DNA of 64,000 bases from an uncultured Candidatus Saccharibacteria bacterium. GTDB taxonomy: Bacteria > Patescibacteriota > Minisyncoccia > Phycocordibacterales > Phycocordibacteraceae. The position numbers and the translations under genes were made by a program. Below the pieces are notes generated by a model, which did not search any database, was not told where the DNA came from, and worked only from the letters and a program-made list of their open reading frames with translations. Below, piece after piece: positions 1-64,000 of the stretch (positions within the stretch are counted from its first letter, which is position 1; each line of letters begins with the position of its first letter). The DNA is taken from assembly GCA_964546795.1 (NCBI GenBank), contig CAZJKG010000002.1, positions 6,307-70,306 of the forward strand. The letters run 5' to 3'.

Positions 1-34
1 AAAGGTCTGGTTAATTAATGAACCAATTGTAGAT

Positions 35-331
35 ATGGATATAAATGAACTTCTTTGGCATTTTGCTATTCCTTTTTGGGAAGCACAAGATACAGATGAT
101 TATAATTTAACGCCATGGGAATTTATTAAAGATACGCAAAAACATACTGATCATAATCAGAAAATCAAAAAAGCTAATCTCGCGTTTCCGATTGATATTA
201 TGGAAAATAAGGGACGCTGGCTTATTCTTGATGGTTTACACCGCTTAATGAAGGCATATCAACAGGGCCTTCATAAAGTACGTGTCAGAAAAATCCCACG
301 TTCACGTATATCAGAGATAATTAAAAACTAA
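35..331 (+). CDS. Small (98 aa) protein with a possible ParB/sulfiredoxin-fold (ParB-like nuclease) domain
   Basis: ORF lies in the AT-rich first ~330 bp, unlike the GC-rich remainder. The motif 'LILDGLHRL' resembles the DGxHR signature of ParB/Srx-fold domains. No other similarity recognised. Confidence 0.3.
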   Translation: MDINELLWHFAIPFWEAQDTDDYNLTPWEFIKDTQKHTDHNQKIKKANLAFPIDIMENKGRWLILDGLHRLMKAYQQGLHKVRVRKIPRSRISEIIKN

Positions 332-2394
332 GAACCAGAAAGCGGTTTGCGAGCGCGGGGCTTACGGGCCTTTGGTCCGGTGCCTTCCAGTTTGTATATC
401 TCGTCGCGGATGAGCGCGGCGGTTTCAAAATCAAGTTTTTCTACCGCCTCTTCCATCTCTTCTCGCTTTCGCTTGATGAACGCTTGAGGGTCGTCCTTGT
501 ACGCGAGCGTATCCAAGACGAGGAGTTCATCAATCGTGCGTTGATGCTCTGTGCGCATGGATGCGGCGATGTCATGGATCTCTTTCTTTATTGTTTTCGG
601 AGTGATGCTGTGCTTCTTGTTGTAGGCGACCTGGAGGGTGCGGCGGCGATTCGTCTCGCCGATGGCTCTTTCGAGCGAACCAGTCATGGAGTCGGCATAG
701 AGAATGACACGTCCGAGCACGTTGCGTGCCGCGCGTCCGATGGTTTGTATCAAACTGGTCTCGGAGCGCAGGAATCCCTCTTTGTCGGCGTCCAAGATGC
801 CGATAAGTTCAACTTCAGGCAGGTCTAGTCCCTCGCGCAAGAGATTAACGCCGACCAAGATGTCGAACTTCCCTCTGCGGAAATTGCTGAGGATATCAAT
901 GCGGTCAATCGTCTTCACATCCGAGTGGAGATATTCGGCCTTTATGCCGCGCTCCCGAAAGAATGCGGAAAGATCTTCCGCCATCCGTTTGGTAAGCGTC
1001 GTCGCAAGTGCGCGGCCACTGCGTTTGATGACCGTCTCTGCCTCACTGATGAAATCGGCAATCTGTCCTTTATACGTTCCTGTTTCGCTCACGGCGCGGA
1101 CGACAAGCTCGGGGTCAATGAGGCCGGTCGGGCGGATGACTTGCTCCACTATCTGCTCGGAATGCTTGCGTTCGTAGGGTCCCGGCGTCGCACTCGTATA
1201 CAATACTTGTCCGACGCGCTCCTCGAACTCTTCAAACCGGAGCGGGCGGTTGTCGCGCGCCGAAGGGAGACGGAAACCGTACTCAACAAGCACATCCTTG
1301 CGCGACTTGTCGCCCGCATACATGCCGCCTATCTGTGGAACAGTAACGTGCGATTCATCAATGACGGTAAGGAAGTTTGCAGAGCCGTCTTTCTTATGCG
1401 GGAAATAAGAAAGAAGCGTATGCGGCGGCTCCCCCGGCGCGCGCCCGTCGAAGTGGCGCGAATAATTCTCAATGCCGCTCGTATAGCCAAGTTCCTTGAT
1501 GAGCGCAAGGTCGTGGAGCGTGCGGCGCTTCAGTCGCTCGGCCTCCAAGGGCTTCTCCTCGCGCTTAAATTTCGCGAGCTGTTCTTCCAATTCAAGTTTG
1601 ATATCGATAATTGCGCGCTCGCGCTCCTCTTCACTCGTGATGAAGTGCTTCGCCGGAAAGACAAAGAGTGATTTCGGTTCTTTGACTTTCGCGCGCGAGA
1701 CCGGGTCAAGCTGATCAATATGGGCGATGTCGTCGCCATCGAACGTAACGCGATAGATTGCGCGTTCGTTGACAGGCATGAATTCAAGCGAATTCCCGAT
1801 GGCGCGCAGTTGCCCGGGGTTGAGGTCGGCATTCGTTCGCTCAAAATAAATTCCCACGAGTTTTCTGATGAGTCCTCCCCTGCCTCCTGCTACTGTCTCC
1901 TGCTTCTGAATTTTGACATGCACTTTCTCATATTCCTCCGGCGAGCCAAGGCCATAGATGGCGGAGACCGATGCGACGATGATGACATCCTTGCGCGTGA
2001 GGAGCGCTTGCGTCGCAGCGTGCCGCAAACGGTCTATCTCTGCATTTATCATCGCTTCTTTCTCGATGTACGTATCTGAGTGCGCGATGTACGCTTCTGG
2101 CTGATAATAGTCGTAATAGGAAACGAAATAATGTACGGCATTCTCGGGAAAAAATTCCCGATATTCTTGCGCAAGCTGCGCCGCAAGTGTCTTGTTATGA
2201 GCGAGCACAAGCGTCGGTTTGTCGTGCGAAGCTATGACATTCGCTACGGTAAACGTCTTTCCGCTTCCGGTCACGCCAAAAAGAGTCTGGTGCCGCAAAC
2301 CGCGCTCGAGACCCTGCGCAAGCGCCTTGATGGCCTCGGGCTGATCCCCCGCAGGAAGAAATGGGGTGTGTAGTTTGAAATCGCTCTTGTTCAT
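328..2394 (-). CDS. uvrB: Excinuclease ABC subunit B (UvrB)
   Basis: 688 aa. N-terminal Walker A 'GVTGSGKTFT', helicase motifs, and a C-terminal UVR motif 'AALIRDEIYKLEG'. Typical UvrB length and architecture. Confidence 0.95.
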   Translation of the reverse strand: MNKSDFKLHTPFLPAGDQPEAIKALAQGLERGLRHQTLFGVTGSGKTFTVANVIASHDKPTLVLAHNKTLAAQLAQEYREFFPENAVHYFVSYYDYYQPEAYIAHSDTYIEKEAMINAEIDRLRHAATQALLTRKDVIIVASVSAIYGLGSPEEYEKVHVKIQKQETVAGGRGGLIRKLVGIYFERTNADLNPGQLRAIGNSLEFMPVNERAIYRVTFDGDDIAHIDQLDPVSRAKVKEPKSLFVFPAKHFITSEEERERAIIDIKLELEEQLAKFKREEKPLEAERLKRRTLHDLALIKELGYTSGIENYSRHFDGRAPGEPPHTLLSYFPHKKDGSANFLTVIDESHVTVPQIGGMYAGDKSRKDVLVEYGFRLPSARDNRPLRFEEFEERVGQVLYTSATPGPYERKHSEQIVEQVIRPTGLIDPELVVRAVSETGTYKGQIADFISEAETVIKRSGRALATTLTKRMAEDLSAFFRERGIKAEYLHSDVKTIDRIDILSNFRRGKFDILVGVNLLREGLDLPEVELIGILDADKEGFLRSETSLIQTIGRAARNVLGRVILYADSMTGSLERAIGETNRRRTLQVAYNKKHSITPKTIKKEIHDIAASMRTEHQRTIDELLVLDTLAYKDDPQAFIKRKREEMEEAVEKLDFETAALIRDEIYKLEGTGPKARKPRARKPLSGS

Positions 2395-2489
2395 AAGCGC
2401 GTCATTCTATCACTTCTTGCCCGTGAGATGCCGCTTCGGCTATCTCACCGGGGTCCCCCGCCGGAGGCCATGGTGTATGGAGCTTGAAA

Positions 2490-3704
2490 TTAGCCACGGT
2501 ATTCACGAAGGAATTCTGCACGATACTCATCAAATCGTCCATCGAGGATGGCCTGCCGCGCTCCGGAGACGAGGTTCAAAATGAAGCCAACGTTATGCAT
2601 GGAGGCGATGATGGCTCCAAGCATTTCCCCTGAACGCAACAGATGCGCCACATACGCCCGTGTGAAATGTGGACTTCGTAAGTCCACATGTTCCTCAAGT
2701 GAGGTGAAGTCGGTGCGATATTTTTCATTCTTTAAGTGAATGAGACCATGCTTTGTGTAGATGGAGCCATGGCGGCCGAGGCGTGTTGCAGCGACACAGT
2801 CAAAAAGGTCCATGCCATTCGCGATACCTTCCAGAATGTCGCCCGGCTCGCCGATGCCGAGAAAATGCCGTGGCAACTCTTCGGGAAGTTCCTCTATCGC
2901 AGCAATAAGTGCGCCGCGCATATCCTCCTTGGAGAAGGAACCGCCGATGCCGATGCCGTCAAAGCCGAGCGAGGATATCTCACGCGCTGATTCTTTGCGC
3001 AGATCCTCATGTCGACCTCCCTGCACGATACCGAATAGTGCCTGCCGCTTGTTCGCGTCCATATTTTGCCGGTGCGCTGTAAGGGAGCGCGCCGCCCAAC
3101 GATGCGTACGCTCCATCGCCTCCCGCTGATACTCATAGGGAGCTGTCGGCGAGGTACATTCGTCAAACGCAAAGAACATATCCGCGCCAAGCGCGTGCTG
3201 GATCTCTACCGAACGCTCGGGCGTGAAGCGGTGCAACGAGCCGTCGAGATGCGAAGTGAAAGAAACTCCCTCGTCATCAATGACCGCAAGCTGTCCATGC
3301 TGGCTAAGAACATCTTCATCATACACTGCGACCGACTCTTCTTTGGAAGCATTCTCTTTGATGAATTTGGAGATGGTCTTCCCGAACGCGGCGCCAAGCG
3401 AAAAAACCTGAAAACCGCCGGAGTCAGTCATGGTAGGGCCATCCCAGCCCATGAATGTTCCGAGACCGCCGGCCCCTTGCACGACTTTTTCGCCCGGTTG
3501 AAGATAGAGATGGTAGGTGTTCGCAAGTACGACTTCGGCGCCGAGCCGCTTCAATTGTTCGGGAAGAATGCCTTTTACATTTGCTTTGGTACCCACCGGC
3601 GCAAAAGCGGGTGTGTGAATATCGCCGTGAGACGTAGCGAGTACGCCCGCACGCGCGGCGCTTCGCGCCGCGCGCTTCTCTATTTTAAAATCAATCGCAC
3701 TCAT
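2490..3704 (-). CDS. tgt: Queuine tRNA-ribosyltransferase (tRNA-guanine transglycosylase)
   Basis: 404 aa. N-terminus 'FKIEKRAARSAARAGVLATSHGDIHTPAFAPVGT' and internal 'LYLQPGE' match the Tgt family. Confidence 0.9.
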   Translation of the reverse strand: MSAIDFKIEKRAARSAARAGVLATSHGDIHTPAFAPVGTKANVKGILPEQLKRLGAEVVLANTYHLYLQPGEKVVQGAGGLGTFMGWDGPTMTDSGGFQVFSLGAAFGKTISKFIKENASKEESVAVYDEDVLSQHGQLAVIDDEGVSFTSHLDGSLHRFTPERSVEIQHALGADMFFAFDECTSPTAPYEYQREAMERTHRWAARSLTAHRQNMDANKRQALFGIVQGGRHEDLRKESAREISSLGFDGIGIGGSFSKEDMRGALIAAIEELPEELPRHFLGIGEPGDILEGIANGMDLFDCVAATRLGRHGSIYTKHGLIHLKNEKYRTDFTSLEEHVDLRSPHFTRAYVAHLLRSGEMLGAIIASMHNVGFILNLVSGARQAILDGRFDEYRAEFLREYRG

Positions 3705-3734
3705 TATGCTCTACCTTATCGTGTTTTGTATGGC

Positions 3735-3762
3735 TTGACAAACTAGAATAATTGAGTATCCT
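3735..3762 (+). promoter_or_regulatory. Putative sigma-70 promoter (TTGACA–16–TATCCT) upstream of the lipoprotein gene
   Basis: TTGACA at ~3735, 16-nt spacer, TATCCT at ~3757. About 80 nt upstream of the ATG at 3844. Confidence 0.35.
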
Positions 3763-3843
3763 TACACTCGGATAGATGTTTGCATTTCAACCAACAAATA
3801 TAATCGGCTCGTTGCGAGCCATCTTAAAGAAAGGGGGTGTTCC

Positions 3844-4380
3844 ATGACGCGGAAGTTGTACATGCTTGCCATTATGGCGATGCTCACGTTCACTGCGTGT
3901 ATCGGTCCAGGGCCGAGAGAGGAAGTTCGACTCAAGATGCCCGATGGCGAGACGGCGACCATCTTCGCTCACAATCAGCAAGTCCCGGACTGGATGTTGG
4001 ACCGGGAAAAGATGGCAATCAATTTCGTGCTCAAAGGCAGTGTGAGCAAAAAACAGCTTGCCGCCGTCGCTGAAACCGAACGCGCCTGCCGGCTCTATAC
4101 CGGTGTGGTCCGTCCGAACAACCTGGTCGCCGTGCTTTCCAGTGGCGTGCTCTACGCCGCCGCGGGAGCTCTTGGTGGGGGACTTGGTTCAATGGCAATT
4201 ACCGGAGCCGTTGCAAGCGAGTACGCCCAGTACAGTGCATCAGCGCTTGGAAGCGCTGGCCTTGCGAACGGTATCATCACTCTCGGAGGTCAGACCTATA
4301 CTTTCGAGAACTGTAGCCGGGAAGTGCTCGGCCTGTTCCCGAACTACAAGGTGCGAGTGTTGCAAAAGAGCCCGTACTGA
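3844..4380 (+). CDS. Hypothetical lipoprotein (signal peptide with lipobox 'FTAC')
   Basis: N-terminus 'MTRKLYMLAIMAMLTFTACIGPG' is a typical lipoprotein signal. The C-terminus is Gly/Ala-rich. No recognisable domain. Confidence 0.5.
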   Translation: MTRKLYMLAIMAMLTFTACIGPGPREEVRLKMPDGETATIFAHNQQVPDWMLDREKMAINFVLKGSVSKKQLAAVAETERACRLYTGVVRPNNLVAVLSSGVLYAAAGALGGGLGSMAITGAVASEYAQYSASALGSAGLANGIITLGGQTYTFENCSREVLGLFPNYKVRVLQKSPY

Positions 4381-4401
4381 GAGATGATCTTTCTGAAAAC
4401 A

Positions 4402-4433
4402 AATGGGCGCGAACCGCAAGGTTCGCGCCCATT
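4402..4433. terminator. Bidirectional rho-independent terminator (11-bp perfect stem)
   Basis: AAATGGGCGCGAACC-gcaa-GGTTCGCGCCCATT, followed by a T-rich tract. It sits between the convergent lipoprotein (+) and FKBP (-) genes. Confidence 0.65.
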
Positions 4434-4452
4434 AACATTTTCTGTTTCTGTA

Positions 4453-4977
4453 TTAACGAGTCGGTTTCTGGACTTTCAAGAGTTCAACCTGGAAAACGAG
4501 TGTTGCGTTCGCGGGGATGACAGGACCAACTGCCTGGTCGCCGTACGCAAGCGGCGCGGGAATAACGAGTGTGCGCTTTCCGCCTACTTTCATACCGACG
4601 ATTCCGAGATCCCAACCCTGGATAACCTGCCCCGCACCAAGATTGAATGTGAAGCCCTCGGAGCCATGATTGGCGGAAGCGTCAAAGACGGTGCCGTCGG
4701 TGAGCGAGCCGACATAGTTCAGAGTCACCGTGTCGCCCGTCTCAGCAACGGCGCCGGTACCAATAACATCATCAGTCGTCTGGAGTTGTGTGGCATCGAT
4801 AGGCATAGTGGTGGATGTAGGTTGATATTGGGTAGCACCTTGTAATGCTTGATCTTGCTCTATCGTCCCTATTGGTGCCGACGATTGATTAAAAGGCGAG
4901 AAATCCTGAGAGAAGAAGAGTATGGCGACCACCACAAGTGCGAGCGCCACGGCGATACCTGTCTGGGTTGGTTTCAT
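4453..4977 (-). CDS. FKBP-type peptidyl-prolyl cis-trans isomerase (secreted or membrane-anchored)
   Basis: C-terminal domain 'GTVFDAS...GAGQVIQGWDLGIVGMKVGGKRTLVIPAPLAYGDQ...LVFQVELLKV' is a canonical FKBP domain. The N-terminus has a TM/signal segment. Confidence 0.85.
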   Translation of the reverse strand: MKPTQTGIAVALALVVVAILFFSQDFSPFNQSSAPIGTIEQDQALQGATQYQPTSTTMPIDATQLQTTDDVIGTGAVAETGDTVTLNYVGSLTDGTVFDASANHGSEGFTFNLGAGQVIQGWDLGIVGMKVGGKRTLVIPAPLAYGDQAVGPVIPANATLVFQVELLKVQKPTR

Positions 4978-5019
4978 ATGCTGAAATTAAATATAAGATG
5001 AGTATGTCGTAAGTATATA

Positions 5020-5328
5020 CTACGGGGCTTGGAAGGATTTAAAGCGTTTGACCTCTTCGGCAACGGCCTGCTTCGCTATCGCCTCATGGGTGGGAACCTC
5101 GCGATCAAGGAATGTTCTGAGTGACGCCGCGTCGCCCGCTTCCGAGAGCTTCACGAATTCTTCCTGCTTCCCGCCTTCAAGTTTTCCCACGACCGCAAGC
5201 GTCGCGGCCTTGAGAGCCACTTCGCCGAACTGCGCGATGAGCGCCTGCTGCTCCTCGGACGGAAGATCCGCAATACCGAGATCGGTAGCAATCGCAGCTG
5301 TTACTTCATCGGGCATAGGTGACATCAT
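5020..5328 (-). CDS. Hypothetical small acidic protein (102 aa)
   Basis: ORF with GC-rich codon usage consistent with the host. No recognisable motif. Confidence 0.35.
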   Translation of the reverse strand: MMSPMPDEVTAAIATDLGIADLPSEEQQALIAQFGEVALKAATLAVVGKLEGGKQEEFVKLSEAGDAASLRTFLDREVPTHEAIAKQAVAEEVKRFKSFQAP

Positions 5329-5336
5329 AGCATAGG

Positions 5337-7352
5337 TTATTTTATAAGTGCCTTAAATTCATCCGGTTCCGGTGCTTTCATAAAGGATTTGAAGAAACCA
5401 AAGAAACCGCTTGTTTGCACCGGTGCCCCAGGAGTCATCTCGCCTCCAACGAGATGCCAAGGAATACGGTATTTTCCATCACTATCAGTACCATAGATGA
5501 TGCTTTTCGGATGTTCCGCGAGATATTTCTGAATTAAAGAACCCTGATCTGCGAAGGAGCCACCATGAATGAATAGGTGTTTGACTCCCGGATCAGTATA
5601 AATGTGAGGATTGTCGATTGATATCGCGAGGCCAGAATTATTTACGATAATATCCTCGCCGCGTATGCTTCCTACAGGAAATTCTGACTCACTGGTGACG
5701 GTAGTTGGAGGCGCTGTAATGGATTCTGGTGCTGGAGGCGAAATTGAATCTGTTGTATTTAATTTTTCCTTGAGCCAATCTGAAAATTCTTCGAAAAGAC
5801 CTTTTTCTTGGGGAGGTCCGGGAGGCCATGCACCTATTTCTCTCGGATCGCGTATTCCTTTCTTTATTAGGTCATCATAATCCTTTGCTTCTTGCTCGGA
5901 CGCAAATGAATGTCCATTGGCGTCGCGTCCGAATGGGGCCTCCGGACTTACTTTCCCGGCCCCTTGAGCTTCTGGACCTTCGTCTATTTTCTCTGCCCCC
6001 GACGTGTCCCCTTCTATATTCTGCTGACCAGTTATTTCTCCCGTGTTCTTTGGAACATTTTGTTGTAAATTCTCCTGCACTATTTCGGCCCTCAATGCTT
6101 CATCTGCCTTGAAATCTGGATTTTCCAATTTGGCCCTGAATCTGTCCGCTTCGATTTTATTCAAAGCATCGTTCAGTTCCTGGTGTGCATTAAGATCGGC
6201 ATTCACTTCAGCTTTCAGTTCTTCCAGACCTTTAGCTTCAGAGGAAACCGTCTCATTTTCAACCGGAGAAATATCGTTACCGTAATCAGTCACCGCCTTG
6301 TCGATAGTGACTTGCTGTTCAGAAGCTAATTTTTGAGCTTCATCCAGAGTTTGCTTAACATCGGCAAACGCGCGATCTGTCGCAACTCGTGCTTCTGCCA
6401 ATTCGACGGCTGATGTATCGGGAGTGGACATTTCCGGCGTTGGTGTTTCCGCCGGCGCGGGAGCCGGTGATGTGTCAGGAATTCTTGGCTTTGTGAGTCC
6501 GGTATCTATTGGAGGAGCATCGGGCCCAAGTATGTTGCCAAGCCATTCATTCACCTTGAGCGTATTCAGAACTTCAACACCTTCGTGAACGACGAGTGCT
6601 GTACCTCCCATATATACTGCGGTGAGTATGGTCGCATACGTATTTTTGACTCGTTCCGACTTTCCTGCGAGCCAATAATCCTCTTTCGCTGCTATTTTTG
6701 CATCAAGCTTTTTCCGCTGGTTCATCGCGAAACCAATGCCGCCAAGCGCTCGCTGTCCGTACAACGCCACACTTAATATTCCGGAGAGAGTAGGTAACGT
6801 TATTGACGTAAGAGAAACACCAACAACGAGCGCGCTAGTGATGGTAAGTTTTGTCCTCCAATCCAACTTATTATATCGCTCGCTAGTAGCACCAATAAAT
6901 CCCGCCACTTTGGGACCATATTCTTTCGCCTTTTCCTGTAGACCATTTGAGCGCTCTGCAAGATATGCTTTTAAACGTTCGGTACGCTCTCCCATTTTAA
7001 GATGCTCTTTTGCACTCCCGGAAAATCCACTCAATTTCTCGCTCCACTCTTCTATCTTCGTGCCAACATCCTTGGAACGTTCTGAGAGATATTTCTTCAA
7101 ACCCTCAATTCGTAAAAGTCCCTCTTGCTTAGCTGTTTCGTAACGCTCTGTCGCACCCTCGATGAGCACACGCAATTTGTTGAGATGTTCTCTACGCGTA
7201 CTATCGTCGCTCTGAACTTTTTGTGGGCGTTCTAACTCAGGTACTCGCGGTTCTGAACCGATTATTCCTGCGAGATGGCGTGCGGCAAGCTTGTAATCGA
7301 TTTCTTCTTTTTTAGAATCTTTTTCTGGAGGTGGAAACCCAGGTTCTTTCAT
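5337..7352 (-). CDS. Large membrane/coiled-coil protein, probable partner of the downstream T4SS-like ATPase
   Basis: 671 aa. N-terminal coiled-coil region, two or three TM helices (for example 'LTITSALVVGVSLTSITLPTLSGILSVALYG'), a Pro-rich linker, an acidic coiled-coil and a conserved-looking C-terminal domain. Its start is 4 bp from the end of the ATPase gene (7357), on the same strand. Confidence 0.45.
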   Translation of the reverse strand: MKEPGFPPPEKDSKKEEIDYKLAARHLAGIIGSEPRVPELERPQKVQSDDSTRREHLNKLRVLIEGATERYETAKQEGLLRIEGLKKYLSERSKDVGTKIEEWSEKLSGFSGSAKEHLKMGERTERLKAYLAERSNGLQEKAKEYGPKVAGFIGATSERYNKLDWRTKLTITSALVVGVSLTSITLPTLSGILSVALYGQRALGGIGFAMNQRKKLDAKIAAKEDYWLAGKSERVKNTYATILTAVYMGGTALVVHEGVEVLNTLKVNEWLGNILGPDAPPIDTGLTKPRIPDTSPAPAPAETPTPEMSTPDTSAVELAEARVATDRAFADVKQTLDEAQKLASEQQVTIDKAVTDYGNDISPVENETVSSEAKGLEELKAEVNADLNAHQELNDALNKIEADRFRAKLENPDFKADEALRAEIVQENLQQNVPKNTGEITGQQNIEGDTSGAEKIDEGPEAQGAGKVSPEAPFGRDANGHSFASEQEAKDYDDLIKKGIRDPREIGAWPPGPPQEKGLFEEFSDWLKEKLNTTDSISPPAPESITAPPTTVTSESEFPVGSIRGEDIIVNNSGLAISIDNPHIYTDPGVKHLFIHGGSFADQGSLIQKYLAEHPKSIIYGTDSDGKYRIPWHLVGGEMTPGAPVQTSGFFGFFKSFMKAPEPDEFKALIK

Positions 7353-7356
7353 AGGG

Positions 7357-16398: not shown

Positions 16399-16536
16399 CT
16401 AATCCTTCTTTGAAATGTGCTGCCAGAGCCAGATGCCCAGAAGAACGAGGTCAACAAACACCACTAGCCATGTGAGAAAGCCGTACGTTCCCACTCCTCC
16501 CATCATGCCTTCGTATCCGTATCCATATCCCATCAT
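16399..16536 (-). CDS. Unannotated small Met/Gly/Tyr-rich membrane peptide (45 aa) downstream of the multicopper oxidase
   Basis: Minus-strand ORF ATGATG...TAG encoding 'MMGYGYGYEGMMGGVGTYGFLTWLVVFVDLVLLGIWLWQHISKKD'. It falls below the ORF-track length cutoff. The Met-rich N-terminus is followed by one TM helix. The RBS is weak, so coding status is uncertain. Confidence 0.3.
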   Translation of the reverse strand: MMGYGYGYEGMMGGVGTYGFLTWLVVFVDLVLLGIWLWQHISKKD

Positions 16537-16599
16537 AGGTTGCTGTGATTAGTTCACTGTAGTAATCGACCTTTGTTCATTATAATCCTTCTGCCGTGA

Positions 16600-18171
16600 T
16601 TATTGCACCTCGAAGCTGAACATCATTCCGGTTTCAAGGTGCTCGGCGATATGGCAGTGTGCCATCCATTCGCCGGGATTGGTGATAACAAGCAGAATAT
16701 CGACATATTGTCCAGCAGGAACGAGTACTGTGTCTTTCCACACAAGATTCGTTTGTGGTACGCCGTTCCGGTCAAGCACTAGAAATTGCTGACCGTGAAA
16801 GTGTACCGGGTGTTGCATCGGGTGGTCCGAATTTGCGTCGTTGCTGATTCTGATTTTCACAGCATCGCTGACCTTAAATTTCCAATGAATGTCCATATTG
16901 GCCTTATCGGTGTCTTCGTCCACAATTTTCCAATCCGTCATTCCCGTATTCGACATCGCATTCATCATCGCCATAGTGTCCTCCCATTCGATGCCGTCAG
17001 GACTAAGCATCATGACATTGCTCATAACGGTGCCATCCGACATTCTGTGACTACCGCCCATGTTGGACATCATGCCACCCATCATGTCGATGGTGAGTGT
17101 GAGACGTTTGTCAATCGGTCTGTCAAAATACTGGCGGTACGGATCAATACTTTCAACTGCTGCGCTATTGGTACGAAGTGTTGCAAATGCTTCGGCGTAG
17201 GACGGTAAAGATTCATCGCCTGACACTGAAATCATTCCGAGCGCGTAGGTCTTGTCGGGGGTCTTATGTTGCATCGTGTATGACCCCTCCCTATCAAATA
17301 AAACTTCTACGACCGCGCGTTCCGAAGGTCCGATGATAACGGCATTTTTCCACTCCTCGCGCTCGCTTGCGCCGCCATCTCCGCCGACAAGTTTCATTTT
17401 AACCCCGGAAATAGCGAAGTTAAACGGCCGGGCATTTGCCGAATTGGTGATGTAAAAGCGGATGACCTCTCCCGTTCTCACAGGAAGTTGATACTCCGGC
17501 TCACCATTGACGAGCATCACGTTGCCGAAGCGGCCCATGAGCGTGCGATCGGCTCCTTTCGTGCTCAGATTGATCTTGCCGTCTTCAATGAGAATGTCAT
17601 CGAAAAAGAGCGCGACCTCGCGATTAACGGGGCTCCAGTACGTAGTATCGGAGGGAACGACAAGATAATTGCCATAGAGGCCGAGTTCCTGCTCGAAATC
17701 CTCACGGACATGTGGGTGATACCAATACACACCAGCGTCTGGGAATTTGAGCTTGTAGGAAAATGTTTCGCCCGGATGCATCTCTTTTTGCGACGTCTGC
17801 GAGCCGTCAAACTGGTTGTCCATGCGAACGCCGTGCGAGTGTAGCAGGGTCGGCATGTCCATATTGTTCTTGAAGTTGATAGTGATCTGTGCTCCCTGCG
17901 GGACTTTAATGAGAGGTCCCGGGATCGATCCATTGTACGCGAGCATCCGATACTCCGTACCGTTAATGTTTTTCGCGACATAGCTTGCAGTGAGGGCATA
18001 GGTGTCGCCGTTCTTCAACTCGACAGTTTCAGACGCTTTTACTTCAGACAACCCGGCAATGTCGGTACTGACGTACGCATTACTTCCACTATACGGCGAT
18101 CTCTGATAGAGAAAGAAACCACTGATAACTACCACTGCAACGAGAAGCACATGTAAGTATTTTTCATTCAT
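16600..18171 (-). CDS. Multicopper oxidase (CueO/laccase-like), secreted
   Basis: Type-1/type-3 copper motifs 'HPMQHPVHFHGQQF' and 'WMAHCHIAEHLETGMMF'. N-terminal TM/signal. A Met-rich segment 'MMGGMMSNMGGSHRM' is typical of CueO-type Cu(I)-binding inserts. Confidence 0.85.
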   Translation of the reverse strand: MNEKYLHVLLVAVVVISGFFLYQRSPYSGSNAYVSTDIAGLSEVKASETVELKNGDTYALTASYVAKNINGTEYRMLAYNGSIPGPLIKVPQGAQITINFKNNMDMPTLLHSHGVRMDNQFDGSQTSQKEMHPGETFSYKLKFPDAGVYWYHPHVREDFEQELGLYGNYLVVPSDTTYWSPVNREVALFFDDILIEDGKINLSTKGADRTLMGRFGNVMLVNGEPEYQLPVRTGEVIRFYITNSANARPFNFAISGVKMKLVGGDGGASEREEWKNAVIIGPSERAVVEVLFDREGSYTMQHKTPDKTYALGMISVSGDESLPSYAEAFATLRTNSAAVESIDPYRQYFDRPIDKRLTLTIDMMGGMMSNMGGSHRMSDGTVMSNVMMLSPDGIEWEDTMAMMNAMSNTGMTDWKIVDEDTDKANMDIHWKFKVSDAVKIRISNDANSDHPMQHPVHFHGQQFLVLDRNGVPQTNLVWKDTVLVPAGQYVDILLVITNPGEWMAHCHIAEHLETGMMFSFEVQ

Positions 18172-18176
18172 AGTAA

Positions 18177-20318
18177 TTATAATATTTTACGGCGAAGCAA
18201 TACGGCATTGATTGCTACGATAACCGTTGAAACGCTCATGAGTATCGCGGCGATTGCCGGCTCTAATACGACACCTTTTGATGCCAGCACGCCAGCCGCA
18301 AGCGGAATGGCGACCACATTGTACCCCGTGGCCCAAAAGAGATTCTGAATCATTTTCGCATACGTAAGCTTTGAAAGTTTGATGATCTTCGGAATATCCC
18401 TCGGGTCGTTTTTTACCAAGATGATTCCCGCCGATTCAATCGCGACATTTGTGCCAGCGCCAATCGCAATGCCGAGGTCAGCTTGCGTCAGAGCGGGAGC
18501 GTCATTGATACCGTCTCCGACCATCGCTACTTTTTTACCTTCGCTTTGGAGCAATCTTACTTTTTCGGCCTTTTGGCCCGGCATGACTTTGGCAAAATAT
18601 TCATCAATACCGAGTTCTCCTGCTACCCACGAAGCAACATCCTCCGAATCACCGGTAATCATCGCTGTCTTGACGCCAAGATTCTTCAGAGTTTGAATCG
18701 CCTCACGCGACTCCTCCCTGATGATGTCCGAAAGAGCGATACTGCCGAGAAGTTTCTTATCCACAATCACGTGAATGACCGTTTTGCCTTCTTTTGACAG
18801 CGTATCTATTTGATTTTGATACTCGCCTGAAATCAGTATGGTATGTTCTGTAAGCAAATCATCATTGCCGACGTACGCCTCTTTATTTTCTACACGTCCT
18901 TTTGCGCCTTTACCGGCAATGCGGAAAAAATCCGTTACCGGCATTAGAACAATGTTCCGCTTCTGGGCCTCCGCGACCATCGCCTTCGCTAGCGAGTGTT
19001 CTGAATGGCTATTGACCGAGGCCGCGATACTGAGAATGGTATCTTGGGAAACGTTGTTGCTCGCGATGATGGCGGCAACGCCGAATTCACCTTTGGTAAG
19101 GGTCCCTGTTTTATCGAACAACACCATATCAATGCTACGCGCCGCTTCAAGCGCACGGCGTTCTTTAACCAGCAATCCGTTCTTCGCTGCCATCGTGGTT
19201 GAAATAGATGCGACCAGAGGAACTGCGAGCCCGAGAGCGTGCGGACAGGTGATGACAAGGACGGCTACGAGCCGCTCGGTCGCAATCACAATACCCGCCC
19301 CGACTAGAACCCACACGCCGAAGGTAATCGTGCCGACCACGAGTGCGATGATGGTGAGATAGAACGCCGCTTGGTCCGAAAGCATCTGGAGACGCGACTT
19401 CGACGCTTCCGCATCGGCAACAAGCCGCATTACGCCTGCAAGAAACGTATGCTCGCCTATCTTTTCTATAGCTACCTTGATGCTTCCATCGCCGTTTGTG
19501 GAGCCAGCAATAACTGACGCGCCTATAGATTTTTCTACCGGACGCGATTCTCCGGTAATGACTGACTCATTTATGTCTGACCTCCCTTCAACGATCTTCC
19601 CATCGGCGGGGATCTTCGCTCCCGGCTTTACTAACACAATATCGCCTGCCCGAAGGTCGCCCAGTGGTATGATCTCGGTCTTATTCCCTCTTATGACTTC
19701 TGCCGTATCGGGCAAAAGTTTCGCCAATTCCCGCAATGCTCCCTGGGCACCTTGCACCGACTTCATCTCTATCCAGTGCCCGAGAAGCATAATGGCGATG
19801 AGCGATGAGAGTTCAAACAATAGATCGTGATGCCCGCCCAGAAGTATTGAAAAGAAACTGTAGAGGTACGCGGCTGTGATGGCGATGGCGATAAGCGTCA
19901 TCATCCCGGGCAATCGGGCTTGGAGTTCGCGATACGCGCTTGCTAGGAAAATCCACCCGCAATAGAAGAAAACGAAGCTTCCGACAATAAGGAAAACGTA
20001 CTGCGACCCGGGGAACTCCGGGGCCTGTATATTAAAGATTATTTTCGCCATTTCCGAATAGAAGAAAATTGGAATGGTCAGCGCAAAAGCAACCCAAAAC
20101 TTCCTCAGGAAAGATTCGGTTTGATGGCCCGCGTGCTTACCTGCCCCGCTGTCATGCGAAGCATGTACTTTGGGGTCGTGCGCTTCGTGCTCGTCGGCTT
20201 TCTTTGCGTCGGTCGGGATGAGATTCATTCCACACTCCGGACAGATGCCGGGCGTATCCCGTACAATCTCCGGATGCATCGGACAAGTATATAAATGTGT
20301 ATCGTGGGAATTTTTCAT
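18177..20318 (-). CDS. copA: Copper-translocating P1B-type ATPase (CopA-like)
   Basis: N-terminal Cys-rich metal-binding motif 'CPMHPE...CPECGM', TM motif 'CPH' ('ITCPHALGLAVP'), phosphorylation site 'DKTGTLT', and 'GDGINDAPAL'. Confidence 0.9.
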   Translation of the reverse strand: MKNSHDTHLYTCPMHPEIVRDTPGICPECGMNLIPTDAKKADEHEAHDPKVHASHDSGAGKHAGHQTESFLRKFWVAFALTIPIFFYSEMAKIIFNIQAPEFPGSQYVFLIVGSFVFFYCGWIFLASAYRELQARLPGMMTLIAIAITAAYLYSFFSILLGGHHDLLFELSSLIAIMLLGHWIEMKSVQGAQGALRELAKLLPDTAEVIRGNKTEIIPLGDLRAGDIVLVKPGAKIPADGKIVEGRSDINESVITGESRPVEKSIGASVIAGSTNGDGSIKVAIEKIGEHTFLAGVMRLVADAEASKSRLQMLSDQAAFYLTIIALVVGTITFGVWVLVGAGIVIATERLVAVLVITCPHALGLAVPLVASISTTMAAKNGLLVKERRALEAARSIDMVLFDKTGTLTKGEFGVAAIIASNNVSQDTILSIAASVNSHSEHSLAKAMVAEAQKRNIVLMPVTDFFRIAGKGAKGRVENKEAYVGNDDLLTEHTILISGEYQNQIDTLSKEGKTVIHVIVDKKLLGSIALSDIIREESREAIQTLKNLGVKTAMITGDSEDVASWVAGELGIDEYFAKVMPGQKAEKVRLLQSEGKKVAMVGDGINDAPALTQADLGIAIGAGTNVAIESAGIILVKNDPRDIPKIIKLSKLTYAKMIQNLFWATGYNVVAIPLAAGVLASKGVVLEPAIAAILMSVSTVIVAINAVLLRRKIL

Positions 20319-20339
20319 ACAAGTACACGGAGACCTTCC

Positions 20340-21017
20340 TTATTCGAAGCGCAACTCAATTTTGTCCTTATCGTGCATGACGTAGTTCTCGTACTCAATG
20401 TTTTCCTCCCCATTTACGGTCATCGTTATATTTTTGCCAAATGATTGCATATCCCTGCCCCAATTCGTGAAAAATTGACCAAGAGTAATATCCTGTTTGC
20501 GAACGAGACCTTGAAACTCAAGATGGATAATAGGTAGATCATCATGCGTATGCATCGGCATGTGGACCGCACCGATGCCAATATTTTGCGGAATCTCCTG
20601 CTTTTCACCTTTTACGTAAATGGTAAGTTCCGGATGCCAGTGAAAACCTGATCGGGAGACAATATCTGATTCCGGAATTGGAGGCCTTGTGGCGACATAC
20701 CAGATAAGACCTCCAATCATCGCAATGGTCAGACCGCCGCCCAAAATCCATGAGACAATTTTCTGAAAATTACGTTTCTGCATAGCCGCTTCTTTTGCCT
20801 CCATCTTCACCTGCTGTTTTAGCGCTTTGCGCTCAGTTTTGGTGGGCATCGATTCATTTGTTAATGTGACTGCATGTTTTATTATATCTAAATTACAACT
20901 TTTATGCTCTTTGCACCACGCTTGGCATTTTTCAGCGAATTCTTTGTTCTCATACAGAAGATGGCATTCTTCGCACTGATAGTATTGTTTATTATTATGT
21001 GAAATTATTTTTGTCAT
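20340..21017 (-). CDS. Membrane-anchored protein with an N-terminal zinc-ribbon and a His/Met-rich extracytoplasmic domain, possibly copper-binding
   Basis: N-terminus 'QCEECHLLYENKEFAEKCQAWCKEH' has four Cys. One TM helix follows. The C-terminal domain carries 'HWHPE' and 'AVHMPMHTHDD', which resemble Cu-binding Met/His motifs. It sits directly upstream of copA in the same operon. Confidence 0.45.
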   Translation of the reverse strand: MTKIISHNNKQYYQCEECHLLYENKEFAEKCQAWCKEHKSCNLDIIKHAVTLTNESMPTKTERKALKQQVKMEAKEAAMQKRNFQKIVSWILGGGLTIAMIGGLIWYVATRPPIPESDIVSRSGFHWHPELTIYVKGEKQEIPQNIGIGAVHMPMHTHDDLPIIHLEFQGLVRKQDITLGQFFTNWGRDMQSFGKNITMTVNGEENIEYENYVMHDKDKIELRFE

Positions 21018-21036
21018 GGTTATTTTTGATTAATCA

Positions 21037-21579
21037 TTAAATCTTACAGATCGCTGGATTTTGGATTTGTTTTGCCATCATAGAGAGAGATATCGCAAGT
21101 AGTATCACACCAAGAATACCGAATTCGCCGCCGTTAAGTGGCAGAAATGTCAGTATCCAAGATGCGCCGAAGATCGAAAAAATGCTTGTGAGGAGAAGTG
21201 ACCCGCATGCGGCGCATCCCATACCGACCATACCGCTCGTTATCCCAAAAAATCCAGTAGTAATTCCGCTCTGCTTCACATCAGTGATCCTACGACGCAA
21301 GAAGTAGACAATCATGGCGAGATTGATGCCAAACAAAACAGCAATAGTAATCGTATACGAGGCAGAGAGTGGGGTGAAGTTTGTTGTAATAGAACCGAGC
21401 AAGCTAATCGGCAGACCAAGCTTCTGTGAAAAAGATACTCCCGAATGTCCCATGACTTCCACAATCAATGAAATGTTTGGGAGCCATACGGCAAAAGCAA
21501 AGACGATTGCACTCGTCGCAAGAGCAATGAGTACATACGAGGGTTTTTGAAATACTTTTTGCAGAGCGTGAACGATCAT
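21037..21579 (-). CDS. Polytopic membrane protein with an intramembrane or loop CXXC motif ('GCAACGS')
   Basis: 180 aa, about five TM helices. The stop of the upstream DsbA gene (21582) is 3 bp away. Could be a DsbB/VKOR-like redox partner, but lacks their canonical signatures. Confidence 0.4.
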   Translation of the reverse strand: MIVHALQKVFQKPSYVLIALATSAIVFAFAVWLPNISLIVEVMGHSGVSFSQKLGLPISLLGSITTNFTPLSASYTITIAVLFGINLAMIVYFLRRRITDVKQSGITTGFFGITSGMVGMGCAACGSLLLTSIFSIFGASWILTFLPLNGGEFGILGVILLAISLSMMAKQIQNPAICKI

Positions 21580-21581
21580 TA

Positions 21582-22304
21582 TTATTTTCCCTGCAGGGCC
21601 AGATCAATAAGTTGTTTCACCGCAGAGTACGGCTGCGCTCCGGAGAGCGGATATTTTTTTCCGTTCTTTGCAATCACAATGCTCCATGGTGTTCCGTTTC
21701 CGCCCGTTGCCGCGGCATTTTGTACATCTTCCTCAATATGCTTGGTGAATTTCCCGCTAGTCAGACAGGTATTGAACTTCGCCATATCAAGACCTACGTA
21801 TGCGGCTATCTTGAGGAGCTCGGCCGGATCTAGTCCGTTATTGGAGGGGGTTACTTCATAGAGGCGATCCGTGTAGGTCCAGAATGGGTTGTTGCCCCCT
21901 TGATCGCCGGCGCATTCAAGAGCGACCGTTTCATTCCGTGCCTTTGGGTGGAGTTGGTCCAAAGGGAAATGACGATAGACCCATGCAACTCTTCCGTCCT
22001 TGCCGTATTCATCCATGACTTGCTTCATGGTCTCGTGGAATCGTTTGCAGAAAGGACATTCAGGATCCGAGTATTCAACTATTTTGACCGGCGCATCAGG
22101 ATTGCCTCGAATATGGTCGGCGGCGCTTATCGGCCTCATCTTATCCAAATCGCTTGTCTGCGGCGCCCCTGCCGCCGCTTGGGGCTGCGCCGCCGGAATG
22201 GTTGTAGAACTACCGTGGAAAAATATGGCACCGGCGATGAGAACTCCGGCGATAATGATGGCCGAAGAAATTGATATATTGCTTTGCTTTGAACCTGTTT
22301 CCAT
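21582..22304 (-). CDS. DsbA-family thiol:disulfide oxidoreductase (third copy in window)
   Basis: TM anchor plus active site 'YSDPECPFCKRFHE' in a DsbA fold. Confidence 0.8.
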   Translation of the reverse strand: METGSKQSNISISSAIIIAGVLIAGAIFFHGSSTTIPAAQPQAAAGAPQTSDLDKMRPISAADHIRGNPDAPVKIVEYSDPECPFCKRFHETMKQVMDEYGKDGRVAWVYRHFPLDQLHPKARNETVALECAGDQGGNNPFWTYTDRLYEVTPSNNGLDPAELLKIAAYVGLDMAKFNTCLTSGKFTKHIEEDVQNAAATGGNGTPWSIVIAKNGKKYPLSGAQPYSAVKQLIDLALQGK

Positions 22305-22483
22305 ACGCGCTGTTTACATTATCTTGCTAAAAGAGTCCCATCCTTTATTCCTGTCGTAGAATTCTACCATACGCCGGTCTTACAGAAATTCTCAAAAGAT
22401 GAATCATTGACATCGTGTGGTTCATACCGCATTCTTCACGCAGAATTGAACATTGACTCAATCAAAAAGAAGGAGGTGATGTA

Positions 22484-23200
22484 ATGAACACGGGCAAGGA
22501 GTACAGGGAATGCTTCCCGAAACGCAACACTTTTCTGGCCGTGGTGCATGCGGAAGACAGCGCCCAAGCGGTCAAAAATGTCCGTATCGCTCTCGGCGAG
22601 GGCGCGGATGGTGTGTTTCTCATTAATCATCCGCCGGTCTCTGTCGATGATCTCTATCTCTGCTTCAGGTCCGTCCGTGAGGAATTCCCGAACGCCTGGG
22701 TTGGATTCAACTGGCTTGGTCTGGATCCCTACAGCGCACTCGATATGATGCGAAGCTCCATGGATGCCATGTGGGTGGACAACGCTGGTATTCGCGAGGG
22801 CAGGCATGGCGCCGATGAAGCGTTCTATTTCACTAAAAAACGCCGAGAGTGGGAGATGCTGAGAAAAGGAGCTTCATTCCTGCTTTTCGGTGGTGTTGCG
22901 TTCAAGTATCAGCAGCATGTCTACGACCTCGAGCGCGTCTCTCAGCTCGCTATGCCGTATGTGGACGTGATAACGACGAGCGGCGACGGCACCGGCATAG
23001 CGCCTGAAGTGAACAAGATCCGTACCATGAGGAATGCTATCGGCGACCACCCGCTTGCCATCGCGAGCGGCATCACTCCCGAGAACGTCTCAATGTACAT
23101 GGAATACGCCGATTGCTTTCTTGTGGCGACTGGGATAAGTGACTGCCATACAGCGCTAAATCCGTCTCGTGTGCGAAAGCTCGCCACAATCCTTTCTTGA
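22484..23200 (+). CDS. Predicted TIM-barrel protein, BtpA/SgcQ-like (tentative)
   Basis: 238 aa. 'ALGEGADGVFLINH' and 'TSGDGTGIAPE...AIASGITPENV' resemble the BtpA family. Assignment is weak. Confidence 0.35.
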   Translation: MNTGKEYRECFPKRNTFLAVVHAEDSAQAVKNVRIALGEGADGVFLINHPPVSVDDLYLCFRSVREEFPNAWVGFNWLGLDPYSALDMMRSSMDAMWVDNAGIREGRHGADEAFYFTKKRREWEMLRKGASFLLFGGVAFKYQQHVYDLERVSQLAMPYVDVITTSGDGTGIAPEVNKIRTMRNAIGDHPLAIASGITPENVSMYMEYADCFLVATGISDCHTALNPSRVRKLATILS

Positions 23201-23223
23201 TGATTCCTTATGTTGGTTCGACA

Positions 23224-23262
23224 CGGTCTGCACCTCATCAGTGCAGACCGTTTCATTTTCTA
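23224..23262. terminator. Bidirectional rho-independent terminator (9-bp stem GGTCTGCAC/GTGCAGACC)
   Basis: A T-rich tract follows on the + strand; an A-rich tract precedes, giving a T-run on the - strand. It lies between convergent genes. Confidence 0.6.
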
Positions 23263-23266
23263 ATCT

Positions 23267-24349
23267 TTATTTTTTGCGCGAAACATCAGCGTAGATTGAG
23301 AGGAGAACAAAAAGCAAACTCAACGACAAGGGGCCAAGGAAGATGCCGCTCGGGCCGAAGAACATTATTCCCCCGAGAACTGAAAGGAGGACGAGAAGCG
23401 AATGGAGTTGCATTCTTTCCCCGACAAGCTTCGGCCCGAGAATATTGTCCACAAGTCCGACTGCAAGAGCACCCCACGCAAGGAGTCCAAATGCTTGCGG
23501 TATGTTCCCAATGAAAAAAAGAAATGTGATAGCGGGGATGAACACAAGCGCCGTCCCGATCCCGGGAATAAGGGCTGCGATCGCGGCAATCGTTCCCCAG
23601 AGAAAACCGTTCGGGATTCCAAAAAGCATGAAGCCGATCCCCGTCAACACTCCCTGTATGAACGCAATGGTGAGATTCCCTTTGACGATAGAGTCAATCG
23701 CGGTCTCAAGCCGTTCAAAGACCCCTTCGTCTTCTTTGTCGTTCAAAGGCGAGAGCTCAATAAGCGTCTGTCGTACACGCTTCCCATCGCGCAAAAGATA
23801 GTAGAGCGCGATGAAGAAAATAAAGAATGAAAGAATGAGCGAAGAGATGCTCGAGAAAATCCCTCCGATATGCTGTGTAATCCACTGCAAACCTTCTTTC
23901 GTATATGTATCTATATTCGCCGAGACGCCGCGGGTGAATTCCCCGAGTCCGGGAATACTTCCGCCGAAGTTTTCATCGGCCCGTAGAACCAGCTTCGCGA
24001 TAGCGCTTCGCCCGCTTCCTTCCCCAAGGGAGAGATAGAGATTGTGTGCCTCGTTCCCGACAAATACCCCGATAAGCGAGAGCGGAAGAAGTATGAGGAA
24101 CACGCTAACAACGACCGTTAGAAATGCGGCAACGCTTGGCCAACCGCCGAGCATATTTGAAATTCTTCCATACAATCCCTGCAATATGACGGCGAATACT
24201 GCGGCAAGCGCGAGCGGCTTGAGGAATGGCGCGAATATCAACGCCACAAGGATGATTGCTCCGACAAGAAGAACCACAAGAAAATACGGTCTAAGTTTCT
24301 CGCTTTGCATAAGGGAAGTATAGCAAAACGCTTTTGTCTTTCGGAGCAA
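23267..24349 (-). CDS. AI-2E family transporter (PerM/UPF0118)
   Basis: 360 aa, about eight TM helices. Typical AI-2E layout with N-terminal helices 'LVVLLVGAIILVALIFAPFLKPLALAAVFAVIL' and a C-terminal 'GP' motif region. Confidence 0.8.
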   Translation of the reverse strand: MLRKTKAFCYTSLMQSEKLRPYFLVVLLVGAIILVALIFAPFLKPLALAAVFAVILQGLYGRISNMLGGWPSVAAFLTVVVSVFLILLPLSLIGVFVGNEAHNLYLSLGEGSGRSAIAKLVLRADENFGGSIPGLGEFTRGVSANIDTYTKEGLQWITQHIGGIFSSISSLILSFFIFFIALYYLLRDGKRVRQTLIELSPLNDKEDEGVFERLETAIDSIVKGNLTIAFIQGVLTGIGFMLFGIPNGFLWGTIAAIAALIPGIGTALVFIPAITFLFFIGNIPQAFGLLAWGALAVGLVDNILGPKLVGERMQLHSLLVLLSVLGGIMFFGPSGIFLGPLSLSLLFVLLSIYADVSRKK

Positions 24350-24363
24350 TACTGGAACAGTAA

Positions 24364-25941
24364 TTATGTATTGGAGAGCAAGTTAAGGACCGCCGTATAT
24401 GCGGAACTGATCAAGAATCCGCGATCAAAACTAGTGGAGGTTAGTGGAGAAAGCGGTGATATATAGGAACTGCTGTCAGGATAGGTGCTTCCGGAAGACG
24501 GTGGCGCGTACGAACTGTCCGGTGAGGATTGACTCTTTTCTTCGTAGGTCTCAGTACCTCCTGAAGACGGAGAATACGAAGGTGATGGATATGTATTTTG
24601 ATCTTGTTGGTATTTCTGATACTCGGATTCATACTGCTTTTGATATTCTTGCTGATACTGACTCTGGTATTGCTTCTGATACTCGTCTTGATATTGATTT
24701 TGAAAATCTCCGGTATTCGGAGGAAGAGACATCATTCCGTCCGGTACGTCGCCCTGTCTTCCTTGCATCACCCTCGTGGGAAAGGCCTCTATTCCCTCCT
24801 CTGTGCCCCGGAAACTCCGCTCGCCCTCAAATCCCTGCATCATCCCCTCCGGAGAGAGATGCTCGTCAGGACGCTGCATGAAGCCATGTTCTTCGGCAAA
24901 TTCTTGGCATTCATTTTGATGTGACGCATCCTCGCAATACGTTTTACACTCAAATCCTTTGCAACCGCCCGGACCGGTACTATTGAAAAGTTTCTCGGCC
25001 TGATCGAGCTGTTCTTGTGGAATAAGATCGTGCTCTTTGGCAAAGGCAAAACACACTTCGCGATTGTCCGGATTATCGCAGTATGTGCGGCATTCTTCTC
25101 CGCGGCAGCCGCCGGGACCCTCGATATTCATGAATTTCCGCGCACGCTCGCTATCCTCTTTCGAAATGAGACCGTTCTCTTCCGCGAACGCAAGACACTC
25201 CTCACTATGAGTGGAATCTTCGCAATAGGTTCTGCATTCAACGCCTCTACAACCTCCCGGACCGGTTTTGCCGATAAAGTGCTTTGCTTTGACAAGCTCT
25301 TCCTGCGACATGAGTCCATGTTCTTCGGCAAAAGCAAGACACACCTCCGCATGCGAGACATCCTCGCAGTATATTCGACATTCCTCTCTTTTACAGCCAC
25401 CTGGACCCGCTTCAGTTCCCATCCTCTTTGCCATAACTGCCTCTTCTTTTGAAATGAATCCGTTTTCCTCCGCAAACGCGAGACATTCGTCGAAGTGTGC
25501 ATCGTCCTCGCAGTACGCTTTGCATTCAATACCATGACAACCACCCGGTCCTGACTTCTCTTTGAGAATTCGCGCATATTTAGCATCCTCCGCTTTTATG
25601 ATCCCGTGCTCCTCGGCAAAGTCAATGCACTCTTCAAAATGTTCCTTGACTTCACAGTACGCTCGGCACTCCACCCCCATGCAGCCCCCCGGACCTTCGA
25701 TACTGCCGATTTTCCGAGCTATCGCTGCGTCCTCCTTACCAATCAGATCGTGCGCTTCAGCAAAAGAGAGACATTGATTGATATTCGCTTTAAGATCGCA
25801 ATATACTTTGCATGCTTCCTTCGATTCACAACCACCGAGTTCTGCAACCGGAAACATGATATCGACCTCCGCGGCGTACGCTACGCCTCCGACGAGCAGT
25901 GTGAGCGCAAGAAAGTTCGTCGCGAATATCCTGCGGGACAT
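24364..25941 (-). CDS. Secreted cysteine-rich tandem-repeat protein with a Q/Y/S/P-rich low-complexity C-terminal region
   Basis: Signal peptide 'MSRRIFATNFLALTLLVGGVAYAA'. Eight tandem ~44-aa repeats of consensus 'GPGGCxGxECxxYCEDxxHxxECLAFAEEHGLIsxEE..kAkk', each with four Cys and one His. The tail is 'QNQYQDEYQKQYQSQYQQEYQKQYESEYQKYQQDQ' followed by an S/P/Y-rich stretch. Confidence 0.7.
   Translation of the reverse strand: MSRRIFATNFLALTLLVGGVAYAAEVDIMFPVAELGGCESKEACKVYCDLKANINQCLSFAEAHDLIGKEDAAIARKIGSIEGPGGCMGVECRAYCEVKEHFEECIDFAEEHGIIKAEDAKYARILKEKSGPGGCHGIECKAYCEDDAHFDECLAFAEENGFISKEEAVMAKRMGTEAGPGGCKREECRIYCEDVSHAEVCLAFAEEHGLMSQEELVKAKHFIGKTGPGGCRGVECRTYCEDSTHSEECLAFAEENGLISKEDSERARKFMNIEGPGGCRGEECRTYCDNPDNREVCFAFAKEHDLIPQEQLDQAEKLFNSTGPGGCKGFECKTYCEDASHQNECQEFAEEHGFMQRPDEHLSPEGMMQGFEGERSFRGTEEGIEAFPTRVMQGRQGDVPDGMMSLPPNTGDFQNQYQDEYQKQYQSQYQQEYQKQYESEYQKYQQDQNTYPSPSYSPSSGGTETYEEKSQSSPDSSYAPPSSGSTYPDSSSYISPLSPLTSTSFDRGFLISSAYTAVLNLLSNT
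24774..25860 (-). repeat. Tandem ~132-bp coding repeats (8 copies) within the Cys-rich protein gene
   Basis: Periodic recurrence at protein level of 'GPGGC..EC..YCE....H..EC.AFAEEHG'. Boundaries approximate. Confidence 0.65.
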
Positions 25942-25942
25942 G

Positions 25943-26209
25943 TTATTCGAAAGGGTTATACTTCACGCCCTCGTATGGGTTGATCTTCACGTCATCGAGA
26001 GGATTGGCCGATACGCCGCTTAGAGGATTTTCGTCGGCAATGTTTGATTCAACAAGGGGAACCGGTGTCACTTTCGTTCCTGCCACATACCCTAATGGGA
26101 TGCCGATGACAAGACCGACAACGATGCCGATAAGCACGAAAAGATAAGGCGGTTTTGGTTGGTCCATATGCTTTTCATTATACGGGGTTATACCCGGAGC
26201 ACTTTCCAT
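25943..26209 (-). CDS. Small membrane protein (88 aa), hypothetical
   Basis: Single TM helix 'LFVLIGIVVGLVIGIPLGYVAG'. Starts 2 bp after the stop of the Cys-rich protein gene. Confidence 0.4.
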   Translation of the reverse strand: MESAPGITPYNEKHMDQPKPPYLFVLIGIVVGLVIGIPLGYVAGTKVTPVPLVESNIADENPLSGVSANPLDDVKINPYEGVKYNPFE

Positions 26210-26243
26210 AGGTGTTGATAGCTATATCTCTCAACCTTTATTT

Positions 26244-26453
26244 CTAACTACGTATGTAAGCGATTAGGAGAAACACCAGTAATGAAATAATGCAGAGAAT
26301 GGCGAGAGCGACAACATAGACAAGCGCGATAGCCGGCATGGCGATGATGCCGCCCACGCCCGCAGAGGACAGATGGTAGAAAACGTAGGCCACAATGCCA
26401 ACGGAACCAAGAATGAAACCGGCAAGATGATAGAGAAAAATAGTATGCTTTTT
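26244..26453 (-). CDS. Small two-TM membrane protein (hypothetical)
   Basis: The track ORF 26244–26564 overlaps the upstream gene by 77 nt. The internal Met 'MKKHTIFLYHLAGFILG...' at ~26453 removes the overlap. Low-GC island region. Confidence 0.35.
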   Translation of the reverse strand, partial: KKHTIFLYHLAGFILGSVGIVAYVFYHLSSAGVGGIIAMPAIALVYVVALAILCIISLLVFLLIAYIRS

Positions 26454-26487
26454 CATTTTAGAAATCTCTTCGTCAGAGGAATTGAAA

Positions 26488-27120
26488 TTATATCTTTCGT
26501 ATTCGTTTCCCACTGGCGTTCGTAAAGTAATCGCTTTTCTTCCCATGGTTAACTTTTCCGCCATGAGTATCAGCGGTGCGATGAAAAAACTCGTTTCCAG
26601 CGGTTAGTGAATTTAGATTCCCTTTGATACGTTTCTGATGGCGACCTGTTGTTAAGTGAGTTGTTGGTTGATATCCAAATTCCGCATACATGTCATAAGC
26701 AATTTCCCGTGAATCCAAACCAATCCGTTGTTGTTCTTCCAGAATACGTGCCTTTCTTTTTGACAACTGCTCTGTCTTCTTTTGAATTGGGGGTGCAATA
26801 GATTTTAATGCCGACTCATTGATTGTTCCCTCTTCGATCTGTTGCAACGCTTGTTGAACCTGATCTTCAAATTTGATAATTTCTTGCAGCTTTCCCTCTA
26901 TGCGCCAAAATTCAGCTTCCTTTTCATTCAGCACGTCACGTTCGTGCAGATTCAGTGAGCGAGATTTCATCTCAGATGTCTGTTGATATACGTCTTGTTG
27001 ATGCTCTTTTAATTGAGTTCTCAGCTCCGATAATTCTTCTGCTCTTTGCCAGAGCAATGGTTCATAGGTTGTTTTTAGTGATTCCAGGTTTTTCTTCTGT
27101 TGTGAGCTTTCTATCGACAT
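26488..27120 (-). CDS. Coiled-coil hypothetical protein (210 aa) in the low-GC island
   Basis: Q/E/K-rich heptad-like sequence, AT-rich codon usage, and an upstream RBS 'GGAGGAGG'. Preceded by copy R1 of the duplicated element. Confidence 0.45.
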   Translation of the reverse strand: MSIESSQQKKNLESLKTTYEPLLWQRAEELSELRTQLKEHQQDVYQQTSEMKSRSLNLHERDVLNEKEAEFWRIEGKLQEIIKFEDQVQQALQQIEEGTINESALKSIAPPIQKKTEQLSKRKARILEEQQRIGLDSREIAYDMYAEFGYQPTTHLTTGRHQKRIKGNLNSLTAGNEFFHRTADTHGGKVNHGKKSDYFTNASGKRIRKI

Positions 27121-27181
27121 TGGTCAATTATACCAAACAAGTTCAATCCTCCTCCACTGGCTGACCTCATCGGATTCATGC

Positions 27182-27248
27182 ATTATACCGTTAAGCCCCC
27201 ATTGAGTTTTCTGGCGGCTTTTTTGAACTCAAATCGACGCACTTCGGA
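27182..27248 (-). promoter_or_regulatory. Island promoter/operator element, copy R1 (contains a perfect -10 TATAAT on the minus strand)
   Basis: About 85% identical over its first 33 bp to copy R2 at 28211–28267, followed by a second conserved block after a short diverged stretch ('attataccgtYaagcYccMattgagttttctRg ... aaatcgac...tcgga'). It sits upstream of the coiled-coil gene. Confidence 0.45.
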
Positions 27249-27288
27249 ATGGGGTCGAAATTAGACAAACTAGACACTTTTAACCATT

Positions 27289-28203
27289 TTAATAATCCTT
27301 CCAAAGTTTGTCCTGATAAGGATCTACAATTTTCCCCTTACTATTCCGGACTTCAAAATGGAGATGCGGTCCGACACCCCCATAACCCCCTGAGTAAGCA
27401 ATGATCTGTCCTTCTTTCACGGCGACCGATTTAGTGTAGTCAGTAAGTTGAGCTTCAATTTCATCTACCAATTTTGTGCAGTGCAAGAGCCAGGAAACAT
27501 AGCTATTGGCGTGTTTGATATAGAAAGAGTGCCATCCTTCCCAAGCAGTAGGATTATTGAGCCCAAGATTCTTTAGTGCCCACGTTCTGTTAACTCCATC
27601 AATCGGATCAGTTTGTGCTTTAAATAAGTCCCCGTCTGCAGGGGCTATAAGTTGCGTTCCTGGAATGCACTTAAAGTCATAACCCGCATGGCCATCATAA
27701 TTTAGATAAAACGTTGGCCCATATTTGTCTCCTGCACCTGGTGCACCTACATAATTAATTTCCCCGGCAGAGAAAAATGGAGATGGAACTTTCTTTGCAT
27801 ACCCTAAAGCACTCGTTCCGGCACAAGGATCCCCGTCTCCGACTTCTCCATTAAAAGATCGTGTCTTTTGATCTTTCGCATTCAAGCCCCACGGCTTATT
27901 GCTACTTGGATCAATCGCTGTGCCCATATGGTCAATCACGGCAGTGATTTTTGCGGTACGGGACGTAACGGGCCTTCCATTTGCGTCATTGAGTTTGACT
28001 GGACAAATGAGGAATCCGGTGCTCGTTGGTACGACTGGAGCGGGAGCCGGTTCTGGCGCTGGCGGCACAATCACTGGAGGTGGTACAGGTTGCGGAGTCG
28101 GAGGTAGATTAATCGGGGCCGGTACAGGTTGAACCTTTGATTTAGAAAGGTTCGTAAGGAAAGTCTTAAGTACCTCTCCCAAGATTTTGAGAAACGACTG
28201 CAT
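27289..28203 (-). CDS. M23 family metallopeptidase (LytM-like peptidoglycan endopeptidase) with a Pro-rich N-terminal linker
   Basis: C-terminal 'GPHLHFEVRNSKGKIVDPY' is the M23 HxH zinc-site signature. Pro-rich 'PVPAPINLPPTPQPVPPPVIVPPAPEPAPAPVVP'. The track ORF starts at TTG 28230; the first ATG is at ~28203. The TATAAT of R2 is only ~7 nt upstream, so the transcript may be leaderless. Confidence 0.8.
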   Translation of the reverse strand: MQSFLKILGEVLKTFLTNLSKSKVQPVPAPINLPPTPQPVPPPVIVPPAPEPAPAPVVPTSTGFLICPVKLNDANGRPVTSRTAKITAVIDHMGTAIDPSSNKPWGLNAKDQKTRSFNGEVGDGDPCAGTSALGYAKKVPSPFFSAGEINYVGAPGAGDKYGPTFYLNYDGHAGYDFKCIPGTQLIAPADGDLFKAQTDPIDGVNRTWALKNLGLNNPTAWEGWHSFYIKHANSYVSWLLHCTKLVDEIEAQLTDYTKSVAVKEGQIIAYSGGYGGVGPHLHFEVRNSKGKIVDPYQDKLWKDY

Positions 28204-28210
28204 ATCTACT

Positions 28211-28267
28211 ATTATACCGTCAAGCTCCAATTGAGTTTTCTAGAACCTTAAATCGACCCTCCTCGGA
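28211..28267 (-). promoter_or_regulatory. Island promoter/operator element, copy R2
   Basis: Duplicate of R1. The minus strand reads ...AAAACTCAATTGGAGCTTGACGGTATAAT immediately 5' of the M23 peptidase ATG. Confidence 0.45.
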
Positions 28268-28309
28268 TAGTTTGTTGACTCGCAATTACCCGTTAGTACT
28301 ACAATGATC

Positions 28310-29227
28310 TTAGATCATAATCTTTTCTGAACGAATGAGATGATCCATCTTCTGATAAGCATGGATAGCAGTTGTGTGGTCTTTCTTTTTCATCACCTTA
28401 GCTATTTGTGGGAAAGATAATTTCGCATTTCTCCTTAAGAAATATATGGCGAGATGTCTAGGAAAAACAAGATTCGCCATTCTTCTGCTTCCCAATAAAT
28501 CGTCGATTGGTATAGCGTATGCCTTACTTATACTTGCAATGATATCTTTAACTTCTACCAGTTCGGACGGATCGATTGGTATTGGTTTTTTAGGGGGTGC
28601 CGGAACTGCCCCATTGAGTTTGAGTATTGTTGTATTTAGAATTTGTCTTATTCGCTCCCGCGTGATGCCAAATTTCCCTGCAATTACTTCATAAGTCTTG
28701 CCTTCGAGTCTTAGTCTCATTATTTCATTTTCTCTTTCATTCATTCTGATGTTGCCCGTAGCACGAGCTGGAGCTGAATTGTAAATAAAAGCTGGATTCC
28801 CTTTCTCTAGCACACCAAAGAAGTCATCGATGATAGAAAATTCTGTAAAAGCTGTAATTTTCTGTCCATCGTCATAAACAATTTTCATTTCATTATCAAA
28901 ATCATTTGATGAGATTTGCTTCAACAAATCGTGTAGAACTTCATTTCTTTTGTTGCGATAACGGTCAAATAGTCCTCTCTTTTCTTTGGGTAACCACTCG
29001 CTATCAAATAATAATTTAATTAATTCGGAAAGATTGTACTGAACGATTCTCTTTCTCAAAGCAGCTAAAATAGCTGGGTCTGCATCTCTTATCGATAGCG
29101 ACAATTTAGTTTCGACAAACAATTTTATTAGACTTTCTATGTAGGCACTTTGTAATACAAAAGCTTCGAGAAGAAGGTTCTTCTGTCCATAGTTTTCTAT
29201 TCTTTCTTTTAGGTCATCTTTCCTCAT
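28310..29227 (-). CDS. DNA-binding regulator fusing sigma-70 region 4 (HTH) to a DnaA C-terminal (domain IV) DNA-binding domain
   Basis: 'ERENEIMRLRLEGKTYEVIAGKFGITRERIRQI' matches sigma-70 region 4. 'VKDIIASISKAYAIPIDDLLGSRRMANLVFPRHLAIYFLRRNAKLSFPQIAKVMKKKDHTTAIHAYQKM' matches DnaA domain IV, including the DHTT(V/A)(I/L)HA signature. There is no AAA+ domain. About 38% GC. Confidence 0.7.
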   Translation of the reverse strand: MRKDDLKERIENYGQKNLLLEAFVLQSAYIESLIKLFVETKLSLSIRDADPAILAALRKRIVQYNLSELIKLLFDSEWLPKEKRGLFDRYRNKRNEVLHDLLKQISSNDFDNEMKIVYDDGQKITAFTEFSIIDDFFGVLEKGNPAFIYNSAPARATGNIRMNERENEIMRLRLEGKTYEVIAGKFGITRERIRQILNTTILKLNGAVPAPPKKPIPIDPSELVEVKDIIASISKAYAIPIDDLLGSRRMANLVFPRHLAIYFLRRNAKLSFPQIAKVMKKKDHTTAIHAYQKMDHLIRSEKIMI

Positions 29228-29232
29228 TTTTG

Positions 29233-29303
29233 CTGCCCGACAGGGATTCGGACCCCAATTAACGGCTTCAAAGGCCGCTGTCCTACCATTAGACGATCGG
29301 GCA
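29233..29303 (-). tRNA. tRNA-Gln (anticodon TTG), with an atypical T-arm
   Basis: Minus strand: TGCCCGA-TC-GTCT-AATGGTA-GGAC-A-GCGGC-CTTTGAA-GCCGT-TAAT-TGGGG-TCCGAAT-CCCTG-TCGGGCA-G. Perfect 7-bp acceptor stem. The T-loop reads TCCGAAT, with C where the near-invariant U55 is expected. The T-stem needs two G·U pairs. It lies immediately 5' of the low-GC island. Confidence 0.55.
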
Positions 29304-29352
29304 ATGGATGAACTTTACCATTAGTTCTTTGATTCGTCCGCCCTTCCGCATT

Positions 29353-30504
29353 TCATTTGTCAGGACCTTCGGGGAAGAGTTCCAAAACGGCGAGTTCGAG
29401 AGGAAGCGCGGGAATGGGTGCGTAGCGGATGCGCTCGGCGGCGGTCAGGAAGGCAAGCATGGTCGCATGGGTAATGCCCCTAGACGGCTCGTTCCACGAG
29501 CCGCCGGGCGACCCAGCTTCGCTGGGTTTAGCCTTCCCTTTTCCTGCACTGAGCGACTTGTCCTGAGTTTTATCGAAGGAAGTCGAAGTGGCGAATTTTT
29601 CAAGCGCGGAGAATTCGTCCGCGCCGAGCTCGTCCGCGAGCGAGGTGCGAAGTTCTGGTGCATAACGAATGAGGAGCGTGGCGCGGAGGGCCTCCAACAC
29701 AAGTTCCAGAAACAACTTCATGTCGGCACCGGATTTCGCCGCCTGCTCAATGGCGGTAAGTGCCTTGCCGCGTCCGCCAGCTGGCGGAGCTGCGGCGAGT
29801 GCGCTCACGAGCGCATGCACTTGTTCGCGCCGCGGTGCGCCAGTCGCCGCCTCCACCGTCTCGCGCGACAATGTCTTCCCTTTCGTAGCGGCAAATACCT
29901 TTTGCAACACCGAAAGCGCATCGCGATACGAGCCCTCGGCGAGTATCGCGATAAGCTCAGCGGAGTCCGGTGCGAGCGTATACCCTTCTTTCTTTGCGAC
30001 CGCCACGGTCATCTTCGCGAGCACCACTCGCGTCGGCTTTTTGAATTCAAACACTTGGCAACGCGACTGCACCGTCTCCGGTACTTTCTCAAGCTCGGTG
30101 GTCGCGAGAATAAAAACCGCATACGCAGGCGGCTCTTCAAGCGTCTTCAGAAATGCATTCCACGCGCCCTTGGAAAGCATGTGTACCTCGTCCAGAATGT
30201 AGACCTTATAGGGTGACTGAAACGGCAATGTGTAGACACCCTCGGTGAGGGCGCGAATGTCTTCTACGCTGTTGTTGCTCGCGGCATCCACCTCGTAGAG
30301 GTCATTCTCGGTGCAGCCAATAGCGCTTGCGAAGATGCGCGCGACCGAGGTCTTCCCGAGACCACGGCTGCCGGCAAATAGATACGCATGACCTATCTTC
30401 TTTGACTTTGCCGCTTCTTCAAGCGGTTTTGTCACCTGCTCCTGCCCAATGACCTCCGCAAAAGTGGCCGGCCGGTGAATACGATAAAGGGACTGATGCG
30501 CCAT
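29353..30504 (-). CDS. dnaX: DNA polymerase III subunit gamma/tau
   Basis: 'YRIHRPATFAEVIGQEQVTKPL...AYLFAGSRGLGKTSVARIFA' is the clamp-loader AAA+ N-terminus. 383 aa. Confidence 0.9.
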   Translation of the reverse strand: MAHQSLYRIHRPATFAEVIGQEQVTKPLEEAAKSKKIGHAYLFAGSRGLGKTSVARIFASAIGCTENDLYEVDAASNNSVEDIRALTEGVYTLPFQSPYKVYILDEVHMLSKGAWNAFLKTLEEPPAYAVFILATTELEKVPETVQSRCQVFEFKKPTRVVLAKMTVAVAKKEGYTLAPDSAELIAILAEGSYRDALSVLQKVFAATKGKTLSRETVEAATGAPRREQVHALVSALAAAPPAGGRGKALTAIEQAAKSGADMKLFLELVLEALRATLLIRYAPELRTSLADELGADEFSALEKFATSTSFDKTQDKSLSAGKGKAKPSEAGSPGGSWNEPSRGITHATMLAFLTAAERIRYAPIPALPLELAVLELFPEGPDK

Positions 30505-30570
30505 AATGAAGCTAGTATAGCAATCTTTTTCTCCTCTAATTTACGACTTATTTACTCATCATTTCAGAAA

Positions 30571-30599
30571 TTGACAAAGCATATATTATATGCTATCAT
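30571..30599 (+). promoter_or_regulatory. Near-consensus extended -10 sigma-70 promoter (TTGACA–17–TGCTATCAT)
   Basis: TTGACA at 30571–30576, 17-nt spacer ending in 'TGC', TATCAT at 30594–30599. The RBS 'AGGAGG' and ATG at 30657 follow. Confidence 0.5.
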
Positions 30600-30656
30600 G
30601 GCCTCGTAGCTTTTTGAAGCTTTGTCCTTTCCAAAAAATCTACCAGGAGGTGCTCC

Positions 30657-31211
30657 ATGGAACGATTTCGGTGGCATGCCGTTCTGTGGAGCGGCATTCT
30701 GGGCTTTCTCGTCCCGACGTATTTCGGTTACACGCTCTACGTCGACAGGATACCCCAGAACATCGCCACATGGGGTATGGTGTTGGCGCTTGATGCACTC
30801 GGCTTGTTGTTGGTCATCAAGGACGGAAACAAGAAACCCTATATGCAGGTTGGATGGGTGTTCGCTGCGCTATGTATCTTCGTCGGCGCGTTCTTCAGCG
30901 AAAACATCTCGGCATGGGGATACACAGAAGCAATTTCAGTTGTTATGTGCATTTTCGCAGTTGTGCTGTGGCAAACGCTCGGTCCGAAGTACGGATTGAT
31001 TGCCTACGTCGCGGCAATGTGGATTTCGTTCGTCCCTCTCGCTATGGATTATCTGAAGGAGCCCCAGCCAAGCACTGTATGGTTATGGCAACTGACGATT
31101 GTGTCGTGTCTGCTCGCAATCGTTGGGGCAGAAAAGCGGGACTTCACGAACACCTTCATCCCATGGGGCTGCATCGGGCTCAATGCGGCGATGTGGTACG
31201 TCTGCTTGTAA
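30657..31211 (+). CDS. Polytopic membrane protein, hypothetical (184 aa)
   Basis: Five or six TM helices, strong RBS. No recognisable family. Confidence 0.5.
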   Translation: MERFRWHAVLWSGILGFLVPTYFGYTLYVDRIPQNIATWGMVLALDALGLLLVIKDGNKKPYMQVGWVFAALCIFVGAFFSENISAWGYTEAISVVMCIFAVVLWQTLGPKYGLIAYVAAMWISFVPLAMDYLKEPQPSTVWLWQLTIVSCLLAIVGAEKRDFTNTFIPWGCIGLNAAMWYVCL

Positions 31212-31244
31212 ACCGCCTGAACAAGAACCGTCTGGTTCTTTTGT

Positions 31245-32267
31245 TCAGGCGGTTTTTGTTTTTATTGTACGCTCTAGCTCGGATGCATTCTCGGCCTGCA
31301 TCAGGAGGGCGCGGAGCTCGGCGGCGCCAGCAAATCCGGTGACGAATGCTTTGATGTGCTTTTTCAATATGGAAAAGTTCTTGGGCGGCGAGATTTTCTC
31401 AAAGGTATGCGCGAGCTCAATAAGCGCCGCGAGCTTATCGGCGAGCGGCGTGTCCTCATGGGTGCGGCCGGCGAAAACCCACGGATTCCCGAACATCGCG
31501 CGGCCGAGCATCACACCGTCGCATCCTGACTCGCTCGCTTTCGTTCGCGCATCGGCAAGGTTCCGTACATCTCCATTGCCGATGAGGAGTACGTTCGGAT
31601 TCACACGATTGCGAATCTCGACGGCTTTCTTCATTTGTCCCCAATCCGCCGACACGAGCGACAATTCCTTGCGCGTGCGCAGATGGAGCGTGATAGCGGC
31701 GGGACCCGCTTCCAAGAGCGCTGTGAGCCAGTCGTCAAGCGATTCCGTGTTGTAGCCAATACGTGTCTTCACCGAGACCGGCAACGCGCTCGCTTCTTTG
31801 GCCACACGAATAATCTCACGCGCGAGTTTAGGGGTCTTGATCATCGCGGCACCGGCACCCTGCTTCTCAACGGTACGGTCCGGGCAGCCCATGTTGATAT
31901 CAACACCATCAAAACCAAGTTCCGCGACGAGTTTCGTCGCATACTCAATCATTTTTGGCTTGCTTGAGAATATCTGCGCGACCAATTTTCCTTGTCTGTA
32001 CTCGGACTTAGGAAAATGGAAGTGCCCGTGTGGCACGACGATGGAGCTCTGCTCTTCAGTAAATTGCAAATCGCGCATTAATGGATTCTCTGCATCTTTT
32101 ATTTTTTTAACCTCACGAGTGTAGTAAAGACCGTCCGCCGAAACGAATTCGGTCCAGAACACGTCGGGAGCGCCGCGCCTCGCGACGAGTTGCCGGAAGG
32201 CGACATCGGTCACGTCCTTCAGGGGCGCCATGACGAAAAATGGTTTTGACAACGTATTCCAGAACAT
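31245..32267 (-). CDS. tRNA-dihydrouridine synthase (Dus family)
   Basis: 'MAPLKDVTDVAFRQLV...' and 'DINMGCPDRTVEKQGAGAAMIKTPK' (catalytic Cys) in a TIM barrel. Confidence 0.85.
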   Translation of the reverse strand: MFWNTLSKPFFVMAPLKDVTDVAFRQLVARRGAPDVFWTEFVSADGLYYTREVKKIKDAENPLMRDLQFTEEQSSIVVPHGHFHFPKSEYRQGKLVAQIFSSKPKMIEYATKLVAELGFDGVDINMGCPDRTVEKQGAGAAMIKTPKLAREIIRVAKEASALPVSVKTRIGYNTESLDDWLTALLEAGPAAITLHLRTRKELSLVSADWGQMKKAVEIRNRVNPNVLLIGNGDVRNLADARTKASESGCDGVMLGRAMFGNPWVFAGRTHEDTPLADKLAALIELAHTFEKISPPKNFSILKKHIKAFVTGFAGAAELRALLMQAENASELERTIKTKTA

Positions 32268-32401
32268 GCTCGCACACTATCATCTCTTCCAAGAAGCGCG
32301 AAAATAGCCGGAGATACGAGGCGCGGGAAAGTGAGTTTCAGAGGCGTACTTTGAGGTACGGCGAGGAAACGAACTGGGAACCCGCAACGCGGTAGATTCG
32401 A

Positions 32402-33307
32402 CTATTTTCGCGGTTCTACCTTCTTCACGTACACCTTGCCGTCAAAGCGCAGATCAACATAGTCAACGGAACCGTCCGCGAGGTTGAACGTATCGCGCGC
32501 CGAGACAAGTGCGGTGTAGGCATCATTTTCATGTCCGAGAACATAGCTGATGCGTGTACCGCTTGCGAGATAATCATTCACTTCGTCCCCTTGAAGAATG
32601 ATATGGGTGGCCGGCGACCCCAGAGTATCGAGTTGCCGCGCGAAATCGAATGCGCGCGGCAATTTCTCGGCATACGCGATGGATGCGCCGAGCGGCTCCA
32701 GAGTGTCCCCCGCAAGCGGCGCATAGAGCGTAAAAGCATTGACGGTCTGCGTTCCACTCGCTGCTGCAGCAGCAAAAATATAGCCGCTCGCGTCAAAGAC
32801 ATAACAGTAGGGCTCAACGTCCGGAGTTGGAGACAGACCGCACCAACGCGTAATGGGAACGCGGTCGTTCATCTTAATGGAAATCCCGGTCAGCCCGTTC
32901 CGGAATATGGAAACAGCGGCGATATCCGAATGCGCAGCGAGAATATCGGCGCGAATGCGTGAAGCGGGGAAAAAGAAAATGGAATCGCGCGGAATGATGC
33001 CGAAATACGTTCCCTGCATCGCCGCAAGGGCGATATTCGCAAGCGACTGGTCTGCATTTGCCTCGCCGTAACTTCTGAGCGAAGGAGAGCCGAAGACCTC
33101 AACATGCGCGATGCGCACACTGCTCTGCTGAAGTCCCCAGATGAGCCCGCCAATGATAATGAGTATGAAAAGAATAAGCGCGATGAGCGCGTAGCGGCGC
33201 TTCGAGCGGCGGCGCGCCGCAAAGCCCTGCCTGCCGATAGACAGGCGCTCATCCCTCCCCTGTCGGGACAGGCTACCGCGCAGTTCCGATGACACTCTTT
33301 CCGACAT
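32402..33307 (-). CDS. FtsQ/DivIB-like cell-division protein (tentative)
   Basis: Basic N-terminus, single TM 'YALIALILFILIIIGGLIWGL', then a POTRA-like segment 'VRIAHVEVFGSPSL...' and a C-terminal 'VDYVDLRFDGKVYVKK' typical of FtsQ. Overlaps the end of serS by 35 nt. Confidence 0.4.
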   Translation of the reverse strand: MSERVSSELRGSLSRQGRDERLSIGRQGFAARRRSKRRYALIALILFILIIIGGLIWGLQQSSVRIAHVEVFGSPSLRSYGEANADQSLANIALAAMQGTYFGIIPRDSIFFFPASRIRADILAAHSDIAAVSIFRNGLTGISIKMNDRVPITRWCGLSPTPDVEPYCYVFDASGYIFAAAAASGTQTVNAFTLYAPLAGDTLEPLGASIAYAEKLPRAFDFARQLDTLGSPATHIILQGDEVNDYLASGTRISYVLGHENDAYTALVSARDTFNLADGSVDYVDLRFDGKVYVKKVEPRK

Positions 33308-34541
33308 ACGGCACGAGGGCCTCAGGCACTTTTATGGTGCCGTCCGCCTGTTGATAGTTCTCAACGATGGAAACTAGGATGCGCGGCGTTGGAATTGCGG
33401 TGGAATTGAGAGAATGCGGGAAACGCATATTTCCTTCCGCGTCGCGATACCGGATATTGAGCCGGCGCGTCTGGAAGTCATGAAAATAAGACGTTGATCC
33501 TATTTCTCGATACGTATTTTCTCCCGGCACCCAGAGCTCAATGTCGTATTTCTTCACTTGCCCCAGCCCGAGATCGCCGCCGCAATTCGCGACCGTATGA
33601 TAAGGAATGTTTAGGAGTTCTATGAACTCCTCAGTGTTGCGATTAAGCCATTCATGGAGACGGACGGATTCATCATGTTCCGCGCGACAAAGGACGACCT
33701 GTTCCCATTTGAAAAATTCGTGCACGCGAATGAGACCGTGCACGTCCTTGCCGTGCGCACCGGCCTCGCGGCGAAAGCACGGCGAGAACGCTAGAAATTG
33801 TATAGGGAACGTATTCATATCAAGTGTCTCATCCATGTGATAGCCCATCATCGCGACCTCGCCGGTGCCTGCGAGATATTCACCGTCTTGGGTCTTGTAA
33901 AGATCCTCCTCGCCTTGCGGCAAATAGCCAGTGCCGAGGAACGCCTCGCGGCGCACCAGAGACGGCACGTTCATCAGCGTCAGTCCTTTTGCGGAAAAAT
34001 GCTTGAGTGCCAATTGCCACACGGCATTCGCGAGCAAAACGCCGTCGCCTTTGAGGAAATAGCCGCGAAAGCCGGCAACTTTTGCGCCGCGCTCGAAATC
34101 CACCATATCGAGCGCAGTCATCAGAGCGACATGGTCTTTCGGCTCAAAAGAAAAAGCTGTGGGAGTCCCCCATTTCTTCACTTCGAGATTGTCGGCATCG
34201 CTCGTGCCATCCGGTACTGACATATCCGGAATATTCGGCACAGTAAGCATGAGCTTCTGCCACTCGACCATGACTTGTTTCAATTTCTCTTCGCTTTCGG
34301 CCATGCCGCGCTTCAGTTGCTGCATCGCCTCAATGACTTTCTCGCGTTCAAAACCGCTTGCGCGCTGAATCTCATTGCTACGACGATTCTGCTCCGCCCG
34401 CTTTGCGTCCAATTCCTGCCGCAAGCGCTTGCGCTCATCATCAACGGCGAGGAGACGGTCAATGTCCGTATCAATATGTTTCTTCAGCGCACCCGCCTTC
34501 ACAATATCGGCGTTCTCCCGAATAAAATGTATATCAAGCAT
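33273..34541 (-). CDS. serS: Seryl-tRNA synthetase
   Basis: N-terminal coiled-coil arm 'MLDIHFIRENADIV...', class II motifs 'FSPCFRREAG' and 'GTGEVAMMGYH', 422 aa. Confidence 0.9.
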   Translation of the reverse strand: MLDIHFIRENADIVKAGALKKHIDTDIDRLLAVDDERKRLRQELDAKRAEQNRRSNEIQRASGFEREKVIEAMQQLKRGMAESEEKLKQVMVEWQKLMLTVPNIPDMSVPDGTSDADNLEVKKWGTPTAFSFEPKDHVALMTALDMVDFERGAKVAGFRGYFLKGDGVLLANAVWQLALKHFSAKGLTLMNVPSLVRREAFLGTGYLPQGEEDLYKTQDGEYLAGTGEVAMMGYHMDETLDMNTFPIQFLAFSPCFRREAGAHGKDVHGLIRVHEFFKWEQVVLCRAEHDESVRLHEWLNRNTEEFIELLNIPYHTVANCGGDLGLGQVKKYDIELWVPGENTYREIGSTSYFHDFQTRRLNIRYRDAEGNMRFPHSLNSTAIPTPRILVSIVENYQQADGTIKVPEALVPYVGKSVIGTAR

Positions 34542-34583
34542 GTGCTGACTAGTATATCACTCACTGCATTGTAAAAAAGAAAT

Positions 34584-34621
34584 CGCCCACCAAGAAGCCG
34601 ATGGACGACTTCTGGTGGGCG
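34584..34621 (-). terminator. Rho-independent terminator of the small Cys-rich ORF (13-bp stem with one bulge)
   Basis: CGCCCACCAAGAAG-ccgatggacgac-CTTCTGGTGGGCG. The minus-strand transcript is followed by a U-rich tract (AAAAAAGAAAT on the plus strand). Confidence 0.5.
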
Positions 34622-34627
34622 AATGCT

Positions 34628-34918
34628 TCAGGATCTGTTGGGATTATCGGGGCGTAAGGGCAGTTCGAGAGCAAACGGACAAGGCACACGATTGCTCATC
34701 TTTTCTTTTCCGGGATGCGAAGCATCACATCGATTTCTGCACATACCGGTGATGTACGGACATTCGACAGTGATATCGATAGCCCTTGCGCCCTCGAGAC
34801 CAGTCAGGTACACCTTCACTTCGACCGGCTTCTTAAGGACCTCCCAACCTTTTTTATTTCGCCCTCCGCACTGAATCGGAAACACGATTGACTGAAGAAG
34901 CTTTTTTCCTTCTTCCAT
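34628..34918 (-). CDS. Small Cys-rich hypothetical protein (96 aa)
   Basis: Six Cys ('QCGG...VECPYITGMCRNRCDASHPGKEKMSNRVPCP'). Has its own terminator. Confidence 0.35.
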   Translation of the reverse strand: MEEGKKLLQSIVFPIQCGGRNKKGWEVLKKPVEVKVYLTGLEGARAIDITVECPYITGMCRNRCDASHPGKEKMSNRVPCPFALELPLRPDNPNRS

Positions 34919-35087
34919 AGATCCCCCCTCATTTGGTTACGTCTTGGTTGGTACAACTAGGGAAAACATACATGGAATATTTTATTCTGTCAAATTTTTA
35001 CATTTTCAGTCGCTATCCAAAATACAGTGCGACCGCATTGTGTCATGGATAGTTAAGTAAAGTTCTGCTACGAGATATACTGCACCT

Positions 35088-35948
35088 ATGAACATCCGCG
35101 AGTTGAAACGCACAGAGTGGCCGCAACAATTATTAGAAATACCGCAGTTGCCTCCGCGACTGTGGATTCGTGGCACTATGCCCACAGCGGAAACAAAACT
35201 TCTCGCAGTCGTCGGCTCACGCGCGATGACGCGCTACGGACAAGAGGCGTGCGAAAAACTTATCATCGGTCTTGCGGGCTATCCCGTGTCCATCGTCAGC
35301 GGTCTCGCGCTCGGTGTGGACGGATGCGCGCACAGAGCCGCGCTTGCGGCAGGGCTCCACACCATCGCGATACCCGGCTCGGGACTCGATGATTCTGTCA
35401 TCAGCCCGCGCTCAAACGTCGGGCTTGCGAAAGACATTCTGAAAGCGGGCGGTGCGCTCATATCGGAACAGGAACCCATGCACAAGCCGTGGCTGAAAGA
35501 ATTCCCATCCCGCAATCGGCTGATGGTCGGTATGAGCCATGCGGTACTTATCGTTGAAGCCGGAGAAAAATCCGGTACGCTCATCACCGCGCGGCTCGCA
35601 GCGGACTACAATCGCGACCTGCTCTGCATTCCCCACCGCATCGGCGACCCTCACGCCTTCGGCCCGCACTTATTTATCCGTCTTGGTGCGACACTCGTTT
35701 CTGACCCGCTCCACATCCTTGAGGCGCTGCATATTGCTCCGCGCATTACGAGCGCGGCGACCGCGCCAACAGACCTTGAAGACGTTGAGCTTGAGATCTG
35801 GAGTATGCTTGAAGAGCCAAAGACCCGAGATGAGATACTGCGCGCCGGCTCTGCCGGCGCGAACGCGGGAGAACTCCTTACCGCACTGGTCGCTCTAGAG
35901 CTTCGCGGACTTGTCAAAGAAGAATTCGGCGCATGGCACAAAGTATGA
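35088..35948 (+). CDS. dprA: DNA-processing protein DprA (Smf)
   Basis: Rossmann-like DprA domain 'LAVVGSRAMTRYGQEACEKLIIGLAGYPVSIVSGLALGVDGCAHRAAL...LISEQEP' and a C-terminal winged helix. Confidence 0.85.
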   Translation: MNIRELKRTEWPQQLLEIPQLPPRLWIRGTMPTAETKLLAVVGSRAMTRYGQEACEKLIIGLAGYPVSIVSGLALGVDGCAHRAALAAGLHTIAIPGSGLDDSVISPRSNVGLAKDILKAGGALISEQEPMHKPWLKEFPSRNRLMVGMSHAVLIVEAGEKSGTLITARLAADYNRDLLCIPHRIGDPHAFGPHLFIRLGATLVSDPLHILEALHIAPRITSAATAPTDLEDVELEIWSMLEEPKTRDEILRAGSAGANAGELLTALVALELRGLVKEEFGAWHKV

Positions 35949-35949
35949 T

Positions 35950-36759
35950 ATGACAATTTATTCCTGGAACATGCTGTTCCGCAATAAGGATCTCGATCGC
36001 GCGTTTGAATTCATTTCAAAAAGCGATTTTGATATTTTCTGCCTGCAGGAAGTGTCCGAGGAATTTCTCAAGCGCTTGCAAACGCTCCCCTATTTCATCG
36101 CTTTCCGCACCGATGTGGAGCGGCTCTTTGCGAAGGGCACCAAGCATCTTTTCGTCGTCACCCTGTCAAAACATCCTATCCGGACGCAGGGTGAGATACC
36201 CTTCCCCGACTACGGAGAGCTCATACCGCTGCGCACGCGCTTCTTCATATACCTCATGTGGCCGTTTCATTTCTCAAAGATCCGCAATCGGGGCGGCCTT
36301 TATGTGGATGTGGCGATAGACGAACACCTGCTGCGCGTTTTCAACCTCCACCTTGTCCTCGCGCAACCCTTATGGCGCTTGGAAGAATTCGAGAGAGCGA
36401 TGACCGAGCGCAATACCGCGCAACCGACCATTGTCTGCGGCGACTTCAACATTCTGGAAGCACCGCATATCACGCTCCTCAATTGGCTTCTGGGCGGCCG
36501 CATATCCGACACCGTGCTCTATGGGCGCGAACGCACCCATATTGAAAAACGCTTTGTTGCGCACGAACTGACCAATACGCTCAAGGGCGGCATCACTCAT
36601 CCGCTCTCGCGTTCGCAATTGGATCATATCCTCCTGTCGCGGCATTACAGCGTTACCCACGCTGAAGTCATTCCCGATAGATACGGATCCGACCATCATC
36701 CTATTACAGTTTCTTTTTCAAGAGCGAATGAAACGAATGAAAAGAAAAGAAACGAGTAA
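35950..36759 (+). CDS. Endonuclease/exonuclease/phosphatase (EEP) family protein
   Basis: 'YSWNMLFRNKDLDRAFEFISKSDFDIFCLQEV' and C-terminal 'SDHHPITVSF' are EEP signatures. The ATG at 35950 is 2 bp after the dprA stop; the track start at 35911 would overlap. Confidence 0.75.
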   Translation: MTIYSWNMLFRNKDLDRAFEFISKSDFDIFCLQEVSEEFLKRLQTLPYFIAFRTDVERLFAKGTKHLFVVTLSKHPIRTQGEIPFPDYGELIPLRTRFFIYLMWPFHFSKIRNRGGLYVDVAIDEHLLRVFNLHLVLAQPLWRLEEFERAMTERNTAQPTIVCGDFNILEAPHITLLNWLLGGRISDTVLYGRERTHIEKRFVAHELTNTLKGGITHPLSRSQLDHILLSRHYSVTHAEVIPDRYGSDHHPITVSFSRANETNEKKRNE

Positions 36760-37347
36760 GAGCGCGCAACAAAGAACAAATAATTGATACCAAAACGGCA
36801 GGGTTCCTGCGAAGGCAAAGAAGAATCCGAACGGCGCGACCCCAAGTGCCGTCGCCACCAGATACTTCCGCCATGACAACGAACTAAAAAGACCGAGCGC
36901 GTAACTTAAAAGATCCACGGGCACCAACAAACGGAGAAAGACGACTGACCAAAAGAGATCATGGGTCGGTATGTGTTCTCCAAACATTCTTATTCTGTGT
37001 TCTCCAACGAGTGTCCTTACGAGCGGAAGGCCATATGTACGTGCGATACCAAATGCGACGAGTGCGCCGAGCGTCCAGCCAGTGATGCTCATCAGCGCCG
37101 TAGGCACTGGGCCCCAGAGAATGGTGCCGAGCGGAATGAGAAGCACGATATCGAGCGGGATAATAAAAACGACAAAAAGTGCGGTCAAGAAAATAAATAT
37201 CGCGGCGCTACTCATGCCACCATTTCCCAACACAAGAGCGATATCACTCTCGTACCGATGCACGCCATAGGAAACCAGAATAAAAGCAACAATAAGAACA
37301 ACGCCCGTGAGGAATTCTTGTTTGGTAGTGAGGTCCATGCGGATCAT
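36718..37347 (-). CDS. TVP38/TMEM64 (DedA-related) family membrane protein
   Basis: 'FIIPLDIVLLIPLGTILWGPVPTALMSITGWTLGALVAFGIARTYG' is characteristic of the family. Confidence 0.6.
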   Translation of the reverse strand: MIRMDLTTKQEFLTGVVLIVAFILVSYGVHRYESDIALVLGNGGMSSAAIFIFLTALFVVFIIPLDIVLLIPLGTILWGPVPTALMSITGWTLGALVAFGIARTYGLPLVRTLVGEHRIRMFGEHIPTHDLFWSVVFLRLLVPVDLLSYALGLFSSLSWRKYLVATALGVAPFGFFFAFAGTLPFWYQLFVLCCALLLVSFLFIRFIRS

Positions 37348-37470
37348 GCGTCTTATGGTACTGCATTACGTGGAGGGACTTGATATAGTATCCATTTCGT
37401 GGTTAGATATGGCCTGGCTCTTTGGCACGCAACATACAACAAAAATACACTGAGAAAGGGAGGGCTTGCT

Positions 37471-38148
37471 ATGAAAAGCATTTCGTCAGAGCTGGCTCCC
37501 CGGTTTTTTCCGGTGATCCAGAAAGTTCTCGATGCTCCGTCGTTGTTCTTCCGGGCCAACGTTGAGCCGATCCTCCACAAGATGAAGAAAACCTTTGAGG
37601 ATGAATTCTTGAAGGAACTTGTGGTTCCGCTCACGGTGGTGTGCCTCGTTCTGAGTATCTTCTGCTCCGTTCTGTGGATAAAGGGAATGGGAAACAGAAG
37701 TGTCTCCTTCGTCTCTATGGCCTACGCCGGAAAACCGGAAGTGATGAAAATCTCTCCCCGTCGGCATGGCAAGTTCCGCGTAACGACGACAGCGGGAATG
37801 AAGCCAAAGATCGAGGAGGCGATGTTCAGTTTGATTGCATTGCTCTTCTTCGTGGCGTCACTTCTCGGCATGTTCTGGGGAAAAAGAGGAGCGACCTTCG
37901 GGGTCATCCTCGTCTCGCTCTCCGCCATAGGCGCTCTTGCCATTACTGGAGGACAGATTGCGGCGATCCTTCGCCCGAACATGACGGCTGTGTTCCTACT
38001 CTTTGTCCTTCTATCGTTCGGGCTCTCCGCGTATTTCATGAAGCGCTGGGTTGCTCCTTCAATGGTGAACAGAGTGTCTCTTGCGCTTCTGGGAGAGTCC
38101 CTCCTCGTGTATCTCGTGAGCTTCACCGCTTCGCTTCCCTATCTCTGA
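37471..38148 (+). CDS. Hypothetical membrane protein
   Basis: Likely start 'MKSISSELAP' with the RBS 'AAGGGAGGG'; the track start is 37399. Four TM helices. Confidence 0.4.
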   Translation: MKSISSELAPRFFPVIQKVLDAPSLFFRANVEPILHKMKKTFEDEFLKELVVPLTVVCLVLSIFCSVLWIKGMGNRSVSFVSMAYAGKPEVMKISPRRHGKFRVTTTAGMKPKIEEAMFSLIALLFFVASLLGMFWGKRGATFGVILVSLSAIGALAITGGQIAAILRPNMTAVFLLFVLLSFGLSAYFMKRWVAPSMVNRVSLALLGESLLVYLVSFTASLPYL

Positions 38149-38243
38149 CGAAAGGAGAAACATGCTTCAATCGGTGAACTCAATCTTCTGTCGGAGCTGG
38201 TGGGTGCGGACGCTCTATAAGTTTCTGTATAATCTTCTGTACC

Positions 38244-39038
38244 GTGTCTTCCAGTGACGGAAGTGGGCCTCGGGTTTCGCAAGAACCCGAGGCCCTTCCT
38301 TTTTATTTTATGAGAGAATTTCAACCATTTGGAGCGAAGCGCGTGTTGAAGTATCGGGAGACATGCGTTACACTTCGCAGAAGAAGTACTTTGATTCTAA
38401 TGGGACATGAGGTTTCGCTCGTGCCAATGTCGGTACGAGCATTCATCCAAAGGAGGTGCGTGAGCATGATAATGCGGACAATAGGTAAGGATCTCCTCCC
38501 TTCTATCTTCTCCGCCTTCGCGGTGACGACACTCCCGAGGGTGGCAGGTAGAAGAACGGAGGACTGTTTCTGCATGGAGCAGTATGCGTACCGTGCTGAT
38601 GACCTGGATCGCTTTCGATTTCTCCCGGAAGACCAGCCGGAAGCGGATGCCTGTGTCGTCAGGACGCTTGTTACTTCACAGAAGGAATCATTTTCTGAAT
38701 GGGCGGCCGCGCTTTCCGGGAATTGCGCCAGTACCGAGATTTCCTCCCTTGAAAAGTGTTTGAGAGAGCGCCGATATCTCCTCACCCTGACGCAAGCCGA
38801 AAGGATGGTGGACATCACCGAACGCTACTTGCAGGCCTTTTGGAAACGCGAGAACGGCTGGAACATCTATTTCTTCGTGGAAAACGGGGACTTGAGCGTT
38901 TCGGTCATGCATGTCTTCCGTTATGGAGTGCGAAATGTGCGCGTTCTGAACACGCTGCATCTCGGCAACAGCCACCCGTCGCACCCGAAAAAGTTCCTTT
39001 TTGTCCCGAACCTGAACGTTGCGAGCCCTGTCTTCTGA
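38244..39038 (+). CDS. Hypothetical protein (start uncertain)
   Basis: A strong RBS 'AAAGGAGGT' precedes the internal 'MIMRTIGKD' at ~38465, so the true gene may be 38465–39038. No recognisable domain. Confidence 0.35.
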   Translation: MSSSDGSGPRVSQEPEALPFYFMREFQPFGAKRVLKYRETCVTLRRRSTLILMGHEVSLVPMSVRAFIQRRCVSMIMRTIGKDLLPSIFSAFAVTTLPRVAGRRTEDCFCMEQYAYRADDLDRFRFLPEDQPEADACVVRTLVTSQKESFSEWAAALSGNCASTEISSLEKCLRERRYLLTLTQAERMVDITERYLQAFWKRENGWNIYFFVENGDLSVSVMHVFRYGVRNVRVLNTLHLGNSHPSHPKKFLFVPNLNVASPVF

Positions 39039-39484
39039 CAGCGCTCAAGTGTTCTGCGATTTACCCCTCTCGCGCAAGCGGGAGGGGTGAACTTTTTTGC
39101 TCGAACGGCCGACATGTTTTGTTACTCGCGCCGCCGCTTGACAGCAAAAATTGTGATAGATAAGGAGGATTGTTTATGCTCGCATGGAATTTGCTTATCA
39201 TAGTGTTGGTGTTTTGTGTCTTCCCTCCTGAAGCATATCCTCTCATTATGGAATGGTCCCTCCTAATTCTGCTGGCTTTGGGAGGGATCGTTGCCCTCGG
39301 TTCTAAAATCAGTAACATAAGATATGAAAGGGAGGCGAAGAAGAGGGGTGGTAGCTTCTGATTCATAATGAGGAAGGAGAAGACGAGCAAGCCGCACCGG
39401 AACTATGGTGCGGTTTTCTTATTGCACAGGTACTTGACCATATATGGGTATGCGCGTTATGAGTGAGTGAGTGATTAAACGCAA

Positions 39485-41878
39485 ATGAAAAAATTGCTTC
39501 TCGTCGAATCGCCTACAAAAGCGAGAACTATTGGGCACTACCTCGGCAAGGACTACACCGTCCTCGCTTCGGTCGGGCACGTGCGCGACTTGCCGAAGAG
39601 TAACAAAGACGCTGTCGATATTGAGGGTGGCTTCATCCCCCGTTACGTCATCCCCGCCGAGAAACGGGAAGTGATAGAGAAAATACAGCATGCTGCGGCA
39701 AAGGCCGATGAGATCTATCTTGCAACCGACCCCGACCGCGAGGGCGAAGCGATAGCGTGGCACATCAAGGAAGTCGCGGATCTGAAGGAACCGAAACGTG
39801 TCGTTTTCCATGAAATCACCAAAGCCGCTATAAAAGAAGCACTCGCGCATCCCCGAGCGATAGACGAGCACTTGCGGCGCGCGCAAGAAGCGCGACGCGT
39901 CCTCGACCGCATCGTCGGCTACGACCTTTCGGGACTCATTTGGAAAAAAGTAAGGTATGGATTGTCAGCAGGCAGAGTACAGTCGCCGGCGCTCCGCATT
40001 CTCGCGGAACGCGAGCGTGAGATAAAAAATTTCATACCGGTCACCTATTTTGTGCTTTCGGCGCTCTTTAAATCAAAAACGGGCGATATTGCCACTGTCT
40101 GCGCAGAAGAGCCCTCTACTAAAGAGGAGGCCGAGAGGATAGTACAGGCCGGAAGGAGCGCGCGTTGGAGTGTCTCCGACGTCGGTGAGAAAGCTGAGGA
40201 ACGCAATCCCCGCCCGCCGTTCACCACATCTACTCTGCAACAGACCGCATCAACACGCCTCGGCTTCGCACCCTCGCGCACGATGCGGGCGGCGCAAAAG
40301 CTCTATGAAGCCGGACATATCACATACATGCGCACTGATTCGGTAAATCTCGGAAAGGAAGCGGTGGCGAAAATGGCCGATAGTATTGAAAAAGAATTTG
40401 GCAAGGACTATCTTCAGGTGCGTATCTATAAAACGACGAGCAAGAATGCTCAGGAGGCACACGAGGCCGTCCGTCCCACCGATCCCTCCCACGAGACCGC
40501 CGGCTCCACCTCCGACGAAATGCAATTGTATGAGCTCATCCGAATCCGCGCACTCGCTTCGCAGATGGCGGCCGCGCGGATCATGCGGACAAGCATAACG
40601 GCAAAAGCGGAGGCGGTTATCCCTCTCTTTACTGCGAGCGGTTCGCTTACCATGTTCCCCGGCTGGCTCGCACTTGATACGGCCGCGCGCGGCGAAGATA
40701 CGGAATTGCCCAAGGTCGCCGTGGACGACCCGCTCACACTTCTTTCGCTCTCTTCAGAAGAAAAGCAAACCGAACCGCCCAATCGGTATACCGAAGCCGG
40801 CCTCATCAAAGAACTCGAGAAGCGCGGTATCGGCCGTCCTTCAACATACGCTTCCATCATGAAAACCATCCAAGATCGCGGTTATGTGGAGAAGACCGGG
40901 CGCTCCCTGAAGCCGACGGCGACCGGCATGGTCGTCTCGGGCTGGCTCGAAGAAAACTTTCCAAAGTATGTGAGCGATACCTTCACTGCAGAGATGGAAG
41001 ATGAACTGGATGAAATAGCACGGGGAGAACGCGGCTATACCGAAACATTGAGTGCATTTTACGGCCCATTTGAGAAAGCGGTGCATGCAAAAGATAAACT
41101 GCCAAAAGCGACGTCGCTCGGGGACGCAGGAGCGGAGTTTCCCTGCCCGCTCTGCGGAAGCCCTATGGAGTTCAAGCTCGGACGCGGCGGCGTATTCATG
41201 AGTTGCAAGAAATATCCCGATTGTCTCGGCGCACGAACCGAGGAGGGCACCGAACTAAAAAGTGATGTGCTTATCGGACACGACCCCTTGACCGGCGCGC
41301 CTATTTATATAAAGACCGGACGTTTCGGACCGTATGTGGAAATGGCATTAGAAGAAGAAAGCAGTAAGCAGAAAGCAGAAAACAGTGAAAATGCAGAGAA
41401 GAAAGAGAAAAAGAAACGCGGCAAGGGTCGGCCGAAGAAAGCTGCGAAACGTGCGAGTATTCCGCCCGGCACCGACCTCGCGCACGTAACACTCATTGAC
41501 GCCCTCAAATATCTTTCGCTCCCGCGCGAATTGGGAATGCATCCCTCGACGAGCAAACCGGTATTCGCCTCCACCGGGCGATTCGGACCCTATGTGGGCA
41601 GCGATGGTGAATTTCGTTCGCTCAAAAGCGCCGTGGGCGACCCATACACGGTTACACTCGACACCGCACTCTCGCTCCTCGCTGCACCGAAGCTGCCGCC
41701 GAAAGGTGTCGAAATTGTTAAAGAGATCGGCAAGCATCCGCGCACCGGAAAGACACTCGTGCTATATAAATCAAAACAGGGATTGTTTCTCAAAAAAGGC
41801 CTGCGCCGTATTTATCTGCCAGAAACTGTGAAGCCAGATACTTTAACGAGCACCGAAGCCGCCGAGTATTTGAAATAG
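39485..41878 (+). CDS. topA: DNA topoisomerase I
   Basis: TOPRIM N-terminus 'KLLLVESPTKARTIGHYLG...SVGHVRDLP', active-site region 'ITYMRTDS', and a C-terminal zinc-ribbon 'CPLCGSPM...SCKKYPDC'. Confidence 0.95.
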   Translation: MKKLLLVESPTKARTIGHYLGKDYTVLASVGHVRDLPKSNKDAVDIEGGFIPRYVIPAEKREVIEKIQHAAAKADEIYLATDPDREGEAIAWHIKEVADLKEPKRVVFHEITKAAIKEALAHPRAIDEHLRRAQEARRVLDRIVGYDLSGLIWKKVRYGLSAGRVQSPALRILAEREREIKNFIPVTYFVLSALFKSKTGDIATVCAEEPSTKEEAERIVQAGRSARWSVSDVGEKAEERNPRPPFTTSTLQQTASTRLGFAPSRTMRAAQKLYEAGHITYMRTDSVNLGKEAVAKMADSIEKEFGKDYLQVRIYKTTSKNAQEAHEAVRPTDPSHETAGSTSDEMQLYELIRIRALASQMAAARIMRTSITAKAEAVIPLFTASGSLTMFPGWLALDTAARGEDTELPKVAVDDPLTLLSLSSEEKQTEPPNRYTEAGLIKELEKRGIGRPSTYASIMKTIQDRGYVEKTGRSLKPTATGMVVSGWLEENFPKYVSDTFTAEMEDELDEIARGERGYTETLSAFYGPFEKAVHAKDKLPKATSLGDAGAEFPCPLCGSPMEFKLGRGGVFMSCKKYPDCLGARTEEGTELKSDVLIGHDPLTGAPIYIKTGRFGPYVEMALEEESSKQKAENSENAEKKEKKKRGKGRPKKAAKRASIPPGTDLAHVTLIDALKYLSLPRELGMHPSTSKPVFASTGRFGPYVGSDGEFRSLKSAVGDPYTVTLDTALSLLAAPKLPPKGVEIVKEIGKHPRTGKTLVLYKSKQGLFLKKGLRRIYLPETVKPDTLTSTEAAEYLK

Positions 41879-41895
41879 TCGTAATTAATTCGCAG

Positions 41896-43500
41896 GTGTA
41901 TAGTATTCGGATGACGACCATCAAGGAAATCATTGCCGAGATGGAAGGGCCGTCGCCCGAAGATATTGCATTCGTCGAAAAGGCATACGAGTTCTCCCAG
42001 AAGGCGCATGAGGGCCAAACCCGCTACTCGGGTGAGCCCTATTTCATCCATGCGGCGGCGACTGCGAAGATACTTGCCGAATACGGCATGGACGCAACTA
42101 CCATTGCCGCGGGACTTCTCCACGATGCCGTCGAGGACGGACGCGTCTCGCGCAAAGATATTGAAAAGGAATTCGGGAATGAATTGCTTTTCATCGTTGA
42201 TGGCGTAACTAAACTTGGCACGCATAAATATCGCGGCGCGGAGCGCCATGCGGAGTCGCTGCGGCGACTACTGGTCGCGACCGCAAGCGATATACGCGTA
42301 CTCATCGTGAAGCTTGCTGACCGCTACCACAACATGCAGACCCTGGAGCATGTGCCGGAACACAAGCGCAGTCGCATCGCGCTTGAGACATTGGAGATAT
42401 ATGCCCCTATCGCGGACCGGCTCGGCATGGGAAAGTTGAAGCGCGATCTTGAAGACCTGGCGTTTCCGTACGTCGACCCTGATGCCGCACATCATGCCGT
42501 GGAGGTGCGCACATTGAAAACGGAAGAGACGGAAGAAGGGCTCGCCAAAATTCAAAAAGAGCTTAGTAGTGAACTTGTAAAGAAAGGCCTGACGATGCTT
42601 CACAGCGATATCCGCATGAAAGGACTTTGGAGTTTGCACCAGAAGCTCAAAAGGAAGCGTGACGATATCAACCTCATTTATGACATTGCCGCACTGCGCT
42701 TCGTCGTGCCGACCATCGAGGATTGTTATGCGACTCTCGGCGTAGTACACGCGCTCTACAAACCGCTGCCGGGCGAATTCAAGGATTATATCGCCTTCCC
42801 CAAGCCGAACGGATACCAGTCGCTTCACACGACGGTCGTAACGCCGGAAGCAGGCATCGTCGAGATTCAGATTCGCACAGAGGAAATGCATAAACGCGCA
42901 CAGTTTGGCATCGCGTCGCACATGTCCTATAAGCAACTGGGGAAAGGGATTGAGAAACTCGGAAAGAATGCTCAGAAAAGCAGATTTGCATCGCTTTCTT
43001 TCTCGTGGATCCGCTCGCTCATCCCCTCGCTCATGAAAGTTGCGAAGAAGGAAGGAGAAGTAAAAGGCGTGACCAAAGTGCCGCCGTGGCTCGCCGAGCT
43101 CGCCGAGGCGCATACGGAAGTCGCCGGCTCCAAAGAATTCGTTGAGGGACTCAGGGAGGATTTCTTTTCACATCGAGTATTCGTATTTACTCCCAAAGGA
43201 GATGTTATCGACTTGCCCGCGGAATCAACGCCGATTGATTTTGCCTATGCGATACACAGCGATCTCGGAGACCATATTCAGGGCGCGAAGGTCAACGGAA
43301 AACTTGTTTCTTTTGAAACGGTACTCGGCAACGGCGAGGTGGTTGAAATACTGCGACGTGAGGCCGCGCACCCATCGCTTAAATGGCTTGAGATAGCACG
43401 GACATCGCTCGCCAAACGCCATATCCGCGCGACGCTCGGCATGAGCGACCCAACAAAAGCATCGGGGCGAAGACAGCGGCACTCAAGAAAAGAAAAGTGA
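41896..43500 (+). CDS. rel: Bifunctional (p)ppGpp synthetase/hydrolase, short form (HD + RelA/SpoT synthetase + TGS; no ACT domain)
   Basis: HD motif 'AAGLLHDAVED', synthetase motif 'RFVVPTIEDCYATLGVVHALYKPLPGEFKDYIAFPKPNGYQSLHTTV', TGS 'VFVFTPKGDVIDLPAESTPIDFAYAIHSDLG'. Confidence 0.85.
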   Translation: MYSIRMTTIKEIIAEMEGPSPEDIAFVEKAYEFSQKAHEGQTRYSGEPYFIHAAATAKILAEYGMDATTIAAGLLHDAVEDGRVSRKDIEKEFGNELLFIVDGVTKLGTHKYRGAERHAESLRRLLVATASDIRVLIVKLADRYHNMQTLEHVPEHKRSRIALETLEIYAPIADRLGMGKLKRDLEDLAFPYVDPDAAHHAVEVRTLKTEETEEGLAKIQKELSSELVKKGLTMLHSDIRMKGLWSLHQKLKRKRDDINLIYDIAALRFVVPTIEDCYATLGVVHALYKPLPGEFKDYIAFPKPNGYQSLHTTVVTPEAGIVEIQIRTEEMHKRAQFGIASHMSYKQLGKGIEKLGKNAQKSRFASLSFSWIRSLIPSLMKVAKKEGEVKGVTKVPPWLAELAEAHTEVAGSKEFVEGLREDFFSHRVFVFTPKGDVIDLPAESTPIDFAYAIHSDLGDHIQGAKVNGKLVSFETVLGNGEVVEILRREAAHPSLKWLEIARTSLAKRHIRATLGMSDPTKASGRRQRHSRKEK

Positions 43501-43507
43501 GTATACT

Positions 43508-44515
43508 TTAGACGGTAAAACCGCTAACCGAATACAGTTCGTCATCATTGGATTCCTCGGAAGCAGCTGGAGGAATTGGGTCACTCAAAAGTTGTGTGGT
43601 ATTCGGAAAGACGGGCATAGATGTATTCTTTCCCGAAACGGCTTCTGAGGTCGGAGGATTCGATTCGCGAAGCGCTGAATGTTCCGCGAGCGATGCGGCC
43701 AGATGCAAAAGGTCATCAGGCGAAAAGAAATCAATGACGAGACGACCGCCCTCGGCATTACTCTCAATAATGACGCGCGTGCCGAGTGTCTCGGTCAACG
43801 ACTTCTCGAGTTCAACCATTTCAGGCGTTTTCCGGTGATGGGTCCGCACCCGCTCTTGCGCTATGGACCGTGCGATATGCTCGGCAGCGCGGACCGAAAG
43901 CCGCTTCAAGATAATTTCTTTAAAAAGTGTCTCGCGCTCTTGCGGCCGGCTGTTGAGCGCGAGAAGCGGCCGCGCATGACCCTCGCTCATTTCCTTCCCC
44001 ACGATGGCACCCTGCATGTGCTCGGGCAATGAAAGGAGGCGAAGCGAATTTGAGACATATTCGCGGCTCTTGCCGATCTTCGCCGCGGTCTCGGCATGCG
44101 ATATACCGAATTCGTCAATAAGCTTCTGGAGCGCCTTCGCCCTGTCGATGGCGTTGAGGTCTTCGCGTTGGAGATTTTCTATGATAGCGAGTTCGAGCTT
44201 GGTGAGATTGTTTTCCCCGTGCCGGATAACCACTGGTATCTGAGTGAGGCCAGCGAGTCGACTCGCACGCAAACGCCGCTCGCCGGCTATGAGCTCATAC
44301 ACGCTCTCAAGGCCGCCTTCCGGCTTCTCCACATCGGTACGGCTGACGACAAGCGGCTGCAGCACGCCATACTGGCGGATGCTCTCCGCGAGGGATTTGA
44401 TGCCTTCTTCGTTGAACTCGCGGCGCGGCTGATACGGGTTTGGTTGTATCCGTTCAAGCTCTATCCAAAAGACCGAGTCGTATTTTGTCGGAACGTAGCG
44501 CGCATCATCCTTCAT
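43508..44515 (-). CDS. parB: ParB/Spo0J-family partition protein
   Basis: 'PYQPRREFNEEGIKSLAESIRQYGVLQPLVV...YELIAGERRLRASRLAGL' is the ParB box II/III. The track ORF extends to 44635 over tRNA-Leu, so the real start is the internal 'MKDDARY' at ~44515. Confidence 0.85.
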   Translation of the reverse strand: MKDDARYVPTKYDSVFWIELERIQPNPYQPRREFNEEGIKSLAESIRQYGVLQPLVVSRTDVEKPEGGLESVYELIAGERRLRASRLAGLTQIPVVIRHGENNLTKLELAIIENLQREDLNAIDRAKALQKLIDEFGISHAETAAKIGKSREYVSNSLRLLSLPEHMQGAIVGKEMSEGHARPLLALNSRPQERETLFKEIILKRLSVRAAEHIARSIAQERVRTHHRKTPEMVELEKSLTETLGTRVIIESNAEGGRLVIDFFSPDDLLHLAASLAEHSALRESNPPTSEAVSGKNTSMPVFPNTTQLLSDPIPPAASEESNDDELYSVSGFTV

Positions 44516-44552
44516 GTAAAAGATTTTAGCATATGTTACTCTGCAATCTATT

Positions 44553-44634
44553 GCCGGGGTGGCGGAATTGGTAGACGCAACGGATTCAAGACCCGTCGTC
44601 GTAAGACATGAGAGTTCGATTCTCTCCCCCGGCA
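44553..44634 (+). tRNA. tRNA-Leu (anticodon CAA), long variable arm
   Basis: GCCGGGG-TG-GCGG-AATTGGTAGA-CGCA-ACGGA-TTCAAGA-CCCGT-[CGTCGTAAGACATG]-AGAG-TTCGATT-CTCT-CCCCGGC-A. CCA is not encoded. Confidence 0.8.
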
Positions 44635-44641
44635 CAGGGGT

Positions 44642-44670
44642 TTGACAAATTCAGTATGTTATGCTAATTT
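44642..44670 (+). promoter_or_regulatory. Near-consensus extended -10 sigma-70 promoter (TTGACA–17–TGCTAATTT)
   Basis: It sits directly after tRNA-Leu(CAA). The RBS 'AAAGGAGGTG' and ATG at 44733 follow. Confidence 0.5.
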
Positions 44671-44732
44671 AGCGATAGATGGGAATCTGGATACGCAATT
44701 AATAAAACGTTCCTCAAAAAGGAGGTGAGAAG

Positions 44733-45191
44733 ATGATGACCCAGACGAATCGAGTTGAGTTCGCTCGCCAGAGTTTCGCAGCAAATCGGCGGGTCGCCGA
44801 AGAGAAATTGGCTGAAGCGCGCGAATACATTCAACACCTGCGGGGTTTCCGTCACGACCGGGCGGCCGTAGGTTCGGTGATGCGCTTTATTATGTTCGTG
44901 CCCTATCTGTGGGAGAAACGAAAGATGGTTCTGCTTCTCCAGGAAATTCGCTGGAGGATTCGCTTCTATCGCAGAGTGGAAGCAGACCTCAAACGCGGCG
45001 ATCTCGGCAGTGCTATTGAGGCCCTCTCACTGTTCGCTCCGCGCGAGGAAACGACGACGGAAATTGTCCGTCGCGTGCAGAGCAGTCCCGTGACGGTGTG
45101 GGCAATCCAGCAAAGCCCGACCATCCTGCGTGAGAATATGTTGCGACTGCGCGATGATCTCATCAAGGTTCAGCAAGAGAGGACATGTTAG
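44733..45191 (+). CDS. Hypothetical protein (152 aa)
   Basis: Strong promoter, RBS and terminator. Arg-rich. No recognisable domain. Confidence 0.45.
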   Translation: MMTQTNRVEFARQSFAANRRVAEEKLAEAREYIQHLRGFRHDRAAVGSVMRFIMFVPYLWEKRKMVLLLQEIRWRIRFYRRVEADLKRGDLGSAIEALSLFAPREETTTEIVRRVQSSPVTVWAIQQSPTILRENMLRLRDDLIKVQQERTC

Positions 45192-45226
45192 TCGATACTA
45201 TTCCATTGCCTCTGTGTCGAAAGGAG

Positions 45227-45262
45227 CTTCCGCGCTCGCTTTTGCGCGGAGGTTTCTTTTTT
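45227..45262 (+). terminator. Rho-independent terminator (9-bp stem CUUCCGCGC/GCGCGGAGG followed by a U-tract)
   Basis: Stem, 8-nt loop, then 'TTTCTTTTTTG'. It follows the stop of ORF 44733–45191. Confidence 0.65.
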
Positions 45263-45292
45263 GAAAGATCAAAGGGAAAAATTTTGTTTCTG

Positions 45293-45322
45293 TTGACTTT
45301 TTGCAGGATTTTAGTGTATATT
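45293..45322 (+). promoter_or_regulatory. Putative sigma-70 promoter (TTGACT–18–TATATT)
   Basis: Upstream of ORF 45380; the RBS 'AAAGGAG' is 8 nt before the ATG. Confidence 0.4.
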
Positions 45323-45379
45323 ATTTCCGGAAAACAAATCTGAACGTTGCATAAAAAATCAAATTGAAAGGAGCGATCG

Positions 45380-46081
45380 ATGGAAACGAATGTAATTGCC
45401 AGGTCTTTTGTTAATTTTGTCGCCAGAGGCGACTACCTGAACTGGCGCAGGATTAGTGGATTGTCTGCCGATGAAGTGATGATTCTCTTCAACATCGTCG
45501 CTGCCGCCGGATTCGAACCGAAAAAAGTGATTCGCGGAAAGCTCCTGGGCCACTGTCGTGAGCAGGGCGGCGGCGAAACCGGCGAAACCTACCTGATCAA
45601 CACTTACTGTCAGTACAAGGTTGTCAATCAAGATGGCGACGACCAAGGCGCGACGGGATGGTTGAACTCTGCTTTGCAACTGGCTTTGAGTTCTCTCTAT
45701 CCCCCTAGCACATGGGCGGAGGAGGACGCTATTCGAGCGGTTGAGGGCGAGATAGAGCGGAGCATTCCGCTTGAACCGATCCGCCTCACGGCTGAAGGCG
45801 ACCTGCTGAAGGAGCATCCCCGCCATCGGGAGTATCCTCACTCGGGTAACTACTTCGTAAACCATACCCGAGACGGTCATGAACTCGGATATAGTTCTTC
45901 GGGCGTGGGTATTCACGTTCTCTGTAAGGGTTTAGTGTGTCGGATCCGAGTTTCAGAGACGCATGACGCACTTGTCTGTGGGCCAGGCGGCCTGCGAGTT
46001 CTTTTCCCGAAGAAAATCAAGACCTTCGGAGAACTCCGGAAATTCCTGAAGGAGAATCCTATTCCGGCGGCGGCTGGATGA
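45380..46081 (+). CDS. Hypothetical protein (233 aa)
   Basis: Promoter, RBS and terminator present. No recognisable domain. Confidence 0.45.
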   Translation: METNVIARSFVNFVARGDYLNWRRISGLSADEVMILFNIVAAAGFEPKKVIRGKLLGHCREQGGGETGETYLINTYCQYKVVNQDGDDQGATGWLNSALQLALSSLYPPSTWAEEDAIRAVEGEIERSIPLEPIRLTAEGDLLKEHPRHREYPHSGNYFVNHTRDGHELGYSSSGVGIHVLCKGLVCRIRVSETHDALVCGPGGLRVLFPKKIKTFGELRKFLKENPIPAAAG

Positions 46082-46102
46082 CAGTTCCCCAATGAGCGCT
46101 AA

Positions 46103-46136
46103 GGGGCGGGAAGATACCTTCCCGCCCCCTTTTCAT
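46103..46136. terminator. Bidirectional terminator (11-bp stem GGGGCGGGAAG/CTTCCCGCCCC, loop ATAC)
   Basis: Followed by 'CTTTTCATTT'. It lies between the convergent genes 45380–46081 (+) and the peroxiredoxin (-). Confidence 0.65.
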
Positions 46137-46139
46137 TTA

Positions 46140-46799
46140 TTATAACTTCCCCACCAGATCTAACCCCGGCTCGAGCGTGTCATCGCCCGGCTCCCAGGAA
46201 GCGGGACATACTTTCCCTTTGTGTGTTTCCACATACTGCGCCGCCTGAAGCTTGCGGAGTGTTTCCGAACCTTTGCGTCCTATTGAGTTGTCGTTGATTT
46301 CCATCGCGCGGAGCGTCCCCACAGGGTCAATGATGAACGTACCGCGCAATGCAAGACCCTCGTCCGGAGTGAATATCGTTTCGCCTCCCTCAATGAGCAC
46401 CCCGAATGCATAGGCGAGCTTGCCGGACGGGTCAGCCGCCATCGGATACGATATTTTTTTGATGCCCGGGGAAGCATCGTGCCATGCTTTATGGGTATAG
46501 ACTGTATCAGAAGAGACCGAGATGATCTCGGCATTGAGCGCCTGGAACTTCGGATAGAGTTTAGCGAGCTCTTCAAGTTCAGTCGGACAGACGAAGGTGA
46601 AGTCCGCAGGATAGAAAACGAGGACTACCCACTTTCCACGCAGCTGCGAGAGAGTCATGACTTTAATAACTCCCTCATGGTAGGTTTCGAATTCAAAATC
46701 AGGGGTCGTCGAACCGACTTTTACCTGCGATGTATAATCGTGCGGCGCGTCATGGAATTCGCCGCAGTTCTCGCAATAATTGCTTTTGGTCTCTTTCAT
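46140..46799 (-). CDS. Peroxiredoxin (AhpC/TSA family, typical 2-Cys) with a short N-terminal extension
   Basis: 'GKWVVLVFYPADFTFVCPTELEEL' with peroxidatic Cys and a C-terminal resolving Cys 'GKVCPASW'. The probable start is 'MKETKSNYC' rather than the track start at 46865. Confidence 0.85.
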   Translation of the reverse strand: MKETKSNYCENCGEFHDAPHDYTSQVKVGSTTPDFEFETYHEGVIKVMTLSQLRGKWVVLVFYPADFTFVCPTELEELAKLYPKFQALNAEIISVSSDTVYTHKAWHDASPGIKKISYPMAADPSGKLAYAFGVLIEGGETIFTPDEGLALRGTFIIDPVGTLRAMEINDNSIGRKGSETLRKLQAAQYVETHKGKVCPASWEPGDDTLEPGLDLVGKL

Positions 46800-46882
46800 A
46801 AAATAGGTTGTAGTGAGTAGGTTGTTGGTGGTAGGTAATAAAGAATGCATTTGCCTTTCTACCACCTACTACCTGTTGCTTC

Positions 46883-47758
46883 ATGATACCATCGTGCGCA
46901 ATGGTGAGGCAAATTTTATGCATAATCGGCCCGACCGCCTCCGGGAAATCTTCTCGCGCGGTCGAGGAAGCCCTCGTTCGCAACGGCGAGATTATCTCAG
47001 TTGATTCGCGACAAGTATACCGCGGACTTGATATCGGCACTGAGAAAATTACTCCCGAGAAAATGTGTGGGATTCCTCACCACCTTATTGATATCCGTAA
47101 TCCGAAGGAGAATTATTCCGCCGGAGATTTTGTCGCGGATGCGACTCGCCTCATTAAGGATATTTCGGCTCGTGGGAAGCTCCCCATCCTTGTCGGAGGA
47201 ACGCATTTTTATTTCCACGCGCTTCTCCATGGCCTTCCGATGGGAATCGATGCAAATCCCCTGCTTCGCGAAGAACTTGAAACACTTTCCGCGGAAGAGC
47301 TCTATGCGCGCGTCCGCCTGGCGGACGCGCGCCGGGCTGCGGAATTGGATTCCAAGAATCGCCGCCGACTCATCCGCGCCCTTGAAATCATTGTCTCCCT
47401 TGGCACCGTCCCACCGCGCAGCTTAACTGCAACTTCATTTGGTACAAGGTTGAACCTTGTAAAATATGTTGTTGAATGGATAGTGATTGACCCACCAAAA
47501 GAGGAATTGAGCGCAAGAATAGACGCGCGGTTAGAAAGCGCACTTGCACGCGGACTTATTGATGAGGTACGACGTGTGCGCGAAGCGGTCGGTGATACGC
47601 GACTGAATGAACTGGGGCTTGAATATAAAATAGTGGGCGAGTTTTTGCGCGGAGAACGCACTGAAGCATCGCTTCTTCCGGCTCTCTCGGCAAAACTCTG
47701 GCAGTATGCACGACGCCAAAAGGCGTGGCTACGCAAACTAGGACATCGGATGTCCTAG
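46883..47758 (+). CDS. miaA: tRNA dimethylallyltransferase
   Basis: P-loop 'IIGPTASGKSS' and 'DSRQVYRGLDIGTEKIT...IPHHLIDI'. Confidence 0.85.
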   Translation: MIPSCAMVRQILCIIGPTASGKSSRAVEEALVRNGEIISVDSRQVYRGLDIGTEKITPEKMCGIPHHLIDIRNPKENYSAGDFVADATRLIKDISARGKLPILVGGTHFYFHALLHGLPMGIDANPLLREELETLSAEELYARVRLADARRAAELDSKNRRRLIRALEIIVSLGTVPPRSLTATSFGTRLNLVKYVVEWIVIDPPKEELSARIDARLESALARGLIDEVRRVREAVGDTRLNELGLEYKIVGEFLRGERTEASLLPALSAKLWQYARRQKAWLRKLGHRMS

Positions 47759-49092
47759 TTTGCGTCTTTTATTTTATTATAGTATTGGCTAACCTTAGTA
47801 ACATAATTTCTCGTTTCGATATAACCCGTATTGGGAATAGTGTGTGCCTTATTATCCCATTCGCACTGCCATCTTGAAGAATTGGGGCAATCTCGGCTTG
47901 GTTTATTAGCTCCCGGGCCGCCATTATAGGCGGCGATGATTTTATTTACATCGCCATCATATTTGGCGGACAAATTCTTGAGATAAGCCGTACCGAGTTT
48001 AACATTGTAAACATGATCTGTTAATAATTTTTCTCTAACCTGAGCGTCCGATAAATTCTTCAGTGCTTCTTTATCGACCTCTCGCGCAGTATCAATTCTG
48101 ATCTGCATACGTCCTAAGGACTCTGTACCATCTCTGGCGGTATTAATGATATGATCATCTTTCCTGTTAGATGATTCCGTTTGAATAATAGCTTTCACTA
48201 AATCTGGATCTACGCCATTAATACGTGTTGGTTGCGCAGGTGCGGACGAAGGTGATGGAGTGGGCGATGTCGGGGCCGGTTCCGACGTTTGTTTACTTTG
48301 TTCATCAATTACCTGTTGTACTAAATTACTCGCTTCTGGAGCAATAGGGTCTGTATCTGTATAAGGAGGTTCAGGGGGTTTTTGCTTTAAGCCATCAGTT
48401 TCTGGCACACTTTTGAAAGCAGGTGTGCTAATAGTAACTCCGTCTTCTTTAGTATAACAATTACCATCATCGTCACAAGAAAAACCGTCGAGCGTGGCTA
48501 TTGCCACCGATCTCTGAGCGGGAGTAGCTGGTAAAATCGGTGGTTTTGAAAGTGCTGATGCGGGAGATGATGCGCTTGGTTGCTGTGCAACAGAGAGAGT
48601 CGGCGAGGCGGCTGTAGAAGGCGATGCCGATGAGGAAACCGAACCTTTCTGCTTAAGGCAGGGGTCGCTAGGGTTGCTGATGATGAGCTGCGACCACGTA
48701 GAACCGATGGAACCGGTTGGGTGATACAGGACCGCCATAATCGCATCAACGATGAGCCATCCTGAAAGCGCAATAACGATGCCGACTATTGTGTGGGTAA
48801 GAATACTCTTCGCCTCCTCTCTGCCGCTCGGGTTTACCGGATTCACCACGAAGAGGAACCCGGAATAGGCAATCATCAGTGGCGCGACGAATACGATAGC
48901 GAGCGTGATGAGCAAGCTGATGATGTTGTTGATGACAGTGACGAGCATTCCCCAACCGGCGGGACAAGCCGCATATTGTTCTGGGATAATGGGGCCGAAG
49001 AAAGGTATCCCGCCGGCGTGTGCGGCAAGAGGCACTACAAGTACGGAACTTATTATAAGCAAAGGCGCGAATGCGAGAATTCGAGAACGCAT
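47755..49092 (-). CDS. Pilin-like (TrbC/VirB2-type two-helix) N-terminal domain fused to a lytic transglycosylase (SLT/VirB1-like) domain
   Basis: N-terminus: signal peptide, then 'AACPAGWGMLVTVINNIISLLITLAIVFVAPLMIAYSGFLFVVNP...GREEAKSILTHTIVGIVIALSGWLIVDAIM'. It shares the 'hydrophobic helix – charged loop – WG..G hydrophobic helix' pattern of the pilin-like array at 61.2–63.5 kb. An S/P/T-rich linker follows. C-terminal SLT motifs: 'SLGRMQIRI...', 'GTAYLKNL' and 'AYNGGPGA'. Confidence 0.65.
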   Translation of the reverse strand: MRSRILAFAPLLIISSVLVVPLAAHAGGIPFFGPIIPEQYAACPAGWGMLVTVINNIISLLITLAIVFVAPLMIAYSGFLFVVNPVNPSGREEAKSILTHTIVGIVIALSGWLIVDAIMAVLYHPTGSIGSTWSQLIISNPSDPCLKQKGSVSSSASPSTAASPTLSVAQQPSASSPASALSKPPILPATPAQRSVAIATLDGFSCDDDGNCYTKEDGVTISTPAFKSVPETDGLKQKPPEPPYTDTDPIAPEASNLVQQVIDEQSKQTSEPAPTSPTPSPSSAPAQPTRINGVDPDLVKAIIQTESSNRKDDHIINTARDGTESLGRMQIRIDTAREVDKEALKNLSDAQVREKLLTDHVYNVKLGTAYLKNLSAKYDGDVNKIIAAYNGGPGANKPSRDCPNSSRWQCEWDNKAHTIPNTGYIETRNYVTKVSQYYNKIKDAN

Positions 49093-49260
49093 ACGCTACA
49101 TCATACCGCGTGGCACTCTGAAGCGCTCGGCTTTTCCCCCACCCTTCTATCTGCTATCGTAAATGGGTTCGGAGGCCTATATCAGTTACCTGCACTGATA
49201 TATACCCTTCGTTCGGCGACAGCGAATGATTACAAACACTCATTCGCTCTGTCTCACTCA

Positions 49261-49334
49261 GGGCCTATAGTTTAGTGGTAAAACAGTGGTCTCCAAAACC
49301 ACCGTCCCAGGTTCGAGTCCTGGTGGGCCCGCCA
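49261..49334 (+). tRNA. tRNA-Trp (anticodon CCA), CCA encoded
   Basis: GGGCCTA-TA-GTTT-AGTGGTA-AAAC-A-GTGGT-CTCCAAA-ACCAC-CGTC-CCAGG-TTCGAGT-CCTGG-TGGGCCC-G-CCA. Confidence 0.85.
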
Positions 49335-49699
49335 TAACAAAAACCGCTCTTTCAGGCAGATTTTGATTTTATCTCTTCGCTTCTTTGAAGATAACTCGTT
49401 TGCGCAGGGTTGGATCGAACTTAGAGAGCTCAATTTTTCGTTCAGTTGACTTCTTATTCTTGCGAGTCCAGATGACGTGGTTGGACTTCGTGGATTTGAG
49501 CCGAAGCAGGCGGTCTTGTGACATATGCAAAGAATCTAACAGAGTAAGCAGATTTTCGCAATGGAGTGAGCTGTCCCTTCTTCATCCCAGCCGCAACTTC
49601 GCGGAACAAGTTCGGGGCGGCGCACTCGCTTCGCTCGGCCTATTCCGGCTCTGCGCCGCGAGTATTATGCGAAACTGCCTTGTATAAAAACGATGTCAA

Positions 49700-52384
49700 T
49701 TATACTAGGGGCGAAGCTGCAGCGGGATTCCGCGAGCGGCGAGACGTCGCTCGCTTCACCTCGAAATGCGGCTCGTCATTCTTGATGGAGACCGTCACCA
49801 TGCCTCCCTCCATGAGTCCCTGATCAACCATGAGGGATGCGAGTGGTGTGAGTATCTTGTCCTGAATAGTGCGGCGCAAGGGGCGCGCGCCATACTGCGG
49901 ATTGTAGCCCTTCTCCGCAAGCCATTCGCGCACTCCCGGCAAGAAAGAAAGCGAGATGCGCTTCTGCGTAAGCCGCTTCATGACCTCTTCCACCTGCGTG
50001 TCCACGATCTTGGCAAGCGCCTCCTTCGCGAGTACGTCGAAGATAATGATGTCATCAAGTCGATTGAGAAACTCCGGGCGGAAGTGCTCTTTGAGCGCAT
50101 CCATAACCTTCACCTTCGTTTCCTCATATCGGGTCGCGTCAGTTGCGCCCGCACTGCCGAAACCGATGTGCGCAAGCCGGTCGATGAATTCCCCACCGAT
50201 GTTGGACGTGAGTACGATAATCGTATTTTTGAAATTGACTTTGCGCCCCTTGCCGTCGGTCAAATGTCCCGAATCAAGCACTTGAAGCAGGATATTAAAC
50301 ACTTCCGGATGCGCCTTCTCAATCTCGTCAAAGAGCACTACAGCGTATGGGCGATGTCGGATACGTTCGGTCAATGAACCGGACTCTTCGTAGCCGACGT
50401 AGCCGGGCGGCGCGCCGATAAGCTTAGCGACCGAGTGTTTCTCCATGAATTCGCTCATATCAACACGCACGAGAGCGTCAATATCGTTGAACATGAATTC
50501 TGCTATTTTCCTTGAGAGCTCGGTTTTACCGACGCCGGTGGGACCAAGGAAGAGGAAGGAGCCGATGGGACGATTGGGGTCGCTAATGCCGACGCGCGAA
50601 CGCTTTACGGCATCAGTGACTTTCTTTACCGCGATATCCTGACCGATGATGTCGCTCTTCAATGTTGCTTCCATACGGGTAAGCTTTGCGGCCTCTTCCT
50701 CAAGCATCCGTGAGACCGGGATGCCGGTCCAACGCGAAACGACACCGGCGATATCTTGTTCGGCCACTTCTTCATTGAGGACGCGACGCGATTTCTGCAA
50801 TGTCTTCAGACGCTTCAGTTTCGTCTCCAAATCTTTCTGGATATGCGGGATGCGGCCGTAGCGAATTTCCGCGACCGTGCCGAGATCGGCGGCAATTTCC
50901 GCATTATCCGCCTGTACTTTGAGCGCCTCGAGTTCGGTCTTGGCAGCGCGGATGCCGCTCAAAATATCTTTTTCATTCTTCCACTTGAGCTCAAGTTCGC
51001 TGGTCTTTTCCTTCAAATCCGCGACCTCCGCATCAATGACCTTAATGCGTTCTTTTATCTCCTTGGTATGTTCTCCTTCCAGATCCTTCTGGAGCGCCTG
51101 CCGTTCTATCTCAAGGCGGCGAATCTTGCGATCGGTCTCTTCCAAGAGAGGTGGTTTGTTCTCGAGCGCAATGCGAAGTCCCGATGCCGCTTCGTCTATG
51201 AGATCAATGGCCTTATCCGGCAGGAAACGGTCGGTGATGTAGCGGGACGAGAGCTCGACGGCGGCGACAATGGCGCCATCAGTAATGCGCACGCCATGAA
51301 AGAGTTCGTACTTGTCGCGCAAGCCGCGAAGAATGGCGATACCGTCTTCCACCGACGGCTCTTGCACGAATACCGATTGGAAACGGCGTGTGAGTGCGGC
51401 ATCCTTCTCAATATATTTCTGATATTCCTTCAGCGTCGTCGCGCCGATCACACGTAGCTCACCGCGGGAGAGGGCCGGCTTCAACATATTCGATGCATCC
51501 AAAGAGCCCTCGGCGCCTCCGGCGCCGACAAGTGTGTGCAGTTCATCCACAAAGAGAATCACCTTGCCTTCGGCACGTTCTACTTCCTTCATAACGTTCT
51601 TCATCCGCTCCTCAAACTCGCCGCGATACTTGGTACCGGCGATAAGAAGCCCGAGATCAAGCGAGAGAAGCTCCTTGCTTTTGAGCGATTCGGGGACGTC
51701 GTTAGCCGCCATGCGCGCGGCGAGTCCTTCTGCGATCGCCGTCTTCCCCACGCCCGCTTCGCCAATGAGGACCGGGTTATTCTTCGTACGGCGTGCGAGA
51801 ATCTGGATGACCCGATTGATCTCCTGATCGCGGCCGATGACCGGATCGAGTTTATTCTCGGCGGCGAGTTTGGTGAGATTACGCGCATATTTCGCGAGCG
51901 CACGGAAACGTTTTGGTTCTACGGTCTGTCCTTCCTTAGAACTCTTGAGTTCTTTGAGAATAGCGATTGCCGCGTCACGACCTATGGAGAAGCGTGTGAA
52001 AATATCCGCAGCGCTCCCTGGATGTTCGATAATGGCAAGGAAGAGATGCTCGGTGCCGACGAATGTGTCATTCATCCTTGCAGCTATCTTTCCGGATGCT
52101 TCAAGCGCCTGCGCGAGGTCGGGTGTGAGATAGATCTGATATGAAGGCGAGAGGACTGAGGCGTTTTCGGGTGTCTCAAGGTGCTCAAGCACGGCATCCG
52201 CGAGCATGTTGGTATCCACTTCCATTCTGTCGAGCATGGAGAACACAAGCGATTCTTCCTGGAGTACGAGGGCGGCGAGCAGGTGGAGCGGCGAGACATG
52301 ATTTTGTCCGCGCTCTATCGCTATCTCATGCGCGCGACGTACGGCTTCTTTGGCTTTGGTGGTGAAATTATTGAAAGGCGGCAT
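49700..52384 (-). CDS. clpB: ATP-dependent chaperone ClpB
   Basis: 894 aa. Clp_N repeats, two AAA+ modules ('[10 protein letters not shown]' and '[10 protein letters not shown]'), a middle coiled-coil domain, and a sensor 'GARPLRR'. Confidence 0.9.
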
Positions 52385-52398
52385 GGGTGAGAATTATA

Positions 52399-53166
52399 TT
52401 AGCGAGCTGGCGACGAGGTCGCCGCGGTCGTTGTCGCAGTAAGAAGTGCGCTTATCTTGTTGGCGGGAATAAGAAGTCCGGGTGTTCCTCCGGTGCTGAT
52501 GCCGATGAGATTGCCGGCAAGATCCACTGCAGCGCTTCCAGTGCCTATATCCGGCAGTGTCGTGTGAATGTTCTTTTCGCTGATTCGCGCGACGATGCCG
52601 GTGGAAGCGGAGCCATCATCACCAATAGCAAGCGCCGTTTGACCGAGTTTCAAATCGTTTGCACCGATGAGGATTGGAGAGGTCGCTTTCGGCAGCGTCG
52701 CATCATCCGCAAAACCGTAAATGGTGATGCCGCCGCCTTCATGTGCGAGAGACGCGGGAATAAACGCACCATTCGGGAATTTGATGAGTGCCTCTTTCGG
52801 TAATATGTCCTGGGCCGCAGTCACGACAGCGCGGGATTTGGAAAGATATGTGCCGATGGAGATGGCTGGTGTAGAGGTGCCAATCGTCGCATCATAGATT
52901 GCAACGATGCGGGACGCATCCATGCCAAGAGCATTCATGACGAGATCCTGATTGGAAGGCGCGGGTGCCTGAAGCACTGCGGCGGGAGCCGCCTGCGCAA
53001 CGGTCTCAATGGTATGCTCGACGACGCGATTCACTGTCTGCACGACGAAGGGTGGTGCTTTATCGAGCAAAGAAACCGTCAAGATGCCGGTCGCGACCGA
53101 GGTCACAAAGTTCACGAGGATTGTGAGAAGAATCAGTTGGGACTTTGAGAGTTCCTCTATATTCAT
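52399..53166 (-). CDS. Secreted/membrane-anchored protein with a possible degenerate trypsin-like (S1C/HtrA-like) domain
   Basis: N-terminal TM helix. C-terminal 'DIGTGSAAVDLAGNLIGISTGG' loosely resembles the G(D/N)SGGP...G.VIGI motif of S1 peptidases. Weak assignment. Its ATG lies inside repeat copy B. Confidence 0.3.
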   Translation of the reverse strand: MNIEELSKSQLILLTILVNFVTSVATGILTVSLLDKAPPFVVQTVNRVVEHTIETVAQAAPAAVLQAPAPSNQDLVMNALGMDASRIVAIYDATIGTSTPAISIGTYLSKSRAVVTAAQDILPKEALIKFPNGAFIPASLAHEGGGITIYGFADDATLPKATSPILIGANDLKLGQTALAIGDDGSASTGIVARISEKNIHTTLPDIGTGSAAVDLAGNLIGISTGGTPGLLIPANKISALLTATTTAATSSPAR

Positions 53167-53290
53167 CCCATTAGAAATAGGACACGGATACGCTATGTGC
53201 AGCGCAACCGAACCCTATCCAATTAGAATTGGTAACCGAACCCGTCTTCTGGTGTCGACCTATGCGTCCGTGGTTTCTAACGGGATTCAT
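53161..53290 (-). repeat. Copy B of the ~125-bp element with terminal inverted repeats
   Basis: 'tcatcccAttagaaataggacacggatacgc...cgaaccctatccaattagaattggtaa...tgcgtccgtggtttctaacgggattcat'. It exactly fills the gap between the cysteine desulfurase stop (53303) and the ATG of 52399–53166, and that ATG is embedded in the right-hand repeat. Confidence 0.55.
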
Positions 53291-53302
53291 GCGACTATAA
53301 TG

Positions 53303-54454
53303 CTACCTTCGGCCGTCACTGTCAATAAACGCGACCGCCTTCGTAAGCGCTCTTGCAAAACGAGTGAAAGCGCGTGTAGGAACACCGGGACCCCAGGACA
53401 TACGCAGTGTTGCACAGGCGCGTTCCGGATCGCTAGTCAGGATCAGGACAGCTCGTGAACCCACTTCGGAATCCGTCTCGCAGGCGCTCCGTGACGAGAC
53501 GGCGAAGCCCGCTTCATCAAGGAGCGCGACGAGATAATCGGTATCATGGCCCGGAAGTGAAAGATTGAGAATATGAGGTGCCTGAAAGTGGCCCTCCTGC
53601 ACTTGTACATTCGGAATACCGGCAGTGATCATGTTGATGAGGTTCGCGCGGTCGCGCTCGGCGGAAGCACGGAAGTTCTCGCGCTCAAGCACGGCGGCGG
53701 CGACCGCCGCCGCGAAACTCCGCGCAAGTTCCGGTGCCTCGCTCCCTGAACGCAATCCGCGTTCCTGTCCGCCGCCCGCATAGAGAGGAACCATCGGAAT
53801 CGTGCGATGTGCGATGAGCGCGCCGGTGCCGCGAACAATGGAGACCTTGGAAGCATCGAGTGTGAGCATGTCCGCAGCAAAATGTGCGCGTGTTATTTTC
53901 TCGGTCAGGGGCGCCTGGCTCGCGTCAACATGCAACAGAATGTGCGAGTTGAACGCGAGCTGTGCTTCGTCCAGAACACGGCGAACCTCGCGGGTATTCC
54001 ACACGACTCCCGTTTCGCCGCAGACCGCCTCCATGGAGATGAGGGCTGTCTCAGGCGTGAGCATTTTCTTGAGCGCCTCAATATCAATTCGATAATCCTT
54101 GACCGGAAGAGTGTCTACCCTTACGCCTTCTGCGGAAAGCATCTTTGCGTTCTCAACGATTGATGCATGTGCGCTCGGCAGATACAAGATATGAATGTCT
54201 TTTCTCTCCGCCGCATCGCCTGCCTGCTGGTAGGCAGGAAGCGCTCGCACATGTCCCAGAATAGCGAGAGCGTTGCTCTCAGTCGCTCCGCTTGTGAAAA
54301 TGACATCGTCCGGCTGCACCTCGACGAGACGAGCAATGATTACCCGCGCGTCTTCCAGCATTTTCTTAGCGCGCCTCCCCTCTTCGTGGGGCGACGACGG
54401 GTTAGGCGTCACGCCTGCAGCATTATCAAGATATATTCTCCGCTTCCAAAACAT
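53303..54454 (-). CDS. Cysteine desulfurase / class V aminotransferase (IscS/NifS-like)
   Basis: 'IYLDNAAGVTP', a PLP-binding Lys region 'SAHASIVENAKML' (ASxHK-like), and a C-terminal 'SSRSACETD' region. Confidence 0.85.
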   Translation of the reverse strand: MFWKRRIYLDNAAGVTPNPSSPHEEGRRAKKMLEDARVIIARLVEVQPDDVIFTSGATESNALAILGHVRALPAYQQAGDAAERKDIHILYLPSAHASIVENAKMLSAEGVRVDTLPVKDYRIDIEALKKMLTPETALISMEAVCGETGVVWNTREVRRVLDEAQLAFNSHILLHVDASQAPLTEKITRAHFAADMLTLDASKVSIVRGTGALIAHRTIPMVPLYAGGGQERGLRSGSEAPELARSFAAAVAAAVLERENFRASAERDRANLINMITAGIPNVQVQEGHFQAPHILNLSLPGHDTDYLVALLDEAGFAVSSRSACETDSEVGSRAVLILTSDPERACATLRMSWGPGVPTRAFTRFARALTKAVAFIDSDGRR

Positions 54455-54558
54455 GAGTTGATTCTACACGAGGGTATGATATTTGACTTCTTTCCAACTG
54501 AAAGATATCTTCAACTATAGAAAAGCAAACTGAACACTAAACTAAAGGAGGTTTCAAG

Positions 54559-54792
54559 GTGAACAACAATAAAAAAATTGTCCATGGTCTAGCGCGTGGC
54601 CTACCTTTGTGTATGTTCTCCGAGAAACTTCCATCAAAATGGCCGGAAGGACATGTCTGTACTTCTATAGTCTCTGCAATACAAAGAAAGGATATCACCT
54701 GCCCCGCATGCCTAAGAGAATACGCATCACAATCCAATAAACGTCGTCCGCCTTTCCACGAGGTCGAAACATCCGTGAACATCGGCGATTAA
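54559..54792 (+). CDS. Small hypothetical protein (77 aa) with CxxC pairs
   Basis: 'CMFSEK...HVCTS...CPACLREY' may form a zinc ribbon. Followed by a terminator. Coding status uncertain. Confidence 0.3.
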   Translation: MNNNKKIVHGLARGLPLCMFSEKLPSKWPEGHVCTSIVSAIQRKDITCPACLREYASQSNKRRPPFHEVETSVNIGD

Positions 54793-54807
54793 AGGACCTT
54801 ATGGCGA

Positions 54808-54843
54808 ACCCGCCAGCAGAAACCTGCTTCGGTGGGTTTTTGT
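54808..54843 (+). terminator. Rho-independent terminator (bulged stem followed by UUUUUGUU)
   Basis: CCCGCCAGCAG-aaac-CTGCTTCGGTGGG followed by 'tttttgtt'. Confidence 0.5.
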
Positions 54844-54973
54844 TATCTATCTATCCACTTCTAAAAAATACTTGACAGGGTAGAAATATGCTAACTTACA
54901 CGTGTTGTTCATTTTGGAGGGAAATGCGATGGATCATCAACGGCTTCGCACGCCGCCCAGCTATGGGGATCCG

Positions 54974-55007
54974 TAGACGCGGCGGGGGCTCCTGGTGGAT
55001 CCGGGAG
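54974..55007 (+). terminator. Rho-independent terminator/attenuator-like hairpin upstream of infB
   Basis: GGGCTCC-tggtggatccg-GGAGCCC followed by TTTTTTT. It lies inside a short upstream ORF that starts at 54924 with an RBS 'GGAGGG'. Confidence 0.6.
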
Positions 55008-55092
55008 CCCTTTTTTTATAGCTCTTATTTTTATTTGATCTGCTGCTTTGCAAATTGCAATTAGGTCATTTTTGTGATGAAATAGAGGCATT

Positions 55093-56562
55093 ATGGCGCG
55101 GGTCCCAAGACCGCCCGTCATTGCGGTGATGGGCCATATAGACCATGGTAAGTCATCCCTCCTGGATTACATCCGGAAGGCGAATATCGTGGCGGGCGAG
55201 GCGGGAGGCATCACACAGCATGTCGCCGCATACATCGCGCTCCACAACGGCCGACCGGTCACGTTCCTTGACACTCCCGGTCACGAGGCATTCAAGGCAC
55301 TGCGCACCCGGGGCGCGGCGGCCGCGGATATTGCTATTCTCGTTGTTGCGGCGGACGAGGGCGTGATGCCACAAACGCTCGATGCACTCGCGGCCATCAC
55401 TGAAGCAAAGATTCCTTATATTGTGGCGATCACCAAGATAGACAAAAATAACGCCGATATCGGCCACACCAAGAATTCGCTTATCGAACATGGCATATTC
55501 ATAGAAGGTATGGGTGGCGATATTGCATTTGCACTTGTCTCTTCCAAGACCGGCGAAGGTATACCGGAACTTCTTGACTTGGTCCTTCTTTCTGCGGACC
55601 TTGTGGAACTCACCGCCGACCCGCTCGCGAGTGCGACTGGCTTCATACTTGAATCCACGCAGGATGCCAAGCGCGGAGCATCAGCGACGCTCATCATAAA
55701 AGACGGGACACTGACACTTGATGGCTTTGTTGTCGCTAGCGACGCGTTTGCCCCGATACGCTTCATAGAGGATTTCCGAGGCAAACGTGTGGAGACCGCA
55801 GGACCTTCGGAACCGGTGCGTATCTCTGGATTCAACAAACTGCCCTCGGCCGGTTCGCTTTTCAGCATCGCAAAGAATAAAAAGGAGGCAGAACTTCTTG
55901 CGAAAGAGCAGGCCAAAACGCTTGTGGCGACACCCGAACGCGCTGCGTCGATTGAGGGCATTACCGAACTTCCCCTTATCGTGAAGACAGACGTTGCTGG
56001 TTCAGTTGATGCAATTCAACATGAATTAAAGAAAATCACCCATGAGCGCGCTTCCATTCGCATCGTCTCTTCCGGCGTCGGCAGCGTCTCGGAAACCGAT
56101 GTCAAGACCGCATACGCTGCCGGCGGAGTTATCATTGCATTCAATGTGTCCATTGATCCCATCGCTAGTGAGCTCGCAGAGCGAGACCATATCAGCATCC
56201 TTTCTTTCTCCATTATTTACGAACTTGCTGAGAAAATAGCCGGACTCCTCGTTGGACGTGTTCCTGTTGTCGCCTCCGAGAAAGAACTTGGGCGCGCGAT
56301 GGTGCTGAAATCCTTCTCGTCAAGCGGAAAGAAACAAGTCCTCGGTGCGCGCTACGTCTCTGGTGTGCTCACCGTCGGAAATCGCATGAAAATACTTCGT
56401 CGCGAGGCAGAAATCGCGCGAGGCAGCATCACGAACCTCCAGCAGGCGCGCGCGGATGCCAAAGAGATAAAAACCGAGGGCGACTTTGGTATTGAGATCG
56501 AAGCGCGCGAGAATGCGACGTACGGCGACGAGATCATCGCCTTCGTCGTCACCGAATCATGA
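55093..56562 (+). CDS. infB: Translation initiation factor IF-2 (short form lacking the long N-terminal region)
   Basis: The G-domain starts at the N-terminus: 'PPVIAVMGHIDHGKSSLLD...FLDTPGHEAF...ITKID'. Then the beta-barrel domains II and C1/C2. 489 aa. Confidence 0.9.
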   Translation: MARVPRPPVIAVMGHIDHGKSSLLDYIRKANIVAGEAGGITQHVAAYIALHNGRPVTFLDTPGHEAFKALRTRGAAAADIAILVVAADEGVMPQTLDALAAITEAKIPYIVAITKIDKNNADIGHTKNSLIEHGIFIEGMGGDIAFALVSSKTGEGIPELLDLVLLSADLVELTADPLASATGFILESTQDAKRGASATLIIKDGTLTLDGFVVASDAFAPIRFIEDFRGKRVETAGPSEPVRISGFNKLPSAGSLFSIAKNKKEAELLAKEQAKTLVATPERAASIEGITELPLIVKTDVAGSVDAIQHELKKITHERASIRIVSSGVGSVSETDVKTAYAAGGVIIAFNVSIDPIASELAERDHISILSFSIIYELAEKIAGLLVGRVPVVASEKELGRAMVLKSFSSSGKKQVLGARYVSGVLTVGNRMKILRREAEIARGSITNLQQARADAKEIKTEGDFGIEIEARENATYGDEIIAFVVTES

Positions 56563-56885
56563 TTCACTCAGACAGAACGCGTAGCCCTCGTCGGCAGAGT
56601 AATCGCGCCGCCGAGATAGTCGCGCGCGAGGCCGCGCAATTTATCGCGCGCGAGGCCGGCACTGAATCCCTCATCACCGTCATACGTGCTGAGAGCGTAG
56701 CGCATGGTGAACGCATTATGATATTCGTGAGCGTCTTCCCTACGGAGAAAGCTCGCGCGGCGCTCGCATTCCTGGAGCGGCAGCGCGAGGCGTTCTCGAA
56801 TTATTTGAAATCCCACGCGCGGCTTCGTCTCCCACGCGTTGATTTTCTTCTTGATAACAACGAGACATCTCCATTAAATAATTAG
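56559..56885 (+). CDS. rbfA: Ribosome-binding factor A
   Basis: Sits directly downstream of infB, the conserved gene order. 'RRQSNRAAEIVAREAAQFIARE...LITVIRAESVAHGERIMIFVSV' fits the RbfA KH-like fold pattern. 108 aa. Confidence 0.6.
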   Translation: MIHSDRTRSPRRQSNRAAEIVAREAAQFIAREAGTESLITVIRAESVAHGERIMIFVSVFPTEKARAALAFLERQREAFSNYLKSHARLRLPRVDFLLDNNETSPLNN

Positions 56886-56911
56886 TTTGTAACTTTACAC
56901 ATATAGTTTCC

Positions 56912-57676
56912 TTGCAGTATATAACGTTACCACTTATACTGTATGACGTGGGAGTCAAATATTTTGTGAATGAAAAGTTCTTTGATGTGTGGGGTGATGA
57001 GATGGCATATGTGCTTGGTTATCTTTACGCGGACGGAAGTTTGGAGGACTCGCCACATATTCGGGGTAAGTATGTACGAGTGACAAGTACGGATCGGGAC
57101 AGGATTGAAATCATCCGGTCATTGCTCAAATCTGAACACACTATCGTCCGCGAAATTCAAGATGCTCGACGCAAACCTCGGTTCCTCTTGAGAATTGGAA
57201 ACAGTCAGCTGTTTGATGCTTTGATTAAAATCGGTATTACGCCCCATAAGTCATTGACTATGGAATTTCCGGTCGTGCCAAATCTCTATTTCGGATCGTT
57301 CTTGCGGGGATACTTCGATGGGGATGGTTGTGCTCATATAGACATTGTGCACGGAAAACCAAAACGTTTGCTTTCTATCTTTACAAGCGGCAGTAAGATA
57401 TTTCTTGAAGCACTCCATAAGCGTTTATCTAATGAGATCGGTCTCATCGGAAACGGTCTATACTCACACGGCAGCACTGCTGGTGCCTACCAACTACGTT
57501 ACTCCACTCGAGATAGTTTGCGGTTATTCAATTTCATGTATCCGCGAGGACTCAGTAAGAAGTTACATTTGCGAAGAAAATACGATATATTTATGCAGTA
57601 CCTTGAACTCAGGGGTATTTCGCGGGGTGAAATACCCCTTGTGTTGAATCAGAAAGGCCCGATGGTGAAGAGGTAA
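56912..57676 (+). CDS. LAGLIDADG-family homing endonuclease (two-motif, single-chain type), free-standing
   Basis: Two LAGLIDADG motifs, 'LGYLYADGS' and 'LRGYFDGDGC', spaced ~100 aa apart. AT-rich (~42% GC) relative to the flanks. The track ORF starts at TTG, so the start is uncertain. The 3' end overlaps the first ~20 nt of tRNA-Cys. Confidence 0.8.
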   Translation: MQYITLPLILYDVGVKYFVNEKFFDVWGDEMAYVLGYLYADGSLEDSPHIRGKYVRVTSTDRDRIEIIRSLLKSEHTIVREIQDARRKPRFLLRIGNSQLFDALIKIGITPHKSLTMEFPVVPNLYFGSFLRGYFDGDGCAHIDIVHGKPKRLLSIFTSGSKIFLEALHKRLSNEIGLIGNGLYSHGSTAGAYQLRYSTRDSLRLFNFMYPRGLSKKLHLRRKYDIFMQYLELRGISRGEIPLVLNQKGPMVKR

Positions 57677-57727
57677 CACATCGATCTGCAAAATCGACAT
57701 GCGCGGGTTCGATTCCCGCTCGGGCCT
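57656..57727 (+). tRNA. tRNA-Cys (anticodon GCA)
   Basis: GGCCCGA-TG-GTGA-AGAGGTA-ACAC-A-TCGAT-CTGCAAA-ATCGA-CATGC-GCGGG-TTCGATT-CCCGC-TCGGGCC-T. The D-arm has a short loop and one mismatch. Confidence 0.75.
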
Positions 57728-57757
57728 CATGCGCGAAAAGTTGTACTATAGAAAAAT

Positions 57758-57844
57758 GCCGAGGTGGCGGAATGGTAGACGTCAGAGACTTAAAATCTCT
57801 TGCTGCGTAAAAGTGGCGTGTGGGTTCGACTCCCACCCTCGGCA
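57758..57844 (+). tRNA. tRNA-Leu (anticodon TAA), long variable arm
   Basis: GCCGAGG-TG-GCGG-AATGGTAGA-CGTC-AGAGA-CTTAAAA-TCTCT-[TGCTGCGTAAAAGTGGCGT]-GTGGG-TTCGACT-CCCAC-CCTCGGC-A. Confidence 0.8.
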
Positions 57845-57850
57845 CAAAAC

Positions 57851-58678
57851 ATGCAAAAGAAGAGACATGTACGCATAGGAATTTTTGATTCCGGATTCGG
57901 AGGACTGCATATCTCGCGCTTTATAGTGAAAACCTTGCCGCAGTACGATTATGTATATGTAGGCGATACCGCTCGCGCTCCCTATGGGCACCGATCGCAG
58001 GAAACCATATACGCCTATACGAAACAAGGAGTGGAGTTTCTCTTCAGACATGGATGCGGAATTGTCATCATCGCCTGCAATACCTCATCAAGCGAAGCGC
58101 TCCGCATGGTGCAGCAGAAATATCTTAGGATGTCCGGCGCGAAGAAAAAAATACTCGGCGTGCTCATCCCCGCGGCGGAAGACGCTGTAGAAAAAACAAA
58201 AAATAAAAGGGTCGGCGTTATCGCGACGGAGGCGACCGTCGCATCCCGCGCATTCGTCCGCGAACTTACAAAACTCGACCCGAACGTGCAGGTATTCCAG
58301 AAGGCCTGTCCGCTATTAGTCCCGCTCATAGAGGCGGGAAAGCAGAACTCCAGAGAGACGAAGCTCGTGCTTGAAAAATATCTCCGCCCGCTCATTCGCA
58401 AGAAGATAGATGTGCTTATCCTCGGTTGTACGCATTACGGCATCGTAGAAAAGGAGATTCGCAGTATCGTCGGGCCGCATATCGCCCTCATATCCGAGGC
58501 CAAGATCGTACCGAAGAAATTAGAACAGTATCTGCGCAAGCACAGCGATATTGAAAAAACGTTCAGTAAGGGCTCGGGTATCCGTTTTTATTCAACCGAC
58601 CGTACCGACAGCTTCAGGGTTATCGGGAGCAGATTTTTCGGGAAAAAGATACGGGTTGAAAAAGCGACCCTGCAATAA
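57851..58678 (+). CDS. murI: Glutamate racemase
   Basis: 'IGIFDSGFGGLHISRFIVKTLPQYDYVYVGDTARAPYG' and 'IIACNTSSSEAL...LILGCTHY' with both catalytic Cys motifs. The track ORF starts at 57800 inside tRNA-Leu; the ATG at 57851 ('MQKKRHVRIG') is the likely start. Confidence 0.85.
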   Translation: MQKKRHVRIGIFDSGFGGLHISRFIVKTLPQYDYVYVGDTARAPYGHRSQETIYAYTKQGVEFLFRHGCGIVIIACNTSSSEALRMVQQKYLRMSGAKKKILGVLIPAAEDAVEKTKNKRVGVIATEATVASRAFVRELTKLDPNVQVFQKACPLLVPLIEAGKQNSRETKLVLEKYLRPLIRKKIDVLILGCTHYGIVEKEIRSIVGPHIALISEAKIVPKKLEQYLRKHSDIEKTFSKGSGIRFYSTDRTDSFRVIGSRFFGKKIRVEKATLQ

Positions 58679-58681
58679 ACG

Positions 58682-58766
58682 TGGTGCTGGGGAGAGGAAT
58701 CGAACCTCCAATGGATTGCTCCACATGGTCCTAAGCCATGCGCGTCTACCAATTTCGCCACCCCAG
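58682..58766 (-). tRNA. tRNA-Leu (anticodon TAG), CCA encoded
   Basis: Minus strand: GCTGGGG-TG-GCGA-AATTGGTAGA-CGCG-CATGG-CTTAGGA-CCATG-[TGGAGCAATCCATTG]-GAGG-TTCGATT-CCTC-TCCCCAGC-A-CCA. Confidence 0.8.
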
Positions 58767-58898
58767 CGCTTCCAAAGCATACTATGTTCTGCTATATTTT
58801 TCCTTACGTGCGCGCCTATATCTTCATCTTCCCAGATTCGATATAGCCGCTCGTTCGGAGAACAAGAATCCGAGAATGCATTCTCGTTTCCTCACTTC

Positions 58899-58971
58899 GC
58901 GCCTATAGCTCAGTTGGTAGAGCAGCTCCCTCTTAAGGAGACGGTCCCTGGTTCGAATCCAGGTAGGCGCA
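58899..58971 (+). tRNA. tRNA-Lys (anticodon CTT)
   Basis: GCGCCTA-TA-GCTC-AGTTGGTA-GAGC-A-GCTCC-CTCTTAA-GGAGA-CGGTC-CCTGG-TTCGAAT-CCAGG-TAGGCGC-A. Confidence 0.8.
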
Positions 58972-58973
58972 CC

Positions 58974-59001
58974 TTGACTTTCTAAAAGTTTCCTGTATTC
59001 T
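58974..59001 (+). promoter_or_regulatory. Putative sigma-70 promoter (TTGACT–16–TATTCT) immediately after tRNA-Lys
   Basis: Upstream of the SPFH-like gene. The RBS 'AAGGAGG' is 6 nt before the ATG at 59068. Confidence 0.4.
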
Positions 59002-59067
59002 GCAAGGCAGAAAACGGTTCGTTCCATCACCCATATTGATTAAAATCAAACAGAAGGAGGATGCTCT

Positions 59068-60363
59068 ATGTCGACAAAAGTGGTCGAAAATTGGCGCACA
59101 AACGCCAAAAAAGATCTCGAGGAAATGATAGTGAAATTGGACGAGGAGTTCGAAGCGGAAAAGAAAGAAATTAAGAAACAGAAGGCGAAGGATGCCTCAC
59201 TCTATGAACCAGCTGACCGGTATTACTGGGCTACAGTCGCGCTGTACGTCTTCACGCAAGTGATACTGGGGCTTCTTGTATCGCTTCCATTAACAACGGA
59301 AGTGGTGTCAATGGGAATTCCGGTCAACATTGGCGTGACAGCTCTACTGTTGCAAACCCTCCACTTCATCGGCTCCTTCCGCTCGATCAAAGTTGATGAT
59401 CTGGCTGGCTTCACCCTCTTCGGCCGACCGTGGTATGTTCCGAAACCGGGGCTCTATCTTGTCCCACTGTGGATCTTAAAAGTTATCCGAGCGAGTCGGA
59501 ATTACAAGGACAAACGTTTCCCTGGTCCAGCGGACAAAATCTTTCGGATTAGCTCAACGTTGCAGGATACTCGTGTGGGTGGTGATATTCCTCCTGAAGG
59601 CATGGTTCGCCCCATCTTCGTGATGACCGGGGAGCCGAAGTTAACCGAGGAAGATGAAAAGAAACTCAAAGATAACGGAGGAGCGAATCCTCTCGACCGG
59701 CAACTCTCGGCGGAGATAGCATATTTCGTTCGCTATCGCCCGGATCAGGAGTATGGCGGCATCTTCCGTATCGCCCGCAACCTTTCTGCACAGATCGGGG
59801 ATATTGATGAACGAATCTTGGACCTCGTGCAGGAACAGTCGGAACGCGATATGAAGGCCGTTCTCTCGCGTCATACGCCAGCAACGATCATCGAGAACTG
59901 GGACATCATCAACAAGGTCTTCGTTTTGAAACTTCGGTTGGCGGTCATGCGGCTCGGTATTGATGTTGATAAGAATGGCGGTGGACTCGACGACTTAAAC
60001 CTCAGTCATAAAACCAACGATGCGCAAGCAGAGGTGACACGAGAACAATTCAGAAAACATGCGACGATAACCAAGGCCGAAGCCGAAAAGATTAAACGCC
60101 AAAAAGAACGCGAAGGCGATGCTGCGGGAGAATTGGCGTGGCTTACCGCTGAGGCGGAGGGTCGTAAGAAAATGAAGGAGGCACTTAAGGTAAAGGGTGA
60201 TGCTGTTCTCGCTTCCGAATCCGTCCGCGGTATATTGGGTTCAACCGATGTGATTCTCGCAGGCGGTGAAGGTGGTATGAGAGACGTAATGACCTTCGTC
60301 AAGGGGGCTCAAAGCGTACTCAACTCTGGCCAGTCCAAACCTCAAACGGTGAAAGGAGCGTAG
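59068..60363 (+). CDS. SPFH/band-7 (stomatin/flotillin-like) domain membrane protein (tentative)
   Basis: N-terminal TM helices, then 'IKVDDLAGFTLFGRPWYVPKPGLYLVPLWILKVIRAS', which resembles the start of an SPFH domain. A long charged coiled-coil C-terminus follows. Confidence 0.45.
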   Translation: MSTKVVENWRTNAKKDLEEMIVKLDEEFEAEKKEIKKQKAKDASLYEPADRYYWATVALYVFTQVILGLLVSLPLTTEVVSMGIPVNIGVTALLLQTLHFIGSFRSIKVDDLAGFTLFGRPWYVPKPGLYLVPLWILKVIRASRNYKDKRFPGPADKIFRISSTLQDTRVGGDIPPEGMVRPIFVMTGEPKLTEEDEKKLKDNGGANPLDRQLSAEIAYFVRYRPDQEYGGIFRIARNLSAQIGDIDERILDLVQEQSERDMKAVLSRHTPATIIENWDIINKVFVLKLRLAVMRLGIDVDKNGGGLDDLNLSHKTNDAQAEVTREQFRKHATITKAEAEKIKRQKEREGDAAGELAWLTAEAEGRKKMKEALKVKGDAVLASESVRGILGSTDVILAGGEGGMRDVMTFVKGAQSVLNSGQSKPQTVKGA

Positions 60364-60365
60364 CA

Positions 60366-61121
60366 ATGAGTATCAGTACTGACGGACTGCTAGGAGCATC
60401 TGTCGTTGTTCTGGTGGTCTACATGATCTACGTATTCGGTACGAAGAAATCTTCCTGGAACCTTCCTTCCCTCGACAAAATCAAAACGCCGACTGTCTCC
60501 GAAAACTGGCTACTCGCTATCAGTGGCGTCCTGGTTCTCCTTTGGGGCATGTACACCCCGGGACTACGACCATCAGAGATAGGACAGTTTGGCTCTCGGT
60601 ATTGGTTGCAGATCGTCATCGGATGGGGTATCTTCGCTGCTCTCATTGCCCTCAACAAAGAGGTCTTTGGAACAGCGACAAAAACGCTTCAGGGAGTGCT
60701 GGCGGGAATTGTGTTCTTTCTCCTTGTCGGCTTTCCGACATGGTCCTGGATTTCGGGACCCAGTGGAACACTCGCTGTCAAAACTGTGGCTCAGGCACCG
60801 TTAAAGGAGCCAGCGCAAATTCTGCCGCAGAACGCGCCGAAGCTTCCGTTGGCAAAAGACCTGAAACAGGAAGAGTGGCCGCAACTGGTCTTGGCGGAAG
60901 ATGGAGAATCGGAACGTATTCCCATCCCATTCAAAATGCGTGTAGTGACGTTTGGAGAAGATTTCCGCGTCCACTGCGTGTATCGAGATGGGCATGAGAT
61001 TGACTTTGGCAAAGGGGAGGAGCCGTGTCCAGACGGCGATATGCCCTACGTCTACGTGACGAACGAGGCAGAAGGGCCGAATATGATCTCCTACGCCTAC
61101 GCTCCGATTGGAAGTTCCTAA
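60366..61121 (+). CDS. Membrane protein (4 TM + C-terminal soluble domain), translationally coupled to the SPFH-like gene
   Basis: Its ATG is 3 nt after the upstream stop. Could be the membrane partner of the SPFH protein. No family recognised. Confidence 0.4.
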   Translation: MSISTDGLLGASVVVLVVYMIYVFGTKKSSWNLPSLDKIKTPTVSENWLLAISGVLVLLWGMYTPGLRPSEIGQFGSRYWLQIVIGWGIFAALIALNKEVFGTATKTLQGVLAGIVFFLLVGFPTWSWISGPSGTLAVKTVAQAPLKEPAQILPQNAPKLPLAKDLKQEEWPQLVLAEDGESERIPIPFKMRVVTFGEDFRVHCVYRDGHEIDFGKGEEPCPDGDMPYVYVTNEAEGPNMISYAYAPIGSS

Positions 61122-61204
61122 AGTTCTTTTGATTTGAAAGGAGGTTTTCGAAGGGCCGCGCGACTAAAAATCGTGCGGCCTTTCTCTTTTTCTATTCACT
61201 GCCC

Positions 61205-61474
61205 CTATGGCGAAATCTTGTGTATCGGTGAAATGCCGAATGTCCCAAGCGCGAGATTGATGATGCCGTACGCACCGAAGATGATGACGAGGCCGATGAG
61301 GCCCCAGAAGATAGCGCTCTTGCCCTCCTCACGCTTCCCTTCGTCCCCCGCCTGCCGGATGAACTCAAACACGCCCCACAGGAATACGACAAACGCGCCC
61401 GCGATGAGCAGCAGAATAATCGGATTGATAATCTGGACGACGACTTTCTGGAGAAACTCGTTGAGAACGGGCAT
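61205..61474 (-). CDS. TrbC/VirB2-like pilin-family small membrane protein, paralog 1 of 6
   Basis: '...INPIILLLIAGAFVVFLWGVFEFIRQAGDEGKREEGKSAIFWGLIGLVIIFGAYGIINL': two hydrophobic helices flanking a short charged loop. Confidence 0.5.
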   Translation of the reverse strand: MPVLNEFLQKVVVQIINPIILLLIAGAFVVFLWGVFEFIRQAGDEGKREEGKSAIFWGLIGLVIIFGAYGIINLALGTFGISPIHKISP

Positions 61475-61484
61475 TTATCTAATA

Positions 61485-61910
61485 TCAAATTCCAAAAGGC
61501 GCTTTCGGTATACCACCGGTTGGCGCTCCACTAGTAAAACCAGTGGTACCAGTGAGGATATTCACGAGACCCCATACCGAGATCATAACGAAAAAACCGA
61601 TGAGGCCCCAGAGCATGAGATTCTTCCCTTTCTCCCTTACCTCTTCATTGTTGGCACCCAGAATGAAGGTATCGAACGCGCCCCACAAGAACACGATGAA
61701 AGCGACTGCGAAGAGCACTGGGACAAGAACATTGTTGATAGTATTGATAACAAGCGAACCAGCAGTCGAGAGATTGGTGGGCGTTTGAGCCAAAGAAACG
61801 AGCGGTAGAGCGAATGCAGCGAGTGTTCCCGAAAATATAGCGAGGGCTTTTTTCATAGTATGGGTAAGTGGATAACGAAGTAATTGTAACGTTCCTCTAG
61901 ACAGAGTCAA
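61485..61910 (-). CDS. TrbC/VirB2-like pilin-family small membrane protein, paralog 2
   Basis: The likely start is the internal 'MKKALAIFSGTLAAFALPLVSLA' signal peptide at ~61856. Core 'LVPVLFAVAFIVFLWGAF...NEEVREKGKNLMLWGLIGFFVMISVWGLVNIL'. Confidence 0.5.
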   Translation of the reverse strand: MTLSRGTLQLLRYPLTHTMKKALAIFSGTLAAFALPLVSLAQTPTNLSTAGSLVINTINNVLVPVLFAVAFIVFLWGAFDTFILGANNEEVREKGKNLMLWGLIGFFVMISVWGLVNILTGTTGFTSGAPTGGIPKAPFGI

Positions 61911-61937
61911 CTATACCTTCCCGTCTCGTGGGGATAG

Positions 61938-62228
61938 CTACAGTTTTGGATACGGGGGCGCACCGCCGCCCGGCACGAGCCAGAACGTGGCATTAACGAT
62001 CGCCACCAACCCCCAAAGAGAAAGAATAACGACGAAGCCAATGATGCCCCAAAGGACGAACTGCCGGCCCGTCTGACGCTCGGTGTCGCTCGCCGCACCG
62101 AGAATAAAATACTTGTAGACACCCCACAGGAAAGTGATGAATGCTATGGCTATCAAGGCCGGAACGAGAAGAACATTGATGATGTAGAGGATGTCACCCC
62201 CGTATTTTTGCAAAGGCATCAAATTCAT
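61938..62228 (-). CDS. TrbC/VirB2-like pilin-family small membrane protein, paralog 3
   Basis: 'INVLLVPALIAIAFITFLWGVYKYFILGAASDTERQTGRQFVLWGIIGFVVILSLWGLVAIV'. Confidence 0.5.
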   Translation of the reverse strand: MNLMPLQKYGGDILYIINVLLVPALIAIAFITFLWGVYKYFILGAASDTERQTGRQFVLWGIIGFVVILSLWGLVAIVNATFWLVPGGGAPPYPKL

Positions 62229-62239
62229 AACAAAACAGA

Positions 62240-62743
62240 TTACCGGACCGGCGGCGGCGGTCCGAATGACGAATAGGACGTCGGTTGGGGCAGTGCAAAA
62301 GAGCCCTGAAGGCCGAATGTGTTAGCAACGACATTCACAAGTCCCCAGAGCGATATCATGACCGCAAATGCAATGAGGCCCCACAGGATGATCTTATGCC
62401 CTTCCTTCACTCTCTCGGGATCTCCTACGGAAAAAATATACGCACGGGCAATGCCATAGAGGAACACGATGAAAGAAACCGCGAAAAGGAGCGGTACCAA
62501 CACGCCATTGATGACGTTAATAATAGTAATCGCGATGCCACTAATACCATACCCTCCTCCGAATCCGCCACCAAATGGCATACCAAAGATGCCATTCGAG
62601 AAAACTTGCGACGAGTACGAACTGATGCCTGGTACCGTATAACTGGTACGCAATTCTTGTGCTGATGTGAAGATTGGCATGAGAAGCACTATGAATACTA
62701 AAGCGACACGAACGACGGGTCTCATATGCGGGAAGTATGACAC
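62240..62743 (-). CDS. TrbC/VirB2-like pilin-family small membrane protein, paralog 4 (longer Gly-rich N-terminal part)
   Basis: Signal 'MRPVVRVALVFIVLLMPIFTSAQ'. Core 'LVPLLFAVSFIVFLYGIARAYIFSVGDPERVKEGHKIILWGLIAFAVMISLWGLVNVV'. Confidence 0.5.
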   Translation of the reverse strand: MSYFPHMRPVVRVALVFIVLLMPIFTSAQELRTSYTVPGISSYSSQVFSNGIFGMPFGGGFGGGYGISGIAITIINVINGVLVPLLFAVSFIVFLYGIARAYIFSVGDPERVKEGHKIILWGLIAFAVMISLWGLVNVVANTFGLQGSFALPQPTSYSSFGPPPPVR

Positions 62744-62744
62744 A

Positions 62745-63026
62745 TCAGGCGGTCGGCGCGATGCCGAGCGTGGATAACAAGATATTCACGAATCCCCATA
62801 CCGAGAAGAGCACTACCATGCCAATAATGCCCCAGAAGACGAATTGTCGTCCTTCGGAGCGCTTCCCTTCATCGCTGCCATGGAGGAAAAAATAGTTCAC
62901 GACACCCCAGATGAAAACCGCAAAAGCGAGAGCAAAAATAACCGGTATGACGACAGTGTTGAAAAGGCCGATGATACCGATGGACCCGCCGCCAACGTAT
63001 TGAGCAAAGGTCATAATTTTGGCCAA
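62745..63026 (-). CDS. TrbC/VirB2-like pilin-family small membrane protein, paralog 5
   Basis: 'VVIPVIFALAFAVFIWGVVNYFFLHGSDEGKRSEGRQFVFWGIIGMVVLFSVWGFVNIL'. Confidence 0.5.
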   Translation of the reverse strand: MAKIMTFAQYVGGGSIGIIGLFNTVVIPVIFALAFAVFIWGVVNYFFLHGSDEGKRSEGRQFVFWGIIGMVVLFSVWGFVNILLSTLGIAPTA

Positions 63027-63035
63027 CCGGGCATA

Positions 63036-63461
63036 TTAGCCGCCAGTGGAGAGCGCTTGCACGGTCGCCTTAATACCAATGGCGATGACCTTGGCTCCGA
63101 GGAGTATGAGAGCGCCAACGACGGTCCAGAGGAGCATTTGGCGCGCTTCGGTAATTTTGCCCGGTTCGCCACGCGCGGTGACGAATTTGAACCCGACGAA
63201 AACCATCATGAGAATGACGATGACCGGACCGATGGTGTTGGTAATGATGTTCAGAATGCTCAGTAAAAACGAATTGATACTCGTACCTTCGCCGAGCGGA
63301 TTAATGAGTTTGGTGCCGGTATTTCCCCCCGGTTGAAGGAAAGAACCGCCAGTATTTCCCCCGGGAGATACTATGGCAGATTGTGCGTGCTGGGCGGGCG
63401 CAGCGCCCGCCGCGATTATAACGAAAGCGAAAACAAGAAAAAAAATAGTGAAAAAACGCAT
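63036..63461 (-). CDS. TrbC/VirB2-like pilin-family small membrane protein, paralog 6
   Basis: Signal peptide 'MRFFTIFFLVFAFVIIAAGAAPA'. Core 'IGPVIVILMMVFVGFKFVTARGEPGKITEARQMLLWTVVGALILLGAKVIAI'. Confidence 0.45.
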   Translation of the reverse strand: MRFFTIFFLVFAFVIIAAGAAPAQHAQSAIVSPGGNTGGSFLQPGGNTGTKLINPLGEGTSINSFLLSILNIITNTIGPVIVILMMVFVGFKFVTARGEPGKITEARQMLLWTVVGALILLGAKVIAIGIKATVQALSTGG

Positions 63462-63463
63462 AA

Positions 63464-64000
63464 TTATTGTTGGAGAAGAGAGCTTAAAGAGCGCGCCGCG
63501 CTCCCAAGCACATCATCGACCGTGGAACGACCGCTTATCACGCTTCCAATCATACCCGAGAAGATGCGATTAACATCGGCAGGTGATGGGGATAGCCATC
63601 CTTTGCTGTAGAGCGCTTCGGCGTACGCGACCGCGGCAATGGGATCGGAGGAGGGAATGTTGGCAAGCTGGCTCAACGTTGCGGGTGCGAGTCCGGTCGC
63701 TCCCGCAGCAAGAGTTTGTTCGGTCGCATTGCTGAAGAGCGCGGCGGCCTGATAAGCGCCGGAGGGATTCTTGGCCCCACGCGGAATCATGAATGCATAC
63801 ACGAGGCCGTAGGCGCTTTTCTCCTTGGCGGTGGCACTTTGCGGCAGAGGCGTCACGTTGAAGTTGAGGTTCGGATTTGCCTCTCGCAGATAGCGTGCAC
63901 GGGACGCGTAGCCGAGATAGAGTGCAAGATCGCCCGCTATAAACATCTGCTCGGAATCCGGCAACGAAGTATTCCAGGTGTAGGAAACCTTGGCTGGATC
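63464..64000 (-). CDS. Hypothetical secreted protein, 5'-truncated by the window edge (possibly the C-terminal part of a solute-binding protein)
   Basis: The open frame runs to the window end. Weak resemblance to the C-terminal lobe of family-1 extracellular solute-binding proteins. Confidence 0.25.
   Translation of the reverse strand, partial: DPAKVSYTWNTSLPDSEQMFIAGDLALYLGYASRARYLREANPNLNFNVTPLPQSATAKEKSAYGLVYAFMIPRGAKNPSGAYQAAALFSNATEQTLAAGATGLAPATLSQLANIPSSDPIAAVAYAEALYSKGWLSPSPADVNRIFSGMIGSVISGRSTVDDVLGSAARSLSSLLQQ

Follow-up and report, generated by a model that had tools for sequence, protein, structure and literature searches.

Patescibacteria (CPR) make up a large part of bacterial diversity, and the ones brought into culture to date grow attached to other microbes. 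In the only species in which this was tested, epibiotic growth requires a T4SS together with its VirB2-like pilin array (PMC10633639; PMC12857230), and a recent survey found VirB1 to be scarce, most genomes with VirB2 homologs being without VirB1 homologs (PMC12102498). A gene in the stretch of 64,000 nucleotides analysed here (the window), from an uncultured, ultra-small Candidatus Saccharibacteria bacterium, raises the question of what a protein does that joins a pilin-like N-terminus to a lytic transglycosylase, and whose cell wall such a protein would cut.

The gene had originally been predicted at positions 47755–49092 and lies exactly there, as a frame of 445 aa on the minus strand. It has the following parts:

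47755..49092, minus strand: target gene, complete, 445 codons plus stop (ORF call)
49015..49092, minus strand: signal peptide, aa 1–26, with MRSR n-region, hydrophobic core and AHA cleavage motif (read from the sequence; AF2 helix 5–24)
48643..49014, minus strand: pilin-like module, aa 27–150 (PF18895, hhalign, AF2 hairpin, invariant residues)
48229..48642, minus strand: flexible S/P/T/A/Q-rich tether, aa 151–288, 138 aa (composition, AF2 pLDDT, GC3)
47758..48228, minus strand: SLT head (GH23, family-1 lytic transglycosylase), aa 289–445 (PF01464, profile alignment, Foldseek)

The true start is the ATG at 49092 (MRSR...), which is kept in almost all homologs; the public gene call for an identical protein (P0001) begins 19 codons downstream and thereby truncates the signal peptide. 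P21, A24 and A26 of this peptide are nearly invariant among homologs, and cleavage would be expected after AHA26. The pilin-like module includes an IPFFGPIIP segment, C43, helix 1 (aa 47–83), the polar loop NPVNPSGREEAK, helix 2 (aa 88–123), W133 and C145. Hydropathy segments of the N-terminus fall at aa 1–36, 45–86 and 96–124, and AF2 places helices at 5–24, 47–83 and 88–123, with a pLDDT of about 80 for the hairpin formed by the latter two. The Ser/Pro/Thr-rich linker of the original prediction corresponds to aa 151–288, where S/T/P/A/Q account for 62% of the residues; a small Cys-Cys hairpin (C206, C212) and a confidently predicted helix (aa 252–269) lie within it, and its pLDDT is below 50 across aa 152–223. 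From the domain order (signal peptide, two TM helices, linker, SLT) and by analogy with VirB2 topology, the head would lie outside the membrane. A frameshift or assembly artefact was ruled out as the source of the fusion, as the single ORF is kept in more than 70 genomes.

The N-terminus had been proposed to share its module with a pilin-like array elsewhere in the window, and this array is indeed present as six ORFs:

61205..63461, minus strand: pilin array, six small PF18895 paralogs that presumably partner the N-terminal module (all six match PF18895, 26.5–40.7 bits)
63464–63964, running off the window: SBP gene directly preceding the pilin array

One of the paralogs (61485–61910) passes NCBIfam NF045849, "pilin-like conjugal transfer protein". 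The module of the target matches PF18895 (T4SS_pilin) over aa 50–118 with E=1.3e-5 and 25.6 bits, 1 bit below the cut-off of 26.6, and the precomputed database annotation of P0001 carries both PF18895 (PF18895.6) and PF01464. When aa 1–150 were compared by phmmer with all 427 ORFs of the window, four of the six array paralogs were found at E values of 2e-5 to 2e-4 and a fifth at 0.013; the sixth was not significant (E=0.22), and every other ORF scored E=1.4 or worse. Aligned with the six paralogs by hhalign, the module gives a probability of 94% and E=1.4e-7 over 68 columns that cover helix 1, the loop and helix 2. PF18895 is matched at E<0.01 by 96 of 120 relatives; among distant relatives, the best PF18895 match has E=7e-13, and one protein matches TrbC. 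Judged by these comparisons, the likeness to the pilin array is specific, lies beyond generic hydrophobicity and sets the N-terminus apart from a generic signal peptide with a TM anchor.

With its linker and SLT head, the 445-aa protein is not a stand-alone pilin (~70–140 aa, without other domain), and 120 of 145 family representatives have at least 280 aa, the shorter ones being contig-end fragments. The module is a distinct subfamily, characterised by extra conserved N- and C-terminal segments and by the Cys pair C43/C145, which may be a disulfide analogue of T-pilin/TrbC head-to-tail cyclisation. C43, W133 and C145 are invariant across homologs, and the median identity of the module is 74.5%, with many invariant residues including the extracellular IPFFGPIIP; this conservation is about that of a housekeeping gene.

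The C-terminal domain carries the SLT motifs that had been read from it, namely GRMQI (aa 327) and AYNGGPGA (AYNGG, aa 388). It matches PF01464 (SLT) over aa 289–397 with E=1.9e-15 and a score of 56.9 bits, the cut-off being 21.3, and has a Cys pair (C402/C410). The catalytic Glu, whose loss would have spoken against the enzyme, is present as E306 (nt 48175–48177) within IIQTESS. In the profile alignment, the IIQ(A/T)ESS of the head family pairs with "MQTESSFNP" of MltC and "RQES" of Slt, and the inactive MltC mutant 4cfo reads QSS at the aligned position of the catalytic Glu. The SLT motifs and E306 are invariant across seven close heads. AF2 models the head with a pLDDT of about 85–96 in a goose-lysozyme-like alpha-helical fold, for which the top Foldseek matches are P. 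aeruginosa Slt, E. coli Slt70, MltF, Cj0843 and MltD (probability 1.0). Weak NCBIfam matches are to IagB, the BB0259 flagellar LT and MltC, and the head also matches PHROG endolysin and virion-lysin families. With these residues and this fold, the head is predicted to be catalytically competent.

That a VirB2/TrbC-type module is covalently fused to a VirB1-like SLT domain is thus backed by sequence and fold, and also by comparative genomics: positional orthologs occur in 73 species-level Kaiserbacteria/Paceibacteria genomes, with the N-terminal module kept and the head varied. Their slot reads ClpB-L33-gene-miaA (convergent)-AhpC-ParB, then RelA, in the same order whatever the head type. At E≤1e-10, there are 333 matching cluster-50 representatives, nearly all of about 300–450 aa, and the target belongs to a clade-wide polymorphic family rather than being a singular fusion. 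There are at least 10 head types, and at least seven head clusters share one syntenic slot; SLT and SLT_3 heads were counted 28 times each, Lysozyme_like 10 times and VanY six times, and CHAP, NlpC/P60 and M15_4 heads also occur. Every recognisable head type is a peptidoglycan hydrolase; for about one-third of the head types (clusters 1, 3, 4 and 5) the searches gave no hydrolase identification. Head types are distributed patchily relative to the phylogeny of the N-terminal module, and mosaic proteins exist in which identity to the window protein is 89% in the module and 28% in the head (P0005) versus 27–36% and 55–64% (P0008-type). Directly 3' of the gene, 35 of 37 SLT_3-head loci have a conserved, membrane-anchored accessory ORF, which is also found at L037, L062 and L068 (left unclassified by the clustering) and with no other head type; no recognisable family was found for it. 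The gene in the window and the non-SLT_3 head types have no downstream partner, miaA following 2–36 nt on.

Head exchange can be followed at the nucleotide level in the window itself:

47738..48648, minus strand: replaceable cassette of linker and head (blastn against L081, GC3)

In a blastn comparison with the close relative L081, DNA identity is 83% over 49109–48649, and the similarity is lost at 48648 and regained at 47737, so that it ends exactly with the N-terminal module and returns at miaA. The cassette is the only stretch without nucleotide similarity to the otherwise collinear L081. GC3 is 0.30–0.35 in linker and head (0.30 in the linker) versus 0.61 in the N-terminal module and 0.50–0.63 in the flanking genes, and the heads of the low-GC contigs L079 and L080 have 74% and 68% nucleotide identity, respectively, to the window cassette. 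Composition and alignment mark linker and head as a cassette gained by horizontal transfer. The SBP-then-array order of the window is common to L079 and L080. In a distant lineage, an SBP gene on one side and small PF18895 pilin genes on the other flank a pilin-like+SLT fusion gene, all on one strand. The linker and head of the window gene resemble the heads of this lineage, whose fusion gene heads a pilin-array operon. The clade-wide polymorphism, the distinct subfamily with C43/C145 and the acquired cassette all go beyond the original prediction.

Two further features describe the setting of the gene in the window:

7357..10233, minus strand: VirD4/TraD-like coupling-protein ATPase, 958 aa (Pfam DUF87, TraG-D_C, TrwB_AAD_bind)
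47731..47765: perfect palindromic hairpin, 16 bp, spanning the stop codons of the target and of miaA, which converge here

Besides the pilin genes, the coupling-protein ATPase, whose NCBIfam TraD and VirD4-like matches are all under cut-off, is the only T4SS-type gene recognised within the window. The target gene is monocistronic, the hairpin at its end is likely a bidirectional terminator, and its neighbours are the housekeeping genes ClpB, L33, tRNA-Trp and miaA. No operon link to T4SS genes was found in the window, the pilin array being 12 kb and the T4CP-like ATPase 38 kb away, nor is there an immunity-like gene 3' of the target in the window, where convergent miaA comes directly. DsbA-like genes are present in the window.

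On this evidence we lean, with somewhat better than even confidence, towards the target being a wall cutter that is anchored by its pilin module and belongs to the Patescibacterial T4SS/pilus apparatus, and the wall aimed at is probably that of a partner cell. The idea of a tethered wall-cutting domain, possibly for the penetration of a partner's wall, was already part of the original prediction; it has been strengthened by the extracytoplasmic position of the head, by head swapping at one locus and by the fusion heading a pilin-array operon elsewhere, and we continue to infer it rather than to observe it.

Membrane-anchored autolysins are common among monoderm bacteria, and the protein might be one of these, with the hairpin as a mere membrane anchor for the main wall remodeller of the cell and a function in growth, daughter-cell separation or turnover but no T4SS or pilus role. 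In favour of this, the gene is present in one copy throughout the clade and is inherited vertically, and it sits with its own terminator in a housekeeping block (ClpB, L33, tRNA-Trp, miaA, AhpC, ParB) that has no T4SS neighbours. However, the hairpin is conserved far above the needs of an anchor (74.5% median identity, invariant IPFFGPIIP, W133 and Cys pair), and homologous fusions of another lineage lie inside pilin-array operons. Head swaps between glycan- and peptide-bond cutters would be unusual for a core enzyme acting on one self substrate, and a horizontally acquired head and a head-specific accessory gene would be likewise unusual. We regard a housekeeping autolysin as unlikely.

A conserved N-terminus with variable C-terminal enzymes and cassette exchange at one locus is also the layout of polymorphic toxins, and the accessory ORF of the SLT_3-head loci sits where an immunity gene would. 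The N-terminal module would in that case only present a lytic warhead on the surface, by which neighbours are killed or lysed for nutrients, and no T4SS or pilus assembly would be involved. Such an antibacterial toxin is improbable given that the window gene and all other head types are without a downstream partner, that the candidate accessory ORF matches no recognisable family, and that the module is homologous to T4SS pilins and not to known toxin-trafficking domains. Modular phage endolysins, furthermore, have the same head repertoire (SLT, lysozyme, CHAP, NlpC/P60, VanY/M15), in line with the PHROG matches of the head, and one could think of a domesticated phage lysis module in which a class-II holin-like or SAR-type two-TM region is joined to an endolysin. 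We give this origin hardly any credence: no phage genes lie nearby, the housekeeping synteny is stable in more than 70 genomes, a predicted cleavable signal peptide stands ahead of the two helices, and the module matches PF18895 and the genome's own pilins, with no PHROG match for P0074 or P0053.

As a pilin-anchored wall cutter, the protein would be exported by Sec and, according to its sequence motif, lose its signal peptide after AHA26. Homology and VirB2 topology suggest that the VirB2/TrbC-like hairpin would reside in the membrane with both ends outside, and a C43–C145 disulfide, to which the invariant Cys pair and the DsbA-like genes point, would probably staple these two outer ends. The 138-aa Pro/Ser-rich tether would hold the presumably active lytic transglycosylase outside the membrane. 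Via its pilin module, the target could join the pool of small pilins and, as a minor subunit, be drawn to the T4SS pilus or the site of its assembly or be incorporated there, and the enzyme would then cut glycan strands where the apparatus meets the cell wall. This wall is more likely the partner's or host's than the cell's own, because the head is fast-exchanged and here horizontally acquired, whereas the evolution of the pilin module resembles that of a housekeeping gene; opening of the cell's own wall, a VirB1-like role, is a live alternative. The varied heads on one pilin-module slot suggest a wall-breaching tool tied to a host-dependent lifestyle.

Some observations run against a T4SS-linked wall cutter. 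The PF18895 score of the target is 1 bit under the cut-off, the gene is monocistronic in a housekeeping setting with no operon link in the window, about one-third of the head types are not identified as hydrolases, and the SLT-type gene of the window is without a downstream immunity-like gene. To our knowledge, a C-terminal extension of ~300 aa is unprecedented among VirB2-type pilins, and it could block polymerisation. Pilus formation by any Patescibacterial VirB2-like protein has not been demonstrated (PMC12857230).

A more far-reaching version, which we put forward as tentative and rather doubtful, is that of an "evolved pilin": a minor T4SS-pilus subunit in a monoderm, with long-tethered exchangeable warheads that would breach the host wall at the contact site, and the window head would have arrived recently, by horizontal transfer, from a low-GC lineage with the fusion in its pilin-array operon.

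Several known systems share part of this architecture. VirB1-type LTs (A. tumefaciens VirB1, R1 P19, T3SS IagB and flagellar LTs) have, like the target, the SLT/GH23 fold and the E-S catalytic motif, and the same presumed role of local peptidoglycan opening for a trans-envelope machine. VirB1, however, is soluble, periplasmic, encoded in the secretion operon and never pilin-fused, whereas the catalytic domain of the target is covalently joined to a pilin-like module and encoded apart from T4SS genes. The Gram-positive T4SS hydrolases (PrgK of pCF10, TraG of pIP501, TcpG of pCW3 and CwlT of ICEBs1) are also from monoderms and also consist of an N-terminal membrane anchor followed by a modular hydrolase (SLT/lysozyme, CHAP/NlpC-P60, LytM), and hydrolases of this type are needed to pass the wall according to the literature cited in PMC12102498. 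Their anchor is a generic TM segment without VirB2 homology, they usually have two catalytic domains and they are operonic with the T4SS, whereas the target has a single head on a two-helix anchor homologous to pilins, and its heads are replaced at one fixed place in the chromosome. The target is likewise a membrane-anchored extracytoplasmic peptidoglycan hydrolase, if located as VirB2 topology predicts, and in the window it lies outside a T4SS gene cluster.

With VirB2/TrbC/TraA pilins and the Patescibacterial PF18895 arrays, which hold 2–11 divergent pilins (PMC12102498), the target shares the signal peptide, the two-helix hairpin and the short polar loop. The known pilins have ~70–140 aa and no enzymatic domain, while the target adds conserved extracellular segments, the Cys pair, the tether and the hydrolase, and identity is ~65–75% in its N-terminal module versus ~25% in the array pilins. 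The fusion of a structural or delivery module to an exchangeable wall-degrading head for breaching the wall of a target cell recalls T6SS VgrG-3 (spike plus peptidoglycan hydrolase, with the immunity gene TsiV3) and phage virion lysins (such as tape-measure or internal proteins with SLT), and the SLT_3 heads have a candidate downstream partner. In contrast to these, the scaffold of the target is a T4SS pilin-like hairpin instead of a spike or tail protein, its delivery into a target cell is hypothetical, and most head types are without an immunity-like gene.

In the searchable literature, no description of a family that fuses a pilin module to a wall hydrolase was found. The family could fill the VirB1 gap of the Patescibacteria: it is a concrete candidate for the seemingly missing wall-cutting function, and it couples pilin-like proteins covalently to wall degradation. 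T6SS spikes and phage tails already show that structural proteins can be fused to effectors, and the family would add T4SS pilins to them; it also forms a defined set of proteins for localisation by cryo-ET or proteomics. The cassette-like turnover of heads provides a testable handle on host specificity, i.e., on the wall bond attacked and the host concerned. If the evolved-pilin reading is true, it would represent a so far undescribed way for epibiotic Patescibacteria to open their hosts, and head replacement would follow host wall chemistry or host inhibitors.

The target gene is a single 445-codon open reading frame that occupies exactly positions 47755..49092 of the minus strand and encodes, as the original prediction had claimed from sequence alone, a fusion of a pilin-like N-terminus to an SLT lytic transglycosylase domain. 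Matches were obtained to SLT (PF01464, aa 289–397, E=1.9e-15, 56.9 bits against a Pfam cut-off of 21.3) and to T4SS_pilin (PF18895, aa 50–118, E=1.3e-5, 25.6 bits, one bit below the cut-off), and both families are also listed for the identical protein P0001 in the precomputed annotation of the public database. The predicted motifs GRMQI (aa 327) and AYNGG (aa 388) lie in the C-terminal enzyme domain, or head, and the predicted Ser/Pro/Thr-rich linker (aa 151–288) consists for 62% of S/T/P/A/Q. An AlphaFold2 model built on a 120-sequence alignment (mean pLDDT 74) comprised the following elements:

aa 5–24, signal-peptide helix
aa 47–83 and 88–123, long helical hairpin (pLDDT ~80)
aa 131–137, short helix
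aa 152–223, disordered stretch
aa 252–269, confident helix
aa 290–445, head, high confidence

Structurally, the head came closest to Slt, Slt70, MltF, Cj0843, and MltD, and in all testable features it is a family-1 lytic transglycosylase. In a profile of seven close heads, the invariant IIQ(A/T)ESS aligned to ‘MQTESSFNP’ of MltC and ‘RQES’ of Slt, and a deposited inactive MltC mutant has QSS at the aligned ESS position, which identifies E306 as the catalytic Glu. The catalytic site is intact, so the prediction's caveat of a missing Glu does not apply, and the head is predicted to be enzymatically active.

The predicted mature N-module (aa 27–150) begins past AHA26 with a nearly invariant IPFFGPIIP and has an invariant cysteine at each of the two outer ends of the hairpin (C43 and C145). 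In VirB2, both termini lie outside and the loop inside; applied to the N-module, this topology would place C43, C145, the tether, and the head all outside the cytoplasm, on the assumption that the protein is exported. The public gene call P0001 (426 aa) starts 19 codons downstream and loses most of the signal peptide (window 49035–49092); the MRSR start is kept across the family. Three DsbA-like thioredoxin-fold proteins are encoded in the window, within 10 kb of one another:

12637–13314 (−), DsbA-like protein
13326–14084 (−), DsbA-like protein
21582–22304 (−), DsbA-like protein

For a small genome, such a set of extracytoplasmic disulfide-forming enzymes is unusually rich; it fits Cys-rich secreted heads and the C43/C145 pair and makes a stapling C43–C145 disulfide plausible.

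The relationship of the N-module to pilins was examined against the genome's own pilin-like genes:

61205–63461 (−), pilin-like array of six small ORFs, all six matching PF18895

One paralog additionally matches TrbC/VirB2, and the paralog at 61485–61910 (−) passes NCBIfam NF045849 (43 bits, cut-off 40), the model for the ‘Mbov_0395 family pilin-like conjugal transfer protein’ found in ICEs of Mycoplasma. Through this match, the arrays of Patescibacteria are linked to a conjugation family of monoderms. When aa 1–150 were searched by phmmer against all 427 ORFs of the window, five paralogs were matched, four of them at E 2e-5 to 2e-4 and the fifth at 0.013; the remaining paralog reached only E=0.22, and none of the other ORFs fell below E=1.4. 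Profile-profile comparison with the paralogs aligned both helices and the loop between them at 94% probability (E=1.4e-7). The N-module is thus homologous to the genome's T4SS_pilin genes and to VirB2/TrbC-like pilins, and the anchor is specifically pilin-like rather than generic. Since pilins are small stand-alone proteins with T4SS linkage, whereas the target has neither that size nor such linkage in its own genome, we use the term pilin-like for it instead of pilin.

A search over 5.8 billion protein sequences returned 465 matches, and the N-module was found in all of the top 120 analysed (55–70% identity, phmmer E ~1e-55 to 1e-66), whereas the SLT head was common to only 20 of them.

Pfam families among the 120 top matches
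T4SS_pilin, 96/120
SLT, 28/120
SLT_3, 28/120
Lysozyme_like, 10/120
VanY, 6/120
CHAP, 1/120

A more diverse set (333 matches at E<=1e-10 among 1.84 billion cluster representatives) adds CHAP (8), NlpC/P60 (2), Peptidase_M15_4, and other heads, with PF18895 matches down to E=7e-13. Most of the new representatives (120/145) have at least 280 aa; the shorter ones stop within the N-module or just past it and are therefore regarded as contig-end fragments, and no clear case of a stand-alone N-module occurred among the 145. All recognisable heads are peptidoglycan hydrolases, while about one third (four clusters with His/Asp motifs) could be assigned to no family. In databases, the family members are annotated as nothing more than ‘pilin’, ‘hypothetical’, or ‘lytic transglycosylase domain-containing protein’.

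The gene is conserved at a single locus throughout a narrow clade (73 species-representative genomes under the labels Kaiserbacteria, Paceibacterota, or Parcubacteria), in the same order as in the window (ClpB, (L33), gene, convergent miaA, AhpC, ParB, RelA/SpoT) and with all seven head clusters. Median identities to the window are 90% for ClpB, 82% for RelA, 72% for miaA, 65% for the N-module, and 74.5% for its hairpin (aa 44–125), so that the N-module evolves in a housekeeping-like manner. Head type and N-module phylogeny do not go together: in every N-module identity bin from 40 to 80%, a fraction of ~0.3 of the pairs has a common head, and only 31 of 58 nearest neighbours carry the same head.

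Exchange of a head with exact boundaries is seen in the window itself. P0005, from the close relative contig L081, shares 89% identity with the target in the N-module but only 28% in the SLT head, whereas in a distant lineage (P0008, 9, 13, 14, 17, and 60) the N-modules are 27–36% and the heads 55–64% identical.

Nucleotide identity of the window to contig L081
51445–49754, ClpB, 83%
49524–49327, L33, 84%
49332–49261, tRNA-Trp, 100%
49109–48649, N-module, 83%
48648–47738, linker and head, no similarity detected
47737–45535, miaA/AhpC, 74%

GC3 drops from 0.61 in the N-module (0.50–0.63 in flanking genes) to 0.30 (linker) and 0.35 (head of the target), a step that recurs in the window's sister, P0002. 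The distant-lineage contigs are low in GC (40–44%, even along the gene), and their heads have 68–74% nucleotide identity to the window's. The gap in similarity, the GC3 step, and the likeness to low-GC heads together show that linker and head came in by horizontal transfer, with a lineage of this low-GC type as the most likely source. The gene is monocistronic, with a divergent tRNA-Trp upstream, and a perfect 16-bp palindromic hairpin (47731–47765) across the stop codons of target and convergent miaA is probably their common bidirectional terminator; the exchanged cassette has its 3' boundary at the same place. L081 carries an extra 264-aa gene without a Pfam match between L33 and tRNA-Trp (2240–3034 (−)) that the window lacks, a second small indel in this neighbourhood. 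The listed ParB ORF (43508–44635 (−), GTG start at 44635) overlaps the opposite-strand tRNA-Leu (44553–44635 (+)), and its true start is probably further downstream.

In relatives, 35 of 37 SLT_3-type loci, and three loci that the clustering could not classify, have an additional ORF that runs in the direction of the fusion gene and separates it from miaA (e.g., ~7031–7591 (+) on contig L006); this ORF is absent from loci with other head types and has no homolog in the window. The encoded protein (~190–220 aa) consists of a TM anchor followed by an S/T/P linker and by a conserved domain that ends in NLGFSFCPGA, with no Pfam family. SLT_3 head and partner move together, resembling an effector-immunity or enzyme-regulator pair, and the partner is a candidate immunity protein or regulator.

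Operon linkage of fusion and pilin genes occurs in the distant lineage, where the pilin-like+SLT gene lies directly downstream of a solute-binding-protein (SBP) gene and is directly followed on the same strand by small PF18895 pilin genes, a position that ties fusions of the target type to pilin arrays. A homologous SBP gene precedes the six-pilin array of the window, whose own fusion gene is 12 kb away. The order of SBP, fusion where present, and small pilin array is seen at the following positions:

L079 (distant-lineage contig), 6920–8802
L080 (distant-lineage contig), 2837–5975
window, 61205–63964

The SBP-then-array order is thus common to two distantly related lineages, with an SBP identity of only 25%. 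T4SS parts are scattered over the window rather than clustered; at 5337–10233 (−), a 958-aa VirD4/TraD-like coupling-protein ATPase is followed by a 671-aa protein of no recognisable family, possibly VirB6-like or another channel component.

VirB2 arrays and VirB1 homologs have been handled separately (PMC12102498, PMC12857230), and most VirB2-bearing genomes lack VirB1 (PMC12102498). A VirB2-hydrolase fusion is mentioned neither in these studies, nor in the Southlakia study (PMC10633639), nor in the wider open-access literature searched. The target would work like the membrane-anchored Gram-positive T4SS hydrolases PrgK, TraG, TcpG, and CwlT, and it resembles ‘evolved’ structural-effector fusions (VgrG-3, phage virion lysins), but it is a member of neither group.

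These results support the original interpretation, and their comparative part reaches well past it. A housekeeping autolysin whose anchor derives from a pilin is a distinctly less probable reading. A surface-displayed polymorphic toxin independent of a T4SS appears somewhat less likely still, and a domesticated phage lysis module very improbable. Patescibacterial T4SS pili are themselves hypothetical. We favor, with moderate confidence, a wall-cutting component of the T4SS/pilus apparatus of Patescibacteria, anchored by its pilin-like module, which would be recruited to the T4SS or pilus; because of the head turnover, we lean toward the wall of a partner cell as its substrate.

Follow-up and report, generated by a model that had tools for sequence, protein, structure and literature searches.

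Gene order at the locus and the encoded endonuclease

Between rbfA and the tRNA-Cys(GCA) gene, the window (the whole stretch of 64,000 nt that was analyzed) carries an AT-rich patch occupied by an intact gene for a 242-aa LAGLIDADG protein (Table 1), in agreement with the original prediction of a double-motif LAGLIDADG ORF at this position. That prediction had also expected truB/rpsO to follow infB and rbfA; related loci indicate instead that the native order in this lineage is infB-rbfA-tRNA-Cys-tRNA-Leu(TAA), with a gap of ~15-100 nt between rbfA and tRNA-Cys in relatives that lack the homing endonuclease gene (HEG). The inserted cassette is ~745-770 bp long (~56912-57655, possibly from 56886); it is bordered by the end of rbfA, together with the promoter region of tRNA-Cys, on one side and by tRNA-Cys +1 on the other. 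A GC content of ~42% against ~58% in the flanks had been claimed; the first figure holds for the ORF (0.41-0.45), while 58% applies only to the immediate upstream flank (rbfA, 0.54-0.61; window mean, 0.51).

Table 1. Features of the rbfA-tRNA-Leu interval (positions in the window).
Feature	Position	Strand	Basis
rbfA, host gene upstream	56559..56885	+	PF02033 RBFA, E 5.7e-5 (below gathering score); syntenic RbfA in related loci
Spacer, rbfA stop to left-end motif	56886..56911	+	Sequence; comparison with L241, L246 and L248
Left-end motif TTGCAG-TATATAACG-TTACCACTT-ATACT (putative pseudo-target operator)	56912..56940	+	In 48/78 HEG+ loci at ≤2 mismatches
LAGLIDADG homing endonuclease CDS, 242 aa	56948..57676	+	ORF scan, PF14528, homologue alignment, model
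Catalytic Asp codons	D29, 57032-57034; D126, 57323-57325	+	Alignment of homologues
Nucleotide-conserved box TACGATATATTT in Y-D-I-F codons	57581..57592	+	64-75 nt upstream of tRNA-Cys +1
Stable hairpin, last ORF codons	57610..57640	+	dG -22.7 kcal/mol, z -3.5, 0/200 shuffles as stable
tRNA-Cys(GCA), intact	57656-57728	+	ARAGORN; Rfam tRNA, 66.6 bits
tRNA-Leu(TAA)	57758..57845	+	Conserved 3' neighbor of tRNA-Cys in HEG+ and HEG- loci

Called mechanically, the ORF spans 56912..57676 (+) with a TTG start and 254 aa. The starts of homologues align at GTG 56948, which opens a conserved N-terminus (MG[VIL]KY.VNE.FFD.W) and is likely the start codon of the 242-aa protein, since the in-frame ATG at 57002 (a check for an in-frame ATG had been suggested) would cut off the invariant residues F11, F12 and W15. 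This GTG stands 7 nt past a -10 element, a leaderless-like arrangement. The gene has no stop codon of its own: it runs 18 nt into tRNA-Cys and ends at a TAA (57674-57676) within the D-loop, so that the two genes overlap by 21 nt, close to the ~20 nt first proposed.

The protein contains two LAGLIDADG motifs (LGYLYADGS and RGYFDGDGC), and D29/G30 and D126/G127 (242-aa numbering) are invariant among 37 homologues. It matches PF14528 (LAGLIDADG_3) over two stretches (E 9e-13, 48.7 bits vs. a cut-off of 22.5 bits) rather than the profiles suggested earlier, PF00961 and PF03161, neither of which gave a match at E ≤ 0.01. Profile searches recovered no match to WhiA-type profiles and no meaningful NCBIfam family; PHROG 4645, annotated ‘endonuclease’, matches with E 2.6e-36. 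An AlphaFold2 model (pLDDT 91, pTM 0.89) has the order of elements expected of the tandem alpha-beta-beta-alpha-beta-beta-alpha fold, in which the two LAGLIDADG helices pack at the domain interface. The top 50 Foldseek matches in the PDB consist entirely of LAGLIDADG enzymes, maturases and intein endonuclease domains, among them I-Tsp061I, I-AniI, I-SceI, I-OnuI and I-DmoI; among solved sequences, I-Tsp061I (2DCH) and I-DmoI come closest. The gene thus encodes an intact LAGLIDADG protein of two domains, a predicted nuclease, and its dN/dS values of 0.04-0.18 over 29 pairs show that it is under purifying selection.

The left end of the cassette resembles a promoter (-35 TTGCAG, 17 nt, -10 TATACT at 56935-56940). 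In the spacer preceding it, the sequence TCTTTAYACA..GTTTCC is shared only by close HEG+ relatives, and conservation across the family begins no earlier than 56912. The spacer also holds a -10-like TATAGT (56902-56907) and may represent either the displaced native promoter of tRNA-Cys or a clade-specific left edge of the cassette.

As the insertion would part tRNA-Cys from its native promoter, we tentatively propose that transcription of the tRNA depends on read-through, on a promoter embedded in the 3'-terminal 75 nt of the ORF, or on both. A promoter scan returned GTTACA-18-TATATT at 57562-57591. The conserved box TACGATATATTT, with TATATT as its -10 and GTTACA placed 18 nt before it, is a putative internal promoter from which tRNA-Cys could again be transcribed. 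Although the encoded residue varies (D/A/G), the box does not change across 10 close loci and the L156 remnant, and L241, L246 and L248 have it too; its codons ATA, TAC and TTT are used 9/9 times each, vs. 27%, 42% and 49% in the remainder of these genes. This conservation is confined to the clade of the window. At empty sites, a -10-like box upstream of tRNA-Cys occurs in 17/61 loci vs. 7/61 for a control interval, an enrichment too weak to sustain a sharply positioned -10 before tRNA-Cys (leaderless tRNA) as a general rule; the box itself was seen in L081-L083 and L142-type loci. Since the ORF ends in the D-loop TAA, RNase P processing of a HEG/tRNA co-transcript would remove the stop codon of the HEG and, more speculatively, may hold the enzyme at a low level. 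The hairpin that had been predicted in the last codons is indeed stable; it is kept, in part, by the nearest relative only, RNAalifold gave no consensus helix for it across 10 relatives, and it is probably incidental.

Distribution and mobility of the cassette

Relatives of the HEG are encoded in at least 416 of the species genomes scanned. The family is limited to the Patescibacteria (Paceibacteria-type CPR bacteria), and its sole observed home is the 5' flank of tRNA-Cys: tRNA-Cys(GCA) adjoins the end of the ORF in all 77 loci long enough to be read. In 54/78 loci (77 valid loci plus the window, with the L058 entry left uncounted for its wrong frame) the stop codon lies inside tRNA-Cys, and in the remainder it lies 3-27 nt upstream of the tRNA. 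In related loci, HNH, HTH-type and other LAGLIDADG ORFs adjoin tRNA-Leu, -Lys, -Met, -Gly and -Ser.

HEG- loci were sampled with InfB of the window as query against JGI metagenomes, which yielded 60 informative loci; HEG+ loci were drawn from GTDB genomes instead, on the strength of similarity to the HEG. Among the 60, there are 55 clean rbfA-tRNA-Cys junctions, two full copies of the HEG and at least two 3' remnants. Empty sites occur in close relatives (L081, L082 and L083, with InfB 77-80% identical to that of the window), and the remnants comprise 67 aa in L130 (E 1e-15) and about 100 nt in L156; exact deletion boundaries were not resolved in a comparison of L156 with L004, as the two are too diverged (~70% nucleotide identity). 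Thus most relatives lack the gene, and where it is present its GC content is not host-like: it is lower than that of the host in 74/74 loci (mean, -10.4 points), while nonetheless tracking host GC (r 0.86).

Pairwise identities show little correspondence between HEG and InfB (Spearman 0.12). Some pairs combine InfB identities of 49-56% with HEG identities of 75-84%, and others InfB of 80% with HEG of 45%. At short range (HEG, 76-90%; InfB, 75-92%) inheritance looks vertical. Judged by these identities, the phylogeny of the HEG is decoupled from that of its hosts, and close relatives differ in whether the cassette occupies its one fixed site. The suggestion of a mobile-element insertion is thereby upheld by empty sites and remnants in close relatives, a constant insertion point and a gene phylogeny that is not that of the host.

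Two other kinds of carriage were considered and rejected. The inserted 0.75 kb contains a single ORF, which matches LAGLIDADG_3 only; a tRNA-targeting integrative element does not fit an insert at the 5' end of the tRNA with this lone ORF and no integrase. No direct repeat of a tRNA 3' end was found at the boundary, the sole tRNA-like repeat being a copy of internal loops that is mostly inverted. Carriage by phages is contradicted by phage and IMG/VR relatives, which are ≤37% identical and of which only 1/80 is followed by a tRNA. Taking all of this together with the homing mechanism proposed below, we consider a free-standing homing-endonuclease cassette, inserted precisely before tRNA-Cys, to be the probable explanation of this feature.

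The tRNA-Cys gene as a candidate target

The left-end motif is the reverse complement of the anticodon loop plus D-loop of tRNA-Cys, with an identical 9-nt spacing. In the window, tRNA-Cys positions 57668-57691 (AAGAGGTAA-N9-CTGCAA) mirror it on the minus strand with one mismatch (D-loop T17 to A). With ≤2 mismatches allowed, 48/78 HEG+ loci contain the motif, its distance to the start codon being fixed; about 10 HEG+ loci have no recognizable copy. Across three different promoter arrangements it always overlaps the promoter region, 26-37 nt ahead of the start codon, and it occurs either way round (inverted in most loci, forward in L044, L047, L055 and L077). Within the window the pattern matches only the left-end site, tRNA-Cys and tRNA-Trp, with 0.04 matches expected. 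For the window alone the mirroring, which was noticed post hoc, is not significant (15/26 matches, equaled by 81/300 shuffles), and single-locus tests for a mirrored pseudo-tRNA motif upstream of other tRNA-abutting endonuclease ORFs were not significant either. Over the cassette promoter, this AT-rich-centered copy of the candidate recognition sequence might serve as an operator that the enzyme cannot cleave and through which it represses itself, as I-TevI does; we give this role slightly less than an even chance.

From the mirroring and from the allele associations described here, the tRNA-Cys gene emerges as a candidate target. The enzyme could cut HEG-less tRNA-Cys loci by recognizing the conserved DNA of the D-loop and anticodon loop, AAGTGGTAA-N9-CTGCAA, a proposal that we hold with a little more doubt than belief. 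The exact sequence is present in 28/61 HEG- but only 2/80 HEG+ tRNA-Cys genes (Fisher, 1.5e-10). In a paired comparison, which set every HEG+ locus against the HEG- relative closest to it by InfB, the HEG+ tRNA has more mismatches in 20 pairs, equal numbers in 4 and fewer in 4 (Wilcoxon, 6e-5). Both tests correct for phylogeny only roughly and compare sets that were sampled differently. At D-loop position 17, HEG+ members of the clade of the window have A or C, and L082, L083, L084, L086 and L087 have T; the D-loop types include AAGAGGTAA in the window, AAGTGGTAA in empty loci of the L082/L083 type and a AAGTAGCTAA-type allele, and many different variants occur among HEG+ genes. No single difference separates all HEG+ from all HEG- tRNA-Cys genes; the distinction is statistical. 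The tRNA-Cys of the window departs from the proposed target at 1/15 positions, and two HEG+ loci (L002 and L010) keep it perfectly; any immunity conferred by sequence is therefore not absolute.

The identity of tRNA-Cys tracks that of the HEG when InfB is controlled for (partial r 0.22, permutation p 0.002), as compared with a partial r of 0.06 (p 0.17) for InfB when the HEG is controlled for. In L034/L040, for instance, InfB is 56%, the HEG 77% and the tRNA 100% identical. The tRNA-Cys allele thus appears to be co-converted with the HEG, although the evidence is correlative, and since the allele travels with the gene, hitch-hiking could yield part of the D-loop association without immunity. 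Recombinational repair off a HEG+ copy would convert the cut locus and co-transfer a tRNA-Cys allele whose D-loop makes it a poor substrate, i.e., homing without an intron and with a linked immune allele; the balance of arguments for and against this step seems to us about equal.

An unlikely competitor keeps the same mobile cassette and places the recognition site across the insertion point, where it would comprise the promoter -10/discriminator and the first ~11 nt of tRNA-Cys. The insertion itself would then destroy the site, the left motif would be a promoter only and the D-loop differences would reflect hitch-hiking. The shared insertion at tRNA +1 in 77/77 loci favors such a site, as do the first 18 nt of tRNA-Cys, which the HEG+ window shares with HEG- L081, and the perfect internal sequence retained by L002 and L010; founder effects are also possible because the tRNA allele co-transfers with the HEG. 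However, the empty-site sequence upstream of tRNA-Cys is not conserved and its -10 box is weakly positioned. A site of this kind would also leave unexplained why the left motif has the exact nucleotides of the tRNA-Cys loops at the spacing of the tRNA, why it occurs in both orientations and three promoter arrangements, and why HEG+ tRNAs have so many D-loop variants.

Considerably less probable is a LAGLIDADG protein domesticated for a host task that involves tRNA-Cys (e.g., control of transcription or handling of the pre-tRNA), with vertical inheritance and repeated losses. Strong purifying selection, ORFs that are intact in all sampled HEG+ species, strict linkage to a single tRNA, a GC content that tracks the host and vertical inheritance among close relatives could all be read in this way. 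In WhiA and in LAGLIDADG derivatives of the plant and fungal maturase type the catalytic Asp is lost, whereas here the Asp residues are invariant. Moreover, the gene is missing from 55/60 InfB-sampled relatives with an apparently normal tRNA-Cys, remnants exist, the phylogeny is discordant with that of the host and the GC content is 10 points under the host everywhere. The earlier idea of a domesticated endonuclease, if taken to mean a fixed gene, does not agree with this sporadic occurrence and the retained catalytic residues.

LAGLIDADG genes are usually borne by introns or inteins. The notion, also raised earlier, that the ORF is the relic of a group I intron or an intein by which tRNA-Cys or tRNA-Leu was formerly split accords with this habit and with the wealth of such insertions in CPR rRNA genes (PMC11270868), but we find it scarcely credible: Rfam searches of 55000-60000 at E ≤ 1 gave tRNAs and sub-threshold noise only, with no group I/II intron, and no intron family reached its gathering threshold anywhere in the window; both tRNAs are complete and uninterrupted with normal anticodon loops; and the ORF is free-standing, has no intein flanks, has its own conserved start and promoter-like left end, and keeps the same layout across 77 loci.

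A tRNA-linked homing endonuclease and its known counterparts

Returning to the mobile cassette with a target inside tRNA-Cys, its parts can be joined into a single reading, which we offer as a rather doubtful one. The enzyme would recognize the DNA for the two most conserved loops of tRNA-Cys, HEG-linked alleles would escape through D-loop changes (including the near-universal G18, with a compensating T-loop change of the U55-to-G type), and cassette and resistant allele would move as a unit through the Patescibacteria, self-throttled at a pseudo-tRNA operator. Together with the HNH, HTH-type and other LAGLIDADG ORFs that adjoin other tRNAs, this would make the 5' flanks of tRNAs a general niche of homing endonucleases in the CPR, as yet undescribed, and one that drives oddities of tRNA sequence. 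This suggests that some unusual tRNA features in the CPR may stem from conflict with mobile nucleases.

Homing endonucleases are known chiefly from introns, inteins and phage genomes. Here, the free-standing LAGLIDADG genes form a large and coherent chromosomal family that has one exactly defined home, before an essential single-copy tRNA. The family offers a compact natural system for studying how a selfish nuclease can persist without a splicing element: its promoter overlaps a putative pseudo-target, its stop codon is borrowed from the tRNA, the displaced tRNA may have gained a substitute promoter, and a putatively resistant tRNA allele is linked to the gene. The predicted target, AAGTGGTAA-N9-CTGCAA, is testable, and the hundreds of natural variants may provide new meganuclease scaffolds. 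For annotation, AT-rich ORFs that enter tRNA genes in CPR genomes should not be dismissed as mis-calls.

In sequence and fold, the best relatives of the enzyme are I-Tsp061I (PDB 2DCH) and I-DmoI, monomeric two-domain enzymes of archaeal rRNA introns, with which it shares PF14528, two LAGLIDADG helices with catalytic acids and a length of ~190-240 aa. Unlike these intron-encoded, rRNA-targeting enzymes, to which it is ~20% identical, it is free-standing and linked to tRNA-Cys. Insertion sequences in CPR rRNA genes also carry LAGLIDADG genes (PMC11270868, PMC11809585), in the same host group and of the same enzyme superfamily, which shows that homing endonucleases flourish in such genomes. Those genes lie within 16S/23S, mostly in group I or II introns, and encode mostly single-domain LAGLIDADG_1 or _2 proteins, with LAGLIDADG_3 reported from 16S only (PMC11270868); a tRNA-linked free-standing LAGLIDADG family is not mentioned in that study, where ‘tRNA’ has 0 occurrences (PMC11270868).

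The putative operator has a precedent in I-TevI, whose operator resembles the homing site, overlaps its own promoter and lacks the requirements for cleavage (PMC2988022). The left-end motif is likewise a target-like sequence over the promoter of the cassette; I-TevI is an intron-encoded GIY-YIG enzyme for which binding and repression have been demonstrated, whereas the operator role proposed here is inferred. The T4 endonuclease SegB is encoded in a tRNA gene cluster, recognizes the DNA for the conserved T-psi-C loop of tRNAs and spreads with the flanking tRNA genes through co-conversion (PMC2330249). As with SegB and other Seg/Mob enzymes, the gene in the cassette stands between genes, outside any intron or intein. 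Unlike SegB, a phage GIY-YIG enzyme, the protein described here is a LAGLIDADG enzyme of predicted activity encoded on a bacterial chromosome, and its cassette is tied to tRNA-Cys alone, fixed at tRNA +1, with an ORF that ends within the tRNA.

A free-standing LAGLIDADG gene in the window

An intact, free-standing LAGLIDADG homing-endonuclease gene (HEG) lies between rbfA and tRNA-Cys(GCA). Although the longest ORF begins with TTG, the N-termini of homologues align with a downstream GTG and share a conserved MG[VIL]KY.VNE.FFD.W (1251 database homologues, most of 242 aa). Both predicted LAGLIDADG motifs are present, with a two-stretch match to Pfam PF14528 (LAGLIDADG_3, E 9e-13), and their acidic residues are invariant across 37 homologues. 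The AlphaFold2 model is confident (pLDDT 91, pTM 0.89), and all best PDB matches are LAGLIDADG enzymes, the archaeal intron enzyme I-Tsp061I ranking first. The stop codon is a TAA within the tRNA-Cys D-loop, and the ORF therefore overlaps the tRNA, as originally predicted, by 21 nt. The AT-rich patch was also confirmed, with GC of 0.41-0.45 in the ORF, below both the window (0.51) and rbfA (0.54-0.61). A hairpin noted in the last codons is real but not conserved in relatives, while the idea of an intron remnant found no backing: no intron or other RNA family was detected around the HEG.

Features of the window and of homologous loci from related genomes (L-numbers)
Locus	Feature	Coordinates	Strand	Details
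Window	Low-GC block	26000-29230	minus	GC 0.41-0.44; sigma-70 region 4 + DnaA C-terminal HTH protein, M23 peptidase, coiled-coil protein
Window	tRNA-Gln	29232-29303		3' end 5 nt from start of low-GC block
Window	tRNA-Trp, loop-pattern match	49273-49296	minus	2 mismatches (TTGGAG...TTACCACTA)
Window	Spacer, class-V aminotransferase gene (minus strand) to infB	54455-55092		638 nt, GC 0.40-0.46
Window	rbfA	end at 56885	+	upstream neighbour of HEG
Window	Longest ORF, rbfA to tRNA-Cys	56912-57676	+	TTG start, 254 aa
Window	Left-end motif	56912-56940		promoter-like
Window	-10 TATACT	56935-56940	+	
Window	GTG aligned with homologue N-termini	56948	+	
Window	tRNA-Cys(GCA)	start at 57656	+	downstream neighbour of HEG
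L084	Inverted tRNA-Cys	5361-5434		
L086	Inverted tRNA-Cys	1422-1496		
L108	LAGLIDADG_3 ORF	~7645-8310		
L061	LAGLIDADG_3 ORF	3681-4350		
L058	LAGLIDADG_3 ORF	639-1680		

Two other regions of the window are also low in GC. The three-gene block beside tRNA-Gln could be an island; no integrase was seen among its genes. The spacer upstream of infB contains no ORF of at least 82 aa and no Rfam family at gathering scores.

Fixed location, mobility and decay

The HEG is site-specific for the 5' flank of tRNA-Cys. Relatives are encoded in 416 genomes (scan with one genome per species); the best 80 of these are MAGs, mostly labelled Patescibacteria, Paceibacterota, Kaiser-, Nomura-, Yanofsky-, Moran-, Falkow- or Magasanikbacteria, and include a few third-party assemblies with other labels and the same gene context. 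In 77/77 loci whose contig continues, the ORF is immediately followed by tRNA-Cys(GCA); the stop codon is within the tRNA in 54/78 loci and 3-27 nt upstream of it in the remainder, and translated tRNA-Cys makes up the peptides conserved at the family's C-terminus (GPMVKR, GPVAKKQRDGLQNRYARVRIPPGP and others). Upstream infB-rbfA and downstream tRNA-Leu(TAA) are kept in most loci.

The HEG is also sporadic in distribution, moves horizontally at long range and is subject to decay. Sampling relatives by InfB, the product of infB and a proxy for host relatedness, is blind to the endonuclease, and gave 60 informative loci. The site is empty (rbfA, then directly tRNA-Cys) in 55, including three with 77-80% InfB identity to the window (L081, L082, L083). 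Two carry a full HEG and a third, L106, ends at a contig edge within it; L130 retains only the last 67 codons, adjoining the tRNA (E 1e-15), and L156 ~100 nt of the 3' end. Across 56 loci with both genes, the Spearman correlation of HEG with InfB identity is 0.12, with discordant pairs in both directions (HEG 75-84% at InfB 49-56%; HEG 45% at InfB 80%); among the window's nearest relatives HEG (76-90%) is in step with InfB (75-92%). These data bear out the mobile-element insertion that had been proposed. The dN/dS of 0.04-0.18 indicates purifying selection. HEG GC follows host GC (r 0.86, slope 0.87) and is lower than it in 74/74 loci (difference 10.4 ± 3.5 points), so that AT-richness characterises the family throughout and does not point to very recent arrival. 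Distribution, discordance, remnants and selection together are what is expected of a HEG that invades, is inherited vertically, decays and is lost in repeated cycles.

In these genomes, homing endonucleases appear to have a general niche in the 5' flanks of tRNAs. Distant LAGLIDADG_3 paralogues of the HEG (L108, L061, L058) adjoin the 5' ends of tRNA-Leu(TAG), tRNA-Leu(TAA) and tRNA-Ser(CGA), two of the three extending into the tRNA. HNH_3 endonuclease ORFs of ~175 aa lie upstream of tRNA-Leu(TAA) (L092, L141, L062) and end 44-50 nt inside it; similar N-termini occur beside inverted tRNA-Cys in L094 and L096. A family of ~240-aa ORFs adjoining tRNA-Lys CTT (L079, L080, L150, L082), tRNA-Met (L049) and tRNA-Gly (L073) has an N-terminal HTH, the only Pfam match, and a conserved 'LYWAEG', and could be a LAGLIDADG-like endonuclease family with one motif that has gone unrecognised.

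Cassette left end and tRNA-Cys alleles

Conservation across the family sets in sharply at TTGCAG (56912), the probable left end of a ~0.75-kb cassette reaching to tRNA-Cys. The motif TTGCAG-TATA-N5-TTACCAC[CT]T occurs with ≤2 mismatches in 48/78 loci (chance ~0.002 per locus, binomial estimate) and, with 3-5 mismatches and an unchanged distance from the start codon, in ~15 more; it is absent in ~10 HEG+ loci of the 78 compared. There are three arrangements. In the window type, TTGCAG doubles as the -35 and the start codon lies 6-7 nt after the -10, implying a leaderless or nearly leaderless mRNA; in the second, TATAAT immediately precedes TGCAG, placing the motif between that -10 and the ATG; in the third (L044, L047, L055, L077) the motif is reversed (AGTGGTAA-N9-CTGCAA) and located 26 nt upstream of the start, its AT-rich centre containing the -10. 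Both orientations and three promoter contexts argue for a candidate protein-binding site, against a mere promoter or antisense RNA.

An internal box, TACGNTATATTT, located 70 nt upstream of tRNA-Cys, shows nucleotide-level conservation limited to the window's clade. Its middle codon varies in amino acid (D/A/G) and the neighbouring codons are constant; ATA, TAC and TTT are each 9/9 in the box vs 27%, 42% and 49% in the rest of the same genes. The L156 remnant retains the box, and a promoter scan of the window gives GTTACA-18-TATATT at the position of the box.

As noticed post hoc, the left-end motif corresponds, in reverse complement, to two tRNA-Cys loops, the anticodon loop (CTGCAAA) and the D-loop (AAGTGGTAA), at the same 9-nt spacing, with AT-rich sequence in place of the stem nucleotides between the loops. 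The pattern TTGCAG-N9-TTACCACTT (≤2 mismatches) has 3 matches in the window vs 0.04 expected: the motif itself, tRNA-Cys on the opposite strand (1 mismatch) and tRNA-Trp. The tRNA-Trp match implies that the D-loop half is common to other tRNAs and that the anticodon half gives Cys specificity.

The exact tRNA-sense sequence is found in 28/61 HEG- tRNA-Cys genes vs 2/80 HEG+ genes (Fisher 1.5e-10), and in pairings of HEG+ loci with their nearest HEG- locus by InfB the HEG+ tRNA is the more deviant in 20 cases and the less deviant in 4, with 4 ties (Wilcoxon 6e-5), the two samples coming from different collections with different search keys and the phylogenetic correction being crude. Within the window's clade, HEG+ D-loops read AAGAGGTAA, AAGCGGTAA, AAGAAGCAA, AAATAGGAA and similar, and AAGTGGTAA occurs in L082, L083, L084, L086 and L087; exceptions are L002 (HEG+, perfect match), L081 and L088 (HEG-, variant, AAGTAGAAA in L088) and remnant L156 (variant). 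tRNA-Cys similarity tracks HEG similarity with InfB controlled (partial r 0.22, p 0.002) and is not associated with InfB when HEG is controlled (partial r 0.06, p 0.17); L034 and L040 share 56% InfB, 77% HEG and 100% tRNA identity.

In columns 19 and 59 of the tRNA-Cys alignment, two near-universal positions appear to covary (G18-to-A / U55-to-G): D-loop AAGTAG(C)TAA is almost always accompanied by T-loop TGCAA, not TTCGA. This type accounts for 39/80 HEG+ vs 12/61 HEG- genes, and for both remnant loci (L130, L156). Two close HEG- relatives (L084, L086; InfB 73-77%) have tRNA-Cys inverted directly after rbfA, with 39-40 nt separating it from the divergent tRNA-Leu(TAA), and each has a perfect AAGTGGTAA-N9-CTGCAA.

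Proposed mechanism and known systems

We propose that the enzyme would bind the stretch of the tRNA-Cys gene that encodes the loops, that repair from a HEG+ donor would copy the cassette with the adjacent tRNA-Cys allele, and that this allele may be selected as a poor substrate; the loop-only copy in the cassette promoter could be an operator limiting HEG expression. The main alternative is that the target spans the insertion point and the tRNA-Cys differences are hitch-hiking.

LAGLIDADG genes of CPR bacteria have been reported within rRNA insertion sequences (PMC11270868, PMC11809585); the word 'tRNA' is absent from PMC11270868, and full-text literature searches found no description of a tRNA-Cys-linked free-standing HEG family. 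Some members are named 'LAGLIDADG family homing endonuclease' by NCBI, so the gene is annotated and its biology undescribed in the papers found. Phage T4 provides parallels for both loop recognition and an operator. DNA encoding the tRNA T-loop is recognised by SegB, which also spreads the tRNA genes beside it (PMC2330249), a precedent for the tRNA-loop target and co-spread of the tRNA that we infer here from sequence; I-TevI acts as its own repressor through an operator similar to its homing site and overlapping its own promoter (PMC2988022), as the left-end motif, judged by its sequence, may allow the HEG to do.

Follow-up and report, generated by a model that had tools for sequence, protein, structure and literature searches.

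Patescibacteria live attached to the cells of their hosts and account for a large part of the bacterial diversity that is still uncultured; tandem arrays of VirB2-like pilin genes in their genomes have already been published (PMC10633639, PMC12102498, PMC12857230). A survey conducted with the Pfam families PF04956 and PF18895 recovered 441 arrays of 2–11 such genes from 383 Patescibacteria assemblies, most of them in Microgenomatia and Saccharimonadia and many close to virB4, recorded a mean identity of 25% and a maximum of 54%, and suggested that the arrays provide host-range or antigenic versatility (Quinonero-Coronel et al. 2025, PMC12102498). An array was defined there as at least two PF04956/PF18895 genes in a Patescibacteria genome, either in tandem or with one non-pilin gene between them. 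In Southlakia epibionticum ML1, a pilin series inside the T4SS cluster SEML1_0006–0019 was shown by Tn-seq to be essential (Wang et al. 2023, PMC10633639), and according to a review it comprises six VirB2-like pilins that are conserved in structure but divergent in sequence (PMC12857230); the one member of the Patescibacteria so far open to genetic manipulation cannot do without its T4SS-like machine and pilin array.

The window considered here is a 64-kb stretch of DNA, and the names Kaiserbacteria and Paceibacterota borne by homologues and related loci suggest that the host lineage is a Kaiserbacteria-like Patescibacterium. Six consecutive same-strand genes of 89–167 aa had originally been predicted in it, and the list of open reading frames agreed exactly with their positions. 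All six are on the minus strand. The first, P6 (63036–63461; 141 aa), codes for a divergent TrbC/VirB2-like protein consisting of a signal peptide, a Gly/Thr/Asn-rich linker and a two-helix hairpin; it is followed by P5 (62745–63026; 93 aa from the listed TTG start), a hairpin without a signal peptide, by P4 (62240–62743; 167 aa from a GTG start), which comprises signal peptide, Gly-rich linker and hairpin, by P3 (61938–62228; 96 aa), a hairpin lacking a signal peptide in this genome, by P2 (listed at 61485–61910; 141 aa), and by P1 (61205–61474; 89 aa), the last gene of the array, which also has no signal peptide. The listed frames are separated by 1–27 nt. The start of P2 is most likely the ATG at 61856, giving a refined form of 123 aa (61485–61856), because that form is exactly the database protein P0001 and all orthologues begin MKKAL; by the same reasoning the ATG at 63014 is the probable start of P5 (89 aa), since its orthologues begin MTFAQF and the gene is so called in the identical locus L001. 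The GTG start of P4 is backed by orthologues beginning MSYLPYMKS.

Each protein matched Pfam PF18895 (T4SS_pilin; gathering cut-off 26.6 bits, whole-protein score) with an E value between 7e-6 and 2.5e-10, the scores being 37.2 bits for P1, 40.7 for P2, 26.5 for P3, 29.0 for P4, 34.0 for P5 and 27.3 for P6. Five of the six thus passed the cut-off and P3 fell 0.1 bit short of it; P3 is nevertheless a clear paralogue, being 39–47% identical to the other members of the P1–P5 group and aligning with P1 and P5 at an hhalign probability of at least 99.6%. Identities among P1–P5 spanned 34–49%, and those between P6 and the others 17–25%. Database searches returned 1087 homologues of P2, the best 120 of which were 70–100% identical, and a profile of the six paralogues matched 21,066 cluster representatives; on these sequence comparisons, both the PF18895 matches and the number of homologues are far beyond chance. 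With six adjacent PF18895 genes, the locus is a VirB2-like pilin array as defined in the published survey (PMC12102498).

Hydropathy analysis revealed in all six proteins two long hydrophobic stretches with a charged loop of 10–15 aa between them, which bore out the predicted two-helix hairpin in six cases out of six and, with the PF18895 matches, its assignment to paralogous pilin-like proteins of the VirB2/TrbC superfamily. The AF2 model of P2 (pLDDT 71 overall, 76–91 for the hairpin part alone) likewise consisted of a signal-peptide helix plus a hairpin of helices 29–69 and 71–104. The signal peptide had been described as optional, and it proved to be present in P2, P4 and P6 only, ending in each case in A-x-A|Q (MKKAL...SLA|Q in P2), while P5, P3 and P1 begin just before helix 1. 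The cleavable Sec-type signal peptides of P6, P4 and P2 imply extracellular N- and C-termini and a cytoplasmic charged loop. Among orthologues the signal peptide has been gained and lost: those of P6 always have one, together with a variable and often Cys-rich linker, in most of those of P3 a variable linker accompanies the signal peptide, and those of P4 lack the signal peptide in some lineages. In view of these gains and losses in P3 and P4, it was rejected as a conserved rule that copies having a signal peptide strictly alternate along the array with copies lacking one. The conserved motif, F[LI][WY]G ... WG[LI]I[GA], was present in P1–P5, so that the motifs originally quoted for all copies held for these five and failed for P6, which reads FVGF ... 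WTVVG. Against solved structures, sequence searches with the six-paralogue profile gave chance matches only (E 0.5 or worse), and Foldseek found nothing in the PDB at E ≤1 for the P2 model; neither approach found a solved pilin, because a fold as simple as a helical hairpin does not allow discrimination.

The relationship to canonical VirB2 was pursued at the level of profiles. The proposed check against PF04956 (TrbC; gathering cut-off 27.9 bits) brought no copy to the cut-off, P6 scoring 25.9 bits and P1 14.3, with no match for P2, P3, P4 or P5; PF18895 was the family matched instead. For hhalign, six annotated VirB2/TrbC proteins served as targets, having been recovered by tblastn with a VirB2 sequence that was matched at 99%. 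The profile of P6 orthologues aligned with MPF_T VirB2 at a probability of 65% (P 6e-5) over 64 columns spanning both helices, compared with 2% (P 0.02) for the reversed-sequence control. The P1, P2, P3 and P5 groups reached at most 4% and all six groups pooled 7.6%, so that none of P1–P5 resembled canonical VirB2 significantly at the profile level (all below 8% probability, P4-group runs being disregarded). The P6 profile also aligned, at 97% (E 4.5e-11), with a Pontibacillus Mbov_0395-type protein whose gene lies beside those of another pilin-like protein and a CD1110-type VirB4, and P1–P5 were connected to P6 in turn at 96–97% (hhalign, P4-group runs again disregarded). On these alignments P6 alone of the six would link the array to canonical VirB2 and to the monoderm Mbov_0395 proteins. 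Scores against NCBIfam NF045849, the Mbov_0395 family of pilin-like conjugal transfer proteins (cut-off 40 bits), were 39.7 bits for P2, 0.3 below the cut-off, and 16.9 for P6, and a tblastn search of plasmids with P6 produced weak matches at best (E 0.8 or worse). To our knowledge, no pilus built from a member of the T4SS_pilin family has been seen.

A seventh member of the family, a protein with three hydrophobic segments in all, is encoded on the minus strand at 47755–49092, 13 kb from the array; its signal peptide and VirB2-like hairpin are followed at the C-terminus by a VirB1-like SLT lytic transglycosylase domain. Both domains of the pilin–SLT fusion predicted there were found by Pfam (SLT 56.9 bits, PF18895 25.6 bits), and the protein was matched by the six-paralogue profile (E 1.6e-7) and by the Pontibacillus pilin-like protein. 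Fusion of hairpins to one another is also common in the family, 2–8 modules in a single chain being present in roughly a third of the best 150 of the 21,066 representative matches; 7-module and 3-module fusions occupy the gyrA–methyltransferase–solute-binding protein–array synteny as well. The AF2 model of one natural three-module fusion, P0246, was of such low confidence (pLDDT 55, pTM 0.36) that packing is unreadable. The joining of 2–8 modules in one polypeptide in related lineages argues for co-assembly of the paralogues.

Comparison with related loci indicated that the six genes of the array form a fixed set of ancient origin, which evolves under purifying selection. One-to-one orthologues, assigned by best hit, occurred in the order P6, P5, P4, P3, P2, P1 in 33 of 50 species-level loci, the remainder being mostly truncated or one duplication or loss apart, and the same order recurred in locus L063. 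Median identities of the orthologues to the window paralogues were 55–73%. Values of dN/dS, approximate because dS (0.7–1.4) was near saturation, were 0.08–0.21 for the six paralogues (P1 0.08, P2 0.10), the same range as for the neighbouring racemase (0.15), aminotransferase (0.13) and solute-binding protein (0.09) genes. P2 and P1 are the most conserved pair. In distant lineages, too, the last gene of the array is of P1 type and lacks a signal peptide (L054 and L066). Locus L064 carries four visibly near-identical genes of 106 aa, each with a promoter-like and a terminator-like flank, which look like a recent amplification.

Small intergenic gaps, a terminator past P1 and a promoter ahead of P2 are the signs of an operon. 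Promoter scanning and alignment defined a conserved P3–P2 spacer of 81 nt (61857–61937, minus strand) which contains, in order, a box CTATCCCCAC (61937–61928), a -35 hexamer TTGACT (61910–61905), a -10 hexamer TACAAT (61888–61883) and a box TTATCCACT (61875–61867), followed by TTACCCATACT and the P2 ATG. The boxes were near-invariant in an alignment of 37 species, and TATCCACA was located ~80 nt upstream of the P2 ATG in 35 loci, with 58 occurrences in 537 kb overall. The spacer is probably an internal promoter for P2–P1, near-consensus and with DnaA-box-like TTATCCAC motifs on both sides. Enrichment of the TTATCCACA motif throughout the window was rejected, 13 copies being found against 9.8 expected. 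Two further conserved elements lie upstream on the same strand: a box TGTTATCCACGCTCGG (TTATCCACG) at 62769–62777, inside the 3' end of P5, is present in 35 of 46 loci, with a third-codon conservation of 0.76–0.91 compared with 0.41–0.72 elsewhere in the aligned coding stretch, and an element TGTGTCATACTT stands ahead of P4 at the P5–P4 junction, its CATACT being present in 33 of 46 loci. Terminator scanning detected a GC-rich 14-bp hairpin at 61150–61184, between P1 and the convergent gene for a 251-aa membrane protein, which is likely to be a bidirectional terminator closing the array.

Upstream, the stop codon of a solute-binding protein (SBP) gene, the 3' part of which occupies 63464–64000 on the minus strand, lies 2 nt before the start of P6. 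The full sequence, taken from the identical locus L001, is that of a membrane-anchored family-1 SBP of 436 aa with Pfam matches to SBP_bac_8 and SBP_bac_1, its closest solved relative being the sugar-binding protein MBP1 (4r9f; E 4.5e-9). Of 51 related loci, 46 have this gene immediately ahead of the array, as do L064 and L066; it is not upstream of the more distant array L054, and no ABC permease or ATPase gene was found beside it in related loci. Since synteny from gyrA to IF-2 is generally strongly conserved in this lineage, adjacency of the SBP is by itself weak functional evidence. Inspection of the array's other neighbours, a methyltransferase gene (in relatives) and the genes for the 251-aa membrane protein and an SPFH protein, indicated that it is not embedded in a virB1-virB2-virB3-virB4 type cluster.

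The original prediction extended to a dispersed, non-canonical T4SS or pilus-like apparatus that would include a VirD4/VirB4-like ATPase and the pilin–SLT fusion. The 958-aa ATPase concerned (7357–10233) resembles VirD4/TraD coupling proteins, which upheld the first half of that description; its candidacy as the VirB4 of the system was unsupported. About two orphan T4CP homologues per Patescibacteria genome are reported in the literature. Nowhere in the 64 kb of the window could VirB3, VirB4, VirB6 or VirB8 be recognised, so that the suggested search for VirB6 and VirB8 partners came back empty there, and a dispersed T4SS is weakly supported. The array is therefore tied to a T4SS through homology and through what is known of other lineages.

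On balance, the locus is a Patescibacteria chromosomal array of six anciently diverged T4SS_pilin (PF18895) members, whose products are probably non-redundant, co-assembling subunits and not interchangeable antigenic variants. Within the membrane the six proteins would together build a single hetero-oligomeric tube or conduit of pilus-like kind, belonging to a monoderm-type T4SS-like machine of Patescibacteria, with P6 as its ancestral VirB2/Mbov_0395-like component and P2 and P1 possibly as the most highly expressed subunits; the separate hairpin–SLT fusion could open the cell wall for the structure, and the upstream SBP may cooperate, for example by capturing host-derived sugars. A bolder version, which we regard as doubtful, would make the six hairpins and the co-transcribed orphan SBP obligate stoichiometric subunits of a single hetero-oligomeric VirB2-derived uptake conduit for host-derived molecules as opposed to a homopolymeric conjugative pilus, with the DnaA-box-like sites of the P2–P1 promoter coupling synthesis to the replication cycle. 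Somewhat more doubtful still is a channel independent of any T4SS, in which six hairpins (12 transmembrane helices) and the SBP would import host-derived sugars and no extracellular pilus would exist. The SBP gene lies 2 nt away and is kept in 46 of 51 loci and even where array architecture has changed (L064, L066), its product resembles sugar-binding proteins and has a low dN/dS (0.09), the SBP gene has neither an ABC permease gene nor an ATPase gene beside it, T4SS core genes are not nearby, and fusion into polytopic proteins of 4–16 helices resembles transporter evolution. Such a channel is however at odds with the homology of the family to VirB2/Mbov_0395 pilin-like conjugation proteins and with the position of the Saccharibacteria array inside a T4SS cluster (PMC10633639); moreover, adjacency may be passive in a lineage of generally conserved synteny, the distant array L054 has no upstream SBP, and no energising component was identified.

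The original prediction had offered antigenic or functional diversification without choosing between them, and the functional alternative, that of ancient non-redundant subunits, appears the better reading. Use of the six as alternative, interchangeable major pilins in antigenic or host-range variation, as in the VirB2 arrays of Bartonella and Anaplasma and as suggested for Patescibacteria (PMC12102498), is improbable: the divergence of the copies (17–49% identity), the four near-identical L064 genes with promoter- and terminator-like flanks of their own, and extracellular N-terminal linkers in P6, P4 and P3 that differ in length and composition between species are all compatible with it, but one-to-one orthology in a fixed order in 33 of 50 species and a dN/dS of 0.08–0.21 for all six speak against it, no repeats or recombination cassettes were noted, and natural covalent multi-module fusions make one-at-a-time use unlikely. 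That the six are unrelated small membrane proteins of holin, PspC-like or ATP-synthase c-ring-like proteolipid type, with a merely compositional likeness to pilins, is very improbable indeed. Fold searches match any helical hairpin, and multi-hairpin fusions recall V/A-type c-subunits; helix 2 of the six sequences nevertheless lacks the conserved membrane-embedded Asp/Glu required by a c-subunit, and that identity was rejected. A holin identity was likewise rejected, the one weak PHROG match (P5, phrog_20, E 2.4e-3) being absent in the other five and far weaker than those to PF18895, with neither an adjacent endolysin nor any lysis-cassette context in these conserved housekeeping chromosomal surroundings. 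The P6 profile, furthermore, matched conjugation pilin-like proteins specifically and well above the reversed-sequence control.

Co-assembly of six non-redundant subunits, the reading preferred here, can be set against the known systems as follows. Canonical VirB2/TrbC proteins (PF04956), which polymerise together with phospholipid to form conjugative pili outside the cell, likewise have, after a signal peptide, two hydrophobic helices joined by a loop in a hairpin of comparable size, whereas here no copy reaches the PF04956 cut-off and P6 alone is moderately similar (65%), half the copies lack the signal peptide, the array has no virB1 or virB3 beside it, and the host is monoderm. The Mbov_0395 proteins of conjugative elements in Mollicutes and Firmicutes, with which the P6 profile aligns at 97%, share the monoderm context, but the mobile conjugative clusters that encode them have one or two copies, compared with six chromosomal copies here, five of which form a derived subfamily with the FLWG...WGLIG motif. 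The VirB2 arrays of Bartonella and Anaplasma are also composed of tandem paralogues, whereas the present array is conserved and does not vary. S. epibionticum resembles the present case in having six tandem VirB2-like hairpin genes, structurally conserved and sequence-divergent, in a monoderm CPR host; its array lies inside a T4SS cluster and is essential, while ours stands apart from recognisable T4SS genes. The surveyed arrays (PMC12102498) belong to the same Pfam family and phylum, consist of tandem same-strand divergent copies (17–49% identity here), and are chromosomal with no relaxase nearby, as here; the differences are a Kaiserbacteria/Paceibacteria-type genome, judged by homologue names, the absence of virB4 from 64 kb, and a fixed gyrA–methyltransferase–SBP–array synteny. 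Where that survey proposed versatility, orthology and dN/dS favour fixed, non-redundant subunits in the present array, and no mention of SBP linkage, multi-module fusions or internal promoter boxes was found in it (PMC12102498). What the present locus adds to the published arrays is thus the fixed one-to-one order, the low dN/dS, the fusions, the upstream SBP, the internal promoter and the links made by P6. Paralogues that are fixed, individually conserved and sometimes fused favour heteromeric assembly over antigenic variation, and the tie to an SBP in a Kaiserbacteria-type lineage and the internal promoter offer leads for structural and genetic work.

The six consecutive open reading frames of the original prediction were confirmed at window positions 61205–63461, all on the minus strand with intergenic gaps of 1–27 nt, and are designated P1 to P6 with P6 the first gene of the array. 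Multiple alignment and hydropathy profiles likewise confirmed the common two-helix architecture that had been proposed, the shared core consisting of a long hydrophobic helix with an F(L/I)(W/Y)G end, a charged loop of ~14 residues, and a second helix commencing at WG(L/I)I(G/A). P1–P5 share 34–49% identity; P6, which carries FVGF...WTVVG motifs and is 17–25% identical to the other five, is the outlier. The start of P2 was revised to the ATG at 61856, giving a 123 aa product identical to the database protein P0001, and the true start of P5 is probably the ATG at 63014. Signal peptides ending A-x-A↓Q are present at the N-termini of P2, P4 and P6, each of which thus has the hairpin termini outside and the loop inside, and the N-termini of P1, P3 and P5 lie just 10–25 residues ahead of helix 1. 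Among orthologues, signal peptides were always present in P2 and P6, never in P1 and P5, and gained or lost among species in P3 and P4, a variation that led to the rejection of signal-peptide alternation along the array as a rule.

All six proteins matched the T4SS_pilin family (PF18895), five exceeding the curated cut-off and P3 falling short by 0.1 bit. P6 scored 25.9 bits against TrbC/VirB2 (PF04956; cut-off 27.9), P2 scored 39.7 bits against NCBIfam NF045849 ('Mbov_0395 family pilin-like conjugal transfer protein'; cut-off 40), and homologues bear the database names Candidatus Kaiserbacteria, Paceibacterota and Parcubacteria, which assigns the window to a Kaiserbacteria-like member of the Patescibacteria/CPR. 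Profile–profile comparisons were conducted against six VirB2/TrbC genes annotated on MPF_T plasmids and a Firmicute 'Mbov_0395-like' gene adjoining a second pilin-like gene plus a CD1110-type VirB4. The P6 orthologues aligned with MPF_T VirB2 across both helices (65% probability, P = 6e-5; reversed VirB2 control, 2%, P = 0.02), and also matched the Mbov_0395-like protein (97%, E = 4.5e-11) and the P1 and P2 groups (96–97%; E = 5e-11, 2e-9). Equivalent comparisons of the P1, P2, P3 and P5 groups with MPF_T VirB2 were not significant (≤4%), and all six groups pooled gave 7.6% (P = 0.0046): P6 is thereby indicated to bridge the array and the VirB2 superfamily, with P1–P5 a derived subfamily. No match was found by direct sequence search of the PDB. 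The AF2 model of P2 was a clean hairpin (pLDDT 71) with which fold searches recovered generic helical hairpins only, a fold whose simplicity leaves structure unable to settle the pilin question. A holin reading failed, the PHROG match being weak and confined to P5.

A species-level scan with P2 as query, deploying one genome per species and assigning each paralogue by its best match to the window copies, yielded 50 loci, in 33 of which the order P6, P5, P4, P3, P2, P1 was exact. Most of the remainder were cut by contig ends or were one duplication or loss away from the six-gene order; four more distant genomes contained a five-gene variant (P6, P5, P2-like, P2-like, P1). Median identity to the window was 55–73% per paralogue, compared with 67% for the adjoining gene for a family-1 solute-binding protein (SBP). 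The dN/dS values calculated against L063, the closest long relative, are approximate, dS being near saturation (0.7–1.4), and were 0.08 (P1), 0.10 (P2), 0.14 (P5), 0.18 (P4), 0.19 (P6) and 0.21 (P3), with 0.09 for SBP, 0.13 for the aminotransferase and 0.15 for the racemase. Even with approximate values, the six-gene set is ancient, each gene being individually conserved rather than diversifying.

An exhaustive profile search (E ≤ 1e-3) recovered 21,066 representative proteins, and in about one third of the best 150 of these, 2–8 hairpin modules were fused in a single chain as clean tandem hairpins with linkers of 25–45 residues, extending to 820 aa in other Patescibacteria (P0245–P0296). The synteny of gyrA, methyltransferase, SBP and array was retained around both a 7-module protein (L064, 8001–9821) and a 3-module protein (L066, 8001–9011), the latter array opening with a P6-type gene and closing with a P1-type gene that lacks a signal peptide. 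In L064, four near-identical 106-aa copies follow the 7-module gene, and promoter-like and terminator-like sequences flank every one of them. No mention of module fusions was found in PMC12102498. Gene fusion between neighbouring paralogues is a classical sign of joint action by the separate proteins, and is hard to reconcile with antigenic use of the copies one at a time. Host-range or antigenic versatility has been suggested for published arrays, in which mean pilin identity is 25% (PMC12102498), and antigenic diversification also formed part of the original prediction; it was not borne out, since fixed order, low dN/dS and multi-module fusions all argue against it. Antigenic or host-range variation of the six copies is accordingly considered improbable.

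A second alternative, a membrane complex linked to SBP and independent of any T4SS, is unlikely, albeit a little less so. The membrane-anchored SBP, whose nearest solved relative is sugar-binding MBP1 (4r9f), is encoded in part at 63464–64000 (minus strand), its gene ending 2 nt ahead of P6, and in 46 of 51 loci it directly adjoins the array on the upstream side, as a rule after gyrA and an overlapping UbiE-type methyltransferase gene. No ABC permease or ATPase gene adjoins SBP in the related loci examined. The adjacency of SBP and array is weak evidence of common function because synteny from gyrA to IF-2 is generally conserved in the lineage, and the more distant array of L054 is without SBP. 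No paper connecting an SBP with such arrays was found in the literature searched. It is highly improbable that P1–P6 are an unrelated family of small membrane proteins, a reading which the generic fold would accommodate and against which the PF18895 matches and the bridge provided by P6 both argue. With rather better than even confidence, we infer that the six proteins would each be a non-redundant subunit of a single hetero-oligomeric, pilus-like structure in the envelope, one that belongs to the Patescibacteria T4SS-like machine and to which SBP might be functionally attached.

The array forms a tight operon closed by a GC-rich hairpin of 14 bp (61150–61184) detected by a terminator scan. 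The sole sizeable gap, 81 nt ahead of the revised P2 start (61857–61937, minus strand), contains a near-consensus promoter (TTGACT-16-TACAAT), and could be aligned almost base for base in 37 species in the order CTATCCACAC, TTGACC, 17 nt, TACAAT, GTTATCCAC, TTACCYATACT, ATG. Across related loci totalling 537 kb, TATCCACA was counted 58 times, and 35 of these copies lay ~80 nt upstream of a P2 start. DnaA-box-like TTATCCAC motifs, which match 8 of the 9 positions of the DnaA box, are conserved across ~35 species on both sides of the P2 promoter and inside the 3' end of P5. The latter box (TGTTATCCACGCTCGG; 62769–62777, minus strand) shows conservation of 0.76–0.91 at synonymous positions, compared with 0.41–0.72 elsewhere in the aligned coding stretch, and is followed just ahead of P4 by TGTGTCATACTT. 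The motif was not enriched across the window, and is thus specific to the pilin locus; comparable motifs are found in L064 within the spacers of pilin genes and ahead of an M23 peptidase gene. In the window, an M23 peptidase gene (27289–28230, minus strand) lies directly downstream of a gene (28310–29227, minus strand) for a 305-aa protein that pairs a sigma-70 region 4 HTH with a DnaA C-terminal DNA-binding domain and lacks an AAA+ module; as pure speculation, this protein could be a reader of DnaA-box-like sites. P2 and P1, the two most conserved genes, would have their own regulated promoter, and may encode the most abundant subunits.

The rest of the window is small-genome housekeeping (UvrB, Tgt, IF-2, RbfA, ClpB, TopA, RelA/SpoT, ParB, SerRS, DprA, tRNAs). 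Convergent on the array are two genes (59068–61121, plus strand). One encodes a fast-evolving 251-aa four-TM protein (26–41% identity) whose C-terminal domain is soluble, the other a 431-aa SPFH/Band-7 protein, and many relatives, L064 among them, also have the pair downstream of the array. A LAGLIDADG endonuclease ORF (56912–57676, plus strand) between rbfA and the tRNA/racemase block is matched in position by an HNH endonuclease in L063 (7022–7543), and the site may accordingly be a hotspot of free-standing homing endonucleases. A copper/redox island (12637–22304) contains two membrane-anchored paralogues with a CPxC motif, as read by eye (12637–13314, 13326–14084), a multicopper oxidase (16600–18171), a P-type ATPase (18177–20318) that bears a heavy-metal-binding domain and a DsbA/thioredoxin-like protein (21582–22304), and is grouped with a ZIP-like 7-TM protein (11878–12594). 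A 525-aa secreted protein (24364–25941, minus strand) with about seven 50-residue repeats, GPGGCxGxECxxYCE...H..EC..FAEEHG(L/F)I, had no Pfam match, and resembles a Cys-rich repeat protein, perhaps one linked to metals or redox chemistry.

The proposal of a dispersed T4SS is weakly supported. A soluble 958-aa P-loop ATPase (7357–10233, minus strand), which lacks a transmembrane segment, has VirD4-type features (DUF87, TraG-D_C and TrwB_AAD_bind matches; weak TraD and VirD4-like NCBIfam matches), the C-terminal domains being VirD4/TraD-like, and matches the uncharacterised phrog_5156 strongly (E = 2e-64), but not Firmicute VirB4. Its gene is followed by that of a 671-aa coiled-coil and membrane protein without a family match (5337–7352, minus strand). 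VirD4-like coupling-protein (T4CP) homologues number ~2 per Patescibacteria genome, most being distant from virB4, and that of Southlakia is non-essential (PMC12102498); by sequence the ATPase fits the description of such orphans, and with its neighbour looks like an orphan T4CP-type pair. The predicted pilin–SLT fusion was verified as a seventh family copy by a profile of the six: in the 445-aa protein (47755–49092, minus strand), a signal peptide precedes a VirB2-like two-helix hairpin (PF18895, 25.6 bits), and an SLT lytic transglycosylase domain (56.9 bits) occupies the C-terminus. The protein is effectively a putative VirB2–VirB1 fusion, and plausibly a VirB1 analogue tethered via a pilin-like anchor. 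L063 likewise has an SLT gene after ClpB and L33, and no mention of this architecture was found in the Patescibacteria T4SS paper (PMC12102498).

The tandem array as such is not new, this type of locus having been described exactly: Quinonero-Coronel et al. (2025) deployed PF04956 and PF18895 to report 441 arrays of 2–11 pilin genes in 383 Patescibacteria assemblies (PMC12102498), and a role of the pilus as a possible uptake conduit has been the subject of speculation in review (PMC12857230). Whereas no VirB3, VirB4, VirB6 or VirB8 was recognised within the present window of 64 kb, Southlakia epibionticum has its predicted pilins, a series shown to be essential, inside the T4SS cluster itself (Wang et al. 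2023; PMC10633639). For a locus of this known kind, the comparative details sharpen the question of what the essential 'pilins' of monoderm CPR bacteria build.
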